Positions 1 to 64,000 of a DNA stretch of 64,000 nucleotides are shown piece after piece. Origin of the DNA: a virus. Lineage: Duplodnaviria > Caudoviricetes. A program made the position numbers and the translations under genes. Position 1 is the first letter of the stretch, and each line of letters starts with the position of its first letter. Below the pieces are notes generated by a model. That model did not search any database, was not told where the DNA came from, and worked only from the letters and a program-made list of their open reading frames with translations. Location: IMG/VR virus record IMGVR_UViG_3300030059_001404, positions 2,826 through 66,825 of that record; one strand, 5' to 3'.

Positions 1-68
1 CAGAAACATTGAAATTTTTTCCATCCTTCTTGCATTTTTAATCCAAGCTTTTCTAATAATTTTCCCAT
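1..68 (-). CDS. Hypothetical protein, 5' part only (runs off window)
   Basis: Manual translation MGKLLEKLGLKMQEGWKKFQCF..., ATG at 68-66 just after the stop of 82..330. Confidence 0.55.
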   Translation of the reverse strand, partial: MGKLLEKLGLKMQEGWKKFQCF

Positions 69-81
69 TAGTATTTTTTTA

Positions 82-330
82 TTATTCAAAAGGATTATCC
101 TTAACTTTTTTTTTAATAAGATGATTAGGGTTAAAGTGTACTCTTGTATCTGACCACATTCTTTTCGGAGGGACATAATCTACATAACAAACTTGGTCTT
201 TTACCGCAACTTGTTTAGGTACGCCTTTTATTTTTCCTTCAGAAATGATATTTACAGGTTCAACAACCTTAATATCTTTAACTGCAATTTTTTTTGCAGT
301 TTTAGTTTTTTTAGCTTTCTTTTTTGCCAT
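82..330 (-). CDS. Small basic hypothetical protein
   Basis: K-rich N-terminus MAKKKAKKTKTAKK; in a tightly packed minus-strand run. Confidence 0.75.
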   Translation of the reverse strand: MAKKKAKKTKTAKKIAVKDIKVVEPVNIISEGKIKGVPKQVAVKDQVCYVDYVPPKRMWSDTRVHFNPNHLIKKKVKDNPFE

Positions 331-351
331 TGAATTGAATTTAATTAATAT

Positions 352-510
352 TTATCTTTTAGATCTACCCATAACTCTTTTAAGTTTAGGATTTTTCCTT
401 TTAGCTGAAGCAGAAGCTTTTCTAGAAGCTGATGCTAATATAGCACCTGCTGCTTTCTTAGAATAACCTCCTTTTTTTGCTATTTTGGCTTGGACTTTTT
501 TAAAACTCAT
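352..510 (-). CDS. Small basic protein (52 aa, below ORF-track cutoff)
   Basis: Manual translation MSFKKVQAKIAKKGGYSKKAAGAILASASRKASASAKRKNPKLKRVMGRSKR; fills the gap between neighbours. Confidence 0.75.
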   Translation of the reverse strand: MSFKKVQAKIAKKGGYSKKAAGAILASASRKASASAKRKNPKLKRVMGRSKR

Positions 511-514
511 ATAA

Positions 515-733
515 TTAACTTAAATGATGATGAGTTTTCCATGTAGATAATGGCTGATAGTCCATAGACTTAACAGCACTAAAAGCACGCTTGCCCATTG
601 CTTTAGACATTCCTTTGCTTTCATTTCTACGAGACTTCATAGATTGTGATTTTTTTCCATTTCTAGATCCTAAAGATTCATCCATTCTTGAATTGTATCC
701 TTGACCTCCATGACCTGCGTGACGATATTCCAT
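515..733 (-). CDS. Small basic hypothetical protein
   Basis: ORF track; R/K/S/M-rich; packed with neighbours. Confidence 0.7.
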   Translation of the reverse strand: MEYRHAGHGGQGYNSRMDESLGSRNGKKSQSMKSRRNESKGMSKAMGKRAFSAVKSMDYQPLSTWKTHHHLS

Positions 734-756
734 TTTTTCTTTTTTTTTGTTTATTA

Positions 757-966
757 TTAATTAACTAGACAGCCTCTATTACGAGTTTTTCCTGCTCTTG
801 TTTTTGATCTACTTCCTCTTTTAGGCCCACATCTTGCTTTACTGTAAAGCTTATTAGCTTTTTCTTTTAACCTAGATGCTTTTCTTTGCTTTCCCTTACG
901 AGCTGCATTGTAAGACCTGTCATCAACTCTGCCTGCTCTTTTTACGAGTCTATCATATCGTGCCAT
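757..966 (-). CDS. Small R/K-rich protein
   Basis: ORF track; extreme basic composition. Confidence 0.7.
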   Translation of the reverse strand: MARYDRLVKRAGRVDDRSYNAARKGKQRKASRLKEKANKLYSKARCGPKRGSRSKTRAGKTRNRGCLVN

Positions 967-1005
967 AATTTATAGTTTTATTTGTTACTGTAATACCTGC
1001 TCCAC

Positions 1006-1395
1006 CTAATACGGAGGTAATTTTTTTCTTTTTTTAGTCATTCCCATAGTCGCCCCTGCTATTGCTCCAGAAGATCCAAATGCTTTCCTTGCTACTCTTT
1101 TAATAATTCTTTTTCCTTTAGTTTTTATCATTTTCCCAGCTTTTTTTATATTCTGGTTAGGAGAATTCTTTAAAACGTTTTTAATTTTTTGTTTTGTTTT
1201 TCTAACTAAAGCTCCTGGAATTTTTTTCATAGGAGTGTTTCTTATAGATTTATTCTTTGGGTTTGCTCTTTTTTTTACTGCTTTTTTTACAGCTTTCCCA
1301 ACACCATCTTTACCTCTCATTGCTCTTTCTAACCTACTTTGCTTTGCTGGGGAGCGTTTCTGTAATGCTTTTTTTCTTATTCCTTTTTTTACCAT
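1006..1395 (-). CDS. K/R-rich basic protein
   Basis: ORF track; extreme basic composition. Confidence 0.75.
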   Translation of the reverse strand: MVKKGIRKKALQKRSPAKQSRLERAMRGKDGVGKAVKKAVKKRANPKNKSIRNTPMKKIPGALVRKTKQKIKNVLKNSPNQNIKKAGKMIKTKGKRIIKRVARKAFGSSGAIAGATMGMTKKRKKLPPY

Positions 1396-1397
1396 GA

Positions 1398-1877
1398 TTA
1401 CTTTTTTGTTTTAACACGTTTAGGTGTACTCTTTATTTTTTTTATTGTACTTCTTACAGTACTTACAGCTCCTTTTACATTCCCTGATCTAAGTTGTTTA
1501 ACTGTATTGAAAGCTCCTACAGCTGCTTTTCCAAGCCTTGAGTTAGCTACTTTTTTTACAGCTTTAGATACTTTCTTTCCTGTAGCAACGCCTTTAGCAA
1601 TAGCTCTTCCTGCTCCTGTCTTTCCAGATTTTACAATCTTAGCTCTTCTTACTGATTTTTTTCCTGCTTTTTTTACAGCTCTTTTGACAACCCTATCCAT
1701 TTTCTTGACTGCTCTTTTAGCAACCCTTACTGCTCTCTTTGGCTTGGCTTTACCAACTTTTTTAGTTGCTCTTCCACTAATACGATCAACTTTCTTTACC
1801 ATTCGAGCTGTACCTTTAGCTCCTCTTTCGTTTATTTTATCAACTCTACGAGCTGCTGTTTTACTCATTGTAGCCAT
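1398..1877 (-). CDS. K/R/A/V-rich basic protein with histone H1-like composition
   Basis: Low-complexity repeats such as VKRAVKKAGKK and VAKRAVKK. Confidence 0.75.
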   Translation of the reverse strand: MATMSKTAARRVDKINERGAKGTARMVKKVDRISGRATKKVGKAKPKRAVRVAKRAVKKMDRVVKRAVKKAGKKSVRRAKIVKSGKTGAGRAIAKGVATGKKVSKAVKKVANSRLGKAAVGAFNTVKQLRSGNVKGAVSTVRSTIKKIKSTPKRVKTKK

Positions 1878-2164
1878 TAGTATTTTTTTAGTTTCATTTT
1901 CCCTGCCGCAGAAAGTTTTCCTGTTTTACGAGCTATTGCTTTTGTTTTACGAACAATTCTTTTTTTGTTAGAAGAAGGATTATAATCCTTTACACCTCTT
2001 ACCCCAGAAGTTCTAGATGGAGTTTTAAGTTGTGTTTTCATTTTTGCTATCTTACCCTTCTTACGAACTATTGCTTTAATCTTTCTTGCGTCTCTTTTAA
2101 CTGACTTTTTTTTAGAAGGAGGTCTTCCTACTTTTGATCCGTATGTTCCTTTTCCTTGTGGCAT
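1877..2164 (-). CDS. Small basic protein
   Basis: Starts MPQGKGTYGSKVGRPPSKKK; its stop overlaps the next start (TAATG coupling). Confidence 0.75.
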   Translation of the reverse strand: MPQGKGTYGSKVGRPPSKKKSVKRDARKIKAIVRKKGKIAKMKTQLKTPSRTSGVRGVKDYNPSSNKKRIVRKTKAIARKTGKLSAAGKMKLKKY

Positions 2165-2185
2165 GGGTTTTATTTTTTATATTTA

Positions 2186-2193
2186 CAAAGATA
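2186..2193 (-). promoter_or_regulatory. Bacteroidetes-type -7 promoter element TATCTTTG
   Basis: CAAAGATA on +, intergenic, upstream of 1877..2164. Confidence 0.6.
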
Positions 2194-2212
2194 ACAATTT
2201 AATTAAATCATT

Positions 2213-2665
2213 TTGAGACGAAATAATTACGACAGAATCGTGCCTACACATGATTATTTAAAATACTGGAGGGTTGTAAGGTATTGGGTTAAAGCCAAGT
2301 ACAACATAGGAACGCCAGAAATAGACATGCTTTTGTTTTTATATAGTGAAGACATCTTTAATAAAACAAAGTTTAACGAGTTTAATGAGTTAATGTCATG
2401 GGACGTAAATCGTTTTGACCAACTTTTGAAAAACGACTGGATACATGTTTGGAGAAAGAAAAGAGGTAAGGAGACATCCTTATACGAACTAACGTATAAG
2501 GGTAAACGATTAGTTAATCTTATTTATAAGAAATTAAATGGTGAGGAGTTAGGCGAAGACCAAAGAACTAATCCTTTATTCAGGAATGACGCATCTTACA
2601 CAGATAAGATTTATAAAAATTATATTAAAGAAATGAATCAAGCTACTAAGGATTTACTTCTTTGA
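2213..2665 (+). CDS. Winged helix-turn-helix (MarR-like) DNA-binding protein
   Basis: Pattern IDMLLFLY...LLKNDWIHVWR...LYELTYKGKRLV resembles MarR-type wHTH; TTG start. Confidence 0.65.
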   Translation: MRRNNYDRIVPTHDYLKYWRVVRYWVKAKYNIGTPEIDMLLFLYSEDIFNKTKFNEFNELMSWDVNRFDQLLKNDWIHVWRKKRGKETSLYELTYKGKRLVNLIYKKLNGEELGEDQRTNPLFRNDASYTDKIYKNYIKEMNQATKDLLL

Positions 2666-3160
2666 GTTTCTTTTTGCTTGTCTTGTTGCTTTTCTATTAT
2701 CTTTCTTTTCCCACTTACTATACTTCTTAAAAGCTTTAGGGCCAGTAACAAAAGTAGTTCTGGTTGTTCCTCTTTTATTAGTACGGTTTCTTGTAGCAAA
2801 TTGATCTCCAGTTTCTTTATCTTGACGGACAGATTTACTTCTAAAAGTCTGTTTACCTTTTCTTGTGTTTGTAGTAGAAGAACTTTTTGATCTTTCGTAC
2901 TTGCTGTTTTGACTTGACTTAGACCTAACTTGTTGTGAAAATTTTTCTTTAGTTTTAGTCTTGCCTTTTTTCTTAGTAGAAGTTCTTGTTTTTACAACAG
3001 TAGATGACTTAACTCTAGTCTTAGCTGCTAGTCTTGTAGCTGCTTTTTTCTTTTCAGCAGGTGTTCTCTTGTCTTTTAAAACTGTGCTAGTCGTAGGTTT
3101 TGATCTGGCCTTAGCAGTTTGCCTACTTCTATAAACTTTAGTTTTTTGTTTCTTTGCCAT
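2654..3160 (-). CDS. K/R/T/S-rich basic protein
   Basis: ORF track; extreme basic composition; has its own TATCTTTG upstream. Confidence 0.75.
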   Translation of the reverse strand: MAKKQKTKVYRSRQTAKARSKPTTSTVLKDKRTPAEKKKAATRLAAKTRVKSSTVVKTRTSTKKKGKTKTKEKFSQQVRSKSSQNSKYERSKSSSTTNTRKGKQTFRSKSVRQDKETGDQFATRNRTNKRGTTRTTFVTGPKAFKKYSKWEKKDNRKATRQAKRNSKK

Positions 3161-3164
3161 AATA

Positions 3165-3172
3165 CAAAGATA
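3165..3172 (-). promoter_or_regulatory. -7 promoter element TATCTTTG (possibly leaderless transcript)
   Basis: CAAAGATA on +, 4 nt from the ATG at 3160. Confidence 0.5.
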
Positions 3173-3182
3173 AGAATTTACT

Positions 3183-3440
3183 TTAAAGCACTACAACCAC
3201 ATTACGCTCTTCAATAATTGTCATTGACTCGTTATTGATTAACATAGAGTGTCCAGCATTCTTATCATAGTATATAAGATCGTCTGCTTTTATTACAGTA
3301 ACAGCACTACCAGGCTTTATAACCATACCTTTCTTATATCTAAACTCATCGATATCCTGTGCTGATAGTAAGATACCAGAATTAGTCTTTAGTTCTTCGT
3401 CTATTGGTTTTACTGCTATGTATTTTCCTATTGGTTGCAT
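3183..3440 (-). CDS. groES: Co-chaperonin GroES (Cpn10)
   Basis: MQPIGKYIAVKP...KTNSGILL mobile-loop pattern; adjacent to groEL. Confidence 0.9.
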   Translation of the reverse strand: MQPIGKYIAVKPIDEELKTNSGILLSAQDIDEFRYKKGMVIKPGSAVTVIKADDLIYYDKNAGHSMLINNESMTIIEERNVVVVL

Positions 3441-3442
3441 AT

Positions 3443-5047
3443 CTATTCGTTTAATCTTTTGTGAGTAATAACTGCATTAGTACTTAGTATCGTTGTAGCT
3501 ACAGACACTGCATTAATTAAAGCAGCTTTAGTTACCTTTAAAGGATCTATAACTCCGAGCTTATACATGTCACCATATGTTTCGTTTTTAACATCATAGC
3601 CATCATTGTCTTTTCTGTGTTCTAAAGTTTCTAATACTGTGTTATAATCTATTCCTGCATTAACAAGTATTTGTATTAATGGAGATTCTAATGCTTTAAT
3701 CATAATAGATAAAGCTACAAAATAGTTTTCATCATTACTTCTTTCCCCTTTTCTTTTTTGTGCTAATCTAAATAAAGCTATTCCTCCACCAGCTACTATT
3801 CCTTCTTGTAGTGCTGAACGTACTGCACATACTGAATCATCTACTCTGTCAAATTTTTCTTTTTGTTCTATATCACTATTACCTCCTACATAAATACATC
3901 CTATCGAACCTGCTAGACTAGCAATACGATCATTAATAAACTTTCTATCACCTAAGTGTGTAGTGTTTTCTTGTTGAAGTTTTAGTTGTTTGATTCTTTC
4001 TGAGATTTCTTCAGACATTTCTTCGTTCTTAATTATAACAGAACTTTCTTTTCCTATAATAATTTTGTCTGCATGTCCTAAATCTTCAGCTGTCATAAGA
4101 CTTAAATCATCTCCTGTTTTTTCTGAGAAGTATTTAGCTCCTATAGACAATGCAATATCCTGCATTAGCTCGTGAGTCTTGTATCCAAATGATGGCGGTA
4201 CAATGTTACAGAACTTTAATCCATTACGAACAACATTAGCTGCAAGCGTATTAACTACATTAGAATTACACTCTCCTATAATAAGAAGCTTCTCTCCTTT
4301 TTGTATAATTGGTTTTAGGATGTTTTCTATTTGTAGTATGTTGCTTATCTCCTGGTCACAAACTAATACCTTAACATCTTCTAATATACATTCGTCTTTC
4401 TTTTGGTTATTAATAAACAAAGGAGTAGTATATCCTCTATCAATCTTAATACCATTAGTTACTTCAGAATATGTAGACGCACTCATAGATTTCTCTACAG
4501 TTACTATTCCGTCAATACCCACCTTACTATAAGCGTCAGCAATAATATTTCCTAATACTTTGTCATTGTTAGCTGATATAGCTGCAACATCTTTTAATCT
4601 TGCTCCAGTTACTTTCTTACTGTTCTTCTTTAACAACGTAATGAATTTATCTGTAAGCTCGTTCATGTACTTTATAACTTCAGTTACATTGGTATCTTTA
4701 GTTATATACTCTTGACCTGCTAAAACTAAAGCTTCTGTTAATACAATAGCTGTTGTAGTTCCATCACCTGCTGAGGTTGCTGTTCTATTAGCTGCTTCTT
4801 GCATCATTTGTATTGCAAGGTTTTCTGCCGCATCTAATAAAGCTACTGATCTTGCAACGGTTACTCCATCTTTAGTTACTGTAATTCCGTTAGTGTGTGC
4901 TGGGGATTCTATTAAGACTGTTCGTCCTCGTGGCCCTAATGTTGATTTCACTGCTTTCGATATTGCAGTAATTCCGTTGATTAACTTTTGTCTTCCGTCC
5001 TGACCAAAGTCTAGGTTCTTAGGTATGTATCCTGATTCTGATTGCAT
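3443..5047 (-). CDS. groEL: Chaperonin GroEL (Cpn60), phage-encoded
   Basis: STLGPRGR, VTKDGVTVA, AGDGTTT, GIVAGGG and GVIDPLKVT motifs; no C-terminal GGM tail. Confidence 0.97.
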   Translation of the reverse strand: MQSESGYIPKNLDFGQDGRQKLINGITAISKAVKSTLGPRGRTVLIESPAHTNGITVTKDGVTVARSVALLDAAENLAIQMMQEAANRTATSAGDGTTTAIVLTEALVLAGQEYITKDTNVTEVIKYMNELTDKFITLLKKNSKKVTGARLKDVAAISANNDKVLGNIIADAYSKVGIDGIVTVEKSMSASTYSEVTNGIKIDRGYTTPLFINNQKKDECILEDVKVLVCDQEISNILQIENILKPIIQKGEKLLIIGECNSNVVNTLAANVVRNGLKFCNIVPPSFGYKTHELMQDIALSIGAKYFSEKTGDDLSLMTAEDLGHADKIIIGKESSVIIKNEEMSEEISERIKQLKLQQENTTHLGDRKFINDRIASLAGSIGCIYVGGNSDIEQKEKFDRVDDSVCAVRSALQEGIVAGGGIALFRLAQKRKGERSNDENYFVALSIMIKALESPLIQILVNAGIDYNTVLETLEHRKDNDGYDVKNETYGDMYKLGVIDPLKVTKAALINAVSVATTILSTNAVITHKRLNE

Positions 5048-5070
5048 ATTATAGTGTATTAGATTAAGAA

Positions 5071-5078
5071 CAAATATA
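5071..5078 (-). promoter_or_regulatory. -7 promoter element TATATTTG for groEL/groES
   Basis: CAAATATA on +, 23 nt upstream of the groEL start. Confidence 0.6.
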
Positions 5079-5190
5079 TAAAATATTTGATACGTTATGT
5101 TAAAATGTTAAATTTATTTATCAAAATTGAACTATAGGAACAAATTATTTATTTATTTTTTTTCTATACTCTAAAACTTTATACTTTTTC

Positions 5191-5283
5191 TAACATTTCA
5201 ACATTAAAAAAATATAATAAAGTAGTTATCAATTAGTTAGATTAAAAATTGAAAATTAAAATCAACATAAAATCAACATAAAA
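5191..5283. repeat. AT-rich element, copy 1 (TAACATTTCAACAT...AAGTAGTTA...AACATAAAA)
   Basis: Same motif string recurs at 14236-14316; near-inverted copy ATGTTAAAATGTTA at 5097-5110. Confidence 0.65.
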
Positions 5284-5314
5284 AAAAGAGTACCCACACA
5301 AGATACTCTTTTTT
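5281..5314. terminator. Possible bidirectional intrinsic terminator
   Basis: A-tract + AGAGTA / TACTCT + T-tract, downstream of 5344..5565. Confidence 0.5.
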
Positions 5315-5343
5315 ACCATCAATCAAAACACACAAAATTTTTT

Positions 5344-5565
5344 TTAGAACAATTTACTTGTGTAGTTCTTTTTATATTCAGCACGCTCCATACCTTCAGC
5401 AATCTGATTTATCTTTCTCTCGTTAGCGTAAGCTCTCTTTAGCCTGGACATTCTCTCCAACCCTGATTCACCATCACGTCTGTTATTAATTAGTCTTCCG
5501 TTTTTTATAGTTAGTCCGTCCATAATTTTTTTTTGTAAAGGTAATAAAATTTTTTTAGACATCAC
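5344..5565 (-). CDS. Small basic hypothetical protein
   Basis: ORF track; first gene of the minus-strand arm. Confidence 0.7.
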   Translation of the reverse strand: MMSKKILLPLQKKIMDGLTIKNGRLINNRRDGESGLERMSRLKRAYANERKINQIAEGMERAEYKKNYTSKLF

Positions 5566-5951
5566 GAACCTGAGGGTTATTAGCCATTATACGTTGTCAT
5601 AGCTGTAAAACAAAGTCATATTTATTTGATTTGTTTAATTGAATCTCAAAAAACTTTCTGCAACTTTCTGACTTTTTATTTTAGGGGGGGTATCCCTAGG
5701 CTTCCCTATACGCACATAGCTGCGTTCTCCTAGCCCCAGAGTTCGTATCACATACAGACATCACGAGGTGCGAGATAGTACCCCTACGCCCATCTACTAG
5801 ATGAAACATTATACAGTGTAGCAGCCACTGTAAAGCAATTGATATAGAGAGTATTAAGTGTGTGACAATATGGCTGAACGATATGACAAATCAACATAGC
5901 AAGTTATACTAAAGTTTTACCTATTTAATGCTCAGGTTATATATAATAGTG

Positions 5952-5959
5952 TATATTTG
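5952..5959 (+). promoter_or_regulatory. Early promoter -7 element TATATTTG
   Basis: TAnnTTTG followed by CA, at the head of the + strand arm. Confidence 0.65.
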
Positions 5960-5968
5960 CATAGAATT

Positions 5969-6111
5969 CGTGAGTAGGTTGAGAGGAAATGGGGGCTACC
6001 CCTAGAACAACTACCCAGCGAGGGTAAACCTACTACGGACTTCAGAGCAACACAACCCAGTACATTGACATAACGAGTAACGCTGATATTGAGAGGGCAA
6101 CCTATACCTCA
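5969..6111 (+). ncRNA. Structured 5' leader / candidate small RNA
   Basis: Stem 5969-5980/6027-6037 encloses hairpins GGGG-GCTA-CCCC and TACCC-AGCGA-GGGTA; further hairpin AGG-GCAA-CCT; no long ORF. Confidence 0.4.
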
Positions 6112-6148
6112 TTAAAAACAAGATGAATGCAGTCAGCAATACTCCTCG

Positions 6149-6201
6149 GATAGTCCTAACCATATAGGTTAGCTGATGAGGATTTTGTATCCGAAACTAT
6201 C
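6149..6201 (+). ncRNA. Hammerhead ribozyme, type III (HH1); predicted cleavage 3' of C6155
   Basis: GATAGT-C | stem I CTAACC-ATATA-GGTTAG | CTGATGA | stem II GGAT-TTTGT-ATCC | GAA | ACTATC pairing with GATAGT. Confidence 0.93.
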
Positions 6202-6270
6202 AAATACTAGAGTAGAGGGTAAGTACAGACAGAAATTGATCAGGAGAAATTAATCAATAACAACAACAAG

Positions 6271-6525
6271 ATGAGAAAACCAAAAGCAGTGTATTTCAAA
6301 GAGAGATACGACAATGCGATAGAGAACAATCTATCGAGTAAGGCAGCATACTACAAGAGTAGATTGGTGCAGATGGGAGAATGGAGTGAGGTAAAGGATT
6401 TAAAGGATGGAGCGAGTGTAAAGGTTACAACGTGTGACATTAAAGGAGGTAGAGGTACTGGATTACAGAGACACGAGATGGACTTTGGTAAAGGAGGAGA
6501 GTCCTTTGTCTTCTATAGTATGTAA
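6271..6525 (+). CDS. Early hypothetical protein
   Basis: ORF track; A-rich leader ending AAG-ATG; lies between HH1 and HH2. Confidence 0.75.
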   Translation: MRKPKAVYFKERYDNAIENNLSSKAAYYKSRLVQMGEWSEVKDLKDGASVKVTTCDIKGGRGTGLQRHEMDFGKGGESFVFYSM

Positions 6526-6610
6526 GATTAGCTGATGAGGATTTAATATCCGAAACTAGAGTCGCAAACGCAATTGGCCATTGTAACAGTTTGAGGCTCT
6601 AGTCCTAATC
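6526..6610 (+). ncRNA. Hammerhead ribozyme, type I (HH2); predicted cleavage 3' of C6604
   Basis: GATTAG | CTGATGA | GGAT-TTAAT-ATCC | GAA | stem III ACTAGAGTC...GGCTCTAGT | C | CTAATC pairing with GATTAG. Confidence 0.93.
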
Positions 6611-6626
6611 AAAACAAATAAATAAG

Positions 6627-6929
6627 ATGATAACAATTAAGAAAAGCAGGGTATTTCATAATATGGTAACCCTAGAACTAACTGTAGAACAAGTACAGAT
6701 TATCGCACACAATCTAGACTTACAGATGTACGATGTACAAGACATCAATGATGGCCTAGAGGATGATGAAAAGTATGATACAGAATTAATAAAAGAATCG
6801 TGTACCGATATACTAGCAGAATGTCAAGCAATCGGAATTTGGGGAAACTTACCAATGCTTAACGAAGAAGTAATTGACACGACAAATGCAGATGAGTTAC
6901 TTGACAAACTAAATAATACTAATAAATAA
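6627..6929 (+). CDS. Acidic early hypothetical protein
   Basis: ORF track; 21 D/E vs 7 K/R by hand count. Confidence 0.75.
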   Translation: MITIKKSRVFHNMVTLELTVEQVQIIAHNLDLQMYDVQDINDGLEDDEKYDTELIKESCTDILAECQAIGIWGNLPMLNEEVIDTTNADELLDKLNNTNK

Positions 6930-6939
6930 AATATCAATT

Positions 6940-7350
6940 ATGAAAAAATCAAATGGAACGTGTGTTGCTAAAGAATCAGTAACACTTAAAAATTTCTTAT
7001 ACGAATATGTTAACATAAAAATTCAAGACAACTGGAGTGCTACTGCTGATTACTATATTCAATCAGAGGACTCTGCCTGTGGAAGTACTATGTATACATT
7101 AAAAGAGAGTGGAGTCGCACTAAATATATCAGAGAATGTATATCTAGATGACTACTCGCTTTACGATGCCTTATGGGAATTCTTTGAGGGACAAAACTAC
7201 ATTCTTAATGTAGAGACAGATACTATCATACAAATGGATGAGGACATCTTAGAAGCATTAGAAGAAATGTGGATGGATGATGGAGAATATAAAGAAAGAC
7301 TATGTGACCACTTTGACATAGAGTATGTAGAGTATGAAGATGAAGATTAA
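6940..7350 (+). CDS. Very acidic early protein (DNA-mimic candidate)
   Basis: 33 D/E vs 8 K/R in 136 aa by hand count; the DNA-mimic function is inference. Confidence 0.75.
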   Translation: MKKSNGTCVAKESVTLKNFLYEYVNIKIQDNWSATADYYIQSEDSACGSTMYTLKESGVALNISENVYLDDYSLYDALWEFFEGQNYILNVETDTIIQMDEDILEALEEMWMDDGEYKERLCDHFDIEYVEYEDED

Positions 7351-7398
7351 CTGAAGAGGATTCAATATCCGAAACTAGCAGAGATGCTAGTCTTAATC
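7345..7398 (+). ncRNA. Hammerhead ribozyme, type I (HH3); predicted cleavage 3' of C7392
   Basis: GATTAA | CTGAAGA | GGAT-TCAAT-ATCC | GAA | ACTAGCA-GAGA-TGCTAGT | C | TTAATC pairing with GATTAA. Confidence 0.93.
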
Positions 7399-7413
7399 AA
7401 AACATTATAAGAT

Positions 7414-7620
7414 ATGAATTTAGTACAACAATTGGTAGAAGGGCTACCAGTCTATTCTCAGAGCAACTCTGAAGGACTAGCAAAGCAAACTCAAGAGTTA
7501 ATAATGATTGACAAGTATGAGAACATACCTACAATCAAATGTCCAACTGAAATACAGAAGTCTTTAAAGTTCGTAGGATTTAAAGGATTGTCTGATTTCG
7601 TAACACAATATACAATATGA
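7414..7620 (+). CDS. Early hypothetical protein
   Basis: ORF track; starts 21 nt after the HH3 cleavage site. Confidence 0.7.
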   Translation: MNLVQQLVEGLPVYSQSNSEGLAKQTQELIMIDKYENIPTIKCPTEIQKSLKFVGFKGLSDFVTQYTI

Positions 7621-7895
7621 ATTTAGCAGAGTATTTAGAAGAATGTAAATTATTAATCACTAAAAAAACTACTATGACACCACAGAGTTATGTACACTAT
7701 TGGGACTTGTCAGATAATAACGTGCTAGAAATTAGCTATGACTTTTGGAAAGAACCAACCACACATCTTGATGAAGGTGGAGATTTTATTGAGATACATA
7801 AAATCATACTTAACGGAGATGATATGACAGATAAACTAGATGTTTTCTATGATGAGATAGAAGATGATATTAAAGAGAGAGGTAGTCACTTATGA
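7617..7895 (+). CDS. Acidic early hypothetical protein
   Basis: ATGA coupling with the upstream ORF; 22 D/E in 92 aa. Confidence 0.75.
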   Translation: MNLAEYLEECKLLITKKTTMTPQSYVHYWDLSDNNVLEISYDFWKEPTTHLDEGGDFIEIHKIILNGDDMTDKLDVFYDEIEDDIKERGSHL

Positions 7896-8008
7896 TTAAA
7901 GAACTAATCAAAGCCTTTAAAGAGAATCCAAGACAAACTATAGAAGACTTATTACTGCTACTCATTATAGCCTTTATCTTCTATGTAAGCATATGGATAT
8001 TCCATTAA
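7892..8008 (+). CDS. Small membrane protein (38 aa)
   Basis: Manual translation MIKELIKAFKENPRQTIEDLLLLLIIAFIFYVSIWIFH; ATGA coupling; C-terminal hydrophobic helix. Confidence 0.6.
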   Translation: MIKELIKAFKENPRQTIEDLLLLLIIAFIFYVSIWIFH

Positions 8009-8009
8009 C

Positions 8010-8060
8010 ACCACACCTCACTACTATAAAACGTAGTGGGGTTTTCGTGGTACTAACCAA
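8010..8060 (+). repeat. Repeated intergenic stem-loop element, copy A
   Basis: ACCAC-A-CCTCACTAC-TATAAAAC-GTAGTGGGG-TTTTC-GTGGT-ACTAACCAA. Confidence 0.8.
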
Positions 8061-8071
8061 TAAATAATATT

Positions 8072-8242
8072 ATGAATTTAACTACAGAACAAATAATAAG
8101 ATTATACTTATTTATGAGAACTGTTCCATCACAAGAAGATATCGAGCAATACTATATTAAGAATATCATGCCCTATGACTCTAAGCATTCAATTGCTGAA
8201 ATCTTAAGGTTTGGTAGAGAGAGAATGATAGTTTGGGATTAA
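8072..8242 (+). CDS. Hypothetical protein (56 aa)
   Basis: Manual translation MNLTTEQIIRLYLF...MIVWD; ATG directly after element A. Confidence 0.6.
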   Translation: MNLTTEQIIRLYLFMRTVPSQEDIEQYYIKNIMPYDSKHSIAEILRFGRERMIVWD

Positions 8243-8263
8243 TAATTAAAAAAAACAATAGAT

Positions 8264-8446
8264 ATGAGTTATATAGTAGAATTACGAGAGTACACTGATA
8301 GTGGAGATTACATAGAAAACGACTATGAGTTCGATACTAAGGCTGATGCAATGAAGTTTGCATATGATAACAAAGGGGATGTATATGCTATCTTAGAGTA
8401 TGAAGATGGTAAGAATTTCAACCCAAAACACTTAAACATTAATTAA
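8264..8446 (+). CDS. Small acidic hypothetical protein
   Basis: ORF track; 14 D/E in 60 aa. Confidence 0.7.
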   Translation: MSYIVELREYTDSGDYIENDYEFDTKADAMKFAYDNKGDVYAILEYEDGKNFNPKHLNIN

Positions 8447-8458
8447 AAATTAAATAAA

Positions 8459-8968
8459 ATGACAAGAAAAGAATTTATGACTAGAGTTACAGTAGTAAAC
8501 TTTAAAGAGAGCCGAGGCCACGATGCACCATCATTAGAATGGGATATAAAGTTTGACAATGTAAAAGTATGTAATTGCTGGGATGACTCGTATGGTGGAG
8601 AACTACAAGTCACTGATTACAAGAACCATAGAATAGACAATATATATAGTACTATTGATAAAGACTCTTTATGGGATGAGAAATACAAATGGACTACTCC
8701 TTTAGATATCTTATTAGAAGAGTGCTTAAACAATCACTTAGAGAAGAAAGACTATGACAAAGGCCTTATGATTAATGATATAGTCGGTAAAGGATATTCT
8801 CTACTAAGTTGGGGAAGTAAAAAAATACCAACCATCATTAAGAAATATGATAATGGGTTTGATATGATTCAAAACCTACTAACCAAGAATGTTTTGGAAG
8901 GAAGGGAGATTATAAACCTACAACATCTAAAAGATACATACGGATTTGTTGAAAATCACACTAGATAA
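8459..8968 (+). CDS. Hypothetical protein
   Basis: ORF track. Confidence 0.75.
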   Translation: MTRKEFMTRVTVVNFKESRGHDAPSLEWDIKFDNVKVCNCWDDSYGGELQVTDYKNHRIDNIYSTIDKDSLWDEKYKWTTPLDILLEECLNNHLEKKDYDKGLMINDIVGKGYSLLSWGSKKIPTIIKKYDNGFDMIQNLLTKNVLEGREIINLQHLKDTYGFVENHTR

Positions 8969-8986
8969 AGAAACTTGTTTTGATTC

Positions 8987-9035
8987 TACCATTACCTCAC
9001 TGCGAAAGTAGTGGGGTTTTGGTGGTACTAACCAA
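8987..9035 (+). repeat. Repeated intergenic stem-loop element, copy B
   Basis: TACCATTA-CCTCACTGC-GAAA-GTAGTGGGG-TTT-TGGTGGTA-CTAACCAA. Confidence 0.8.
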
Positions 9036-9048
9036 CACGTAAATTATT

Positions 9049-9813
9049 ATGAAGATATTAGAATTATTCAGTGGCTCACGTAGTATCGGCAAAGTAGCTG
9101 ATGCACGTGGTCATCAAGTATTCTCGGTTGACAACGTAGCTTATCCTAAGACAAATTGGGTAGGAGACATTTTAGACTGGGACTACAGACTTAACGAAAT
9201 GCAAGTAGGAGACTTAGATGAATTTTATGTTCCTGATGTAATATGGGCATCACCACCCTGTACTGATTTCTCAGTAGCTTGTATCGGCAGGAAGTGGGTA
9301 AGTGGCCACGAATTTAAGCCTAAGAATGCTGATATGCTAGGCATCAAGATTTTAGAGAAAACTATAGAGATTATTAAATTCTATCTTGAAAAGAATCCTC
9401 AGCTTAATTGGTACATAGAAAATCCTAGAGGCAAGATGCGTAAAGCACCACATTGGAACGAGATAGAGAACAGAAGAGAAACCATAACCTATTGTCAATA
9501 TGGAGATGAAAGAATGAAGCCTACAGACATATGGACTAATGATTTCGGATGGACTCCAAGAGTGATGTGCAAGAATGGAGATGATTGTCACGTATCAGCC
9601 CCACGTGGTAGTAGAACTGGAACACAGGGACTGAAAGACAATCACGAAAGGAGCAAGATACCAACTGACTTATGCAAAGTTATTATAGAGTCGGCTGAGG
9701 AAGAATACGGACTTAATTCTAACTATCCACAAGAATATACTTGTTGTGGAGATGAGGTTGTGGGTTGGATAGAGGATTACAGAATCTGTCCACAGTGCAA
9801 AGAACCCTTTTAA
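9049..9813 (+). CDS. DNA cytosine-C5 methyltransferase
   Basis: Motif I ILELFSG, motif IV WASPPC and motif VI IENPRG. Confidence 0.85.
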   Translation: MKILELFSGSRSIGKVADARGHQVFSVDNVAYPKTNWVGDILDWDYRLNEMQVGDLDEFYVPDVIWASPPCTDFSVACIGRKWVSGHEFKPKNADMLGIKILEKTIEIIKFYLEKNPQLNWYIENPRGKMRKAPHWNEIENRRETITYCQYGDERMKPTDIWTNDFGWTPRVMCKNGDDCHVSAPRGSRTGTQGLKDNHERSKIPTDLCKVIIESAEEEYGLNSNYPQEYTCCGDEVVGWIEDYRICPQCKEPF

Positions 9814-9821
9814 TTATTGTT

Positions 9822-9875
9822 GTTAGTACACGTGCCTCACTGCGAAAGTAGTGGGGATTTCGTGTTACTAACCAA
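9822..9875 (+). repeat. Repeated intergenic stem-loop element, copy C
   Basis: GTTAGT-ACACG-TG-CCTCACTGC-GAAA-GTAGTGGGG-ATTT-CGTGT-T-ACTAAC-CAA. Confidence 0.8.
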
Positions 9876-9885
9876 TACGTAAATT

Positions 9886-10065
9886 ATGAATGAAATTAAA
9901 TTAGGGAAAGAATTAATCTTTTCCAACGGAGCTAAGAGAACGATGTACTATGTATATCATCTTAGTGACAGTAGCACACTTAGATTCAAATCCGAGTCTG
10001 AGAGAAGTAAGTACATATCAGAAAATCAATTTATTATTAATCTAAAAACTAAAAATTATGCCTAA
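9886..10065 (+). CDS. Hypothetical protein (59 aa)
   Basis: Manual translation MNEIKLGKELIFSNG...KNYA; ATG after element C; overlaps the next start. Confidence 0.55.
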   Translation: MNEIKLGKELIFSNGAKRTMYYVYHLSDSSTLRFKSESERSKYISENQFIINLKTKNYA

Positions 10066-10870
10066 TCACGTTTATTGTTTCATCACTGTTTCATCTGATG
10101 AAGATTCGAAGATCCTAGAAAAAATGTCAAAAAATGAATACGGAATAGCAGGGTCACTTGTCCCAATGCCTGAAGATTTACACAATACTACTGCCCCAAA
10201 TAGAATAGTTACAGAAAAAGACAAAGAAATATCAGATGTACTAATAGATAAGTATAAATTTAACAATTGGTACGATTGGTCAATTCATAACTGGGGAACT
10301 AAATGGGGATGCTATGACAATGAGATGGATGGAGATGTACTAAGATTTACAACTGCTTGGTCAACGATGGATGAATCTCTAATTGAATTACTTGCTAAAA
10401 AAATTCCTAACTTTACTTATACTTGGGAAGAAGAAACAGGATGGGGAGGGTGGATGAACTTTGAAGATGGAGTCTGTGTTCAGCGAACTGAGTATGATGA
10501 GCCTGACTGGGCTGCTGATGATTTTAGATTCTATATAGACAAGAGTGGAAACATCAAAGTTTTTAGTTCTGATGAGATTGAGATGCAACCAATTGTTGAT
10601 GGTACTACTGTGACATATAAAGTGCCTACAGATACCTCTTTAAATTTATGGAAAGAGTATGCGACTGTTACTTATTTAGGTTCAGAACACACCACTGATG
10701 ATGGTACTTTTAAAGTAGGATACTATGAAGAGTATGACCTTCAATGCTTTTTAGGTAAGACTATTAAAGAGGCACTACAGTCCGTATCTGATAGTAGAGA
10801 GAACGACATCAACCATCAAGTTCCAAGAAATCAGACTGGGGACTTAAGAAACCAGATAATCTGGGGATAA
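10058..10870 (+). CDS. DUF1281/YubB ferredoxin-like domain protein
   Basis: MPNH...WYDWSIHNWGTKWG...FTTAWS pattern recalled for this family. Confidence 0.7.
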   Translation: MPNHVYCFITVSSDEDSKILEKMSKNEYGIAGSLVPMPEDLHNTTAPNRIVTEKDKEISDVLIDKYKFNNWYDWSIHNWGTKWGCYDNEMDGDVLRFTTAWSTMDESLIELLAKKIPNFTYTWEEETGWGGWMNFEDGVCVQRTEYDEPDWAADDFRFYIDKSGNIKVFSSDEIEMQPIVDGTTVTYKVPTDTSLNLWKEYATVTYLGSEHTTDDGTFKVGYYEEYDLQCFLGKTIKEALQSVSDSRENDINHQVPRNQTGDLRNQIIWG

Positions 10871-10890
10871 CTAATTTAAAACTTTATAAT

Positions 10891-11019
10891 ATGAACGAAC
10901 TAGAAGATTTAATCCTAAAGGAAAAGCTTAAAACAAAACCGAATTATGAGTATATAAGATGGTTACAACAATTAAGTATATCAGCCTTGCGAGAACACAT
11001 TAATAAAACTAAGTTTTGA
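10891..11019 (+). CDS. Small hypothetical protein (42 aa)
   Basis: Manual translation MNELEDLILKEKLKTKPNYEYIRWLQQ... Confidence 0.5.
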   Translation: MNELEDLILKEKLKTKPNYEYIRWLQQLSISALREHINKTKF

Positions 11020-11045
11020 TTATTGGAAGTTTTTGCATAGTTTTG
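11015..11045 (+). promoter_or_regulatory. Complete Bacteroidetes sigma70-type promoter (TTTG-N19-TAGTTTTG)
   Basis: -33 TTTG at 11015-11018 and -7 TAGTTTTG at 11038-11045; precedes the replication genes. Confidence 0.65.
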
Positions 11046-11069
11046 CATTAGTTATTAGTATTGTTAACA

Positions 11070-11158
11070 AAAAGAGGTAGATAGGGGGACAATCCCACTT
11101 AACTTTATGGGTGTTCAAAGACATCCTTTAATTTTATTATTGTCTATCTACCTCTTTT
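11070..11158 (+). ncRNA. Long-stem structured RNA (leader, processing site or small RNA)
   Basis: AAAAGAGGTAGATA/TATCTACCTCTTTT 14-bp perfect stem plus GACAAT/ATTGTC, enclosing short hairpins. Confidence 0.5.
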
Positions 11159-11174
11159 ATTTAAATCAAATTTA

Positions 11175-11396
11175 ATGAATAACCCTCACCACATTGTCAC
11201 TGATTTAATTCAGAGGCGAGACCTAAAGAATTTACATAATAGTATATACATAGAGTTAGATAACTACTTTGCTCATAGTGGTATGGAAGAGAGCAATTCT
11301 AGGCTAATAAAGATAACTCCTAAGTATAGGGCTAAAAAGAATACAATTCGTATCAATAATGATATGACTAAATATAAATTAACGAAATATAATTAA
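11175..11396 (+). CDS. Hypothetical protein
   Basis: ORF track. Confidence 0.6.
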   Translation: MNNPHHIVTDLIQRRDLKNLHNSIYIELDNYFAHSGMEESNSRLIKITPKYRAKKNTIRINNDMTKYKLTKYN

Positions 11397-11398
11397 AT

Positions 11399-11683
11399 AT
11401 GGGAACATCAAAAGACAATTTAATTCAAAGAATTGATGAATTAGAACAAGAAAAAAAAGACAGTAAAGAAGAAAGAGTGCCTCATTACTATGTGGGTACA
11501 AACAAGAATAGAAATTATCAAGCACGTTATGTAGTTACAGACTTTGAATGCACATACAACATTGGTACGGCAGTCACGTACTGCTTACGAAGTTCTAGAA
11601 AACATCATACGCCTGTGCAGGATCTTTACAAGGCTATAGCACATTTAGAATTTGAAATTGAACGACTAAAAGAAAATAAATAA
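11399..11683 (+). CDS. DUF3310-like phage protein
   Basis: PHYY...YNIGTAVTYCLR...QDLYKAIAHLEFEI matches the recalled family pattern. Confidence 0.7.
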   Translation: MGTSKDNLIQRIDELEQEKKDSKEERVPHYYVGTNKNRNYQARYVVTDFECTYNIGTAVTYCLRSSRKHHTPVQDLYKAIAHLEFEIERLKENK

Positions 11684-11684
11684 T

Positions 11685-11981
11685 ATGAAGAAAGAAATAT
11701 TTAATAACTATGCTACTGCTATAGCACAACAATTTCATCTAGAATTAGATGACATATTTACTAAGAGCAGAAAGAGAGAAAGTGTAGATGCTCGACAAAT
11801 GTTATACTATCTATGTATGGAAAGACCGATAAGAATAGCTTACTTACAAAGGTTTATGAGTGAAGCTGGACTTGATGTTCACGTTACCACAATAATACAT
11901 GGATACAAGAAAGCTAAGGCCTTAATAGATAATGATAGCGACTACCAGCATATGATTGATAAAATCCAAAAGAATGTATAG
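11685..11981 (+). CDS. DnaA domain IV-like HTH protein
   Basis: KSRKRESVDARQMLYYLC...HVTTIIHGYKK resembles Bac_DnaA_C. Confidence 0.75.
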   Translation: MKKEIFNNYATAIAQQFHLELDDIFTKSRKRESVDARQMLYYLCMERPIRIAYLQRFMSEAGLDVHVTTIIHGYKKAKALIDNDSDYQHMIDKIQKNV

Positions 11982-12369
11982 TATAAAAGACATTTACAAT
12001 CAAGCATTGTTAGACAAGTCAGCAATCCACCAAGTGCTGCAAAACGGAGAGACTATAATTAATATGGGAGTAAAGCTACAAAAGTTTAATAATCACATAG
12101 AAATTTTAAACTGTTCTAAAGGAGGAGATTATTTTAGAGACTTCAATGAGGACGAGTATAAAGTAATTTTAGAGGAGGGATGGAAAGTTGGTTGTATTAA
12201 AACTGCAATGAATAACTGTTTACATAAGTTAGACCTTATAGAAAGCAGAATGAAAATTGAGGTTAACACAAGAAAAAACGACAAACACATTCAGAATCTG
12301 AAAAATAGAAGGGAGAATATCTTAATCAAATATTCAAAACACAATAATAAATTAATTAAAATCAAATGA
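11956..12369 (+). CDS. Hypothetical protein
   Basis: ORF track; the true start may be slightly downstream. Confidence 0.65.
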   Translation: MIKSKRMYSIKDIYNQALLDKSAIHQVLQNGETIINMGVKLQKFNNHIEILNCSKGGDYFRDFNEDEYKVILEEGWKVGCIKTAMNNCLHKLDLIESRMKIEVNTRKNDKHIQNLKNRRENILIKYSKHNNKLIKIK

Positions 12370-12370
12370 A

Positions 12371-12976
12371 ATGCAAAAACACGTAAACATTTTTAAAGAA
12401 TTAGCATCCATCTCAGTCAAAGACAAGGTGGAGAAAAAAGGCAACTTTAACTATTTATCTTGGGCAAATGCTTGGTCAATGCTTAAGCTTAAGCATCCTC
12501 AAGCACAAAGAATAGTATATGAGTGTGCTGAGACAGGATTAAACTTTTTTACTGATGGTAAAACTGCTTATGTTAAAGTAGGTATCCTAGTAAATGAAAT
12601 GGAGCATATAGATTATCTACCAGTAATGGATTTTAGAAACAAAAGTATATCTCTAGAAAAGATAACATCTATGGATGTTAACACTACCATTCAAAGGTCA
12701 ACTGCAAAAGCAATAGCTATGCATGGACTAGGACTGTCTTTATGGATAGGAGAGGACATTGTAAAAGTAGCTACGCCAATAGTTAAAGCTAAGGATACAA
12801 AAGTAAAATCTTGGGAAACTGTGACTTTAGATATTGGAGATACAAATTGGACTAAGGTCTTGTCTTACATATCAAAGAACAAAGCTTTAGGTTTGCCTAA
12901 GATTATTAAAAACTTAGAGACTAAATATAGTATTAAGACTGGAGTTAAGAAAGAACTAGCTAACCACGTATCTTAA
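12371..12976 (+). CDS. Single-strand annealing protein (Sak/DUF1071-like)
   Basis: FNYLSWANAW...YLPVMDFRNK...IQRSTAKAIAMHGLGL. Confidence 0.8.
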   Translation: MQKHVNIFKELASISVKDKVEKKGNFNYLSWANAWSMLKLKHPQAQRIVYECAETGLNFFTDGKTAYVKVGILVNEMEHIDYLPVMDFRNKSISLEKITSMDVNTTIQRSTAKAIAMHGLGLSLWIGEDIVKVATPIVKAKDTKVKSWETVTLDIGDTNWTKVLSYISKNKALGLPKIIKNLETKYSIKTGVKKELANHVS

Positions 12977-13728
12977 TGAAGGGCGATAACTTAAATGTTA
13001 TTCTTACTAAGCTTAAGAATGACTCAGACTATTATGGAACATATGGTAAGAAGTGGTTGTCTAATTCAGACATCTACTCCTTGCTTAATGACCCTAAGAG
13101 TTTTAGACAAGAACAGAAAACTACCAAAGCTATGATTGAAGGTAGTTATCTCCACACTGCAATGTTAGAGCCTGAGAAGTTAGAATCCTTTCAGATTGTA
13201 GATATGGCTAGTAGAAACAGCAAATTATATAAAGAAGCTGTATTTGAAAGTAAAGAGGATATTTTACTGTTGCAATCGGAAGTAGATAACATACAGAAAT
13301 GTATAGATGCTATGAAAGGAAACTTAGACTTTTGTGATGCTATTTATGAAAGTGGTAACCTATTTGAAGTTCCTAGAATACAAAATATTTTAGGACAAGA
13401 ATTTAAGGGTAAGGCTGATATAGTTAGCGTAAATAGTGAAAGGCTTATAGATATTAAGACAACCTCTAACATTAAAGACTTCAAGTATAGTGCTAAGAAA
13501 TATAACTATGATAGTCAGGCTTATATATATCAATGTTTGTTTGATATGCCTTTATCTTTTTATGTTGTAGATAAGACCACACATCAGTTAGGTGTGTTCG
13601 ATCCAAGTGCAGATTTTTTAATGCGAGGAAAGGAAAAGGTGCAACAGGCTATTGAAATATACACTAAGTTTTATAGTGATGGTGGGTTAGAAGATATAGA
13701 CCAATACATAGCTTATGAAACTCTTTAA
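12976..13728 (+). CDS. PD-(D/E)XK exonuclease (RecE/Exo VIII-like, DUF3799)
   Basis: LSNSD...GSYLHTAMLEP...KGKADIV...IDIKTT...YDSQAYIY; paired with the SSAP gene. Confidence 0.8.
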   Translation: MKGDNLNVILTKLKNDSDYYGTYGKKWLSNSDIYSLLNDPKSFRQEQKTTKAMIEGSYLHTAMLEPEKLESFQIVDMASRNSKLYKEAVFESKEDILLLQSEVDNIQKCIDAMKGNLDFCDAIYESGNLFEVPRIQNILGQEFKGKADIVSVNSERLIDIKTTSNIKDFKYSAKKYNYDSQAYIYQCLFDMPLSFYVVDKTTHQLGVFDPSADFLMRGKEKVQQAIEIYTKFYSDGGLEDIDQYIAYETL

Positions 13729-13879
13729 AAAGTTAGCTAAAATGATGGGGATTGTGATATCTCCAAAAAATACAAGTATGTGGATTCAAGTTCCAATGTC
13801 TGCTGAAAGTACAGATGATAAAATAAACATTATTATCGCAACACTAAATCAATTGGAGCAAAACATTAAAATAAAATAA
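13715..13879 (+). CDS. Hypothetical protein (54 aa)
   Basis: Manual translation MKLFKKLAKMMG...NIKIK; fills the gap before 13881. Confidence 0.5.
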   Translation: MKLFKKLAKMMGIVISPKNTSMWIQVPMSAESTDDKINIIIATLNQLEQNIKIK

Positions 13880-13880
13880 T

Positions 13881-14141
13881 ATGGAAGACAAAATTTATGT
13901 AGGAAGTGGAATATCTAAGTTTGATGGAGACCAAGTGGCAGTGAGTCTGTGTTTGACTGATGTTCCTAAAGAGCATATGTTTGAGTACAACGGAAAGAAG
14001 TATATCAAATTAATTGTTCAAAAGAAAAGAGAGGCTGATCAATATGGAAAAACACATTATGTGGCTATTGATACGTGGAAGCCTGAGCCTAAAGCAGAAA
14101 CGCCAAAGGTAGAAGAGCAAGACCAAGACTTACCTTTTTAA
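13881..14141 (+). CDS. Putative single-stranded DNA-binding protein
   Basis: Small beta-rich protein with an acidic tail ending DQDLPF, like the SSB C-terminal interaction motif. Confidence 0.55.
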   Translation: MEDKIYVGSGISKFDGDQVAVSLCLTDVPKEHMFEYNGKKYIKLIVQKKREADQYGKTHYVAIDTWKPEPKAETPKVEEQDQDLPF

Positions 14142-14161
14142 GGGGTCAAGGTTTGAAAGAT

Positions 14162-14194
14162 GGGGGGGTGTCATTTCCCCCCTTTTCTTTTTTT
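14162..14194 (+). terminator. Intrinsic terminator
   Basis: G-run/C-run hairpin followed by TTTTCTTTTTTT after the SSB-like gene. Confidence 0.75.
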
Positions 14195-14235
14195 ATTTAA
14201 ATAATTTAATTATCTTCACATTCTTATCATATTAT

Positions 14236-14316
14236 TAACATTTCAACATATTTTAATCTTAATAATTGATTATTAAGTAGTTACACACAATCAAACTAAC
14301 ATAAAACACACATAAA
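14236..14316. repeat. AT-rich element, copy 2, upstream of the primase-helicase
   Basis: TAACATTTCAACAT (14236-14249), AAGTAGTTA (14275-14283), AACATAAAA. Confidence 0.65.
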
Positions 14317-14319
14317 TTA

Positions 14320-16710
14320 ATGAAAATAACCATATTTAAGGACATAAAATCCACTTCTCAGCCTTTTTATGTAGATGTCTCCATAATACTAACAAGGATA
14401 CAAGAAGGAAAATCAAAAGATTTAGTAAAAAAAATAAGACTAGAAAAAGACAAGTCAAAAAGAAATTTAATAAAGCAATCATTACCAGCAATTTGTTTTA
14501 GTGGGGAATTTACAAAAAGAAACGATAACTCTTTAAACCAGCATAGTGGGTTAATCTGTCTAGATTTTGATGGATATTCATCCAACAAAGAATTGCTTCA
14601 GGAAAAGGAAAGACTATGCAAGAGCAAGTACGCATACTCTGTGTTTGTCAGTCCTAGTGGAGAAGGCCTTAAGGCTTTAGTAAAGATTCCAAAAGATATT
14701 GCAAACCATAAAGGTTATTTCCTAGCGTTACAAAAGCATTACGACTCTCCTAATTTTGACAAGACATCAAAGAATGTTTCAAGAGTCTGCTACGAATCAT
14801 ATGACCCATTAATACATATAAACGAACTATCAAGTGTATGGGAAGAGGTAGAAGAGCAAGAGTATTCTGAAGTAAAAAAGTATGTAGATTTACCTACAAT
14901 TCCAATCACTGATGAGAATAAAATTGTAGAGATTCTACTCAAATGGTGGGAGAAAAAGTACGGAATGATAGATGGAGAGAGGAATAATAATGTCTACATC
15001 TTAGCAGCAGCATTTAATGACTTTGGTATAAATCAAACATTAGCTGAGTATATTATTAATAGATATGCTACAAAAGACTTTAATGAAGCTGAGGTTAAAA
15101 GAACAATACAATCAGCATATTCTCACAGACAGAATTTTGGTACAAAATATTACCAAGATGATGATAGGATAAACCAAGTTAAGGAGAAATTAAAACGTGG
15201 AGTATCAAAAAAAGAAATTAGATCTCAATTAGAAGAGTCCAATATTGAGGTCGGTATAGCTGACAATGTGATTAACAGACTTGAAGAAGAAGAAGCGAAT
15301 CACAAATTTTGGACTAAAAACGAGAAAGGATCTATAAAAATAGTACACATACTATTTAAAAACTTTTTAGAAGAGAATGGGTTCTATAAGTTTAATCCTG
15401 AGGGCAGTAAGAGTTATATATTTGTAAGAGTAACAAATAATTTGATTGATCACACATCAGAAAAAGAATTAAAAGATTTTATACTAAACTATTTACTGGG
15501 CGTAGATGACTATAGCGTATACAATTACTTTGCAGAACACACTAAATATTTTAGAGAGGAGTTCTTGACATTACTAGCATCTATAGATGTATACTTTATA
15601 GAAGACAACAAAGATACTGCTTACCTCTACTATAAAAATAGTGCAGTAAAGATTACTAAAGACAAAGTTATAATGATTGACTACTTAGATTTAGGAGGAT
15701 ATGTTTGGAAAGACCACGTGATTGATAGAACATTTAATTTATGTGAAATACAAGAGTGTGATTATAGAATTTTTATAACTAATATATGTGGAGGAGACAA
15801 GAGTCGTGTCAGTTCTATGAGGTCTACAATAGGATACCTACTACATGGGTGGAAGAATCTATCCTATAGCCCTGCTACTATCTTAAACGATGAGGTTATA
15901 TCACAGAACCCTGAGGGTGGTACAGGTAAAGGTCTTTTTATGAATGGCCTTTCACATATGAAGAAGTTAGTTGTTATAGATGGTAAATCATTTAACTTTG
16001 AGAAATCATTTGCTTATCAATTAGTATCAGCAGATACTCAGATTCTATGTTTTGATGATGTAAAAAAAGCTTTTGACTTTGAAAGATTGTTTTCTGTTGT
16101 GACTGAAGGGCTTACCCTTGAGAAAAAAAATAAGGACGCAATTAAGATACCATTTAGTAAATCTCCTAAGGTTGCTATTACTACTAATTATGCTATTAAT
16201 GGAGAGGGAACAAGTTTTGAACGTAGGAAGTGGGAGTTAGAACTTACTCAGCACTATACTAAAGACTTTACTCCATTGGTTGAGTTTGGAAGACTGATGT
16301 TTGGAGAATGGGATGATGATGAATGGTGTCAGTTTGATAACTATATGATTTCTAATTTGCAATTGTATTTAGAAAATGGGCTGCTAAAAAGTGCTTTTGT
16401 TAATCTTGCAATAAGAAAGCTAAGTGGAAGAACAAGTCACGACTTTATAGAGTGGTGTGGTATACTTAATAACACAGAGGGAGATAAGTTTTCAGTCGAC
16501 AAGAGAATGTATATGTCTGACTTATACTTGGATTTCACATCAGAGAACAATGTTCCTGCATATGGTAAGGATGCTATTTCTAGAAGCAAGTTTAATAAAT
16601 GGTTATTATCTTATGCTAGTTATAAGTCTCACTTAGAGCTTACAACTGCTAGAGATATGATAGGTAAGTGGATGTCATTAACTCCTAAAAAAATTGGGGA
16701 TGGAATTTAG
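14320..16710 (+). CDS. Primase-helicase (VirE/BT4734-like N-terminus, PriCT, SF3 helicase)
   Basis: LPAICFSG...GLICLDFD...SPSGEGLK; GERNN; Walker A GGTGKG; Walker B ILCFDD. Confidence 0.85.
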   Translation: MKITIFKDIKSTSQPFYVDVSIILTRIQEGKSKDLVKKIRLEKDKSKRNLIKQSLPAICFSGEFTKRNDNSLNQHSGLICLDFDGYSSNKELLQEKERLCKSKYAYSVFVSPSGEGLKALVKIPKDIANHKGYFLALQKHYDSPNFDKTSKNVSRVCYESYDPLIHINELSSVWEEVEEQEYSEVKKYVDLPTIPITDENKIVEILLKWWEKKYGMIDGERNNNVYILAAAFNDFGINQTLAEYIINRYATKDFNEAEVKRTIQSAYSHRQNFGTKYYQDDDRINQVKEKLKRGVSKKEIRSQLEESNIEVGIADNVINRLEEEEANHKFWTKNEKGSIKIVHILFKNFLEENGFYKFNPEGSKSYIFVRVTNNLIDHTSEKELKDFILNYLLGVDDYSVYNYFAEHTKYFREEFLTLLASIDVYFIEDNKDTAYLYYKNSAVKITKDKVIMIDYLDLGGYVWKDHVIDRTFNLCEIQECDYRIFITNICGGDKSRVSSMRSTIGYLLHGWKNLSYSPATILNDEVISQNPEGGTGKGLFMNGLSHMKKLVVIDGKSFNFEKSFAYQLVSADTQILCFDDVKKAFDFERLFSVVTEGLTLEKKNKDAIKIPFSKSPKVAITTNYAINGEGTSFERRKWELELTQHYTKDFTPLVEFGRLMFGEWDDDEWCQFDNYMISNLQLYLENGLLKSAFVNLAIRKLSGRTSHDFIEWCGILNNTEGDKFSVDKRMYMSDLYLDFTSENNVPAYGKDAISRSKFNKWLLSYASYKSHLELTTARDMIGKWMSLTPKKIGDGI

Positions 16711-17935
16711 AGACTACCAAAAAAACATTATTGAGAGAGGGTCAGATATATTAGATAAAAATAATTTCTTGTACTTAGCTATGGAAGTAAGAACAGGAAA
16801 GACATTGACAAGCCTAGGTATACTAAAAGACCTATGGTGCGAGAATGTATTGTTTATTACTAAAAAGAAAGCAATCAGCAGTATTCAGGATGATTACGAT
16901 ATGTATAAGCCTGGTTATAAACTTACTGTTATAAACTATGAGTCTTTACATAAATTACCTGAGTGGATTATTTACGATGGTATAATTATTGATGAGGCTC
17001 ATGGGTTAGGTGCGTTTCCTAAACCTAGTAAAAGAGCAAAAGACATAAAAGAATTGCTCAGGATCAATCGTAATGCTAGAGTAATTTTAATGAGTGGAAC
17101 TCCTACCCCTGAGTCCTATAGCCAAATGTACCATCAGGTATATGCACTGCCCAATAATCCGTTTAGTTCTAATAAAAACTTTTATTCTTTTTCTAAACAA
17201 TATGTAAATGTTACTCAAAAGAAGCTGAGTAGTTTAGTAGTCAATGATTATAGTGATGGCAAAAAAGAAATAGTAGACTTAATGCAGCCCTATACTATTA
17301 ACTATACCCAAAAACAGGCAGGATTTCTTACTCAAACAACAGAAGAAATATTAAGAGTCGATTCAGATCCTAACACGCTAGACATAATTAAGAAGTTAAA
17401 AAAGAATTTAGTTGTTGAAGGTAAGGATGAAGTGATTCTAGCTGACTCTTCTGTCAAGTTAATGATGAAGCTACATCAGATGTACTCAGGCACTGTAAAG
17501 TTTGAGTCAGGCAACTCAATGGTGTTAAATCATAATAAGGCTAATTATATTAAAACCAAGTTTGCTAATAAAAAGATAGCTATATTTTATAAGTTTAGAG
17601 AAGAACTAAATGCTATCAAGCACGTTTTTGGAGATGATATTTGTGTCGACTTAGATTGTTTTAATTCTACAAATAAGAGTATAGCATTGCAAATTGTAAG
17701 TGGTAGAGAAGGTATAAGTTTAAAAAATGCAGAAGCTTTAATTTATTACAATATTGACTTTAGTGCTACATCTTACTGGCAATCAAGGGATAGGATGACT
17801 ACTAAGGAAAGGAAGTATAATAAAGTATACTGGATATTTTCTAAAGGTGGTATAGAGGACAAAATCTATAAGGCAGTTTTAAAGAAAAAAGACTATACGT
17901 TAAGTCATTTTAAAAGAGATTTATTAGATTTGTAA
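16694..17935 (+). CDS. SF2 (SNF2-like) helicase
   Basis: FRDYQ, MEVRTGKT, IIDEAH, SGTPTP, GREGISL and QSRDR motifs. Confidence 0.88.
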   Translation: MGMEFRDYQKNIIERGSDILDKNNFLYLAMEVRTGKTLTSLGILKDLWCENVLFITKKKAISSIQDDYDMYKPGYKLTVINYESLHKLPEWIIYDGIIIDEAHGLGAFPKPSKRAKDIKELLRINRNARVILMSGTPTPESYSQMYHQVYALPNNPFSSNKNFYSFSKQYVNVTQKKLSSLVVNDYSDGKKEIVDLMQPYTINYTQKQAGFLTQTTEEILRVDSDPNTLDIIKKLKKNLVVEGKDEVILADSSVKLMMKLHQMYSGTVKFESGNSMVLNHNKANYIKTKFANKKIAIFYKFREELNAIKHVFGDDICVDLDCFNSTNKSIALQIVSGREGISLKNAEALIYYNIDFSATSYWQSRDRMTTKERKYNKVYWIFSKGGIEDKIYKAVLKKKDYTLSHFKRDLLDL

Positions 17936-17936
17936 T

Positions 17937-18119
17937 ATGAGGTTTCTGAGATTTTTAGTGATTTGGATAAGTCAGAACTTGGCTATACCTTTTTGGATTG
18001 TAGGCCACATACATTTATCTATTCATAATTATCACGAGTTATTAGAATTAGCCTCATCAATTAGTATGAACATAATTGTGTTTATAGGTTTCATGGAGGA
18101 CTATAAAAAAAACGGATGA
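17937..18119 (+). CDS. Small hydrophobic (membrane) protein
   Basis: ORF track; two hydrophobic stretches. Confidence 0.6.
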   Translation: MRFLRFLVIWISQNLAIPFWIVGHIHLSIHNYHELLELASSISMNIIVFIGFMEDYKKNG

Positions 18120-18355
18120 CTGAACAACAAATACAAAGTAAAAGAATAAAGGAATTAGAAGCTGAAGGCTACTATGTTTTAAAATTAATTAAAACAAACA
18201 AGAATGGTATACCTGATCTTATTGCAATACCACCTAACTGTGGCGTATTGTTTTCAGAAGTTAAAACAAAAACAGGAAAGCTTTCTAAATTACAAGAGTA
18301 CAGATTAAAAGAATTAGACAAACATGGAGTCAAGACAGAAGTATACAAGGGATAG
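18116..18355 (+). CDS. VRR-NUC domain nuclease
   Basis: EQQIQ...GIPDLI...FSEVK...KLSKLQ motif. Confidence 0.85.
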   Translation: MTEQQIQSKRIKELEAEGYYVLKLIKTNKNGIPDLIAIPPNCGVLFSEVKTKTGKLSKLQEYRLKELDKHGVKTEVYKG

Positions 18356-18656
18356 TTATGATATAGATGAGTTCTTTATGGAGAACCTACAAGAAATGGA
18401 GTTTGAACTTAGTGTTACGATTGCTCAGTTTATAGAGGATAATTTAACATACATACCAAGTAATGATTTAGTTTCTTTTGTTGTTGGGGGTTTAGTAATA
18501 TATAAGGACGAGCCTATTGCTTTTGCCTTGGAGTTAGTTAGAACCTTAGGGGCTAACCCTATTCTTTCTGATATAGAATTAATTTCTATTGATGAATACT
18601 TAGACTTTATGAATTTAAATTTATATATAAAATCAAATGAACATAGCAAAGACTAA
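18324..18656 (+). CDS. Acidic hypothetical protein
   Basis: ORF track; start uncertain. Confidence 0.6.
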   Translation: MESRQKYTRDSYDIDEFFMENLQEMEFELSVTIAQFIEDNLTYIPSNDLVSFVVGGLVIYKDEPIAFALELVRTLGANPILSDIELISIDEYLDFMNLNLYIKSNEHSKD

Positions 18657-19077
18657 AGCTTTAAAAGAAATCGTAAGTAAAATACTTGGGGTTGATCCTA
18701 TAATGTTAGTTTCAAAAGATAGAAGGACAGAATTTATTCAGGCTAGAGCTATCTGTTATTGTATTATGAGACAAGAATTAGGAATGTCATATTCTTTTAT
18801 AGGAAAACAATTTGGTAAATGCCACGCTACTGTTATGCACGCTTTAGAAAACTTTCGTCACGAAGTAAAATACGACAAAGCTTTTAATAATAATTACTCC
18901 AAAGCATTAGAGGTTTGGAAGAGTGATTGTCAAGAGTATATTGAATACGATCCAAAAATATTAAAAGAAACAGTCAATAGTTTGGTGGAGTCAAATAAAT
19001 TATTAACTTTGGAATTAGAAGAACTCCAAACAACAATTAAAAATATCAAGGAAACTCTGAATGTCAAAGATTGCTAA
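18637..19077 (+). CDS. Second DnaA domain IV-like HTH protein
   Basis: SKDRRTEFIQARAIC...MSYSFIGKQFGKCHATVMHAL. Confidence 0.8.
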   Translation: MNIAKTKALKEIVSKILGVDPIMLVSKDRRTEFIQARAICYCIMRQELGMSYSFIGKQFGKCHATVMHALENFRHEVKYDKAFNNNYSKALEVWKSDCQEYIEYDPKILKETVNSLVESNKLLTLELEELQTTIKNIKETLNVKDC

Positions 19078-19252
19078 AGAAGATGTAAATGCTATAAGTC
19101 ACATTAATTTTGTGTCTAATAGCATTCATGACTTTGGAAATGACATATACGAGGATCTAATGGATAGAGATCATGAGCAGGCGAAGAAAAAAGCACAAAC
19201 TTTAATTAAAGTTCTTGCAGATTTAATTCAATCCTTATCAGATGAAATCTAA
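19061..19252 (+). CDS. Hypothetical protein
   Basis: ORF track. Confidence 0.65.
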   Translation: MSKIAKEDVNAISHINFVSNSIHDFGNDIYEDLMDRDHEQAKKKAQTLIKVLADLIQSLSDEI

Positions 19253-20351
19253 AATAAAGACAGACGGAAAAGGCTACGGAAAAAGACTAAGACTTTCTCA
19301 CGATGAAGTTGATATTATCCTACAGCGTAGAGCTGATAACCTAGACAACATAAATGACAACACAGCTTTAGACATTCACTTAGAAAACAGGGGGATTAAT
19401 AAAAAAGATGTAGTTAGCGTAAAGCACTGGCAAAGTGGAGGTGGGGATTATAGGTTCTCTATTGTTACCAAAGAAAACTTAAGTCTAGATGAAGACCAGA
19501 TATTTGGTAAAGTAAATGATTTTATTGCAAATTACTCACCAGAATACAAAACAGTTGAAAGAAAGCCAGGCAGTCATTTGTTAGTTATAAATCCTGCTGA
19601 TATACATATTGGTAAGTATGCTAATGAATTAGAAACAAAACAAAAGTATAACTGCGAGATAGCAGTAAAAAGAGTTTTAGAAGGGGTAGCAGGTCTTATA
19701 CATAAAGCTGAAGGCTTTGATATTGAACGTGTATTGTTTTGTATTGGTAATGATATACTACATATAGATAACGTGTATTCTACCACAACTAAAGGAACAT
19801 ATCAAGATACAGATGGTAAGTGGTGGGAGCATTATGAGATAGCTTTGATGTTGTATGTTAGATGTGTGGAGATGTTGCGAGAAATAGCTCCTGTAGACAT
19901 CGTACACAGCATGAGTAATCACGACTATCAGTCAGGGTTTCATTTGGCCCACACTTTAAAGAGTTGGTTTAGAAACGCTAAAGATGTAACTTTTGACATA
20001 AGCGTGGCTCATAGAAAGTATTACAAGTACGGAACTAATTTATTAGGTATAGAGCATGGAGATGGAGCTAAGATGGATAACTTACCATTACTGATGGCTC
20101 AAGAGAATCCTACTGACTGGTCAACGACAACACATAGGTATTGGTACTTACATCATTTGCATCATAAGATAAAGCATAAATGGAGAGATGGAAAAGACTT
20201 TATAGGAGTAACTGTAGAGTATATGAGATCACCATCATCAGCTGATAGCTGGCATTATAGAAAGGGGTTTACTGGCGCACCCTTAGCTTGTGAGGGATTT
20301 ATTCACAGCAAAAAAACAGGTCAAGTTGCTAGATTAACACATTATTTTTAA
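19242..20351 (+). CDS. Calcineurin-like metallophosphoesterase
   Basis: ADIHIG, GNDILH, SNHD, HGD and HHLHH metal-binding motifs. Confidence 0.8.
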   Translation: MKSKIKTDGKGYGKRLRLSHDEVDIILQRRADNLDNINDNTALDIHLENRGINKKDVVSVKHWQSGGGDYRFSIVTKENLSLDEDQIFGKVNDFIANYSPEYKTVERKPGSHLLVINPADIHIGKYANELETKQKYNCEIAVKRVLEGVAGLIHKAEGFDIERVLFCIGNDILHIDNVYSTTTKGTYQDTDGKWWEHYEIALMLYVRCVEMLREIAPVDIVHSMSNHDYQSGFHLAHTLKSWFRNAKDVTFDISVAHRKYYKYGTNLLGIEHGDGAKMDNLPLLMAQENPTDWSTTTHRYWYLHHLHHKIKHKWRDGKDFIGVTVEYMRSPSSADSWHYRKGFTGAPLACEGFIHSKKTGQVARLTHYF

Positions 20352-20515
20352 TGAAAGAATATTTAATAAAATTTACTTTAAAGTCTGGAGATAAAGACTC
20401 TTTAGTATTAAAGACAGAAGACATAGATAAGACTATAGAACAGATTGAAAGAAACAGAGATATAAAATCTTTTGATTTAATTAAAGTAAGAAGGCCTAGA
20501 ATGTTTCATTCTTGA
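20351..20515 (+). CDS. Hypothetical protein (54 aa)
   Basis: Manual translation MKEYLIKFTLKSG...RMFHS; TAATG coupling. Confidence 0.5.
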   Translation: MKEYLIKFTLKSGDKDSLVLKTEDIDKTIEQIERNRDIKSFDLIKVRRPRMFHS

Positions 20516-20757
20516 AGTAACTTAGCCAACTGTTTAACTTCTAAAATTTCTTCACACTTCTCATACTCTTCAAGAGTAATATAGTAATCTATTAAAACAT
20601 CGTAGATGTCATCTGGCATTACTCTTATTTTTTTGTGTGGATTAAACATTAGCACAAGATCTTCTACATCCTCTTCTAATATTTCTTCAAAAGTTTTTCT
20701 GCCTGTTAATATTTGGTAGCTATATTCCATACACAAGTGTTCATTAAAATCTGCCAT
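20506..20757 (-). CDS. Small acidic hypothetical protein
   Basis: ORF track; abuts the stop of the giant gene. Confidence 0.7.
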   Translation of the reverse strand: MADFNEHLCMEYSYQILTGRKTFEEILEEDVEDLVLMFNPHKKIRVMPDDIYDVLIDYYITLEEYEKCEEILEVKQLAKLLQE

Positions 20758-23700
20758 CTAATTATTTTTCTTTTTAGATTTTCTATACTCAGCAGGACTC
20801 ATTGCTCGTTTAGGATTATTTTTCTTTTGAAATTCTCTATATTCAGCAGGACTCATTGATCCTGTGTCATTTTTGTTTTTCTTTTTTAGAAAGGCTTTAA
20901 CTTCATTAGGACTTAAACCTTCTGGAATTGCGTCTTCGTCTGCTTTATTAGCTTTGCTTATTATATATTCACTATAACCTAAATATCTCATCACTCTTTC
21001 TTCGTCAGTCATTGCACTTCCATCATTTAGTCTTAAAACGTGTTGTACTCCTTGCATCCCTTTAGATCCTGGTAACCCTCCTAAATCTAAACCTGTCCCT
21101 AAAAGTTGTAGTAAAGCTGCCTCTTTTAATGGCCCTGGCTTTAATCTTTCATACCTAGCATACTTTTTATTAAATTGAGAAGCTAACTCAAAAATAGGTA
21201 ATCCTTGACCAATATCTTCAGCATAAGCCTTATCTCCAATGTAAAAATCACTAACTCCTTTTACCAAGTCACCAACTATAAACATTGCTCCAATATTTCC
21301 TAAAGCTGCTGATCTAACTAAATCATTAATATCTTCATCATCTAAACCATCATCTTTCATAAGACCAGGAAGCCCCATTGCCATATACTGAAATGTAACT
21401 GGCATTACAGTGTAGTATAACATAAAGTTTCTTAAATTTTGCAAGAAAGATCCCTTACCTGTATCTCGTATTGTCTTATAAATTTCAACAGGACTCTTCC
21501 CTTGGAACATAGCTTTAAATCCAGCTCTTACTTTTCTACCCATTTGTATTTGAGAATACATAGATTTTCTCATATATTGTTTAGGTGTCGTTTTAAACAT
21601 ATTAAGATATCTTAAAGAAGAGTCACCCATTTGATAAATATCTTTATCTTGAATATCAGAGGACTGTTGTGTTTCTTTAGTTGATTTTTGAAACTTTTTT
21701 ATTGCTATATCAATAAGCTCTTGGTCTGTTGCATCTGGATTTGTTTTTTTAGCCTCAGCCTTATAATATAAATAAGTTGGAACTCCGCCCATAAATATTG
21801 CTCCAGCATCTCCAACTTTGGAGAAAAACATATTGAAATCCATTATAAACTGCATATATCCACCAGGCAATAATGTTGTTTCTTTAGTATTTGAATAAGC
21901 CTCTAAAGTATTTTGAAACCCTGCGCTATATCTGTCTTTCATATATGGAGAGTTAGCAAATATTTCTTTAGCTGCTCCTGCAAATCCTTGGCCAAACTTA
22001 CCAAAGGAAACACTGTTTGCAGTCATTAAACCTGCATATTTAAACCAATTTACAAATCCTATATCCCCTACATAAGTAAAAGTAGATAGTAATTGTTTGG
22101 CAGCAATGATTGGAGTTAATGCAATCCTTGTTGATATAAAAAAGTTATTAGCAACAGATATAAGTTTATTAGTCATTGAGCTGTTAATACCTCTAGCTGA
22201 TATTGTATTTACTATTTTATCAATTGTCTCATAGAAAAAATCTCCTTCTTTAGCTGTGATAGCTCCTTTTATTGTGGCGTTACCAAATGCTTTACTTATA
22301 TTGTTTATGTTTTCTCCATAGGCTGCAAACCAATCCATATCAGTTAAGTAAGTACTTAAAGCATTATTACCATTAGTAATCTGTATAGGGTTGTTATGTT
22401 GAACTCTGCTAAACATAGATGCGCTTTTAGTATCACCAGTTTTATAAATATTAGGATTTCCAATTAAACTTACCGCATCATTTTCTATGCCTTCTAAATA
22501 CAATCTTCCACCATAAGTATCATTCCAAGGTAAATCTATGTGGTAAATCTTTTTATATACTTCATTATATCTTTCATATAAAGAAGGATACATTTCGTTT
22601 ACTTGCCAGTCTGCATAAGCTTTTAGCTCAGGAGTCATAGACTCAGTAAGTTTTTGCATAATCCTAGCATGGTCTTTACCAAATAATGGGTTCATAGCAA
22701 AGTTAACATGATTACTTTCATCCTTATATTGATTATACAGATAATAAGTTTCAGCATCACTTAGGGTAAACTGATTTGCATATATAGCATTTCTTAAATC
22801 TTTCTTTGCTCTAAGTTTTTCAAATATTCCTGTAGCATTTTCTACTTCTTTTAATGCTAATTCAATTTCTTTTTGACTGGTATATATACTATTACCTTCA
22901 GCATCTAACCTTCCAATGTTACTAAAAAGTTTGTAGATTTCTTCGACCCCTGCTTTCTTCATCATTCTTCCTAGTCTAGTATCTGCTAGTTTTTTTCTAC
23001 CTGTTACTTCATTCATTTTTCTTAAAGCTTTTCTAGCTTGTTTTCTTTGAACAAAATTAGGTTTAGTAATTCCTAAAAACTTTTTAGTTACAAATAACTC
23101 AACAACTTTATCAAGAATTATTTTTTTGTTATCTTGTTGAAATTGTTTATAAGCATAACTTGACTCATTTATTTTTTCGTATACCAATTCTTGCATTACA
23201 CCTCCAAACAATTCTCCTGGTAAAACATCCAATTTCTCTACTAACAAAGCCAAACCAGAAGTAGAGTTTCTTAAATAACTTATACCTTTAGCTATAGCAG
23301 TATAAACTCTGCTAATTATAAAAAATCTTTTTTGTTTTCTTTCTGTTACTTTTTTAGCATCAGATATTGCTTTATTAGCCAGTTTTAAATTATCATTAAC
23401 AGATAGGTCTAATTTTTTTCCAGTTATAGCTTCATACATGGAATTTACAATATCCATGTGTTGTTGCTGTTGTTGTTTTAATTTTAACTTTAAAGCTGAT
23501 TCCCCACCTAAAAGCATTTCTTCTAAGCTTTCTAGAACAAGATTAAGCTGTCCAACTTTACTAGAATTGTTATTGTCCATTGCAAGAGCATTGTTAATTT
23601 GCATAGCTATTTGAATATCAGCCATTTCTGCTATTAACTTTTCTTGTGATTCAGGAGTAGTTTTTAATTCTTTCCCTAGCTTGTTGAGTTTTTCTTGTAA

Positions 23701-26700
23701 TGCAGCATTAGTATCTGTTACCTTTTCTTTTAACTCAGACAATTCTAATTTAGAGTTTTCATTTACTAAAGTATTATTTACAATGTTTTTAATTCTTGTA
23801 GAAATATCTCCTATTACTTTTAAAGCTTTTACAACACCACCTGACTTTCTTGTGTATTTTTTATTAAGAATACTTTCTATTTGTTTAAAAAGAAACTTAC
23901 TATTTATGGTGTTTATTTTTCTTGTAATTTCCTTTGTAATATCATTTATATCTCTCCCAGGTTTAGCTACATCTCTAATATCTTTTAATAAATTTTGTAC
24001 AGCAGCTGAATCAAATAAAGCGGCAGGTATAGTTTGTTTAACTAAATTTATTAATTGAGTTTGTGTGTAAAAAACTTCTTTTTTAGTTAATACAGGATTT
24101 CCTTTAAACTTTAAATTAAGTCTTGCTTTAGCTGCTTTTATTTTTTGATTAACATTTACTGTTGCTCTTGTAGCCAGGTTACTTAATAGTTGGTCTACTA
24201 ATAAAATTTGTAAATCAGACTGACCTTCTTTTTTTCCTATTGCATCAATATAAGTAGGGTCTGCTTGTAACACTTCAATTGCTAAATCTATTACCTCAGC
24301 TCTAGAAAGCTTAGGGTCTAATAAATCATTTTTTCTTGTTTGTTGTTGTTCAAACTTCAACATAGAATTATTAATTCTATTTAACTTATCTTGATGTGCT
24401 TTTTGTAAAGCAAATAGTTTCTTGTTAGCTCTTTGATCTATCTCAGTTGCACTAAGTGGTTTTTTTAAATTACTTAGTCTTGTTCTTTCTTTGCTTACCT
24501 CTGCTTCTATTTCTACATTAGTTTTTAAATTAGCTTGTTTAACATAAGCTGCTCTTCTATCTTCAGCATTTATAGCTAATTCTTTAGTAGACTTTCTTTT
24601 ATTAGGTTTAGAGTTCTCTATATTCTTCTTTTTAACAAAATCAACAACTTTATTATATAGTTTTGCTCCCTTCTTGTCTCCTAGAACTTTAAATGAAGAT
24701 GGAACTTCAGAACTAATATCTGCATAAAAATCAGCATTTTCTAAAGCAGAAGCTATATCTCCTTTTTTAAAACCTTCAGCATCTAAAGCTATTTTAATTG
24801 CTGCGTCAGAAATCTTATTTTTTCTAGCGTCAATAATAATATCAACAGCTTTATCACTGTCAATTATTTGATATCTAGCTCTAGGATTAAAAAACTTAGG
24901 CTTACCTTGTTTATTTAAACCCTTAGTAAAGTAATAACCAGAAATTTCTCCTCTTCTATAACCCTCTCTAATTTTAGCCTCTGCAATTCCTAATCCAAAT
25001 TCTTTAGCTTGTCTTCTAAGTAATCCTAAGTTGTAAATGTTTGCTGGCATAAACCCACGAGGATTTACATTATAATCATCTATCAACCTATCCAAGCTTA
25101 TTTGATCTCTATCTTGTATTTCTGTAACATTATCTGTATTCAAAGTCACGACTGTTGATGCTGTTCCAAAAGATGGAAACACCGATTTCTCTCTTGACGA
25201 TTCTATTGTTTGTGAAGTTTGTGGGTCTATTGTAACATCTGTCCAACTAACTCTATCTGTAAGTAAATTAACAGTAGCTTTATTTCCTTTGGTTTTAGCT
25301 TTTATACCATAAGCATAAGACTCATGCTGGTCTGTTTTAACAGATTCTACTTGCCCATCAATTTCTAAAATAGCATATATTTCTCCAGTTTTTCTTTTAC
25401 CTTTATTTACACCGCTTTCAACTACATCGTCTTTTAAAACAGGTTCAGTTAACATTTCAGATAAAGCTTGCGTCATATTTGCTGGACTAATACTTAGCTT
25501 ACCTGTTTTGGATTTACCTTTAAAATATTTGTTTTGTATGCCTTCGCTAAATATTTTTCCAAATTGTTCAATGGCTTCTGGACTATTGTTTATTTCGTCA
25601 GAAATATTTTTAATTACATTTGAAACAAATGCTTTTCTTTTTTTGAAACTTATAAAATTATCTTGTTCATCAGGGTTTAAATTTTGAGTTTTTTCGGTAG
25701 TTCCTAGCTTTATTTTTATTTCACTTAAATTACTTTCATAAGTATTATCAAACTCTAAGTTTGTCCCTAATTGTGTGTTAGCAGCTTCAACTACAATATT
25801 TTGTGTAGACTCTTTTCCTAATTTTAAAGTTGTGTTTTCTGACATATAATTAAATATGTCTATTACACCATTTGCCATAGTTGTGCTAGACAATAATTTA
25901 TCAGCTGGTGCAGAAGTTAGTGCCATTAAAACTTTCCCTCCATTAGCTATACTTGCTTCATTTAAGAGCTTAACCATAAGGTCAGCACCCTGCTTACTTC
26001 CTGCCCAAAAACTTCCGTCCTCGTGAAATTTAATTGTATAAAAAACACCTCCCTTTCCTTCTACTAAAACATTTCCTTTTTTATCTAATATAAATCCAGA
26101 ATAAGCTCCATCTGGTTGATGCAATAAAACAGACTGTTTATTAAAATCTTTTATACTTTTTTCCCTATTAATAAATTTATCTTTTTCTAAAATAGCAAAT
26201 TTTCCACTATTAACATCGTAAGAAAATGTCATTCCAGAAACAGGGTCGCTATAATCATTCTGAAACCTATCATTCATTTCTTCTACACTATCTTTTTGGT
26301 CACCCTTTTTAGGAGTTTTAGCTTTAGGTTTCTTTTTAGGTTTTATTTTTACGTCAGCTTTATCGGAAACTTTCTTTTTAGCTTTCTTTTTAGCTTTAGG
26401 TTTCTTTTTAGGTTTCTTTTTAGGCTTTAATTTATTTATAGCATCTTGTTCCGCTTGTAGTTCATTTAATAAACTCATATCACCCTTTTGCATAACTGAA
26501 CCAGATCCAATTTTTCCTGCCATAGCATTTAAAAAAGAAACTACTTTTCTGTCTGTGCTAGTAAGTTCATTTACATATTTACCTAGGCCTATACCTTTCA
26601 TTATTTTATCTAAAAACCTTCTTACTATTCCTTTTTGTTTTATATCTAACCTGCCAAAATTTCCTGCTAGAGTTCCTATAAGTTCGGTGATTTTTTCTTC

Positions 26701-29499
26701 GCTTTGTAAATTTTCACTATAGTTAGATGCGAAATCATTTAAATACTCAGCTAATGTTTGTCTTTGTACTTTACCCTTAGCGTTTTTAAAAGTCAACATA
26801 ATCTTATCTAAACTTTTACTGTCTTTTAAAGACTCCACTAGCCTAGTTGTAACAGCTGTAAGATTTGATTCTCCTTTTTTAAGACCTTGAATAAGTAAAG
26901 CATGACCTATTTCATGACCTATTGTTGCTATGTTAGCTTTTGATGTATTAATATATATAGTATCATTTTGAGACATATAAGCACCAGGGTTTTCTTTACC
27001 TGTTAGCAATTTATATGTAGCAGGGTCTTCTACTAAAATTATTTTAGTATTAGGTAGGACTTTAGAAATAGATGCAGCACCTCTTTTAGCTATATTAACT
27101 AACTTATTATAAGCTTTTGTAGCAACTTCTCCTACAATTTTACCTCCTTGAAAATTTTGTAGATTCGATAAAACTTGTTCTACTTTTACTTTAATCTTTG
27201 ATCCGTCTTTAGTTGTAGTGTCTGTTTCTACAGCCTCGTTACGCTGTAATGAATCAGTCTCTGTGCTTTCAGCTTCAGCTAACTTATCTATTTCAGCTTG
27301 TAATTCGTTTCTTTTATTGTTTGTTTCTTCTACAGTTGGTTCTGTTATACCATCTTCGGCTAAAGCCTCATTGGCTTGCTGATCAGTTACTTTCGTCTTC
27401 TTTGTTTTGGTAGTTTCAGTCTCGTTTTCTGTTTGGGCTGGACTTTGTTCGGTAGTCGTTTCATCGGATTCGTCTCTTGTTCCCAGCGTTTTGCTATTTG
27501 GGGCAAGTTTTTGTGCATCCAACGTCTTTGTGATTCGCTCAAAAATGGCATTTGCTTTTTCTTGTATTTGTTGGTCGGAGGGACTTTCCACACCTTCACC
27601 TATTAATTCTTGTGTTGCTTGTTCGTTTAGATTTCCATTATACTTATCAGATATTGCTTTTAAATATTTATCTATCTGTTTTATTTTTATTTTAGAAGTT
27701 TCTAAATCTGGATTTTTAATTGCTCGTTTAGCATACTCTAAATCTATAGCAGTTTTTCTATCATTAGTATCTGTAATATTTGGGTCAAGTTCTAACCCTA
27801 ATTTAGCATATGACTTAGCATTTGTAATAATATTCTTTCTTGCTGGGTCATTAAAAACTTCAACATTTAGTTCAGGAGAAGCTAACTCTTCCATAGTCAA
27901 TCCTCCATCTTCAACTTTTTGAAATATAGCATCTACTGTTTCTTGTGATACAAAGTCTCCGTTAACTTTATACCTTGGAACTCTTAAAAGACCTGCTGTT
28001 ACTGATATTGGTGCTGTTGAAATACCAGCTATACCTTCTAAAAATATATCTATTTCGTCCATTTCTTGACCAGCAACTTTTCTACCTGCATACTCACCAA
28101 ATGACCCACCTACTGCTTCAATTCCTACTCCTGTACCTATTGCAGCCATTTTAGAAGCTTGAATAGCATTTTTTCCTTTTATAGCTCCTTTTAATAAACC
28201 TTTACTAGCAGCTTTTGTTCCTAATCTAGCAACAGCACCAACAGCACCTTTAGATAATCCCATTGTTACAGCTTCAACTGTACCAATAGTTAACCCTCTG
28301 GATATAGCTCTGTTTCTAATTCTAGACATTGCTTCAGGCTGAAATAATAATTCCCTTACACTTTCTGCATTCATAGCCATACCTTGTTTTTCTAGCTCTG
28401 CTTTAAAAAACTCGGCAAAAGATAATGCTCCTTCAAGAGCTGTGGTCGCTCCACCTATAGCTCCACCTACAGCTCCTGCTGTTCCAGTAAATATACTACC
28501 AAAGAATGCTCCAACAGGGCCACCTACAGCTCCTGCTGCTGCTCCTAGAGCTAGACCTGCTCCTCCTCCTGCTAATGCTCCCATTCCTGCTGCTGCTAAT
28601 GAATGTGCATTTACCATACTTCTAATAGACTGAACTAATACAGCTGGTGCAATAGATAAATTATTTATTAACCCTGTCATCATTCCCATAAATCCTCCTC
28701 CATTAGCAGCAGAAATTCTTCTAAATTCTGCCATTTCATAAGACTCAGGTTGTTCTTCTAACCTTCTTTGGGCTGCTAAAAAGTTTTCTATATCTTCTTG
28801 TGTTACATTTTCAGCATTTTTAAGAGCTAATTGCATAAAATCTCCTACAGCATCTCCTTGCGCAGCACCTGTTTGATATCCACGATACATATCACCAAAG
28901 AAATCAGTAAACCCATTGCTACCAAAAGCTCTTTCCATAGCAGTTGATATCTCTCCTTGGTCATTTCTTTGAACGTAATCTTCTCCTGTTGTTTCACCAT
29001 CTCTTCTTACGATACCACTATTTTTTACCGCCAAATCCATGTTATCATAATTAGATGATTCATAACCAAAATCATCTTCTTCTTCTTGATTAATTATTTC
29101 AACATCTTCTTCAGGTATTTCTTCAACATCATCTTCTATTACATTGTCCTCAATGTTTTCCTCTCCACCATCCAATGAAGGTTGTTGAATGTTCGGATCT
29201 ACAGGAGAAGCCGAACCTGCCACGACTGGCGTGGAATTGGAAATTGAATCTGGGTCTCCAGGGCCTCCAGGAACGATTGGAGTACCATCTGGATTTTTTT
29301 TTTCACCGCTAGCAAATTGCCCTAAACCATACAACTCTTCAAATTGCTCTTGTGATTCTACATCATACAAGCCTTGTATAACTTCATCATAAAACATTTT
29401 ACGTTTTTCAGGATCAGCTAAATATTCAGAAAAGTCTTCTAAAGTACCTACTTCATATTCTTGTTTAATATCTTCCCACAATAATTCTAATTTATCCAT
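20758..29499 (-). CDS. Giant internal virion/ejection protein with a zincin-like HExxH motif
   Basis: 2913 aa at the end of the structural operon; IYIN...TIGHEIGHALL at about aa 862. Confidence 0.7.
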   Translation of the reverse strand: MDKLELLWEDIKQEYEVGTLEDFSEYLADPEKRKMFYDEVIQGLYDVESQEQFEELYGLGQFASGEKKNPDGTPIVPGGPGDPDSISNSTPVVAGSASPVDPNIQQPSLDGGEENIEDNVIEDDVEEIPEEDVEIINQEEEDDFGYESSNYDNMDLAVKNSGIVRRDGETTGEDYVQRNDQGEISTAMERAFGSNGFTDFFGDMYRGYQTGAAQGDAVGDFMQLALKNAENVTQEDIENFLAAQRRLEEQPESYEMAEFRRISAANGGGFMGMMTGLINNLSIAPAVLVQSIRSMVNAHSLAAAGMGALAGGGAGLALGAAAGAVGGPVGAFFGSIFTGTAGAVGGAIGGATTALEGALSFAEFFKAELEKQGMAMNAESVRELLFQPEAMSRIRNRAISRGLTIGTVEAVTMGLSKGAVGAVARLGTKAASKGLLKGAIKGKNAIQASKMAAIGTGVGIEAVGGSFGEYAGRKVAGQEMDEIDIFLEGIAGISTAPISVTAGLLRVPRYKVNGDFVSQETVDAIFQKVEDGGLTMEELASPELNVEVFNDPARKNIITNAKSYAKLGLELDPNITDTNDRKTAIDLEYAKRAIKNPDLETSKIKIKQIDKYLKAISDKYNGNLNEQATQELIGEGVESPSDQQIQEKANAIFERITKTLDAQKLAPNSKTLGTRDESDETTTEQSPAQTENETETTKTKKTKVTDQQANEALAEDGITEPTVEETNNKRNELQAEIDKLAEAESTETDSLQRNEAVETDTTTKDGSKIKVKVEQVLSNLQNFQGGKIVGEVATKAYNKLVNIAKRGAASISKVLPNTKIILVEDPATYKLLTGKENPGAYMSQNDTIYINTSKANIATIGHEIGHALLIQGLKKGESNLTAVTTRLVESLKDSKSLDKIMLTFKNAKGKVQRQTLAEYLNDFASNYSENLQSEEKITELIGTLAGNFGRLDIKQKGIVRRFLDKIMKGIGLGKYVNELTSTDRKVVSFLNAMAGKIGSGSVMQKGDMSLLNELQAEQDAINKLKPKKKPKKKPKAKKKAKKKVSDKADVKIKPKKKPKAKTPKKGDQKDSVEEMNDRFQNDYSDPVSGMTFSYDVNSGKFAILEKDKFINREKSIKDFNKQSVLLHQPDGAYSGFILDKKGNVLVEGKGGVFYTIKFHEDGSFWAGSKQGADLMVKLLNEASIANGGKVLMALTSAPADKLLSSTTMANGVIDIFNYMSENTTLKLGKESTQNIVVEAANTQLGTNLEFDNTYESNLSEIKIKLGTTEKTQNLNPDEQDNFISFKKRKAFVSNVIKNISDEINNSPEAIEQFGKIFSEGIQNKYFKGKSKTGKLSISPANMTQALSEMLTEPVLKDDVVESGVNKGKRKTGEIYAILEIDGQVESVKTDQHESYAYGIKAKTKGNKATVNLLTDRVSWTDVTIDPQTSQTIESSREKSVFPSFGTASTVVTLNTDNVTEIQDRDQISLDRLIDDYNVNPRGFMPANIYNLGLLRRQAKEFGLGIAEAKIREGYRRGEISGYYFTKGLNKQGKPKFFNPRARYQIIDSDKAVDIIIDARKNKISDAAIKIALDAEGFKKGDIASALENADFYADISSEVPSSFKVLGDKKGAKLYNKVVDFVKKKNIENSKPNKRKSTKELAINAEDRRAAYVKQANLKTNVEIEAEVSKERTRLSNLKKPLSATEIDQRANKKLFALQKAHQDKLNRINNSMLKFEQQQTRKNDLLDPKLSRAEVIDLAIEVLQADPTYIDAIGKKEGQSDLQILLVDQLLSNLATRATVNVNQKIKAAKARLNLKFKGNPVLTKKEVFYTQTQLINLVKQTIPAALFDSAAVQNLLKDIRDVAKPGRDINDITKEITRKINTINSKFLFKQIESILNKKYTRKSGGVVKALKVIGDISTRIKNIVNNTLVNENSKLELSELKEKVTDTNAALQEKLNKLGKELKTTPESQEKLIAEMADIQIAMQINNALAMDNNNSSKVGQLNLVLESLEEMLLGGESALKLKLKQQQQQHMDIVNSMYEAITGKKLDLSVNDNLKLANKAISDAKKVTERKQKRFFIISRVYTAIAKGISYLRNSTSGLALLVEKLDVLPGELFGGVMQELVYEKINESSYAYKQFQQDNKKIILDKVVELFVTKKFLGITKPNFVQRKQARKALRKMNEVTGRKKLADTRLGRMMKKAGVEEIYKLFSNIGRLDAEGNSIYTSQKEIELALKEVENATGIFEKLRAKKDLRNAIYANQFTLSDAETYYLYNQYKDESNHVNFAMNPLFGKDHARIMQKLTESMTPELKAYADWQVNEMYPSLYERYNEVYKKIYHIDLPWNDTYGGRLYLEGIENDAVSLIGNPNIYKTGDTKSASMFSRVQHNNPIQITNGNNALSTYLTDMDWFAAYGENINNISKAFGNATIKGAITAKEGDFFYETIDKIVNTISARGINSSMTNKLISVANNFFISTRIALTPIIAAKQLLSTFTYVGDIGFVNWFKYAGLMTANSVSFGKFGQGFAGAAKEIFANSPYMKDRYSAGFQNTLEAYSNTKETTLLPGGYMQFIMDFNMFFSKVGDAGAIFMGGVPTYLYYKAEAKKTNPDATDQELIDIAIKKFQKSTKETQQSSDIQDKDIYQMGDSSLRYLNMFKTTPKQYMRKSMYSQIQMGRKVRAGFKAMFQGKSPVEIYKTIRDTGKGSFLQNLRNFMLYYTVMPVTFQYMAMGLPGLMKDDGLDDEDINDLVRSAALGNIGAMFIVGDLVKGVSDFYIGDKAYAEDIGQGLPIFELASQFNKKYARYERLKPGPLKEAALLQLLGTGLDLGGLPGSKGMQGVQHVLRLNDGSAMTDEERVMRYLGYSEYIISKANKADEDAIPEGLSPNEVKAFLKKKNKNDTGSMSPAEYREFQKKNNPKRAMSPAEYRKSKKKNN

Positions 29500-29505
29500 A
29501 GTTTT

Positions 29506-31731
29506 CTAGTTTGTACCTGGTAAAGGTCTTTTCTTTTTACCTATCTGTCCAGTCGAACCTCTTTTAGTAGCTCTATAAGTTTTACCCCATGGCTTCGCTA
29601 TTTTATCTACAAATTCGTCTTTAATCATAACAAATAATTGGTTGAAACTTAAGTCAATTAATCTATTAACACCTGTGTATTTTAATACATTTGCATCGTT
29701 TATTTTAAAAATTTGCTCAGCTCCTGTTGCATCTTTAAATACTATCTCATACTGTACCTGATTTGCTCCTTGATTATCAACACCTTCACTAGATTTACCT
29801 CTTGTTTGTTTAACTTCTATGCCACCACCTACAGCTTTTAAATCTTTCTGGAATTGTGGAGTTAACATTGCGTTTATATTCCTAAACATAGCTGTTTCTA
29901 ACTCTTTAGCTTTAATTTCATCTCCACCAACGCCAGAAGCCACTGTTTTTTGTTGATCCCCTCTAACAGTAATTTCAGTCATTGTTCCTACATCTGTACT
30001 CTTGTTATCGTAATCATAATCATCCATAGAATAACTCACATCTAAAGAATCTTGATTCATTACTTGCGCATGGTCTATAAGTTCTTGCTCTGTTGGAACG
30101 GACGACATGCCATTCTCACCCTTCCAGCTCTCTATAATAAGTTTTCTTTGATCAGGTACAAGTAGTAATTCTTTCGCCTGGTCAGTGCTAATACCTCTTT
30201 GTCCACCAGTCTCAAATTTATTTTGAGAAATCCAATCATCAACCACTATTTGGTTGTTAAACATTTGTCCATCCAAAGCAACACCTAGTTGATAAATTTG
30301 ATTATTAATTCCTACTGTTTCATTATCTTCTAAAGTAAGTATATCACCATCTGCTCCTCCTCCTTGACGATTAATAGCGTTACTATTTGTTTTATCAGCA
30401 TATTTAAACTGAATGATATCATCGTTTAATGTATAGCCAATAATTTTTCTCCCTGGTTGTTTTCCTTTAGCTGCAAGTTTTTGATTATATTGTTCAATTA
30501 AAGTTTCTAAGTTACCCTGTACATCATCAGGATCATCAGAAGTTAAGATATTGTTTAAGTTTCTAATATTAGTTCCTAATTCTTTTTGTTCTTTTTCTAA
30601 GACAGCATCAGCAGTTGATTTTGCTTTAGGTTGTATAGGGTCTATACCTCCCTCTAGCTCAGTTTTTTGAGCTAATTTGCTATCAAACTGACCTCCTAAA
30701 AAGTCTACAATATCTTGATCTACAGCACTAAAAGCATCAGGGCCAAAAACTGGATTTCCGTTTTCTGATGTATACATAATTATATTTGCAGCATCAACTC
30801 CTTCTTCCATCATTTTATTTTTTTGCTCTTCTGACCCAGCAAACCTATAACCTTTGCCATTAGCAGCTCGCATAGTACCTAAAACATTTGCTTTAGCAAT
30901 ATCATTTGTGATAAATGAATCTATAGCGTCCTGTTTAGTTCCATCGTAATCAGGATGCAATCTAATATCCTCCATGGTCTTAAATATTCTACTACCACTA
31001 CCAGATAATTTTTCTTCTAAAATTAAAGTTCCCAAACCTGCGGAGTAGTCAGTCATACCTGCGTTTACATTAACAGTATTTAACTGAAAATTTTGTCTAG
31101 TTCCTACCGAATTAGGGTTCATGAAATTATCAGGATTTTTTTTCCTGTCTGGCATTACAAAATTACCTGACCCTGGTGGTTCTTCTATTAAACGAACAGC
31201 TTCCATACCTCCAGTAGTAGTTGGTATAAACTTTACGTTTTCCATATTTCCAAAAGCTGATGTACTTATATTAAAATCTTGTTCTAATTGAGAAGCTATT
31301 TGTAAGTTGGTTTTAGGATCAGTTGCTAATCTTTCTCTAGATTTAGTTTCCCATGCATCCCAGTTGCTAATTACACCTTTTAAATTAGTATAAGCGTTTT
31401 GTTGTTTTTGTAGAAATATTTTATAATCCTTTGGCTTTATTAATCCTTTTTTCATTAAATCAACTTGTATCTGTAAAGCCTCAGTAGCACTTTGACCACC
31501 ATCTATTAAAGCTGTAGACAAAGTAGCGTTATTAATATTTTCTCCTTTAGCTAACTCAGCCATCATTTTAGAAGTAGCCTCGTCTATAGCACCTTTTCTT
31601 GTTGCTCTATCGTCACGAATTGCTTCAATACCTGTTGTTATATCTGCTGCAACAGTTCCCCAGTCAATGGTGTTTTTTTGTACGTCTTTCTCAGCCCTTA
31701 CAGACCAAGTTTTTGGATCATTTAATGCCAT
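29506..31731 (-). CDS. Putative internal virion/ejection protein
   Basis: Position in a three-gene ejection-like block; helical composition. Confidence 0.55.
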   Translation of the reverse strand: MALNDPKTWSVRAEKDVQKNTIDWGTVAADITTGIEAIRDDRATRKGAIDEATSKMMAELAKGENINNATLSTALIDGGQSATEALQIQVDLMKKGLIKPKDYKIFLQKQQNAYTNLKGVISNWDAWETKSRERLATDPKTNLQIASQLEQDFNISTSAFGNMENVKFIPTTTGGMEAVRLIEEPPGSGNFVMPDRKKNPDNFMNPNSVGTRQNFQLNTVNVNAGMTDYSAGLGTLILEEKLSGSGSRIFKTMEDIRLHPDYDGTKQDAIDSFITNDIAKANVLGTMRAANGKGYRFAGSEEQKNKMMEEGVDAANIIMYTSENGNPVFGPDAFSAVDQDIVDFLGGQFDSKLAQKTELEGGIDPIQPKAKSTADAVLEKEQKELGTNIRNLNNILTSDDPDDVQGNLETLIEQYNQKLAAKGKQPGRKIIGYTLNDDIIQFKYADKTNSNAINRQGGGADGDILTLEDNETVGINNQIYQLGVALDGQMFNNQIVVDDWISQNKFETGGQRGISTDQAKELLLVPDQRKLIIESWKGENGMSSVPTEQELIDHAQVMNQDSLDVSYSMDDYDYDNKSTDVGTMTEITVRGDQQKTVASGVGGDEIKAKELETAMFRNINAMLTPQFQKDLKAVGGGIEVKQTRGKSSEGVDNQGANQVQYEIVFKDATGAEQIFKINDANVLKYTGVNRLIDLSFNQLFVMIKDEFVDKIAKPWGKTYRATKRGSTGQIGKKKRPLPGTN

Positions 31732-31740
31732 AGTTTTCTT

Positions 31741-32544
31741 TTAATCGTCGTCTTTCATGTCAAAGAATCCAGGCTCACTTTCATAAATTTGATTTCCTGT
31801 TCTTGTGTTTAATCTTCCTTTACCAAATAAAGTATCAAAATCAAAAGAGCCTCCTTTTCTAATTTTTTTAAGAGTACCTTTATCTAAGCCACTTAGCATG
31901 TTTAATCCTCTATCTTCTCCAATACCTCTAGATTTAAATTGCGCACCTGCGTCACCACCGAATATGCTTTTAGCGTCTTTTGCAGCCCTTCCTTTACCAT
32001 ATAAAGGAACTAAACTTGCAGCAGAACCTACTGCTCCTAAAGCAGAACTTACTCCACTTTTCATACTACTTGCACCAAGCTGTTGTTGATAGTTTGCTTC
32101 AGCACTTGCATCTTTTGCTTCTCCTATGTTTGCAGCAACTAAATTCTGATTAATATTATCTTTAGCCTCAGCTTTCATTTTGTCATTATCATATAAAGCT
32201 TGACCTAAATCATTCCTTAATCCTTCGCTTGCAGCACTCTGAGCTTGATTAACTTGACCAACTCCTCCAGCTAAACCTCTTGCGTCTCCTTCTTGAAGTG
32301 CTTGAACAGCTGCCGAACCTGAAGCCATGTTTTCTTCTCTTTGTCTTTCATATGCTCCCACAGGAACATTTAAATTTTCGTAAAAATTCTTTTCTGCCAT
32401 AATCTTGGCTTCAGCCATAAGCCTCTTAGAATCTTGTTTTGCTACGTTAGCTGCATTTTTAGCTTTTGATGCCTGGGCAAAAGACATTCCTGCCCCAGCT
32501 ACTCCTGATGCTATTCCTACTACTGCTGATGTTACTGCTGCCAT
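31741..32544 (-). CDS. Putative ejection/pilot protein
   Basis: G/A-rich hydrophobic N-terminus followed by A/Q-rich coiled coil, as in podovirus internal virion proteins. Confidence 0.6.
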   Translation of the reverse strand: MAAVTSAVVGIASGVAGAGMSFAQASKAKNAANVAKQDSKRLMAEAKIMAEKNFYENLNVPVGAYERQREENMASGSAAVQALQEGDARGLAGGVGQVNQAQSAASEGLRNDLGQALYDNDKMKAEAKDNINQNLVAANIGEAKDASAEANYQQQLGASSMKSGVSSALGAVGSAASLVPLYGKGRAAKDAKSIFGGDAGAQFKSRGIGEDRGLNMLSGLDKGTLKKIRKGGSFDFDTLFGKGRLNTRTGNQIYESEPGFFDMKDDD

Positions 32545-32545
32545 A

Positions 32546-32956
32546 TTATAATATTTTAATCATTTCGTGAGTATAAGAGCCACCCTCTACATACCCTAAT
32601 TCTTTATATGTGTTTATTAAGGGTTTGTTCTTTAATAAAGCATACACATATTTTTTATCCAATTCTTTTGCTATTTCGCTAATAGTTGATATAAGTAATA
32701 AAATAGCTTTCTTTCTTTTTTTCCTGTCTTTATATTTAAAGTTAGATATAATCCAGTCACACCAAACTACTTTAGAATTTGTAAGATACATAAAACCTGC
32801 GCAAACAGGAATATCATCATCATAAACAATGTAGCCACCGTTACCATTATTAGGTAAAAAGTCTTTAGTAGGTGGAGTCCATCTCCAGTCTTTCCACCAT
32901 TTAACTAATATATTGTCATAGTCACCTTCTCTTAAAACTCTAACATTTAAATTCAT
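32546..32956 (-). CDS. GNAT-like acetyltransferase-fold protein
   Basis: PVCAGFMY...WCDWIISN...LINTYKELGY; position before the ejection genes. Confidence 0.6.
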   Translation of the reverse strand: MNLNVRVLREGDYDNILVKWWKDWRWTPPTKDFLPNNGNGGYIVYDDDIPVCAGFMYLTNSKVVWCDWIISNFKYKDRKKRKKAILLLISTISEIAKELDKKYVYALLKNKPLINTYKELGYVEGGSYTHEMIKIL

Positions 32957-32961
32957 TAAAG

Positions 32962-32969
32962 CAAAGATA
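32962..32969 (-). promoter_or_regulatory. -7 promoter element TATCTTTG
   Basis: CAAAGATA on +, 5 nt from the ATG at 32956. Confidence 0.5.
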
Positions 32970-32977
32970 CTAATAAT

Positions 32978-33781
32978 TTATGGAAAACTTTTCATCACAC
33001 TACTACCGACAGCAAATAATTCTACAGCGGTAGTTGCTGTGTTTTCTATGGTAAATTCAAGAAAATACCCTCTAGCTCCATGAGACTCAGCGACTGAGTT
33101 TTTAATATACAAAATAAACGAACCTATTGGGGGTTGTGCATTACCTGTTGCATCAACAGTTATAGTAGATGCTCCTACAACACTACTGTTGTTTACAGCT
33201 GTTACTCGTCCAATTAAAACAGGTACACCTCCATTGTTATAATAAGCGTCATCTCCACCAGTTCCAGTCGCAGCAGATCCTGCCTGAATAATATATCCTG
33301 GTGAGTCTGGTACAGAGAATGTTATTACAGTAGCATTTAGAGGCCCTGTAACATTAATATTATCTCCTATACCATTTGCAGAACGTAATCTCCAATCAAT
33401 AGCTCCTGCATTTGATCTAATAAAAGAAAACCATTCTCCTTCTTTTTCTTCAAAATAAGCACTTAGCATTGACCCTGTACTTAAGTCTGTAACTAAATTT
33501 GTTACGCTCCAAGCAGAATCACTTTCTAAAGACATGGTTTTAAATAACTTTATTGTTTGAGGTTCTGTATTAAACACACCTGTTATAGTAGAGTTGTATT
33601 GAACACCGTAATAGTTATTACGAATGTCATTAGTGTTGTGTCTATATAGGTTTCCTCCACTCCATGTGTAAAAATAACTATTCATTCCCTGCATCCAGTC
33701 TGGACAAAAAGAATAAAAAGATGGCCATCCCTGTACTGGAGGGCCTGAAAATGATAAGGTTGGGCAAGTTGGTATTGACAT
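32978..33781 (-). CDS. Tail structural protein resembling the C-terminal part of the muzzle/stabilization protein
   Basis: TLSF...GWPSFYSFCP...LYRHN...YGVQYNSTITGVFN...FKTMSLES pattern. Confidence 0.55.
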   Translation of the reverse strand: MSIPTCPTLSFSGPPVQGWPSFYSFCPDWMQGMNSYFYTWSGGNLYRHNTNDIRNNYYGVQYNSTITGVFNTEPQTIKLFKTMSLESDSAWSVTNLVTDLSTGSMLSAYFEEKEGEWFSFIRSNAGAIDWRLRSANGIGDNINVTGPLNATVITFSVPDSPGYIIQAGSAATGTGGDDAYYNNGGVPVLIGRVTAVNNSSVVGASTITVDATGNAQPPIGSFILYIKNSVAESHGARGYFLEFTIENTATTAVELFAVGSSVMKSFP

Positions 33782-33792
33782 AATTTATATTT

Positions 33793-34770
33793 TTAAGGGC
33801 AAGTTCCTATTGATGTTACTACTCCGTTTGCATCTACCTCAAAAAATGGTGCGCCTGTTCCTTGCGCTCCACTAGAATAAAATCCTGCTGCCGCAGCTGT
33901 AACTCCATTAATATCAGTAAAAACCCAGTCGTATAAACCTATTACTCCAGCTGTTCCATTTACAGGAGCGTTAAAGATAGGTGTTGCTCTAGTTGGTGCA
34001 TTACATGCGTCTGATTGAGTTGTCTTAACTACTGTAGTTAATGTTTGTGTTAACTCTTCAGGACAAGCAGTTATCATTGACCACGCTGTGGCTAAACAAG
34101 GTGCTTGAATATCTAGTAATAAAAGATTAGGCGAAGCGTTAGGCTTTGGAACTACCATTACAACTTCCCCTGGAGCAGATGTTGTAAAAGATACACCTCC
34201 AGATGCTGAATTTGTGTAAGGGCCTAATGTACTTGTTGCTCCTGAAGCTATAAAAGTATTAGAAGCTGAATCCCAGTTAAATACTGGTAAATTAACATAA
34301 GTACCACCATTACTTCCAAGGTTATTGTTCATTGCTCCTCCTGTACTACTTTGACAATAAGTTGTAGCCCCTGCTGCTGCTTCATTACCAATCACTCCTT
34401 CAAGGTATCCAAAAAGTGGAGAAGAATATTCTGAAGCTGTCTGAGAATCATAAGTCCAAGTCATTTTATCAGGGATATTAAAAACTGTAAACTTTAATAT
34501 TACCGCACCTGTTGTAGAACCTAAATCTATTACAGCTTTATATAATCCACCACCAGCATTAGTAGCACTTGGTGTTACTGAACAAGGAGATGCACATCCA
34601 ACGCAAGCAAGAGGTTGTTCTAAAACTCCGTTTAACATACGCCTAGAGACACCGTTTAAACTATACCAGCCATCTGCCGCTACAGTTGTTAGTTGTTGAG
34701 TTGTGTATATAGATGTTGATCCAGAAAAATCTGTTCCATCATAATAATAAGTTCCTATACATCCTGCCAT
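33793..34770 (-). CDS. Cys-containing virion structural protein
   Basis: T/G/A-rich, with Cys-bounded modules shared with the C-terminus of 34782..39923. Confidence 0.55.
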   Translation of the reverse strand: MAGCIGTYYYDGTDFSGSTSIYTTQQLTTVAADGWYSLNGVSRRMLNGVLEQPLACVGCASPCSVTPSATNAGGGLYKAVIDLGSTTGAVILKFTVFNIPDKMTWTYDSQTASEYSSPLFGYLEGVIGNEAAAGATTYCQSSTGGAMNNNLGSNGGTYVNLPVFNWDSASNTFIASGATSTLGPYTNSASGGVSFTTSAPGEVVMVVPKPNASPNLLLLDIQAPCLATAWSMITACPEELTQTLTTVVKTTQSDACNAPTRATPIFNAPVNGTAGVIGLYDWVFTDINGVTAAAAGFYSSGAQGTGAPFFEVDANGVVTSIGTCP

Positions 34771-34781
34771 AATTTATTTTT

Positions 34782-37700
34782 TTAACATGTTCCTAATCCT
34801 ATTACTATTCCACTATTGTTTACTCTCATCCAAGTATTATTTTGAGTCAATCTATAATAACCATTTGCAGCTTGAGTTCCTTGGTCACATAGTGAGGACG
34901 AATATACTAAATCTCCAATTACTGGATAAGTAGATGTTCCAGAATGATAATATATAGTGATAAAAGGGGCTGCACAAGCGTCTAACTCGCTAGTTCTTAC
35001 TTGAGAAACTGAAAACGCAGTACATCCAAAACAACAAGCTGGGTCTGCAACACAACCTTGTCCAGCAGCATTACAGTCACAACAAGCTTCTTGTGCGCTT
35101 GCAGCACTATAACATAGTTTTTGAGCAGTTACATTTCTTAAATCTTGTATTACATATAATAGATTTTGATTTAAAGGAATGCTTGCAGTTGGAACTTTAG
35201 CCTCATACAAACCAGTTGAAGGATTTGTAATAGGAGTTATAGTTGCAGCAGCTGCTAATAAAGCTTGAATATCCGCAGGTGTATTCTGATAGACAGTATT
35301 TGTACTTAAATATAAAAATTTATGAACCGCAGGATTAAAAACAAAATCATCAAAATTTATTTTGTTATTTCTAAGAATTAAATTTACTCCGTCATATGGA
35401 AAAACTCCAAGACTTCTTACTCCTGTTTGAGGGAAATATAAAGAAGCTACAGAAGAACTAGAACCAAAAGTAACTAAAGAACTTGATATAGGACTTACCA
35501 TAGTATTAGTAGACCAATAATATTCACTATGAATATATTTATTAACGTCTTGAGATGTTGTCAATACAACATTTGTTACTGTAATTAAATTTTCTGGAGG
35601 ACATTTAACTTGAGATGACCAAGTAGCAGTGCTAGCTGGTGTAATAATAATATCAACTGTTTCTGGTGTATTAGCAGTTTTATTAACTATAAACGTATAT
35701 GAACCAGGGCCGACAGGTGCATTTGGAAAACTAATTCCATTCCACACTCCAGTAACTTGAACATTCCCACTTCCTACCGCAATTGTTATAAGAATATTTA
35801 CAGTTCCTATTACCTCGCCTGCATTTACCGTATAAGAATAAGGACTTGCAGAAGTTTGGCTTATAGTTTGATTACAAGGTATATCAGGAACAACTGTAGG
35901 TACGTTTATTTCATTACTGTTTAACACATATTCATTCATATATGGGTCAAAACCTCCTAGTTTTTGAGTGTTTAGTTGAGCTGCATACTGGTCTCTAAAA
36001 AAAGAACGCATCCCATACTGCGAAATAACATCTAAAACATCTGAGGTTGGAGAAATTCCTGTAAGTGATAATACAGCTCCTCTTTTTGTATCTGTAAAAT
36101 ACATACTCGTTCCAAAAGAAGCAAAACTTTCTGGGTTAAAACTCATACCATACTCTTCAGGTCTAGCTACTTGCTCTCCTAAAACTTGAGGAACTGACGT
36201 TACTAAACCTCCTCCAACTGCATCAGTTAAAATATTTTTACCTGCCATTACATAAGTAATTCTATCTTCTTGTAATGTTAAAATATCTGTTCTTCTAGCA
36301 TACAAAAACTGTATAGGGCCAAAAGATGTTTCACAATCTTTGAAATTAGCTAAACCTAAATTAAACTCATTTAAATTGTTTAAATTATTTTGACCACTAA
36401 AAACACCACTATATGTTAATCCAGCAAATCTATCAGCTTCTTTAAAATCAGCATTAGAAACAGCTAAAACTCTTTCACCTAACTGAAAACTTCTTCCTGC
36501 TAAAGCATCTTCTATTTTAAAACTTTCTACACCGTTTCCAAACGTGTAACAATTTGCAAAAGGAAGAATTATAGTAGCAGGAGTCGCATTGTCTTGATTA
36601 ACATTCCCAGAATAAGGTCGTGTTATAGTATAGTTTTGAACAGATACTAAAAACGCATCAACATCAAGTGTTAGTTGTGTTGCACTGACTACAGCTGTAA
36701 CTTTAGCAACATTAGCAGCATTGGTCGAACTACGGTTGTATACAAAATCTCCTACATTAACCGCTCCTAAAAAGGTTGCTGTACTATCAACTAAATTATT
36801 AGCTAAAATAGATGTAGTAGTACCACTAGCCTTAACAGGCCCTGTAGCGTGATAACTTTTTTGAACTGTATGAACTACTGGATATTTCTGTGAAGAATCA
36901 TAAAATAAATCTGGATCTGCATCAGTAGGTTCTGTTTCAAATATAATAGCATTATCAGCTCGGTAAACAACTAATCTCATTCTAGACTTTGATACTCTAT
37001 TATTATTAAAAAGACTTCCTGCACAAGCAGGTATCCCAGAGGCTATAGAAAAATATTCTATTCCGTTAGGATCTTTTATAAATTGATACTTAGCATTAAA
37101 AGAAGTAGGGTTAGGTATGTCAGATTTACAAGGTGGTATTGTAGTTGAATTAATAATAGTATTATTAAACGTATTAGTCATAGCCCCTGAAAACAATGTG
37201 CCAGTATCTATTGGTATATTATCTCCGAACCACCATGCAGAAAAAGAAGCGTAGTCTTGCCTAACTACATATTGTTTTTCATATATATAATTAACTTCTT
37301 GACAGCTAGCTCCACGTCCCCTTCTGTTATTTCTTATAAATATTTGAACTACCGATCCAGCAGGTAATGTAATGTTAGACATATTGGCAAAACTCGGATT
37401 AACTAAATCGTCAAAACTAGCTAATCTGTACATCCACCTGTTATAACTAAAAGAAGCTACTTCTTGAAAAGATTGTGTTGCAACCCAAATTTCATTATTA
37501 GAACATGGAAATGCTGTTGATACTGTACCACCTGCATTTACTGTTGGCCATGTTTCTATAACATCCCCATCTTGTGATGCAGCAGTAAAATTATTTGCTT
37601 TCATTTGCATATATAAGCCAGGTAGCTGGTTGCCAGTAGGTGGGCTTGTTGCTGTTGGGTCTGCTGCTAAAAAGTTTCTAGCTTCAGCTTCTACTGCTAA

Positions 37701-39923
37701 AACAGTAACTTTTACTTCTTGTGTTAAAGCCCCTGCTGAATCTTTTTTAACAATTAAAGTTTGTCCTGTTTTTACTTTACTTTGATTATCTCCTTCAAGT
37801 TTAAAATATGTAACATTAGTCTCAGGGTTAACATAAAAAAAGTTTACAAAAATAGTTTCGTAATTAGTAGCACTTGGTTTAACTACAAACTTATAAGAAC
37901 TAGCCCAGTACGGAGCTTGGTCAATTGTAGGTATAGATACACTAATTTCATTTTTATCTATAGAAGAGGCTGGAGAAACATAAACTGTATTAAATAATGA
38001 TACTAACACAGTAGATGCACGAGCATATTCATCCATATAAACAATTCCAGTTTCGTAATCTCTATTACTGTGTAGACTTGAGGTATCTTGGTCGCTAACG
38101 TAAAAATAACTACTATTAATAATCTCAAAATATTCAAATACATTATGAATTATTCCAGTACCATCAACAAATCTTGAATTCATAGCTATTAATTGCAGTG
38201 AAAATGTATTGTCTCCTGGCACTGTAGTTATATTAAATCCTTGTTGTGAAACTGAATCATTAATACTACTATTATATTTTGTATAAGCACATACCTGAGG
38301 TACAGCTGCTGCATTACAATTAAAACGATCAGCCATTGAAGTTCCTTGAGTGGCTGTACCACATAGGTTTAAAGCTGTTACGTTTATAGATAATGCTGTC
38401 CCCACTTGAGCTTGAAATTCAGAACTATTAACCATGTCAAAAACGCTAGTATAGTCTTGGTCTAATCTAAAAATAAAAGATAATTGAAAAGGAGAGTCTG
38501 TTCCATCCCATGTAGGATAACATGAACAGCCAGCTATAGGTAAACCAGCTGAAGTACAAGTTGTTGTTGTAGTTCCAGCTGCATCTGTAGAAGTGTATTC
38601 CCATGATTTAGATTGTACAGAAAAATTAAAACTTAATTGAGTCCCTGCAATTAATTTATTAGCAATACCTGCGTTTACATTAGCTATAAAATTAGTTAAA
38701 TCAAAAGTAACCGTATTATTTGCATAATTAAAATTAGGGTTATTACCGTTTATTTGATAGTCTACAGAATTACCTTGCCCAGAAACTCCTGTGTTAAAAA
38801 TAGGTTGAGGGCCTTCTTCTAAAGATATATCAGTATTGACAACACTTGTAATAAAATTTTGTGAAAGTGTTTGCCCACTAGCTGTAGATATATTATACCC
38901 ATCTACATTGTTACCGTAAACTAAACGGTTACCCATAATTGTTTGAGCTTTAGCAAATCTAGGAACATTATCATATAATCTTAAAAGTTCATCAGAACCT
39001 AATGTTGTATAAATTTTACTGTTTGTAAATAAAATAGTTTGATTAGTATTATCTCCCCATCCTAAATCTTGTTTTACAAATCTTTCAATTACATTAACTA
39101 CTGAAGATGTAGTTAGTTTATATAAAACATCTATTTCTACAACTCTGCTTGATCCTGTATCAAAAGTTACATTAGCAGAATTAAAAGCGTTTAACATTCC
39201 GTTATTTTTATAACTACTTGGGTCTAAACTAAAAGGTCTAGGTGAAAAAGCAGGTACGGTAAATAAAGAAATAGCACTATATTCTTTGTCTTCATATCTG
39301 TAACGATACGCAAAAGATACAAATCTGTCTTCTAAATAATTTTCTTCTCCTGGAATGTTTACTAATTCTACGTCTGGAGATGGAAGATTGTCTAAAGGTT
39401 CATACCCAGGTGGTTTTAATATAACATTAATGTCTTCAGCAATAATACCATCAACAGTCCCCACTGGATCATTATAATTTCTGTTTATGTTTATTTTTCT
39501 AGGAGGGTTATTGTCATCTGTAAAAAACAATAAATCTTCTATTAAACTAACACCTGTAACTAAAAAAGTAGGGTTAAAATTTAAAACATTTATTGTTACA
39601 ACGTGTTGAGTAATAAGAGTTGTCGGAGTGTGATATGATACAATCATATCGTAATTGTCGGATGACACAAACCAGTATATTGTTTCTCTTACACTATCTG
39701 CATACGCACCTATTGTGGTTGGATTAACTAAAGCTGTTCCTTGAAAATCAAGAGTTGTTAATTGCGTGTTACCTTTTGAGTTTTCTACAGCACCTATTTC
39801 AGTACCTTCTGTTGAACCAAGACGTACATTTAAAGCGTCAATATATTGACCGTCAGGAATAAGACGTTCATCAACACTCTTATTCATTTTGCCCTCAACG
39901 AAATTCATACTTGTTAATGCCAT
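34782..39923 (-). CDS. Tail stabilization/muzzle protein (tail tubular B-like)
   Basis: N-terminus NFVEGKMNKSVDERLIPDGQYIDALNVR; FAYRYRY; YGMSFNPESFA; position after the ring proteins. Confidence 0.7.
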   Translation of the reverse strand: MALTSMNFVEGKMNKSVDERLIPDGQYIDALNVRLGSTEGTEIGAVENSKGNTQLTTLDFQGTALVNPTTIGAYADSVRETIYWFVSSDNYDMIVSYHTPTTLITQHVVTINVLNFNPTFLVTGVSLIEDLLFFTDDNNPPRKININRNYNDPVGTVDGIIAEDINVILKPPGYEPLDNLPSPDVELVNIPGEENYLEDRFVSFAYRYRYEDKEYSAISLFTVPAFSPRPFSLDPSSYKNNGMLNAFNSANVTFDTGSSRVVEIDVLYKLTTSSVVNVIERFVKQDLGWGDNTNQTILFTNSKIYTTLGSDELLRLYDNVPRFAKAQTIMGNRLVYGNNVDGYNISTASGQTLSQNFITSVVNTDISLEEGPQPIFNTGVSGQGNSVDYQINGNNPNFNYANNTVTFDLTNFIANVNAGIANKLIAGTQLSFNFSVQSKSWEYTSTDAAGTTTTTCTSAGLPIAGCSCYPTWDGTDSPFQLSFIFRLDQDYTSVFDMVNSSEFQAQVGTALSINVTALNLCGTATQGTSMADRFNCNAAAVPQVCAYTKYNSSINDSVSQQGFNITTVPGDNTFSLQLIAMNSRFVDGTGIIHNVFEYFEIINSSYFYVSDQDTSSLHSNRDYETGIVYMDEYARASTVLVSLFNTVYVSPASSIDKNEISVSIPTIDQAPYWASSYKFVVKPSATNYETIFVNFFYVNPETNVTYFKLEGDNQSKVKTGQTLIVKKDSAGALTQEVKVTVLAVEAEARNFLAADPTATSPPTGNQLPGLYMQMKANNFTAASQDGDVIETWPTVNAGGTVSTAFPCSNNEIWVATQSFQEVASFSYNRWMYRLASFDDLVNPSFANMSNITLPAGSVVQIFIRNNRRGRGASCQEVNYIYEKQYVVRQDYASFSAWWFGDNIPIDTGTLFSGAMTNTFNNTIINSTTIPPCKSDIPNPTSFNAKYQFIKDPNGIEYFSIASGIPACAGSLFNNNRVSKSRMRLVVYRADNAIIFETEPTDADPDLFYDSSQKYPVVHTVQKSYHATGPVKASGTTTSILANNLVDSTATFLGAVNVGDFVYNRSSTNAANVAKVTAVVSATQLTLDVDAFLVSVQNYTITRPYSGNVNQDNATPATIILPFANCYTFGNGVESFKIEDALAGRSFQLGERVLAVSNADFKEADRFAGLTYSGVFSGQNNLNNLNEFNLGLANFKDCETSFGPIQFLYARRTDILTLQEDRITYVMAGKNILTDAVGGGLVTSVPQVLGEQVARPEEYGMSFNPESFASFGTSMYFTDTKRGAVLSLTGISPTSDVLDVISQYGMRSFFRDQYAAQLNTQKLGGFDPYMNEYVLNSNEINVPTVVPDIPCNQTISQTSASPYSYTVNAGEVIGTVNILITIAVGSGNVQVTGVWNGISFPNAPVGPGSYTFIVNKTANTPETVDIIITPASTATWSSQVKCPPENLITVTNVVLTTSQDVNKYIHSEYYWSTNTMVSPISSSLVTFGSSSSVASLYFPQTGVRSLGVFPYDGVNLILRNNKINFDDFVFNPAVHKFLYLSTNTVYQNTPADIQALLAAAATITPITNPSTGLYEAKVPTASIPLNQNLLYVIQDLRNVTAQKLCYSAASAQEACCDCNAAGQGCVADPACCFGCTAFSVSQVRTSELDACAAPFITIYYHSGTSTYPVIGDLVYSSSLCDQGTQAANGYYRLTQNNTWMRVNNSGIVIGLGTC

Positions 39924-39924
39924 A

Positions 39925-40848
39925 TTACTTTATCCATTTAGCCTGACCTCTTAAGTTTTGTAAGAGTCTTCCAGGGTGTATATTACTTAATCTTATTTTT
40001 GCATTTCTTAATAATGCAGATTTATCTTTTCTTGCTCTATTTACTATATATTCTTGTACTCCTAACCTTCCGTTTAAAATAGAGTATCTAATAAATGCGT
40101 AAATATAATCTTCAAAAAGCTTGTTAACTTCTATACTGGCATTGTTTCCGTTTTCCATTCCATCAGATACATATTCAACAATTACCATGTCGTTTATGAC
40201 TCCTGAACTAAAATTAATTACACCACTTTTTTTGTCAATACTAAAAGTGGGGTTTTGATTAGCTGTTTCTGGGTTTAACCCAAATCTAGCTCCTATTGCA
40301 TAATCAAAATACCAACTCCCATCTACATTAAATCCAGCTTGATTATTAAAAGGACTGTTAGCATTTAAATAAATACTTTTTTTAGAGCCTAATATTCTAT
40401 CCATATCAAGATTAGAATGTTGAGGTTTTAATACGTTACCATCTTGGTCAAAAAGTATATTACAATTATTATCCTGCAAATAAGCTCCACTCCAATTTGT
40501 TTGAATGTTTTCTACAAGAGGTAATAAAAATCCATTTCTATATACTGAAACTCGAACCCAATTAACAAAATCTTGAGGCAAAACAAATCTTAAAGAATTA
40601 CATACATCAAGTTCTAAGATTTTAATTTCTTTCATTGCATCATAATTAAGCTCTTGAATTCCTCTTTTTGCATAAAACAAAACTTGGTATCTACTTAAGT
40701 TATTTAATAATTCATTGTTACCTTGATACATTAACATAAAATTATTAACTATCTCTTCTAAAGATGTATATTGGTACGAACCCCAATTAGCATCTTCAGG
40801 ATTTGCTCCTCCATTTTCGTAATATTGATAATCATTTATGTATGCCAT
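39925..40848 (-). CDS. Tail ring/adaptor structural protein
   Basis: Position between capsid and muzzle genes; resembles crAss-like ring proteins (recalled). Confidence 0.55.
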   Translation of the reverse strand: MAYINDYQYYENGGANPEDANWGSYQYTSLEEIVNNFMLMYQGNNELLNNLSRYQVLFYAKRGIQELNYDAMKEIKILELDVCNSLRFVLPQDFVNWVRVSVYRNGFLLPLVENIQTNWSGAYLQDNNCNILFDQDGNVLKPQHSNLDMDRILGSKKSIYLNANSPFNNQAGFNVDGSWYFDYAIGARFGLNPETANQNPTFSIDKKSGVINFSSGVINDMVIVEYVSDGMENGNNASIEVNKLFEDYIYAFIRYSILNGRLGVQEYIVNRARKDKSALLRNAKIRLSNIHPGRLLQNLRGQAKWIK

Positions 40849-40849
40849 T

Positions 40850-41827
40850 TTATGTTGTTGTTTGAGTTTCTTCGTTTAATTCAGCTGTTCCAAATTGGTA
40901 CACATCTCCTTCTCTAATTTCAATACCTACATACTGACATATTTTAGCAATTAATGCTGGCTCATCAGAGTCTGGTAATTCAAAGTCTTGAAAAGTTGCA
41001 GCTGTATTATTAAATACTGGCTCACCACCTGCCAATGCGACAAATGTCCATTGTGGTGTTAGAGGATACCTTATGTATTGTGCTTGTACTCTTGATGCTG
41101 CCCATTGACTAAAAACACTACTACCTACATTTGGCCCTATAACTGTTGGGTAAACTGTAACTGTATTCCCTTCTAATGTATAAGCTGGAAATTGTGCTGA
41201 TGGTGCTGTTAACGGTGAGCTAGTCAAATAAAATATTTTGTTTTGACTTACTCTTTCTACTTCTGTTATGTTAGTATTTTCATATATAACGTAACTATCA
41301 TTTAAGTTCATTATATCTCCACTTATAGATAAAACAGTAGGGCTGTCAACATTGGTTACAAAACATTCTCCTACAGTTGTAGTGTTAACTATTAAACTTC
41401 CAACAGGTGGAGTATACGGTGCTGTTAAATTAGAGAAAGTTGCTGCTCCATCAGTTAATTTAAATGCATTAACAAAAGTATTAGTACCAGTTGATAAAAC
41501 AGTTGGGTAATAAAACAATTTATCTATAAAATAATAATCTGCTGGAAGTGCATATTGATTAGCTAAAGTTTGAGCAAGAAATGATGTTACCGAAAAACCT
41601 TCAATAACTTCTACTAAACTTTTTAATATATCAGCATATCCAGAACCAGAAGTTCTTCCATTTTGTCTGTTAATCCAATTGTTGTATTGATAAAAATAAT
41701 CTTCAAACATGTCCATTTGAGCCTGTTTAGCATAAAGATTAAAATCACTAGGAGATATATATCCGTAGTTGTTTTTATTAGCTATAGCTAAAACAGTATT
41801 TCTTATCTCATTAATATTAGCAGCCAT
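40850..41827 (-). CDS. Tail ring/tubular protein A-like
   Basis: INEIRNTVLAIANKNNYGYISPSDFNLYAKQAQMD...YIRYPLTP. Confidence 0.6.
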   Translation of the reverse strand: MAANINEIRNTVLAIANKNNYGYISPSDFNLYAKQAQMDMFEDYFYQYNNWINRQNGRTSGSGYADILKSLVEVIEGFSVTSFLAQTLANQYALPADYYFIDKLFYYPTVLSTGTNTFVNAFKLTDGAATFSNLTAPYTPPVGSLIVNTTTVGECFVTNVDSPTVLSISGDIMNLNDSYVIYENTNITEVERVSQNKIFYLTSSPLTAPSAQFPAYTLEGNTVTVYPTVIGPNVGSSVFSQWAASRVQAQYIRYPLTPQWTFVALAGGEPVFNNTAATFQDFELPDSDEPALIAKICQYVGIEIREGDVYQFGTAELNEETQTTT

Positions 41828-41846
41828 AGTGTATAGTTGTTTTTTA

Positions 41847-41854
41847 CAAAGATA
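41847..41854 (-). promoter_or_regulatory. -7 promoter element TATCTTTG
   Basis: CAAAGATA on +, immediately after a terminator and 19 nt before the next ATG. Confidence 0.6.
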
Positions 41855-41856
41855 AG

Positions 41857-41890
41857 AAAAAAAAAAGAGGCTACTTTATTTAGTAGCCTC
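41857..41890 (-). terminator. Intrinsic terminator
   Basis: GAGGCTACT/AGTAGCCTC 9-bp stem plus T-tract on the minus strand. Confidence 0.8.
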
Positions 41891-41915
41891 CCTTTAAAAG
41901 TTAGTTAATTTAATA

Positions 41916-42662
41916 TTAAGCTATATTAATACTGTTAATTAAAACTCTGTGTCTGCTAGAATTTAAGCCAATTCCAACTTCTTGAGAAGAAGGTTTAGGA
42001 ATAGATCCTGGCATACTAACTGCGTCTTGCATAGCAAGTTGAATAGCTTCTTGAACTAAACTTGCAGTTCCTTGGTCTGTATGAGTAATAGTAATTGTAT
42101 CATTACCTGACCCAGCTCCATAAAAAAGAACAGTTATAAAGTTAGTTGTTCTTTGAACCATTAGTAATTCCGATAAAGAAACTAATTGTTCGTTAGAAGT
42201 TAACTCGTCTAGCACATTATAAGTATCTCCAATAGTCATAATATCTCCAGAAAGAACTAATCTAAAATTAGAACTTACTGAAACTACTCTTGCTGAAGCT
42301 CCTGCTGTTGTATTGAAAACAATATCTCCAGGGGAAACAGTAGTTACGAAATTTTGACCACTATCATATAACTCATTAGCTGTTGATGCTGCAATAGAAT
42401 AAGTTTCTAGAGCCACAGTAAAAATATTAGCAGAAATAGCTAATTCTGTTGCTGATGTTACAGCTGTTACTAACGCTGTATCATTGTTAACTGTATCTGT
42501 AACTGTATCTCCTATTTTTACATCTAGTGCAACAAAGTCAGCAGTTGTATCCGTCATAGACGCTGCTGTAAATGCTGTAATATTATTACCTGTGGTAATT
42601 AACGATTCTGTTCCTGAATCAACAATTGTTGCTAAAGGAAACGATAAATATTTAGCTGCCAT
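41916..42662 (-). CDS. Putative capsid accessory/decoration protein
   Basis: T/V/A-rich; two internal ~55-aa modules; ends resemble 42687..43058. Confidence 0.55.
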   Translation of the reverse strand: MAAKYLSFPLATIVDSGTESLITTGNNITAFTAASMTDTTADFVALDVKIGDTVTDTVNNDTALVTAVTSATELAISANIFTVALETYSIAASTANELYDSGQNFVTTVSPGDIVFNTTAGASARVVSVSSNFRLVLSGDIMTIGDTYNVLDELTSNEQLVSLSELLMVQRTTNFITVLFYGAGSGNDTITITHTDQGTASLVQEAIQLAMQDAVSMPGSIPKPSSQEVGIGLNSSRHRVLINSINIA

Positions 42663-42686
42663 ATTATTATATTTTAAAGGTTAATA

Positions 42687-43058
42687 TTAAGACCAAGCTA
42701 TTGCTGTAATTGTTACATTACCTGTTCCTGCCGCTGGTTTGATTTCAGGGTAAGCAGGTACGTTAGATATAGAGTAAGCAGGACTTGTCCAACCAGTGGA
42801 TAAAGCTTGTGCTATAGCGTCAGCAAAGAAATTTCTCATAGCTCTAGAATCCTCTGGCGTTGCAGCTGCGTAAGCTGGTAGTGCTGTATGGGTTATTGCT
42901 ACAGTTTGAAAACCTGCTGCTGCATCTCTTAAGTTAATAGTAACTGTTGTTGCATTTGTTTGAAGTACATTAATAATACCATCTGCTGGGATAAGATTCG
43001 CTCCTCCTGCAATAGATGCTGAATTAATGTATACTGATAAATATTTTGACATTGCCAT
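42687..43058 (-). CDS. Putative capsid accessory protein
   Basis: Shares KYLS N-terminus and ITHT...AI..A pattern with 41916..42662. Confidence 0.55.
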   Translation of the reverse strand: MAMSKYLSVYINSASIAGGANLIPADGIINVLQTNATTVTINLRDAAAGFQTVAITHTALPAYAAATPEDSRAMRNFFADAIAQALSTGWTSPAYSISNVPAYPEIKPAAGTGNVTITAIAWS

Positions 43059-43089
43059 AATAAAAATAAAATTAAGGGTTAATAAAGTA

Positions 43090-43097
43090 CAAAGATA
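43090..43097 (-). promoter_or_regulatory. -7 promoter element TATCTTTG
   Basis: CAAAGATA on +, intergenic. Confidence 0.6.
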
Positions 43098-43105
43098 AGT
43101 AAATA

Positions 43106-43855
43106 TTACTTAGCCTTATCAAGGTGTTTCTTTAACAACTTGTATACTTCTAGTCCTTCATCACTTTGCATATAAGAAGCTAAAATGTAATGAGAGTCTT
43201 CTCCAAAAGGAACTGTCATTAATTTTTTCTTATTTCCTGGTAAATTAAAGTTTACTTTTTTATTATTAAGTACTAATAAACCATGACTTATAAACTGAAC
43301 TACTTCGTCTTGTAGTTCTACCATAGGATCATTAATAGTGTCTAAGAAATCTTGAGGATCTTGTTGAGCATATATCATCATATCTCTTTTTAATTCTGCT
43401 GTTGACATTTTATCAGCTTTTTGTCCAAAGACAACTCTACCTAAAGATGAGAGTTTTTCAACAGTCAAATCATGAGCTGTTACTTGAGCTTGTAAAACGT
43501 AATCCATCCACTCTACTTCTTCATTTGCATCTTTAGCTTTGTCAACTTCTTGAAACACTTGATTTTTTTGTGGGTGGTAAGATAAAAATTGTTGTAGTAT
43601 TTGATTTTCTTTTGGAACGAATAAAAACCCATCTTCAAAAACAATTGGTTCTAATATTGCGTTTCCATCTTGCTCATCTTCAAAAGGACTTTTTTGATTT
43701 CTTGCATAACGAAGAGGTCTGTTAATACCTGCATCTTCGTCAAACCATAATAAAGGAAATCTTGTTGAGTTTCGTGAGCTTAACATATAATTTAATGGAG
43801 AAGCTTCACTTTTTAATTTGTATGTCTTAGCGACATATTTGCTGTTGTTTTTCAT
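43106..43855 (-). CDS. Hypothetical virion-associated protein downstream of the capsid gene
   Basis: ORF track; position only. Confidence 0.65.
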   Translation of the reverse strand: MKNNSKYVAKTYKLKSEASPLNYMLSSRNSTRFPLLWFDEDAGINRPLRYARNQKSPFEDEQDGNAILEPIVFEDGFLFVPKENQILQQFLSYHPQKNQVFQEVDKAKDANEEVEWMDYVLQAQVTAHDLTVEKLSSLGRVVFGQKADKMSTAELKRDMMIYAQQDPQDFLDTINDPMVELQDEVVQFISHGLLVLNNKKVNFNLPGNKKKLMTVPFGEDSHYILASYMQSDEGLEVYKLLKKHLDKAK

Positions 43856-43878
43856 AATAATATAATTTAATTTGATTT

Positions 43879-43911
43879 AAAAAAAAAGGGAGGAGAATTA
43901 ACTCCCCCCTT
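43879..43911 (-). terminator. Intrinsic terminator after the major capsid gene
   Basis: Minus-strand G-rich/CTCCTCCC stem with a G-U pair, followed by a T-tract. Confidence 0.8.
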
Positions 43912-43924
43912 ATTAATGTACTTC

Positions 43925-45358
43925 TTATTGTTGGAATAAGAAGAAGTTGTTAGCACCTAAAGTACATACTGCTCTCTCTGAAAGGAAATTCACATCCATT
44001 AAATCAAAGTTAGAAGTTTGCGCTCCACCTGCTGAACCTGTAATCCAAGTCTTGTAACGTCTGTCTTCAGTTTCTGAAGCTCTATATCTAACGTGTAAGA
44101 ATGGTCTCTTAGCGTTTTTACCTAATACTTGGTCATATACTGTAGTTGATCCAGCTGGAACTAATAGTCCATTTACTGCACCTCCAACAATACCACCTCT
44201 CATAGTTGCATCGTTAAGATATTTCCAATCAGACTTGTAAAAGTCATAACCTCTTCTGAATCCAGTGAATCCAAGATTTAAAGCCATTTCTTTATCATTG
44301 TCAAATAAACCATATGAAGTACCACCTGCTCCGTAAGAGTTTTGTGCTGCTAACATATCGTCAATATCAAATGAGAATTGTCTGTCTACAAATAATACAT
44401 TTTCTTCAATTGCTCCTTGCTTATCAAGTCTTTGAATAACATTGTCAAATTGAGCTAAAGCTACTGGGTTTCCACCACCATAGATATTACCTCTACTTTG
44501 TACAACAAAGAAGATTCCGTCTGAACCTTTATTACCTGTAGTAGTTGAGCCAATTGCACCTGAAGCTGCTTCTGCTGGAACTGCTTCCACCATAGCTGTT
44601 TCTAGGTAATCTTCAAAACGTAGTCTTGTATCATGCTCTGACTTTAAATACCAAAGGTATCCATTTACTCCGTCTTCTCCTGTAATTTCAATCCATCCAA
44701 TTTGCGCCATATCAGAACCAGCTACTCTGTATCTGTCTTTGATAATGATTGGTGAATTTTGAAAGATGAAATCATCTGAAGTTAACGACTCAGCCATTGT
44801 GTCTGTTCCTTTTTGGAACTCAGAACCATAAACAAATATAGTTACAGTTGAGTTAACCGCAAATGATTGACCAAGAGCTTCGTAAAACAATACTGTTACC
44901 ACACCTGTTGCGTAGTTAACAGCTGATACAATTGCTTTGTTACTTAATGTTGAATTAGGAGCATTATCAGAAATCATAAGAGTTTGACCTACTCTCATTG
45001 CAATTTGTCCTGATATATTTGCTGCTGCATTCGTTAAAGGATTTAACACATCGTTTACAGTAAAATTAGCTGATGCTGCACCTTGAAGTGCTGCACTATC
45101 TGCATTTACATTTGTATATTTAACGTGTAGTCTTCCTTGTTCTGCCCATTTAATCAAATCTGAATTTGAAGGCATTTCAGCACCTACTTGTCTTAAGAAG
45201 GATGCTACTGATCTGTTTCCATAACGCTCAAATTCCTTTTCATATGTATCTGGTAAATACTGATTCAAGAAATCAAAGTTAGTTATGTAGTTGGATGGAG
45301 ATAGAGTCCTCTGTGCAGAAGGCTGTAACTGAAATCCAGGTGTTTGTAATACTGACAT
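43925..45358 (-). CDS. Major capsid protein
   Basis: Follows portal and scaffold; QYLPDTYEKEFERYGNR...WAEQGRLH...SERAVCTLGANNF; followed by a terminator. Confidence 0.8.
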   Translation of the reverse strand: MSVLQTPGFQLQPSAQRTLSPSNYITNFDFLNQYLPDTYEKEFERYGNRSVASFLRQVGAEMPSNSDLIKWAEQGRLHVKYTNVNADSAALQGAASANFTVNDVLNPLTNAAANISGQIAMRVGQTLMISDNAPNSTLSNKAIVSAVNYATGVVTVLFYEALGQSFAVNSTVTIFVYGSEFQKGTDTMAESLTSDDFIFQNSPIIIKDRYRVAGSDMAQIGWIEITGEDGVNGYLWYLKSEHDTRLRFEDYLETAMVEAVPAEAASGAIGSTTTGNKGSDGIFFVVQSRGNIYGGGNPVALAQFDNVIQRLDKQGAIEENVLFVDRQFSFDIDDMLAAQNSYGAGGTSYGLFDNDKEMALNLGFTGFRRGYDFYKSDWKYLNDATMRGGIVGGAVNGLLVPAGSTTVYDQVLGKNAKRPFLHVRYRASETEDRRYKTWITGSAGGAQTSNFDLMDVNFLSERAVCTLGANNFFLFQQ

Positions 45359-45385
45359 AATTAATTTTTTTTTAGTTTAAATAAT

Positions 45386-46495
45386 TTATTTTATACTTCT
45401 TATTTTGAGTCCTCTACCTGAATCAGTATTTCCTACGTTTCTTATCTTCAATCCATCTTTTTGAAAAGATTGAGGAGCTGGCCTAACATCCATGTTTATG
45501 TTCTTAGATTTCTTAGTAACATTATCCACAGCTGCTGCTACGCCTTGTTCGTAAAAAAATTTAGCAAATTTGTCAGGGTTCATTGCAACAGAAAGAGACT
45601 TGTGGTATCCTTCCGTATTTTCTATCAAGCCTTTGTCATCCATAAAAGTGTTAAGCCATGTGTTAACGTCTTTCTGTTTGTTTTTCAATTCTTGAGCTGT
45701 CCCTGGTTTATAAGACATATCTTTTTCACCGATATCAAATTTAAAACCTTTAAATTCATCGTTAAAAACTTTTTCAGTTTTATCTAAGAAATAGTCATAT
45801 CTTTTTTCATTTGCTTCTTCAACAGTTTTAGATTCTTCTATGTAACTTTTATAAGCAGTAAGACTTTTTTCTTGTTCATCAGACAACCCACCCCCACTTG
45901 ACTCAAGAGGAGCTTTATATTTATCTTTTTGTTCACTAAAAAACTTCTTTGCTTTCGCAAGTTCTCGTTTTTTTGCTAGCTTAACTTTCTTCACATCTTT
46001 AACATCATCTAAATCTTCATCATAAGAAAATTTATCTTCAATTAAATCTTGAATATCTATAGCGTCTAACCCATCTTCGGTTACGTTATAATAGTCAGCC
46101 AACAATTGGTCACCGTCCATGGATTCGTAGTCTTTTTGTAATTTATAAAAGTCTTCAATTCCACGTCCTGTTTCCTTCTTGTACTTAAAATATGCCGCCA
46201 CATCATCAGGTAAATCGTCATTGTCTTTTGTTTGCGCAAACAATTCATCTACTGACGAGATGTCTTTATCATATCTATTTTTAATATATTTAAGAACGTC
46301 TTTGTCATTTATTTCTGACTCTGAACTTTCTTCCGCCTTCGTTTCTTTTTCAGACGTAATTTCTTCTTTTGTGTCAGAGGCTTCTTTTACAGAAGTTCCC
46401 TGTAATTTGTCTTCATGATCCTTTAACAGCTTTTCTTCTACTTCGATTGCTGATTTTGGCTCTTCGAATTTTACTTCTTTTACTTTAATATCCAT
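45386..46495 (-). CDS. Putative scaffolding protein
   Basis: Acidic, helical, between portal and capsid genes. Confidence 0.6.
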   Translation of the reverse strand: MDIKVKEVKFEEPKSAIEVEEKLLKDHEDKLQGTSVKEASDTKEEITSEKETKAEESSESEINDKDVLKYIKNRYDKDISSVDELFAQTKDNDDLPDDVAAYFKYKKETGRGIEDFYKLQKDYESMDGDQLLADYYNVTEDGLDAIDIQDLIEDKFSYDEDLDDVKDVKKVKLAKKRELAKAKKFFSEQKDKYKAPLESSGGGLSDEQEKSLTAYKSYIEESKTVEEANEKRYDYFLDKTEKVFNDEFKGFKFDIGEKDMSYKPGTAQELKNKQKDVNTWLNTFMDDKGLIENTEGYHKSLSVAMNPDKFAKFFYEQGVAAAVDNVTKKSKNINMDVRPAPQSFQKDGLKIRNVGNTDSGRGLKIRSIK

Positions 46496-46535
46496 TTGAT
46501 TTAATTTTTGTAAAGTTAATACTTATTTATTTAAT

Positions 46536-48971
46536 TTATCTTGGGTCAAATTCTGCTAAGTCAAAACCATCTAAACTATCTTCGTTAGATTCAAAATTTA
46601 TAGAAGGAGTGTTTCGCTTTCTTTGCTCAATCATTCTTGATTGATTACTAGACTGTTGATTAATTCTTTTGTCTTTAGAAGCTTCTTTACTTTTTTCTCT
46701 AGCGTCTAATTGACTTTGCTCAATACCTTTTAATTGCATTTGATATCCAAACTCTTCAGCCATTAACATTTTTTTCAATTCAGCTTCGTTTTTTTGTTTT
46801 TCTATTTCAAAACCTATCTCAGCTTGTTTTAATTGCATCTTACCTTGAAGCTCTGCTTGAGCTTGTTGCATAGCTGCTTGAGCCGCTGATTGTTGTTGCT
46901 CCATTTGCATTTGAGCTTGCATCTGTTGTTCTTGTTGTTTTTGCTGTTGCTCTGATGCTTGTTTAGCTTTTCTTTTTACTTTTAGTAATTGATTAGCCAT
47001 CTTTAAATTATTTATCTCTCTAATATCTATAGCATCTTCTAAACTAATATTTTCTTTAGACAAAGCCATTTGAATGTTTTGTTCTAACATTGCTTTTTGT
47101 TCTTCGTCAGGAGACATTTCTATAAATATACCAAAGTCATGGAGGTATAAGTTTTTAATTTCTTCTATAATAGACACATTGTATTTTCCTATCTGCATAG
47201 CAAACTCATCTTTAAAATCAGAATATTCTAATATATCAGCTGTTCTTATTGAAAGAGCTTCAGCTAAAGTTTTAGTTATATATAAACTTGATTGTAAAAT
47301 ATGTCTTGTTGCAGTATTAGAATTTAATGCTGCTAACTTTTGAACTCCTACTAAAGAATTTGGGTCTGGCATACTACCATCTCTTGCTTCGTTTAATCCA
47401 GTAACTTGCCTAATCATATCTAAATAATGATTATAGTTTCCAATAAGCATTTGCATTTTATTAGCTCCACTATTAGAAGTTAATTGAGTAATAGGAATTT
47501 TCGCATTATTAAATTCACCGTCACCTGTGTAACTTCTACCAACAACACTACCTGTTTGAAAATAAAGTCTTAATGCATCTTCTGGATTATATGCTGCTCC
47601 AGTTCCTAAATCTACTTCATTTAATCCATCGGCATCTATAAAGACACCGTCAGGTACAACTCTAGAAACTACTTGTTGTATTTTTAAATGAGTCATTTGA
47701 ATTAAATCAGCAAAAGGTATCATTCTTCTAACTAAAGACTCTATGCTTCCTTTGTACATTCTAGGCGCACATGCTACATAATTTGGTAAAGCATATTGAT
47801 TTGCAGAATTTGGTCTAACCATATTCTCCATCATTTTCCATTGTAATATAATGTCTGTTCCCATTACCATTACACCTTCATACCATACGTCAATTCTTTT
47901 TTCTACTCTTTCAAAATTACCCTCTTCCATCATTTCAGGTGGAGGATTAAATTGATCGTCTTTTTCTACTGTTTTAAAAGTTCCTTCAGCTGTTTCTTTT
48001 TTCTTGTAAACAAAAGTATTTGTAGTTTTATAATTAAAATACAACAAAGTACATGTGTCTCTAGCAAACATACTGTTTTGATACATTTGAGCTACGTTAA
48101 AATAATCATACCATGACTGACTGTATTTAGAAATTTCCTCCAGTTGGTCATTGGTAATAGAAGGGTCTATTTTTATAAGCTCTGTAATTGCTACAGTTTT
48201 AATTTCACCCCAATAAAAACAATCTTTAAAGTAAGGATCTTCTGTATAACTGTAAACTATATTTGCAGGATCAACATAATCAATTTTAACTCCTTGTCCT
48301 AATTGAAATTGATGTCTTGTCATTCCAATACCTAAAACCATTAAATCTAAATCAACTCTTTTTCTAGTATCATCGTAATGGTTCTCAGCTAATAAAGTAT
48401 TAATAGCTTCTTCTTCAGCAATTTCAATAGCTGGTTTAAACTTCATATTCATGTATAGCTCTAACTCCTGGTCATCAGTAGGTAAAGTTTCTTCAGGAAC
48501 TGTAAAAACATCAACTCCAAAATCTTTAGAAATTTGACTTAATAAAGGCTTGGCAATCATTTGCCCTTCCACCATGTTTTGGAACTTGTTTCTTTTTTCA
48601 GCTGACATTGCGTCTTCAGCATAAACTTTTACTTTAAACAATCTGTCCGACATTCCGTTTACAACGATGTCAACAAACTTTGGGATAACTGATATAGGAG
48701 ACCAGTCTAAGTTTAGATAACTTAAGTCTCCATCAATTGCTAATTCGTTTTTATATTTAGCTGTAGATTGCTCTCCTCTAGCATATAATCTAAGCCTATT
48801 AAATTGTGTCCACTGATTGTAGAACCTATTAGTTCCACCATCTTTTCTAAACCATTCGTATTGAATAGCTTGGCCAACTTGTAATCCGAATTCTAATCTT
48901 TTTTTATCCGAGTCCGAAGCAAATTGGTCTGGAAATACAGCTGACTTTATATTTATAGTTACTTCTTTCAT
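46536..48971 (-). CDS. Portal protein
   Basis: 811 aa directly after TerL; LNLDWSPISVIPKFVDIVVNG; Q-rich C-terminal coiled coil. Confidence 0.8.
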   Translation of the reverse strand: MKEVTINIKSAVFPDQFASDSDKKRLEFGLQVGQAIQYEWFRKDGGTNRFYNQWTQFNRLRLYARGEQSTAKYKNELAIDGDLSYLNLDWSPISVIPKFVDIVVNGMSDRLFKVKVYAEDAMSAEKRNKFQNMVEGQMIAKPLLSQISKDFGVDVFTVPEETLPTDDQELELYMNMKFKPAIEIAEEEAINTLLAENHYDDTRKRVDLDLMVLGIGMTRHQFQLGQGVKIDYVDPANIVYSYTEDPYFKDCFYWGEIKTVAITELIKIDPSITNDQLEEISKYSQSWYDYFNVAQMYQNSMFARDTCTLLYFNYKTTNTFVYKKKETAEGTFKTVEKDDQFNPPPEMMEEGNFERVEKRIDVWYEGVMVMGTDIILQWKMMENMVRPNSANQYALPNYVACAPRMYKGSIESLVRRMIPFADLIQMTHLKIQQVVSRVVPDGVFIDADGLNEVDLGTGAAYNPEDALRLYFQTGSVVGRSYTGDGEFNNAKIPITQLTSNSGANKMQMLIGNYNHYLDMIRQVTGLNEARDGSMPDPNSLVGVQKLAALNSNTATRHILQSSLYITKTLAEALSIRTADILEYSDFKDEFAMQIGKYNVSIIEEIKNLYLHDFGIFIEMSPDEEQKAMLEQNIQMALSKENISLEDAIDIREINNLKMANQLLKVKRKAKQASEQQQKQQEQQMQAQMQMEQQQSAAQAAMQQAQAELQGKMQLKQAEIGFEIEKQKNEAELKKMLMAEEFGYQMQLKGIEQSQLDAREKSKEASKDKRINQQSSNQSRMIEQRKRNTPSINFESNEDSLDGFDLAEFDPR

Positions 48972-51212
48972 TTATTTCAATAATTGACTGGATGTGTTGC
49001 TGTTATTATATCTTGCAAAGTTAATGCTTATTTTTGATTTTTCTTTAGTCGGAGTATACAAGTGCTTCTGGTTGGCCATTATAGCAAGACCAGAACTAAT
49101 AGATGCATCATGTTTAGTTCTGTTACTAATATCAAATTTTGCCCAATCTTCTAATGTTCTTTGAAAATAACATTCTCCCATATCTTCTTTTTCTCTATAC
49201 TCTCCACTTAAATCTAAGCCTACATGTTTTTCAATATACGATTCAATAGCTGAAGCGTGTGATTGTTTTATGTCTTCTGAAGAATTAGGAATCCCTCCTA
49301 ACTCTCTTTCTGTTTTAGATAATTTACTAAAAGCCTTATCTACTCTATTCATACAAAATCCTCTATACCCTCTATTTTTAAAATGATATAATAAACGTGG
49401 TTTATTGTTTTCACATAAAATAGGCATTCCATAAAATATACAAGCCATTAAAATTTCCTCAAAAAATATCTCTGCTGTTTGAGGCCTAGCTATATATTCT
49501 AAAAAGAAATGATTTGCTGGACATTTTTCCATACTAAACTTAGTCATACCATGCAAAGAACCGTTTGATCCTTTACCGACTACAACTCCAGAGATGTCAT
49601 ATGAGTCACATCCAAATGAACCTAAATGTTCATTACCTGGATACTTCTTGCCATGCTTGCTAACTACTTGATTTTGCAATTCTTTTCTTGGTGTCCAAGT
49701 TACAAAAAATCTTCCATTTCTATTGGGACTCCAAATAACCTCAGAATCTTTTATGCCATCTTTCCAATGAAACGATCCCCTAGTAACAAAATGTTCTTTA
49801 ATTAAAGAATCATTATAATCTATTTGTTGATATATCTTAGTTAAGTTAAATAAAGATTGTTTAGATTCGTCTCTAAAAGCATGTGAATGAGTTCTAGGAA
49901 ACTGTCTGTAAAATTCATTTAATGCATCTGGATCATTAGATAAAGACTCTACTTCATTTCTCCAATAGTCTATAGCTCCTATTTTAATCCACTCATTATC
50001 AATACCCATAATAGGGTTATCTGGAGTTGTTAAAACAGGCATTCCAAATTTATCTATATAACCTTCAAAGTTCCATTCCATAGGAACAAATAAATTATAC
50101 AACCCTGATTTAGTTTGTCCGTTTTGATTTCGTTTAGAACAATCAGAATCTTCAAATAACTTTTTAAAATTAGAACCTCCTTTGTCTAATGCGTTTGAAG
50201 TAGAACCCATCATACATTTACCAATAATTTTACTACCTAAACGTAAACAAGTTTTGGTTACACGCCAATTGTTTAATATATTCTCAGGCCTTTCCCACTT
50301 ACCGCTTTCATCATGTAATAAGTATTGTAATTTCTCTCCATCGTAAGCATTGTCTCCAGTGTTTTTCCAATCAATAGTTGTGTCTAATCCCTCAAGCTCT
50401 TCATCCCCAGTATCATACATATTCTTTTTAGTAATCTTTGATGCTGGTACACGATAAGCTAATTCTGTTTTTGGTTTATCCATACCATCTTGGATAGGCT
50501 TAAAAAAGAAAGGGTAATTATTTGATATAGGAACAACTTTGTCTGTAAACATTTTTTTTGCATCAGCTCCTGTTTTAGATAATATTCCTATTCTTGCGTC
50601 TTTAGTTATAGTAGCTTGGTTTACTCCTTCGCAAGAACTCATAAATGAAAATCCAGAACGTCTTATTTTTAAATAACACATTCCAAAACTTCTGTAGTCC
50701 GCTTTACAAGCTTCCCAGAATATATAAAAGATTCTATTAGCTTCTCTAAAATCTGGATTACCAACATCTATTTTAGTCCACTGAAGATACATATAATGTG
50801 TTCCAGTAATATAAGTTGATTTACCATTATTTAAAAACCAAGTTCCTTGTTCTCGTTTGTCAAACTCAGATTCAATATAGTCTATCCACTTTGCTTTAAA
50901 CTGAGGAGGGGTTTGATGCCAATGAAATATAGATTGAATTTTTTTTAATTCTTTTTTTATTAACGCTGGCTTCCAATATTGATTTTCTTTTTTTTCGTCA
51001 GATTTTAATTTAGGTGTTGCAGGAAGTGCTACTATTAAACTATTTATATTATATATATCTCCTATAGTACCGTCTTTAGATATAACAACTATTTTGTATT
51101 TTTCATTATAACCATATTTCCAAGTTCTTGCTTTGTTTTTAGTAGCAATAACTGAGTTAGGAATTAATTTAGTAATTAATTTATATAGTCTATTTTGATC
51201 TTGATTCTGCAA
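48972..51212 (-). CDS. terL: Terminase large subunit
   Basis: LKIRRSGFS (Walker A-like), LLHDESGK (Walker B), MMGSTSN, and nuclease motif FGCDSYD. Confidence 0.9.
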   Translation of the reverse strand: MQNQDQNRLYKLITKLIPNSVIATKNKARTWKYGYNEKYKIVVISKDGTIGDIYNINSLIVALPATPKLKSDEKKENQYWKPALIKKELKKIQSIFHWHQTPPQFKAKWIDYIESEFDKREQGTWFLNNGKSTYITGTHYMYLQWTKIDVGNPDFREANRIFYIFWEACKADYRSFGMCYLKIRRSGFSFMSSCEGVNQATITKDARIGILSKTGADAKKMFTDKVVPISNNYPFFFKPIQDGMDKPKTELAYRVPASKITKKNMYDTGDEELEGLDTTIDWKNTGDNAYDGEKLQYLLHDESGKWERPENILNNWRVTKTCLRLGSKIIGKCMMGSTSNALDKGGSNFKKLFEDSDCSKRNQNGQTKSGLYNLFVPMEWNFEGYIDKFGMPVLTTPDNPIMGIDNEWIKIGAIDYWRNEVESLSNDPDALNEFYRQFPRTHSHAFRDESKQSLFNLTKIYQQIDYNDSLIKEHFVTRGSFHWKDGIKDSEVIWSPNRNGRFFVTWTPRKELQNQVVSKHGKKYPGNEHLGSFGCDSYDISGVVVGKGSNGSLHGMTKFSMEKCPANHFFLEYIARPQTAEIFFEEILMACIFYGMPILCENNKPRLLYHFKNRGYRGFCMNRVDKAFSKLSKTERELGGIPNSSEDIKQSHASAIESYIEKHVGLDLSGEYREKEDMGECYFQRTLEDWAKFDISNRTKHDASISSGLAIMANQKHLYTPTKEKSKISINFARYNNSNTSSQLLK

Positions 51213-51465
51213 ATCCTTGTGGAGTATTAGTTGTTTTTATATCTATACCATCTAATAAAGCTCTTTCTTCTTCAATTCTTTTTAATATTTCAAACGCATC
51301 AAATATAGCAAGCTTTTTTGTAGCTGCTGCATTTTTTAATCTGTCTGCTGCTAATTCATCTTCTGAATTAAATTTTATAATATCTTCTTTAGCAACTTTA
51401 ATTAACTGAACAACAGCTTGTTCTCCTGCACTAATAATTTGCAACTTAATACTTTTAATATCCAT
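51190..51465 (-). CDS. Small helical protein, possible terminase small subunit
   Basis: Overlaps the TerL start; position only. Confidence 0.4.
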   Translation of the reverse strand: MDIKSIKLQIISAGEQAVVQLIKVAKEDIIKFNSEDELAADRLKNAAATKKLAIFDAFEILKRIEEERALLDGIDIKTTNTPQGFAESRSK

Positions 51466-52027
51466 TTAGTTTAAGAGTTATATTATTAGTAAACATTCTG
51501 TATAATACTTCGCCATCTACATTAAACTCATATTCTGTTTCTGGTTGATATGATATTTCATCACCAACTTTTAAACCTAGCTTATCTAATTGAGAATTAG
51601 AATATTTAAGAGTACCCATTAAAGGCTCTATAATTCCTGATTTTTTTATAAAACTATCTTTAGCACTTGCAGGTTTTACAAAACAATATTTGTGATAACC
51701 TTTCCATACGTCATTTCTTTTAAATAAAAAAAACTGGTCTGGATCAATAAAAAACAAATCGTCTTTAAAAAAACTTTTCCCACTTTTTCTTCTGCCATAC
51801 ATGTCATTATAAAACTTAAACACATTATGATGTACCAATAAAGTGTCTCCTACTTTAACCTCTCCTGTATAGTCTATAGGAACTTCTATAACTTTAGCAT
51901 ATCTATTAGAAACCGTATGGTCTTCCTCTGACGTACTTGTTATAAAATCTATGTTACCGATTTTTTTTGTATTACTGTATCTCCTATTGTCTATAGGTTT
52001 TACAATAAAAGAATGTGGGGATTTCAT
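51455..52027 (-). CDS. Tandem GroES-like protein
   Basis: Two units of F.VKP...(A/G).V...VKVGD.(L/I) GroES-like pattern. Confidence 0.55.
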   Translation of the reverse strand: MKSPHSFIVKPIDNRRYSNTKKIGNIDFITSTSEEDHTVSNRYAKVIEVPIDYTGEVKVGDTLLVHHNVFKFYNDMYGRRKSGKSFFKDDLFFIDPDQFFLFKRNDVWKGYHKYCFVKPASAKDSFIKKSGIIEPLMGTLKYSNSQLDKLGLKVGDEISYQPETEYEFNVDGEVLYRMFTNNITLKLNGY

Positions 52028-52251
52028 TAAAAGTTTATATTATACTCTAACGATATTGGCAGTGTTGTTTTAAAATCTTTCCAAACTAATATTTCGGAAT
52101 TTTTTTCAACCCATATTTTATACGACTCTGACTCTGGGTCATGTTGTATAAGATGAATTTTATGTTTACCACCCAAAACTTCTTGGCCTACTATGTAATG
52201 CATAGCACCTGATTTATAATCTGCGCCAATAGAAATTTTTCTGATTACCAT
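52027..52251 (-). CDS. Hypothetical protein
   Basis: ORF track; TAATG coupling. Confidence 0.7.
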   Translation of the reverse strand: MVIRKISIGADYKSGAMHYIVGQEVLGGKHKIHLIQHDPESESYKIWVEKNSEILVWKDFKTTLPISLEYNINF

Positions 52252-52252
52252 A

Positions 52253-52777
52253 TTAGAATGATTGTAATTCTATATTTCTGTAACGAATATTAATTTTTAG
52301 TATACCTGCGCCAACTGTAGCGTTAGCTCCTTGAGCTTGTAATAATACAGAAGTGTTAATAGGTAAGGCAAGCGTTTGCTTTTGAAAATGTGCGGCAGAA
52401 TCTGCACCAGCATTCATCAAAGAAGCAGTAGGCAATTCAGCCCAAACTGAAGTTCCTTGTTTAACTTGAACGGGATCTACAAAATCATAAGCAGTAACGC
52501 CTGCATCGAGATACGCAAAAATACTAAAAATGTCATATACTCTACCTACGCCAGGCGCAGGAAGCAAAGTCTTTGGAACAGTATATAAAGCTAAAAGTTC
52601 TGCCGAACTTACTTCTATAGTTATATCATTATAACTTAATTGAAATAAGTTTTTTATTCCATTTAATGATACAGTTTTAGTAGCAAGTTTTTTATTCGCA
52701 TCTGTTATAACAACATAATCAGCTAAAGCAGGTTGAGATAAAGGAGGATATGCAGCTTTATTACTTATTCTAGACAT
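52253..52777 (-). CDS. Hypothetical structural protein
   Basis: ORF track; position and composition. Confidence 0.6.
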   Translation of the reverse strand: MSRISNKAAYPPLSQPALADYVVITDANKKLATKTVSLNGIKNLFQLSYNDITIEVSSAELLALYTVPKTLLPAPGVGRVYDIFSIFAYLDAGVTAYDFVDPVQVKQGTSVWAELPTASLMNAGADSAAHFQKQTLALPINTSVLLQAQGANATVGAGILKINIRYRNIELQSF

Positions 52778-53083
52778 TTATGCTTTTTTAAGATTATCGT
52801 TATATTCTTTTACGTCAGCCTCAGCATCTTCTAATATTTGAGCTGTTTCAGCAGCTTCTTCTTTAGTTTTTACTTCGCCTGTCATTAAATCAATAATAGA
52901 ATCTTTTCCATATACTCCAATTAATTCTTTTTCAATTGTAGCAAATTTTTCTCTTATTACATCTACGTTTTTTACTAGAGCATCTCTTTGTAATACGTGA
53001 TCTCCTAGGTCAATCTTAGCTTTGTTAAATGAGTTGTGAATGTCTTGTACTGACTTTAATTCTTCTGTAGTTAAATTTTTCAT
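52778..53083 (-). CDS. Small coiled-coil protein (possible fibre chaperone)
   Basis: ORF track; function is inference. Confidence 0.55.
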   Translation of the reverse strand: MKNLTTEELKSVQDIHNSFNKAKIDLGDHVLQRDALVKNVDVIREKFATIEKELIGVYGKDSIIDLMTGEVKTKEEAAETAQILEDAEADVKEYNDNLKKA

Positions 53084-53110
53084 TTGATTTTATTATTTTT
53101 ATTATTTTAA

Positions 53111-53118
53111 CAAAGATA
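53111..53118 (-). promoter_or_regulatory. -7 promoter element TATCTTTG
   Basis: CAAAGATA on +, intergenic. Confidence 0.6.
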
Positions 53119-53133
53119 GGAATTTTTTTTGAA

Positions 53134-53922
53134 TTACTCTATACCATTAACAGCTGATGCAGCTGGAGTATCTTCTCCCTTCAAGTTTACTTGGTTCACT
53201 TGCCATACATCAAAAGATGATGCCATAGCTGGTGTAACACCATTTATTGTATTAGCATAACTACTTATTTCATATACCAATGTTAATTTAGGCATAAACC
53301 CTCCTGAAGTAAAAAAGTATATACCGTTACGAGCATCAAGACTTGATGATGGGCTAGTTTCACTATAATCATAATTATAATTAACTAAAGCTACATTTAA
53401 TTTTTTAGGACTTGATGAATTGTTTATTTTATTTATACCAGTTGCATTTAATTGAAAGTCGTTTTCTCCTGAATTTTGTGTACCTGAATTCCAAGCGAAG
53501 ATAGTATCAGACCCTCTAATTGTATCTGAAAATTGATTTTCAAAAGCTGCTGTATCATAATCACCTGTAGTCAAAGCACTACCTCCATTTGTTCCAAAAG
53601 CTCCATTAGATTCAGTCATTACTACTGAATTTACACCAGCGTTAGAAACACCATTAACTGTAAAAGTTCCTGCACTTACTACTGCTCCAGCTGGTAAAGA
53701 ACTACAATCAAAATAAAAGAATGATCTTGAGCAATTAAAAGAAGTATTACCACCTCTATCAGTAGCTCTTCTTGCACGAACAGGTGTTGATTGAGTAACA
53801 CTTGAACTTACAGTAGTTCCTGAACTTGCATTAATTACATCATCCCAGTCTTCTGATGCGCCACCGTTTTTTACTATTGACCCTTGTCTGTTTGATGTTA
53901 CGTTTATAGTTATTTCAGCCAT
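53134..53922 (-). CDS. S/T/N/G-rich tail-associated protein
   Basis: Composition; position after the fibre genes. Confidence 0.55.
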   Translation of the reverse strand: MAEITINVTSNRQGSIVKNGGASEDWDDVINASSGTTVSSSVTQSTPVRARRATDRGGNTSFNCSRSFFYFDCSSLPAGAVVSAGTFTVNGVSNAGVNSVVMTESNGAFGTNGGSALTTGDYDTAAFENQFSDTIRGSDTIFAWNSGTQNSGENDFQLNATGINKINNSSSPKKLNVALVNYNYDYSETSPSSSLDARNGIYFFTSGGFMPKLTLVYEISSYANTINGVTPAMASSFDVWQVNQVNLKGEDTPAASAVNGIE

Positions 53923-53924
53923 TG

Positions 53925-54491
53925 TTAATATTGTTTTTTTGGTAAATAATATTCTGTATGATTGAAATACAAATTAGAGTCTGGAGTTACTGGTATAACT
54001 TCGTAACTATCAGCTTCTATTTTTAATTGATTATCTTCTGTAAGATAACTATTCCACCAAGTAGCTAGCCCATTTTTTTTCATTAAATAAGGCATTACTT
54101 GTTTTAAATGTTTTGCGTTTTCATCACCCCATGTATCGTAAAATATCCCATCATATGTTAGTAAATGATTTCTTACTTGATACCAATCTCCTAAAACAAT
54201 ATTTACCTTAGGTTTATTTTCTGCCCATGCTAAAGCTTTGTTATATATTTCTGGATGGTACTCTACAATTGTATGTGAATTAATATTATTAGCTTGTATA
54301 AAATCTGCGCTAATTCCCATTCCAAAACCTATTTCTAAAATATCTCCTCCTTTAGAACAAATATAGTCAGCATGAGCTTTCATAATTGTTTGTTCCCAAT
54401 CCATCATTATATAATGAGTTTCTTCTGTTTCTTGGTCTATATAATATATAGAATTTTCAGTAAATGTAAGATTACGATTTATAAATTCCAT
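53925..54491 (-). CDS. Class I SAM methyltransferase, GAMT/Rmt2-like
   Basis: MMDWEQTIMKAHA...KGGDILEIGFGMGI...HTIVEYHP...GDW...YDGIFYDTW closely parallels GAMT/Rmt2 motifs. Confidence 0.8.
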   Translation of the reverse strand: MEFINRNLTFTENSIYYIDQETEETHYIMMDWEQTIMKAHADYICSKGGDILEIGFGMGISADFIQANNINSHTIVEYHPEIYNKALAWAENKPKVNIVLGDWYQVRNHLLTYDGIFYDTWGDENAKHLKQVMPYLMKKNGLATWWNSYLTEDNQLKIEADSYEVIPVTPDSNLYFNHTEYYLPKKQY

Positions 54492-54501
54492 TATTTATAT
54501 T

Positions 54502-57500
54502 TTATGGATTTGCTATTACAACCCAAGTCTTATCTGGGTCAAAATAAAATATTGTACTACTGTATGCATATCCAACTATTCTTGCATATCCAGATGTAGG
54601 GACTGTTGTTGTTATGTTTCCACTTGTCGTTAAGTATGCAGCTATACCGTTACTTGTAACTGATTGCGCTCCATTAACTAAACCTTGAACAATCATTCCA
54701 ACAGAACCTGATGTTCCAGTTCCTTTAGCCATAGCTATTAATCTATTATAAGCATTAGTTGGCGTTGCAAGTGTCCATCCACTTCCTGTCCAGTAATATA
54801 TTTTACCACCTGTCACTGAAGAACCTCCAGTAAATAATGTAAATCCATTACCATTGTTATTTGCTAAACCTACATCTAATCCTATAGGCTTAAATGTAAT
54901 TATTCCTGAGTCTTTTATAGTGGCTACAGCAACCTCTCCTCCTACACCAGCTACAGAAGTATTTGCTCTTAAATCAATTTCCCCATTAGCTGCTCTGTTT
55001 TGAAGAACTACTCTATTTGAGTTTTCAAAAGTTAAAGCTGTTTTATATCCTCCTGAAGTGTCTTTATATAATATTCCGTCTCCTGCTCCACCAGATGTAG
55101 CATTAAAACGTACATTATTATCCCCCATGTCAATATTACCAGTCATTGTACCACCTGCTAGTGGTAAAAAACTTGCTTGTGCTGAAGTAATATAATTTGA
55201 ATCATTAGTCCATTGACTAATATTACCTGACTTGTTAGTAAAAGTTTCTGTACTACTTGGAGTTGTAGTTCCTTGTGGATTAGAAAATGAAGTAGTAAGT
55301 GTACTACCGCTTTGCTGTGATAATGTTAATGTTATAGTTGATGATCCTGAATCAGAAAATCCTGTTATACTTCTTGTGTAACCAGTTTCCCATTGTACTG
55401 AATTAGTAGCTCCGTTGGCACTTTGTATATTTCCATCAACAAATAATGTTCCATCTATTACTAATTCCGAACCATCCCATGTAAGGTCTGCATCACCTTC
55501 TAAGGAAGATGTGCCTGTCCAAATAGCTAACCTATTATTAACTCCTGATCCAGTAACTGAACCACTACCAGTACCTGCTCCTATAAGTGATCTGATTTCT
55601 GCTGCTGTTACACCTGAAGCTAATGTTGGTGAACCTCCTCCACTAAATATCCCTGGTTCTGCAAAAGATGTAAAACCTGAAGGGTTAGTATTGTTATATG
55701 GAGTAAATCCTAATGCACCTGTTACATTAGCACTTGATAAAGACAATGAGCCTCCTAATGTTAAATCTCCTGTACCTGTTACTGTTCCTGTTAATGTAAG
55801 TCCACTTACCGTTCCTGTTCCACTTACTGACGTTACACCTGCGCTTGAACTTGTTCCTGCTCCAATTAAATTTCTAACTTCTACAGCTGAAATATTTGAG
55901 TTTAATGATGGTGTAGAACCATTTGATAATATTGCTGGTGTACCTGAATCTGTGACCTTACCATTATTAGTTACAATATTTGCAGCTTGAGTAGATGTAA
56001 TACCAACCTTCCCATTGTTAGTTGTAATGTTAGATGCTTGAGTACTTGTTATTCCTACTTTAGCATTGTTAGTTGTAATGTTTGAAGCTTGAGTACTTGT
56101 AATACCTACCTTGGCAGTATTTGCAGTTATAGCTGATGCTTGACCTCCACTAATCGTTGTAGTATTTCCAGCCATTGCTGTAGTAGAAGTTGTTCCAATA
56201 ACTAAATTAGAAGTACCACTACCTGTTCCTGCGCCAATTAAATTCCTTACTTCTACAGCACTTATATTAGTATTTAAACTCGGTGTAGAACCATTACTTA
56301 GTATAGCTGGAGTACCTGTATCATTTACAACTCCTAAATTACTTCTTGCTCCTGAAGCTGTGCTTGAACCTGTTCCTCCGTTAACAACAGCCAAGTCTGT
56401 TCCAGACCAATCTGAATTACTAATAGAAAGTGAACCTCCTAATGTTAAATTACCACTACTTGTTACAGTACCTGAAAGAGTAATTCCATTAACAGAGCCT
56501 GTAGTTCCAACACTCGTTACAGTTCCTTGTGGAATGCTAAAGCTTGTAGTTAAAGTACCACCGTCTTGTTGTGTTAATGTAAGTGTTTTAGAACTAGAAC
56601 CTGAATTACCAAATCCTGTTACCATATTATCATATGCAGAATTTGATTCTAATGAACTACCTCCTGACCAAGTTACTGTACCACCAACAGTTAAAGCATT
56701 TGAACCTCCATTAAATGTTAATCCTGCATCACTTGTTATATTCGAATTACTATTCCAAAATGCTACTCTAGTACTTGAACCAGAACCTGTAACATTTCCT
56801 ACTTGTGAATTATCTATTTTTGTCCACGTTGTATTAGCAAATACTGCCCAATCTCCTATTGCCCAATCTGTTATTCCATCTAAGTTTGTGCTACCAGCAA
56901 CTGATACTATATAGTAATCACCTGACGTTCCAACACCACTTGATAAAGAAGGACTGTTTGTAGAAGCATTCCATGTGCCTTCAAACTGTAATACTCCTGT
57001 AAGAGCTGAGTTTATAGCTGTTTGTATTTGCGCTCCTGTAGCTAAATTAGATGACGAACTATTTACAGTTCCTACAATTGCATTTATAACTGGAGTAGTT
57101 CCTCCAGATGAACTTATTCTATTTGCAGTTCCACCTACAGATGTAACTCCAGAACTTGAGCTTGTTCCTGCGCCAATTAACGTACGCATTTCTAAAGCAC
57201 TTATATTAGTATTTAAACTTGGAGCAGAACCATTTGATAATACCGCAGGTAAACCTGTATCTGTAACCTTAGCATTGTTTGTTGTTATATTACTTGCTTG
57301 AGTACTGGAAATTCCTACCTTGGCATTGTTTGTTGTTATATTACTCGCTTGCGTACCAGTAATAGTTGTTGTATTACCAGCTTTCGCTGTAGTTGAAGTT
57401 GTCCCAATAACTAAACTTGATGTACCTGCTCCTATAAGTGATCTTACTTCAGAACCTGAAATACCGCTATTTAAACTTGGTGTTGAACCGTTAGATAATA

Positions 57501-59226
57501 TAGCTGGAACACCTTGTAAAGAAGCTGAAGTTATATATCCAGCACCATTTGTTATTTGGTTATTATTAATAGCAAAAGTTACTGCACCAAGTCCTTGTCT
57601 GTTTAAGGTTACTGTTCCTCCTGATATACTTCCACTTGTTACATAATTATTTGTATTGGTATCTGTAGAAGTTATAGTTAAAACATCTCCAACAACAGAA
57701 GTAGAAACATTAGTTCCACCTAAAATTGATAAAGTATCGTTATTGTTATCAGCAACCGCAGTACCTGAATTAGATAATACGTTTTTAAATATATTTTGTG
57801 AAGAACCTCTATCTGTATTAGTAAGTGTACCTGATGTTGTAATTGTCCCACCACTTAAACCTGTGCTTGTTGCTATAGAAGTTACTGTACCTGTTGTAGA
57901 ACTTGTACCTGCTCCTATCAAACTTCTCATTTCAGATGCGCTAATACCACTATTTAAACTTGGTACTGAACCATTCGATAATACCGCTGGCACTCCTGTG
58001 TCAGAAGTAAAAGTATTTGTTATAGTTATAACAGGTGTTGTAGTACTGTTTGAAACTGAAGCACTTATTCCAACTCCTGGATTTACACCTACAGATGTAA
58101 CTCCTGAACTACTTGATGTTCCTGCTCCAATAAGAGACCTTACCTCAGCAGCTGAAATACCAGTGTTTAAACTAGGCACGATTCCATTAGATAATATAGC
58201 TGGAACTCCTGTATCTGGTGCAGTATTAACTAATGATATAGTTGTTGCTCCACCATTTAAAGTAAATGTTCCTGCTCCGCTTAAACCTGTTCCTGTAGCA
58301 ATAGTAATTATTGCATTACTTACAGAAGGAAGAGAACCAGAAGTTATATACCCTGCATTATTATTAAACGTAGAGTTATTTATATTCCCTGGTGCTATTT
58401 TAAATTGTGAACCTCCTGAGTTTATAACTGCAAAGAAATCGGCATTACCTGATGTTGAAGTTGTTGTTAGTTCGTTTAAATTTAAACTTGCTGTAACTTC
58501 TAACGCTGCACTTACAGCATAATCTATTCCTACACCATCAATAAAAGTTATGGTATCCGAATTAGTAACATTTCTAACACCTGCTCCAGCAGTAATGTTA
58601 AAGCTACTCATTGTACCTGTTGCTGTAGAAAAAGGTAAATTAGCTACATTATATTTTTTAATATTTCCACTATCATTTGAATCACTAACCCATATAATAT
58701 CATTTGCAGCAATTTCGTTTCCTAACTCATCACCTGCTGATAGTATAGCGTTATCAGAACCCAAATAATCTATACTAATAGTTGGGTTAATAGTTGAGCT
58801 ACCAGACTGGGTAATACCTGTGCCTCCTGAAACAGAAGTTACAGAACCATTACCTGTTCCTGCTCCAATATCTGAACGTACTTGCGTACCTGTTCTGTAT
58901 TGTACTACTCCTGAACCATTAATGCATAAAAACTTATCAGGGTCACCTGTGGCATTTAAAACTGTACCAATGGTTAAAAAAGTTCCAAGAGTCAGATTTG
59001 TACCTATAGTACCTGAAGAAGATGTAGTTAAAGTTGTTCCGTTAAGATCTCCATCAACTAAAATTCCTTGTGTTCGTACACGAAGTCTATTAACTCCTGC
59101 TTGAACAAGATCAATAGTGTCGCCTGATGATTCATAGATAAAAGTGTTGCCACCGTTACTACCATCTAGACGAAGTTTCGTTCCAGATGGTAGTACTATG
59201 TCATTATAATGATTAGAGTAAGCCAT
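54502..59226 (-). CDS. Long tail fibre protein with internal repeats
   Basis: 1574 aa, G/S/T-rich, with a repeated PA(I/V)LSNG..PSLN..IS..E.R.LIGAGT unit. Confidence 0.75.
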   Translation of the reverse strand: MAYSNHYNDIVLPSGTKLRLDGSNGGNTFIYESSGDTIDLVQAGVNRLRVRTQGILVDGDLNGTTLTTSSSGTIGTNLTLGTFLTIGTVLNATGDPDKFLCINGSGVVQYRTGTQVRSDIGAGTGNGSVTSVSGGTGITQSGSSTINPTISIDYLGSDNAILSAGDELGNEIAANDIIWVSDSNDSGNIKKYNVANLPFSTATGTMSSFNITAGAGVRNVTNSDTITFIDGVGIDYAVSAALEVTASLNLNELTTTSTSGNADFFAVINSGGSQFKIAPGNINNSTFNNNAGYITSGSLPSVSNAIITIATGTGLSGAGTFTLNGGATTISLVNTAPDTGVPAILSNGIVPSLNTGISAAEVRSLIGAGTSSSSGVTSVGVNPGVGISASVSNSTTTPVITITNTFTSDTGVPAVLSNGSVPSLNSGISASEMRSLIGAGTSSTTGTVTSIATSTGLSGGTITTSGTLTNTDRGSSQNIFKNVLSNSGTAVADNNNDTLSILGGTNVSTSVVGDVLTITSTDTNTNNYVTSGSISGGTVTLNRQGLGAVTFAINNNQITNGAGYITSASLQGVPAILSNGSTPSLNSGISGSEVRSLIGAGTSSLVIGTTSTTAKAGNTTTITGTQASNITTNNAKVGISSTQASNITTNNAKVTDTGLPAVLSNGSAPSLNTNISALEMRTLIGAGTSSSSGVTSVGGTANRISSSGGTTPVINAIVGTVNSSSSNLATGAQIQTAINSALTGVLQFEGTWNASTNSPSLSSGVGTSGDYYIVSVAGSTNLDGITDWAIGDWAVFANTTWTKIDNSQVGNVTGSGSSTRVAFWNSNSNITSDAGLTFNGGSNALTVGGTVTWSGGSSLESNSAYDNMVTGFGNSGSSSKTLTLTQQDGGTLTTSFSIPQGTVTSVGTTGSVNGITLSGTVTSSGNLTLGGSLSISNSDWSGTDLAVVNGGTGSSTASGARSNLGVVNDTGTPAILSNGSTPSLNTNISAVEVRNLIGAGTGSGTSNLVIGTTSTTAMAGNTTTISGGQASAITANTAKVGITSTQASNITTNNAKVGITSTQASNITTNNGKVGITSTQAANIVTNNGKVTDSGTPAILSNGSTPSLNSNISAVEVRNLIGAGTSSSAGVTSVSGTGTVSGLTLTGTVTGTGDLTLGGSLSLSSANVTGALGFTPYNNTNPSGFTSFAEPGIFSGGGSPTLASGVTAAEIRSLIGAGTGSGSVTGSGVNNRLAIWTGTSSLEGDADLTWDGSELVIDGTLFVDGNIQSANGATNSVQWETGYTRSITGFSDSGSSTITLTLSQQSGSTLTTSFSNPQGTTTPSSTETFTNKSGNISQWTNDSNYITSAQASFLPLAGGTMTGNIDMGDNNVRFNATSGGAGDGILYKDTSGGYKTALTFENSNRVVLQNRAANGEIDLRANTSVAGVGGEVAVATIKDSGIITFKPIGLDVGLANNNGNGFTLFTGGSSVTGGKIYYWTGSGWTLATPTNAYNRLIAMAKGTGTSGSVGMIVQGLVNGAQSVTSNGIAAYLTTSGNITTTVPTSGYARIVGYAYSSTIFYFDPDKTWVVIANP
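55951..56154 (-). repeat. Four tandem 51-bp (17-aa) coding repeats
   Basis: ITSTQASNITTNNAKVG-like unit x4. Confidence 0.8.
57262..57363 (-). repeat. Two tandem 51-bp (17-aa) coding repeats
   Basis: Same unit x2. Confidence 0.75.
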
Positions 59227-59232
59227 GCATTA

Positions 59233-59240
59233 CAAATATA
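59233..59240 (-). promoter_or_regulatory. -7 promoter element TATATTTG
   Basis: CAAATATA on +, 6 nt from the ATG at 59226. Confidence 0.45.
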
Positions 59241-59253
59241 TGTATTATTATTA

Positions 59254-61839
59254 TTATGCTGACACGTTTGTCACTAATATTCTCCATGCGTTAGTTCCTG
59301 GAGCTTGATTAGTTCTAACCGTAACAGCTGATACTGATGTTCTTTCAATTTCTGCGTAGATTGTATCTCCAGTAGAAACTTCGTATAGCTGACACATAAC
59401 ATCTTTTGTATTAAAGCCATGACTTATAGTGTAAGTTAAATCAGAACCGTTACCAAATGAAACTTGATAATTAAATCCTGAGTTTACACAAGCCTCAACA
59501 TCTGTACAGAAGTTTGTTACTTGACTAGAAACAATTTGTATATTCTGAGCAGACTTAGAAGTTACACGTCCTTTGTTATCAGTTGTTACTGTTAACGATT
59601 GACTTGCTGAACCTACTGTTCCTGCACCACCAATTGTTGCCATGCTTACCGCACCAGTTGCTACTACTAAACCTCCAGCTACTGGGAAGCTTGCAATACC
59701 TAATGTTGTTGCTGTTGCTAAATCAGTATCTGACTGAACAACTACAAAATCAGCTTCAACAGCAGAACCTGCGGCTGCTACTGACTGAGCTATTACTTGA
59801 TCCCCTGGTGTTAATGGTGTTGCAGCATTTCCAAAGAAATTACCTGGAGCTGACACAACATAGAAATCACCAATTGCTATAGCGGTAGTAGTATAAAGAT
59901 TAGTTGTTAAAGGAGAGTCTAAAGCACCAGTGTTGGCGTTGAATCCACCTTTGAAATCTAATAATCCAACAACCGCTGCATTTAATTGATTCAAGTTAAC
60001 CGCATCAGTACCTAAAGTACCAGGTGTTAAGTCTGTTATTTTCTGACTTGTACCAGCAGTGTTAAGCATAGACGTATTAAAACTTCCTAGTTTAATTCCT
60101 AGTGATTTTATTTTACCATTTGTCGTATTGTCTATAATTGCAAATTCATCATTTACATCATCCCATGAACTTACTACACCTAGTTCGTTTAAATCTAAAA
60201 CTACTTGAACTGTGTCAGTTGCACTAGCTAAAGTGTCTATTCCCACAGATCCTAATATAGACATAGTATCTCCGTTGGATATTGTCTGAGTCGCACCACC
60301 GTCAGCTGCTAAAGAGAAAGAACTCATTGTTCCTGTTCCTCCAGTATAAGCTACTGTTACAGCTCCTGTTCCACTACTTACTGATATGTTTGAACCTGCT
60401 ACTATTGAAGTAACCCCTGTATTTACAAGTGTTAAATTATCAGTCGCACTAACTGTTGCGCTTAATCCTGTACTTCCTGTTACCGTTACAGTATTACCAT
60501 CAACAATTGTTTGAGTTGTAGTTCCATCACTTAAAGTCCAAGAACTCATTGTTCCTGCATTAGATGGTAATGTTACTGTTTTAGTATTTAAAGCTGTAGC
60601 ATGACCAGTTGAGTCTCTAGTAACAGAATCAACTACTGTAAATGTTGCACCTGGTGCTGGAGAAGATGTACTTACCGTATCACTCTGATTTTGAAGTGCG
60701 TGAGTAATAGTAAGCTCATCTGTTGCGCCTGCTGATGTTATTATCTTACCTGTTGCACCACCACTAAAAGTAGCTGTATTTCCAGCTGATATTACTTGAC
60801 TTGTTCCTGAGTCTCCTGCAAGAGTCCAAGATATAGCAGTAAATAAAGTTGAAATTAAAACTCTATAAGAATTATTAGCTTGACTTGAATCTTGTATAGC
60901 GAAGTAATCTCCAGGTTGTATAGAACCTACTGTTGTCATGGAATTTATATCCATACCAATAAGCATTCTATCTGATGCTGGAACTTTCTCCATGTAAACA
61001 CCACCGTAGAAAGTATTTTCAAAATCAAAAGTATCTCCAGAAGAAATAGTCATAGTTCCTAATCCATTAGGAGCATCAACTGTGAAAGATCCTGTTGGAA
61101 TAGCAGGGAACGTTTGTAACGCTCCAGTTCCGTCTATATATTGTGTTGTTGCTCCTGCTCCTGCTAAAGTTAATGTTCCAGAGCCAGTTACTGGTGAACC
61201 AGAAACTGTAAATGCTGAAGGAGCTGCCAAGCCTACGCTTGTAACTGTTCCACCACCTATTGCTGTTGTAAGTTGAGATATATTTACATACTTAGCATTA
61301 CCTGCATTTGAAGTGTCTGATAAAAGTATTCTATCACCTGCTACAACTGTTACTGCTGTACCATCTGCTGCTGCTAATATAACATTATCAGCACCAAGGT
61401 AATCAACAGCTACTGAAGGCGAAGGCCCTGTACTGTTTGTTACTGTAATACCTGCTCCACCTAATACGGAGGTAATATCTCCTTGAGGAATAGTTGGGAA
61501 AGTAACTAAATTACCTGCACCATTTATATATTGTGCTGCACTACCTGCTCCTGTAACTGCTAATGTTCCAGCAGTTGTAATAGGTGAGTTAGCTACTGTA
61601 AATGCCGATGGCATTGACAAACCTACACTTGTTACTGTACCTGCACCAGAAGATGCTTGTAAAGTTACCCAAGTTCCACCACCAACGTGATATTGTAATA
61701 CGTTGCCAGTAGTATCATAGACCATTTGTCCTTCTCCCCCTGGGTTACCTGTTCCGCCTCCAGGAACATTATAAACTTTCCATTCTTTTAGTTCGTTGTT
61801 CTTGAGGTTTATGTCTCCGTAAAAATTTATGTTTGCCAT
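59254..61839 (-). CDS. Tail fibre protein
   Basis: 861 aa, G/T/S-rich, GTVTSVGL repeats. Confidence 0.7.
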   Translation of the reverse strand: MANINFYGDINLKNNELKEWKVYNVPGGGTGNPGGEGQMVYDTTGNVLQYHVGGGTWVTLQASSGAGTVTSVGLSMPSAFTVANSPITTAGTLAVTGAGSAAQYINGAGNLVTFPTIPQGDITSVLGGAGITVTNSTGPSPSVAVDYLGADNVILAAADGTAVTVVAGDRILLSDTSNAGNAKYVNISQLTTAIGGGTVTSVGLAAPSAFTVSGSPVTGSGTLTLAGAGATTQYIDGTGALQTFPAIPTGSFTVDAPNGLGTMTISSGDTFDFENTFYGGVYMEKVPASDRMLIGMDINSMTTVGSIQPGDYFAIQDSSQANNSYRVLISTLFTAISWTLAGDSGTSQVISAGNTATFSGGATGKIITSAGATDELTITHALQNQSDTVSTSSPAPGATFTVVDSVTRDSTGHATALNTKTVTLPSNAGTMSSWTLSDGTTTQTIVDGNTVTVTGSTGLSATVSATDNLTLVNTGVTSIVAGSNISVSSGTGAVTVAYTGGTGTMSSFSLAADGGATQTISNGDTMSILGSVGIDTLASATDTVQVVLDLNELGVVSSWDDVNDEFAIIDNTTNGKIKSLGIKLGSFNTSMLNTAGTSQKITDLTPGTLGTDAVNLNQLNAAVVGLLDFKGGFNANTGALDSPLTTNLYTTTAIAIGDFYVVSAPGNFFGNAATPLTPGDQVIAQSVAAAGSAVEADFVVVQSDTDLATATTLGIASFPVAGGLVVATGAVSMATIGGAGTVGSASQSLTVTTDNKGRVTSKSAQNIQIVSSQVTNFCTDVEACVNSGFNYQVSFGNGSDLTYTISHGFNTKDVMCQLYEVSTGDTIYAEIERTSVSAVTVRTNQAPGTNAWRILVTNVSA

Positions 61840-61866
61840 TATGTTATGTTTTTTTCTTTTTTATTT

Positions 61867-62601
61867 TTAATTAAAAAACGCTCTAAAATCTGTTACAATT
61901 TCCGAAAACGTTATTTCTACCTGAGTATTTGATTTATACTCTACCTGCGCTTCTGCTATATCTTCATTTGCATCTACTATAGTACAAGATGAAAACTTGT
62001 TTAATCCATGCGTTACTGAAAATGTTGCTGCCCCTGTCAATGCTGCTACAAAGTTTTTATCTCCGCCTCCAGCTCCTGCTCCATAGTTCAACAAAGATAT
62101 AAAATAATCTACATCATTTTCAAACCCCCCATTACCTGCTGTAAAGGTCAAATTGATGTCGTAAAAATCTGGTTCTGCCGCATCTTGAGTTGATGTGTTC
62201 CAGGTATATATAGCCCATTGAGAGACATCTTCACACTTAGTTATTATAACAGATGAAGTTTGTAAGGGTGCTGTGTAAAATCCTGAAATATCTACAGTAC
62301 ATCTATTTTTTTGTGATTCACTAAGCATAAAATCTGTAAGCGTAGCAAATGGAATAACACCTGCTACAGCTGGATCTTGTGATATAGTTCCGCATTCTCT
62401 AGGACTGTTTGCGGCTATCGTCATGTCTTTATAAGTGTATCTTGGAAATGGTGAATCTATATAATTTAATCTGGCAATAAAACTTGCTACAGCTCCAGCT
62501 GTAAAGTTTTTAGTTGCATTTAAAAAATCTGCATCTGTTCCAATCCATTTGTCATTTGGACTTATTGTTAAATCATTTGGGTATGTACTAATTCTAGCCA
62601 T
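61867..62601 (-). CDS. Tail-associated structural protein
   Basis: MARISTYP N-terminus; C-terminal TFSVTHGLN module similar to the end of 59254..61839. Confidence 0.55.
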   Translation of the reverse strand: MARISTYPNDLTISPNDKWIGTDADFLNATKNFTAGAVASFIARLNYIDSPFPRYTYKDMTIAANSPRECGTISQDPAVAGVIPFATLTDFMLSESQKNRCTVDISGFYTAPLQTSSVIITKCEDVSQWAIYTWNTSTQDAAEPDFYDINLTFTAGNGGFENDVDYFISLLNYGAGAGGGDKNFVAALTGAATFSVTHGLNKFSSCTIVDANEDIAEAQVEYKSNTQVEITFSEIVTDFRAFFN

Positions 62602-62607
62602 TAAATT

Positions 62608-63012
62608 TTACTTTTTAATTTTTTTACCTTTTTCATAAGACCTTCCGCCAAAGTATGCTGCAACAACAGTTATAAGCAGAACTTTTAATAGATCTTTCCA
62701 TTCATCATCAACTACAAAGGTAATAAATCCTGAGTCAATAAAGATAAGCAACATTGTACACACAACTATAAAGATTAATGTGAGAGGTCTTACTGATTTT
62801 GATAACTTATTATCACTAACCATGTCAAACTTCCAACGCTCTGTTACGTTTTTTTGCATATCAGCTTCTGCATTAACAAACAGTTCAGCCATCTCTTTTT
62901 CAAAAGCAGCCTTCTCGTCTTTTGTTTGCACAAACTTATCTACCACTAAACCTATTTTATTAGCTATTCCAGCTCCTGCATTTCCGAATATTTTATTAAA
63001 TATTTCTTTCAC
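62608..63012 (-). CDS. Holin (3TM, GTA-holin-like)
   Basis: VVDKFVQTKDEK...TERWKFDM.SD..LSKSVRPL followed by TM helices and a basic tail; GTG start. Confidence 0.75.
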   Translation of the reverse strand: MKEIFNKIFGNAGAGIANKIGLVVDKFVQTKDEKAAFEKEMAELFVNAEADMQKNVTERWKFDMVSDNKLSKSVRPLTLIFIVVCTMLLIFIDSGFITFVVDDEWKDLLKVLLITVVAAYFGGRSYEKGKKIKK

Positions 63013-63146
63013 TATTTTTTCTTTTTAGGAAATCCTTTTTTCATGTTACTATAAGCTTTTTTAGTTATAGTAGATTTAGATTTTGTTCTTGATGTTCCTG
63101 CTTTTTTACGAGCATTCATATTTGCATATAATCCTTTGCTAGCCAT
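63012..63146 (-). CDS. Small basic protein (44 aa)
   Basis: Manual translation MASKGLYANMNARKKAGTSRTKSKSTITKKAYSNMKKGFPKKKK; stop overlaps the holin GTG. Confidence 0.7.
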   Translation of the reverse strand: MASKGLYANMNARKKAGTSRTKSKSTITKKAYSNMKKGFPKKKK

Positions 63147-63147
63147 T

Positions 63148-63381
63148 TTATTTTTTTTTATAAATTGATTTTTTCTTTTTAACTATTTTTCCTGTGGATT
63201 TTTTTGCGTTTTTTAAAAAAGCCTTTTGCCCTTTTACAGCTTTACCTTTTGAGTTTTTTTGACCTGACTTATAAAAATCATACAACGTAGTTGCAACGCC
63301 TATAGGCCCTGCTCGTCTTACTACTTTAGTAGCTGCTTTTTTTAAAACAGCTTTAACTAATTTTTTTTTGTTTACAGCCAT
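63148..63381 (-). CDS. Small basic protein
   Basis: ORF track; K-rich. Confidence 0.7.
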   Translation of the reverse strand: MAVNKKKLVKAVLKKAATKVVRRAGPIGVATTLYDFYKSGQKNSKGKAVKGQKAFLKNAKKSTGKIVKKKKSIYKKK

Positions 63382-63396
63382 AATATATTTATAAAT

Positions 63397-63678
63397 TTAA
63401 CATTTCCATCTTCTTCGAGCTTGTCTTATTCTTGAGTTAGGATTGTTTTTTGTTTTCCTACTACTTAATTTTAATTGACCAGCACTCCTTGCACAATATG
63501 ACGTACGTCTTTTAGCTGACTTACTTCCTTTTTTTACTGTACCAGTTACAGCAGTTTTTAATTTACTTCCTGGATTTGCACGTCTATACGCAGAAACTCC
63601 TTTCTGTGTCATACCAGCCCCAGACTTTGTAGGTCTATAGTTTGCTCCTTTACCTTTTGTAGTCTTAGCTATTGCCAT
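63397..63678 (-). CDS. Basic protein, DUF6321-like
   Basis: GMTQKGVSAYRRANPGSKLKTAVTG...RRTSYCARS...RQARRRWKC recalled family pattern. Confidence 0.7.
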   Translation of the reverse strand: MAIAKTTKGKGANYRPTKSGAGMTQKGVSAYRRANPGSKLKTAVTGTVKKGSKSAKRRTSYCARSAGQLKLSSRKTKNNPNSRIRQARRRWKC

Positions 63679-63980
63679 TATTTTTTTTTCTTTGTATATC
63701 TTTTTGTTATACGCTTACCTCTGGCTTTACTTATTTTTTTCTCAGTAAATTTTCCTCCGTCTTTTCCTTTCAGAAGAGTATAAGATCCGTTTTTATTTTT
63801 TTTAACAGATTTAAATGAAGATTTTGCTTTTTGCTTTTTTAATGACGTTTTAAGTTTAGTTGCGCTTGTAGAGGAAGTAATATAAGATTTAGCTTTCATC
63901 TTCTCGGTAAACTTACCTCCAGATTTTCCTTTGATTTTTATTTTACTCTTACTGACAACTTTAGATTTTTTTAATGCCAT
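63678..63980 (-). CDS. K-rich basic protein with an internal repeat
   Basis: About 37 K/R in 100 aa by hand count; KGK(S/D)GGKFTEK occurs twice. Confidence 0.75.
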   Translation of the reverse strand: MALKKSKVVSKSKIKIKGKSGGKFTEKMKAKSYITSSTSATKLKTSLKKQKAKSSFKSVKKNKNGSYTLLKGKDGGKFTEKKISKARGKRITKRYTKKKK

Positions 63981-64000
63981 TATTTTTTTTTATGAGAATA

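Follow-up and report, generated by a model that had tools for sequence, protein, structure and literature searches.

The locus and its genome

Three hammerhead motifs (HH1, HH2, and HH3) lie within 1.25 kb at the start of a plus-strand block of phage genes, on the same strand as the genes, and bracket first one ORF and then two. The window, by which we mean the whole 64-kb stretch of DNA that was analyzed, comes from a 66.8-kb genome recovered as a single contig, that of a roughly 67-kb marine podophage with GroEL. Besides GroEL, the window encodes a primase-helicase, a helicase, a methyltransferase, a portal protein, and structural proteins. What are the relatives of this phage? The cultured relatives of the portal all infect Flavobacteriaceae (Flavobacterium, Cellulophaga, Tenacibaculum, and Maribacter), and in GenBank the uncultured podovirus MW202828.1 matches best, with 69% identity. 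The phage DNA is almost complete in 17 marine, sponge, and sediment metagenome runs, each of which contains 94% or more of the sampled words.

The plus-strand block opens with the hammerheads and small ORFs, continues with replication genes, and diverges from a minus-strand block that contains GroEL. It is presumably expressed early and is labeled so below. Upstream of it, a putative Bacteroidota-type -7 promoter element, TATATTTG, is recognizable by its sequence at 5952..5959 (plus strand), and its position is partly conserved in two relatives, L118 and L119. TATATTTG is a plausible -7 box for the early/replication block, and the transcript would start near 5966; a scan for the sigma-70 consensus gave no enrichment. 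Because the promoter is putative, co-transcription of all three hammerheads is putative as well. A candidate leader of ~190 nt (5966..6155, plus strand), with no long ORF on that strand, precedes the predicted HH1 cut. Its fold, at -46.6 kcal/mol (z = -1.7), is not exceptional.

All of the ORFs at the locus are on the plus strand. An ORF of 84 aa (6271..6525) lies between HH1 and HH2, and two acidic ORFs, of 100 aa (6627-6929) and 136 aa (6940-7350), lie between the HH2 and HH3 cuts; none of the three has a family match. Two ORFs of 68 and 92 aa that overlap stop to start (7414..7895) are found 3' of the HH3 cut. The hammerhead-flanked genes have no PHROG or Pfam match, the 136-aa protein has no relative in IMG/VR, and the 2-kb region has no blastn match among GenBank phages. 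Farther down the operon, a second conserved hairpin motif (CCUCACU...AGUGGGG-NUUU) replaces the hammerheads at the next three junctions, where its copies occupy 8000-8071, 8979-9046, and 9819-9886.

Three complete hammerheads

A structure-descriptor scan of both strands of the window found exactly three complete hammerheads, all on the plus strand. The descriptor combined CUGANGA, GAAA, and a UH cleavage dinucleotide with minimum lengths of 4 bp for stem I and 3 bp for stem III and for stem II, which had to be closed, and it allowed the type I or the type III arrangement. Over 100 composition-preserving shuffles of the window, the same descriptor matched a mean of 0.02 times, with a maximum of 1.

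HH1 (6149-6201) is of type III: stem III is open, stems I and II are capped, and the site is GUC, with the predicted cut after C6155. Its stems I, II, and III measure 6, 4, and 5 bp. Stem III pairs 6149-6153 with 6197-6201, U16.1 is 6154, C17 is 6155, and stem I pairs 6156-6161 with 6167-6172 around the loop AUAUA. The core CUGAUGA (6173-6179), stem II (6180-6183/6189-6192), and GAAA (6193-6196) complete the motif. HH2 (6526-6610) is of type I, with stems of 6, 4, and 8 bp and a predicted cut after C6604. It is made up of stem I (6526-6531/6605-6610), the core (6532-6538), stem II (6539-6542/6548-6551), GAAA (6552-6555), a long stem III hairpin (6556-6602), and a GUC that ends at 6604. HH3 (7345-7398) is also of type I, with stems of 6, 4, and 6 bp and a predicted cut after C7392. 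Its stem I (7345-7350/7393-7398) is followed by the core CUGAAGA (7351-7357), stem II (7358-7361/7367-7370), GAAA (7371-7374), stem III (7375-7380/7385-7390), and a GUC ending at 7392.

In each of the three, the canonical core CUGA(U/A)GA, GAAA, and GUC is in register, and every feature in the core criteria of Perreault et al. from 2011 (C3 U4 G5 A6 N7 G8 A9, G12 A13 A14, A15.1-U16.1, and H17) is present. No mispair adjoins a core: the 1.1-2.1 pair is C-G in HH1, C-G in HH2, and U-A in HH3, and 10.1-11.1 is G-C throughout. The minimum-free-energy fold computed with RNAfold is the hammerhead three-way junction for HH1, HH2, and HH3 alike.

The original prediction had described three complete cores with three stems each, and all of the features it named are present in the sequence. 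The compensatory differences it reported in stem I are there (G-C versus A-U between HH2 and HH3, and G-C versus A-U between HH1 and HH2), as is the variation at N7 (U, U, and A in HH1, HH2, and HH3). It had further placed the starts of HH2 and HH3 at the stop codon of the upstream gene and their cuts 21 to 22 nt before the next ATG. Indeed, HH2 directly follows the TAA at 6523-6525, the 5' strand of stem I of HH3 contains the TAA at 7348-7350, and the distances are 22 nt for HH2 (ATG 6627) and 21 nt for HH3 (ATG 7414). Two points were overlooked: HH1 has the type III form versus the type I form of HH2 and HH3, and it cuts 115 nt, not ~21 nt, before its gene.

A compact class of phage hammerheads

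Would a standard annotation have found these elements? Rfam 15, run over the whole window at gathering thresholds, returned no match to a hammerhead model, and a search of 2 kb at E values up to 10 returned nothing hammerhead-like. In scans of 76 to 101 nt, HH3 aligned with Hammerhead_1 (RF00163) over all 45 positions at 14.9 bits, the gathering score being 34. HH2 scored 11.6 bits against the same model and 14.2 bits against the hammerhead part of RAGATH-1-hammerhead (RF03152), both below gathering in scans of that size. HH1 matched no Rfam hammerhead model, type III (Hammerhead_3, RF00008) included, when as little as 71 nt was scanned. These models are short, and the relevant gathering scores, 34 to 56 bits, are far above the values reached here. 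Since the subthreshold alignments appear only when ~75 to 100 nt are scanned, a lack of Rfam matches does not count against the motifs, and any Rfam-based annotation pipeline would overlook all three.

A search with a pattern comprising only the core, stem II (GGAU-N5-AUCC), and GAAAC matched at least 115 IMG/VR phage stretches. Among the pattern-matched stretches listed, the descriptor identified 253 hammerheads, 245 of them type I; a locus has between 1 and 13, arrayed on the same strand. Because the pattern leaves stems I and III unspecified, it provides an unbiased test of them: complete stems I and III with a UH site were found in 116 of 122 unique listed matches, versus 3 of 122 when the flanks were shuffled. 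The consensus of the class reads A, GNYUAA, CUGAUGA, GGAU, UNAAU, AUCC, GAAA, C...stem III...GUC, UUANNC, AA. With few exceptions, stem I has precisely 6 bp, with conserved unpaired A residues on either side. Neither HH2 nor HH3 deviates from the consensus at any conserved position, and this holds for the flanking A residues and for loop II. This compact type I subclass is very common in marine phage contigs, yet it is missed at Rfam thresholds.

A covariance model of the class, R1, was built from 26 length-matched type I sequences. It scores HH3, a member of the training set, at 73.9 bits and HH2, from outside that set, at 60.8 bits (E 4e-20). HH1 is matched in its core only, at 26.5 bits, which is what a permuted type I hammerhead (described below) should give. 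Elsewhere in the window, R1 finds nothing beyond HH1 to HH3.

A second, independent set of 80 loci was retrieved through GroEL homology and not through the ribozyme. R1 gave 61 matches in 34 of these 80 loci. Without exception they precede GroEL and are encoded on the other strand, which is the divergent early-gene strand. In the alignment of the GroEL set, 98.9% of cells are paired, versus 58% in shuffles and 23 to 47% in slid controls, and in 15 of 17 base pairs both partners have changed. Compensatory changes are absent only from G10.1-C11.1 and A15.1-U16.1, the two most conserved pairs in the hammerhead consensus. Fast cleavage at cellular Mg2+ requires a tertiary contact between stems I and II, and candidate positions for one were sought in the class as a whole. 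There, the unpaired A residues flanking stem I are conserved at 96% and 92% and loop II U1/U5 at >92%, and HH1 to HH3 keep them. Mutual information between loop II and the flanks revealed one convincing co-change only, U-A to C-G. Taken with the conservation at the same junctions in relatives described below, the covariation and the strand bias strongly support the reading of HH1 to HH3 as real hammerhead ribozymes under selection.

Placement between genes and the preferred reading

Where do members of the class sit relative to genes? Placement was counted for 246 hammerheads from the listed pattern-derived loci. Only 6 lie inside a same-strand ORF, and in 78% the next ORF that begins with ATG lies 15 to 40 nt past the cut. 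In about 69% of hammerheads, no more than 10 nt separate the ribozyme start from the upstream stop codon, which often falls inside stem I, whose class consensus ends in UAA; in 57 of 229 class members the overlap with the stop amounts to 5 to 10 nt. HH2 and HH3 conform to this rule. A type I hammerhead is cut at its own 3' end, so the upstream cistron would keep its stop codon and gain a folded 3' end.

We consider it probable, at roughly 0.7, that HH1 to HH3 self-cleave co-transcriptionally and so split the plus-strand early/replication message into a leader and mRNAs of one or two genes. Constitutive cleavage of this kind is preferred because of the placement rule, the strand bias, and published precedent. 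Each of the three alternatives weighed below, in which the elements serve as cassette junctions, are ligated after cutting, or cut conditionally, is less well supported than constitutive cleavage.

HH1 as a probable permutation of a type I hammerhead

By GroEL identity, the closest relatives are L118 (85%) and L119 and L120 (both 78%). All three carry a type I hammerhead at the first junction, and at the junction after gene 1 a hammerhead is kept in L118 and L119 with different stem sequences. The type I stem III of the relatives at the first junction (CUAUCAC/GUGAUAG), together with its loop, is homologous to the window sequence after the GAAACUAUC of HH1. The window also keeps UUAAUC and an A-rich leader 21 nt before ATG 6271, resembling the leaders that follow HH2 and HH3. 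This apparent vestigial leader (6249..6270, plus strand), which consists of an A at 6249 followed by TTAATC and an A-rich stretch at 6250-6270, aligns with the cleavage-site side of the L118 hammerhead. At the HH1 site, the downstream substrate strand has been lost, and GAUAGUC followed by a capped stem I is found upstream instead. Given the stem III homology and the leftover leader, HH1 is best read as a type III permutation that arose from a type I ancestor at the same site. A novel detail is thus that close relatives differ in the type of hammerhead, I or III, at a single orthologous site.

HH1 keeps the flanking A residues (as the first and last bases of its loop I) and loop II U1/U5. Its loop II, UUUGU, differs from the class UNAAU at the two middle positions. 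The other type III hammerheads in the listed arrays belong to a different subclass, with a stem I loop of UGUGU and an AAAA-like stem II loop. Because its loop II is atypical and it has no Rfam type III match, the activity of HH1 is less certain than that of HH2 or HH3, particularly how fast it would cut at cellular Mg2+.

Patchy occurrence and what it suggests

Not every relative carries the class. MW202828.1 has no hammerhead by the descriptor, a loose core search, or R1, and there is no R1 match in 46 of the 80 GroEL-anchored loci, some of which have short flanks, or in Cellulophaga phages phi38:1 and phi13:2, Tenacibaculum phage Gundel_1, and Maribacter phage Panino. The cultured Flavobacterium phage elemoF_6-3D has one imperfect copy, at 16045-16102 of NC_055853.1, whose stem II contains two mispairs; a small ORF has been annotated across it on the other strand. 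The cultured Methylophilales phage MEP301, which has a marine OM43-clade host, carries one canonical copy, at 702-753 of MW452941.1, that overlaps the end of gp02 and is predicted to cut 27 nt before gp03; the class is therefore not confined to phages of Bacteroidota. The patchy presence among relatives marks the ribozymes as accessory, not essential, and, judging by this distribution, the hammerheads are dispensable for this phage group.

Could the elements matter mainly for evolution? The ~25-nt block of core, stem II, and GAAAC, with the repeated stem I, might provide recombination junctions for early-gene cassettes, the ribozymes being active and their cutting a tolerated side effect. Patchy presence within one phage group would fit such a role. 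So would the turnover of the flanked genes, which are not conserved (no PHROG or Pfam match, and a 136-aa protein without an IMG/VR relative) where the junction ribozymes recur, and the resemblance of HH1 to a recombinant or permuted copy. Another point in its favor is that 35% of pairs within arrays have the same stem I 6-mer, versus 7% of pairs between arrays (5-fold), but stem III identity is enriched similarly (10% versus 1.6%, or 6-fold), which fits plain duplication ancestry. A special identity of stem I within arrays was accordingly rejected, since duplication ancestry suffices. Moreover, covariation in three stems, an invariant catalytic core, and a strict strand bias speak for selection on the RNA fold and not just on a DNA repeat, and the fixed spacing to the next ATG points to a role in expression. 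We regard recombination junctions as an unlikely main significance and favor constitutive cleavage.

A different question is whether cutting, where it occurs, is constitutive. It could instead be slow or regulated, for example by Mg2+ or by a ribosome at the stop codon, or HH1 could be inactive, and the array might then act as a timer of early-mRNA decay. The overlapping or abutting of the stop codon by the 5' strand of stem I means that a terminating ribosome must melt the ribozyme; the loop II of HH1 and the mispaired stem II of the elemoF copy also fit conditional or decaying elements. Regulated cleavage was suggested by Perreault et al. for slower phage variants (PMC3088659). The agreement of HH2 and HH3 with the class consensus at every conserved position argues against such a reading, however, and the sequence has no sign of a ligand-binding domain. 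Conditional or decaying elements are thus, in our estimate, quite improbable, a step below the cassette junctions, and constitutive cleavage remains the reading followed here.

Proposed consequences of cleavage

If cleavage is constitutive, a long transcript would begin in the divergent promoter region, and each ribozyme would fold and cut by internal transesterification. Three pieces and a remainder would result: (i) the ~190-nt leader, freed by the HH1 cut with a 2',3'-cyclic phosphate end; (ii) a piece of 449 nt with HH1, the 84-aa gene, and HH2; and (iii) a piece of 788 nt with the 100-aa and 136-aa genes and HH3. The upstream message would retain its stop codon and carry HH2 or HH3 at its 3' terminus, folded into a cap that ends in a 2',3'-cyclic phosphate. 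The message downstream of either would begin with a 5'-hydroxyl and an A-rich leader of 21 to 22 nt, the first 6 nt of which are a strand of stem I. HH1 would act differently, removing the 5' leader while its body stays behind as a structured 5' end 115 nt before ATG 6271.

In the early region of phage T7, a long transcript is cut between cistrons at RNase III sites, which are protein-dependent dsRNA hairpins, and a structured 3' end is left upstream. Going by position and precedent only, a splitting of the early transcript like that achieved by RNase III in T7, as the original prediction had it, is the most plausible reading of the hammerheads. The likely benefit would be that the stability and translation of neighboring cistrons are uncoupled, as they are by the T7 sites. 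The likeness is one of function only. RNase III sites of the T7 early type were considered as an identity for the window elements and rejected, these being three-way junctions with a hammerhead core and not long, irregular dsRNA hairpins.

What do transcript data add? The three RNA-labeled runs each gave only 2 to 3 short contigs on 5500-10500, and contigs cannot show RNA ends. A 159-nt contig (7324-7482) spans HH3 uncut, although a contig reveals neither ends nor a lack of cleavage and DNA carry-over is possible. The identical contig occurs in two runs from a single sample, and for one of these the RNA label is a guess.

Cleavage might also be followed by ligation, catalyzed by the hammerhead or by an RtcB-type ligase, to give circular or spliced RNAs from the segments that the ribozymes bound. 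Type I products do have matching 2',3'-cyclic phosphate and 5'-OH ends, stem I is nearly the same in HH2 and HH3, adjacent array members share stem I in 47% of cases, and the idea was raised by Perreault et al. (PMC3088659). The same authors sought circular or spliced products and found none, however, and a mismatch next to the core is disqualifying by their 2011 criteria (PMC3088659). Just such an A-C mismatch forms when the 5' end of the HH2 product (CUAAUC) is placed on stem I of HH3 (GAUUAA), and it is because of this mismatch that we deem circularization or splicing unlikely. The 5' end of the HH1 product, for its part, is locked in its own stem I hairpin in the minimum-free-energy fold. 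Of all the outcomes discussed, ligation seems to us the least probable, and we return to cleavage into separate messages.

One speculation, itself improbable though a little less so than the cassette junctions, concerns what separate messages might be for. The stop codon in stem I, the flanking A residues, the cut 15 to 40 nt before the ATG, and the A-rich leader suggest that the hammerhead module might be a translation device and not merely an mRNA cutter. Cleavage would provide a free 5'-OH near start codons, which hosts that use Shine-Dalgarno sequences weakly or not at all (Bacteroidota) would require to initiate efficiently at internal cistrons. By the same speculation, the second hairpin motif might be an undescribed RNA element with an equivalent role at junctions, either a new ribozyme or a nuclease site. 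Apart from this speculation, a terminator-like attenuator and a promoter are further candidates for the second motif.

Relation to known systems

The type III hammerhead of sTRSV is used in synthetic insulators of the RiboJ type, where it is placed in the 5' UTR. HH1 is likewise of type III and lies in a 5' UTR, and after detaching the leader it would stay at the start of the mRNA. HH1 is natural and RiboJ synthetic, and any insulating effect of HH1 is only inferred.

Hammerheads of phages were thought by the original prediction to be reported as isolated examples. This is wrong: Perreault et al. described clustered hammerheads flanking single phage or prophage genes in 2011 and proposed mRNA processing (PMC3088659). 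The novelty that had been claimed therefore does not hold. In that study, three tandem arrangements cleaved in transcripts of about 2 kb in vitro and one did so in vivo, and the mapped 5' end of an early HF2 transcript lay within three nucleotides of the hammerhead cleavage site (PMC3088659). A review in 2019 nonetheless considered the biological role of bacterial and phage hammerheads still largely elusive (PMC6765202).

How does the present array compare? The prophage clusters, such as the triple hammerhead around ardA in Agrobacterium tumefaciens (PMC3088659), likewise contain several canonical, same-strand, intergenic hammerheads. Clusters and array both bracket one or two small phage genes, and cleavage has been demonstrated, in vitro and in vivo, for the clusters only. 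In contrast to the clusters, the array is in the early/replication block of an uncultured, lytic-type marine podophage, is known from sequence alone, and combines one type III with two type I hammerheads of the compact subclass, in which a stem I of 6 bp has conserved A residues at its flanks and a stem II of 4 bp is closed by the loop UNAAU. The HHphage element of HF1 and HF2 (PMC3088659) is similar in belonging to an early polycistronic transcript, whose first ORF it precedes by a few nucleotides, but it is a single ribozyme of an archaeal virus with an atypical insertion in its core, whereas the three cores here are canonical.

The array is thus a clean further example of the phage arrays described since 2011 and leaves the concept unchanged. 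It is also small and testable. What is new is the apparent permutation of HH1, the compact type I subclass of marine phages that Rfam thresholds miss, and the second hairpin motif. Two cultured carriers have also been identified: MEP301, with its canonical copy, and the Flavobacterium phage elemoF, with its imperfect one.

A Second Intergenic Motif

Hammerheads are not the only structured elements between the presumed early genes. Farther along the operon, following the ribozymes both in the window and in L118, one of the closest relatives of the window phage, comes a second intergenic motif, with window copies at 8000-8071, 8979-9046, and 9819-9886 on the plus strand, each ending 10 to 13 nt before an ATG. 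Minus-strand copies are found in L118 (564-635 and 2220-2291) and in seven further comparison phage loci, namely, L127 (3540-3608), L129 (4673-4740), L131 (2858-2926 and 3590-3658), L133 (2926-2993), L139 (731-798), L162 (1312-1379), and L173 (3218-3285), and every copy, in the window and in these relatives, lies on the early-gene strand.

The motif is built around a hairpin, CCUCACU...AGUGGGG, that is invariant across copies and is followed by N-UUU. The 4 to 6 nt 3' of N-UUU pair with the segment immediately 5' of the hairpin, forming an outer helix whose sequence covaries (CCAC/GUGG, ACACG/CGUGU, CCUAG/CUAGG, CCACC/GGUGG, and CUGCG/CGUAG), with an invariant UA on its 3' side. What might such an element be? 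In a narrow Rfam scan it matched no ribozyme family, the sole match being to a terminator-like tail. Candidate roles are an attenuator, a nuclease site, a protein-binding hairpin, or a promoter acting at the DNA level. The motif contains CCTCACTA, which resembles the core of T3/T7-class promoters. If the motif were a hairpin promoter, an RNA polymerase domain in the 2913-aa open reading frame (ORF) within the structural block (20758-29499, minus strand) would matter; the homologous region of MW202828.1, the closest GenBank genome, encodes a 3859-aa protein.

The Leader Upstream of HH1

Cleavage by HH1, the type III hammerhead at 6149-6201, is predicted to release a leader (5966-6155, plus strand) with a relatively high G+C content for this genome. 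The leader has no long ORF, matches no Rfam family, is little conserved in alignment with L118 and L119, and has a predicted fold that is not exceptional (z = -1.7). On the minus strand, a 50-aa ORF (6011-6163) overlaps this leader as well as the 5' part of HH1 but is unlikely to be a real gene.

Hammerheads in Other Phages

In Flavobacterium phage elemoF_6-3D (NC_055853.1), a hammerhead-like element sits between two minus-strand genes. It is exactly covered, on the opposite strand, by gp66, an annotated 35-aa "hypothetical protein" (16030-16137; L206:2031-2138) that is probably a spurious gene call. Arrays far denser than that of the window occur in the marine phage contigs L038 (IMGVR_UViG_3300030382_001968), L065, and L095, where 9 to 13 hammerheads of the class lie on one strand within about 7 to 9 kb. 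Scattered among type I arrays in L112, L114, L150, L037, L065, L074, and L089 is a distinct type III subclass with a 7-bp stem I (loop like GUGUG/UGAGUG) and a 4-bp stem II (loop like CAAAAG); in L037 and L074, a copy of this subclass is the first member of the array.
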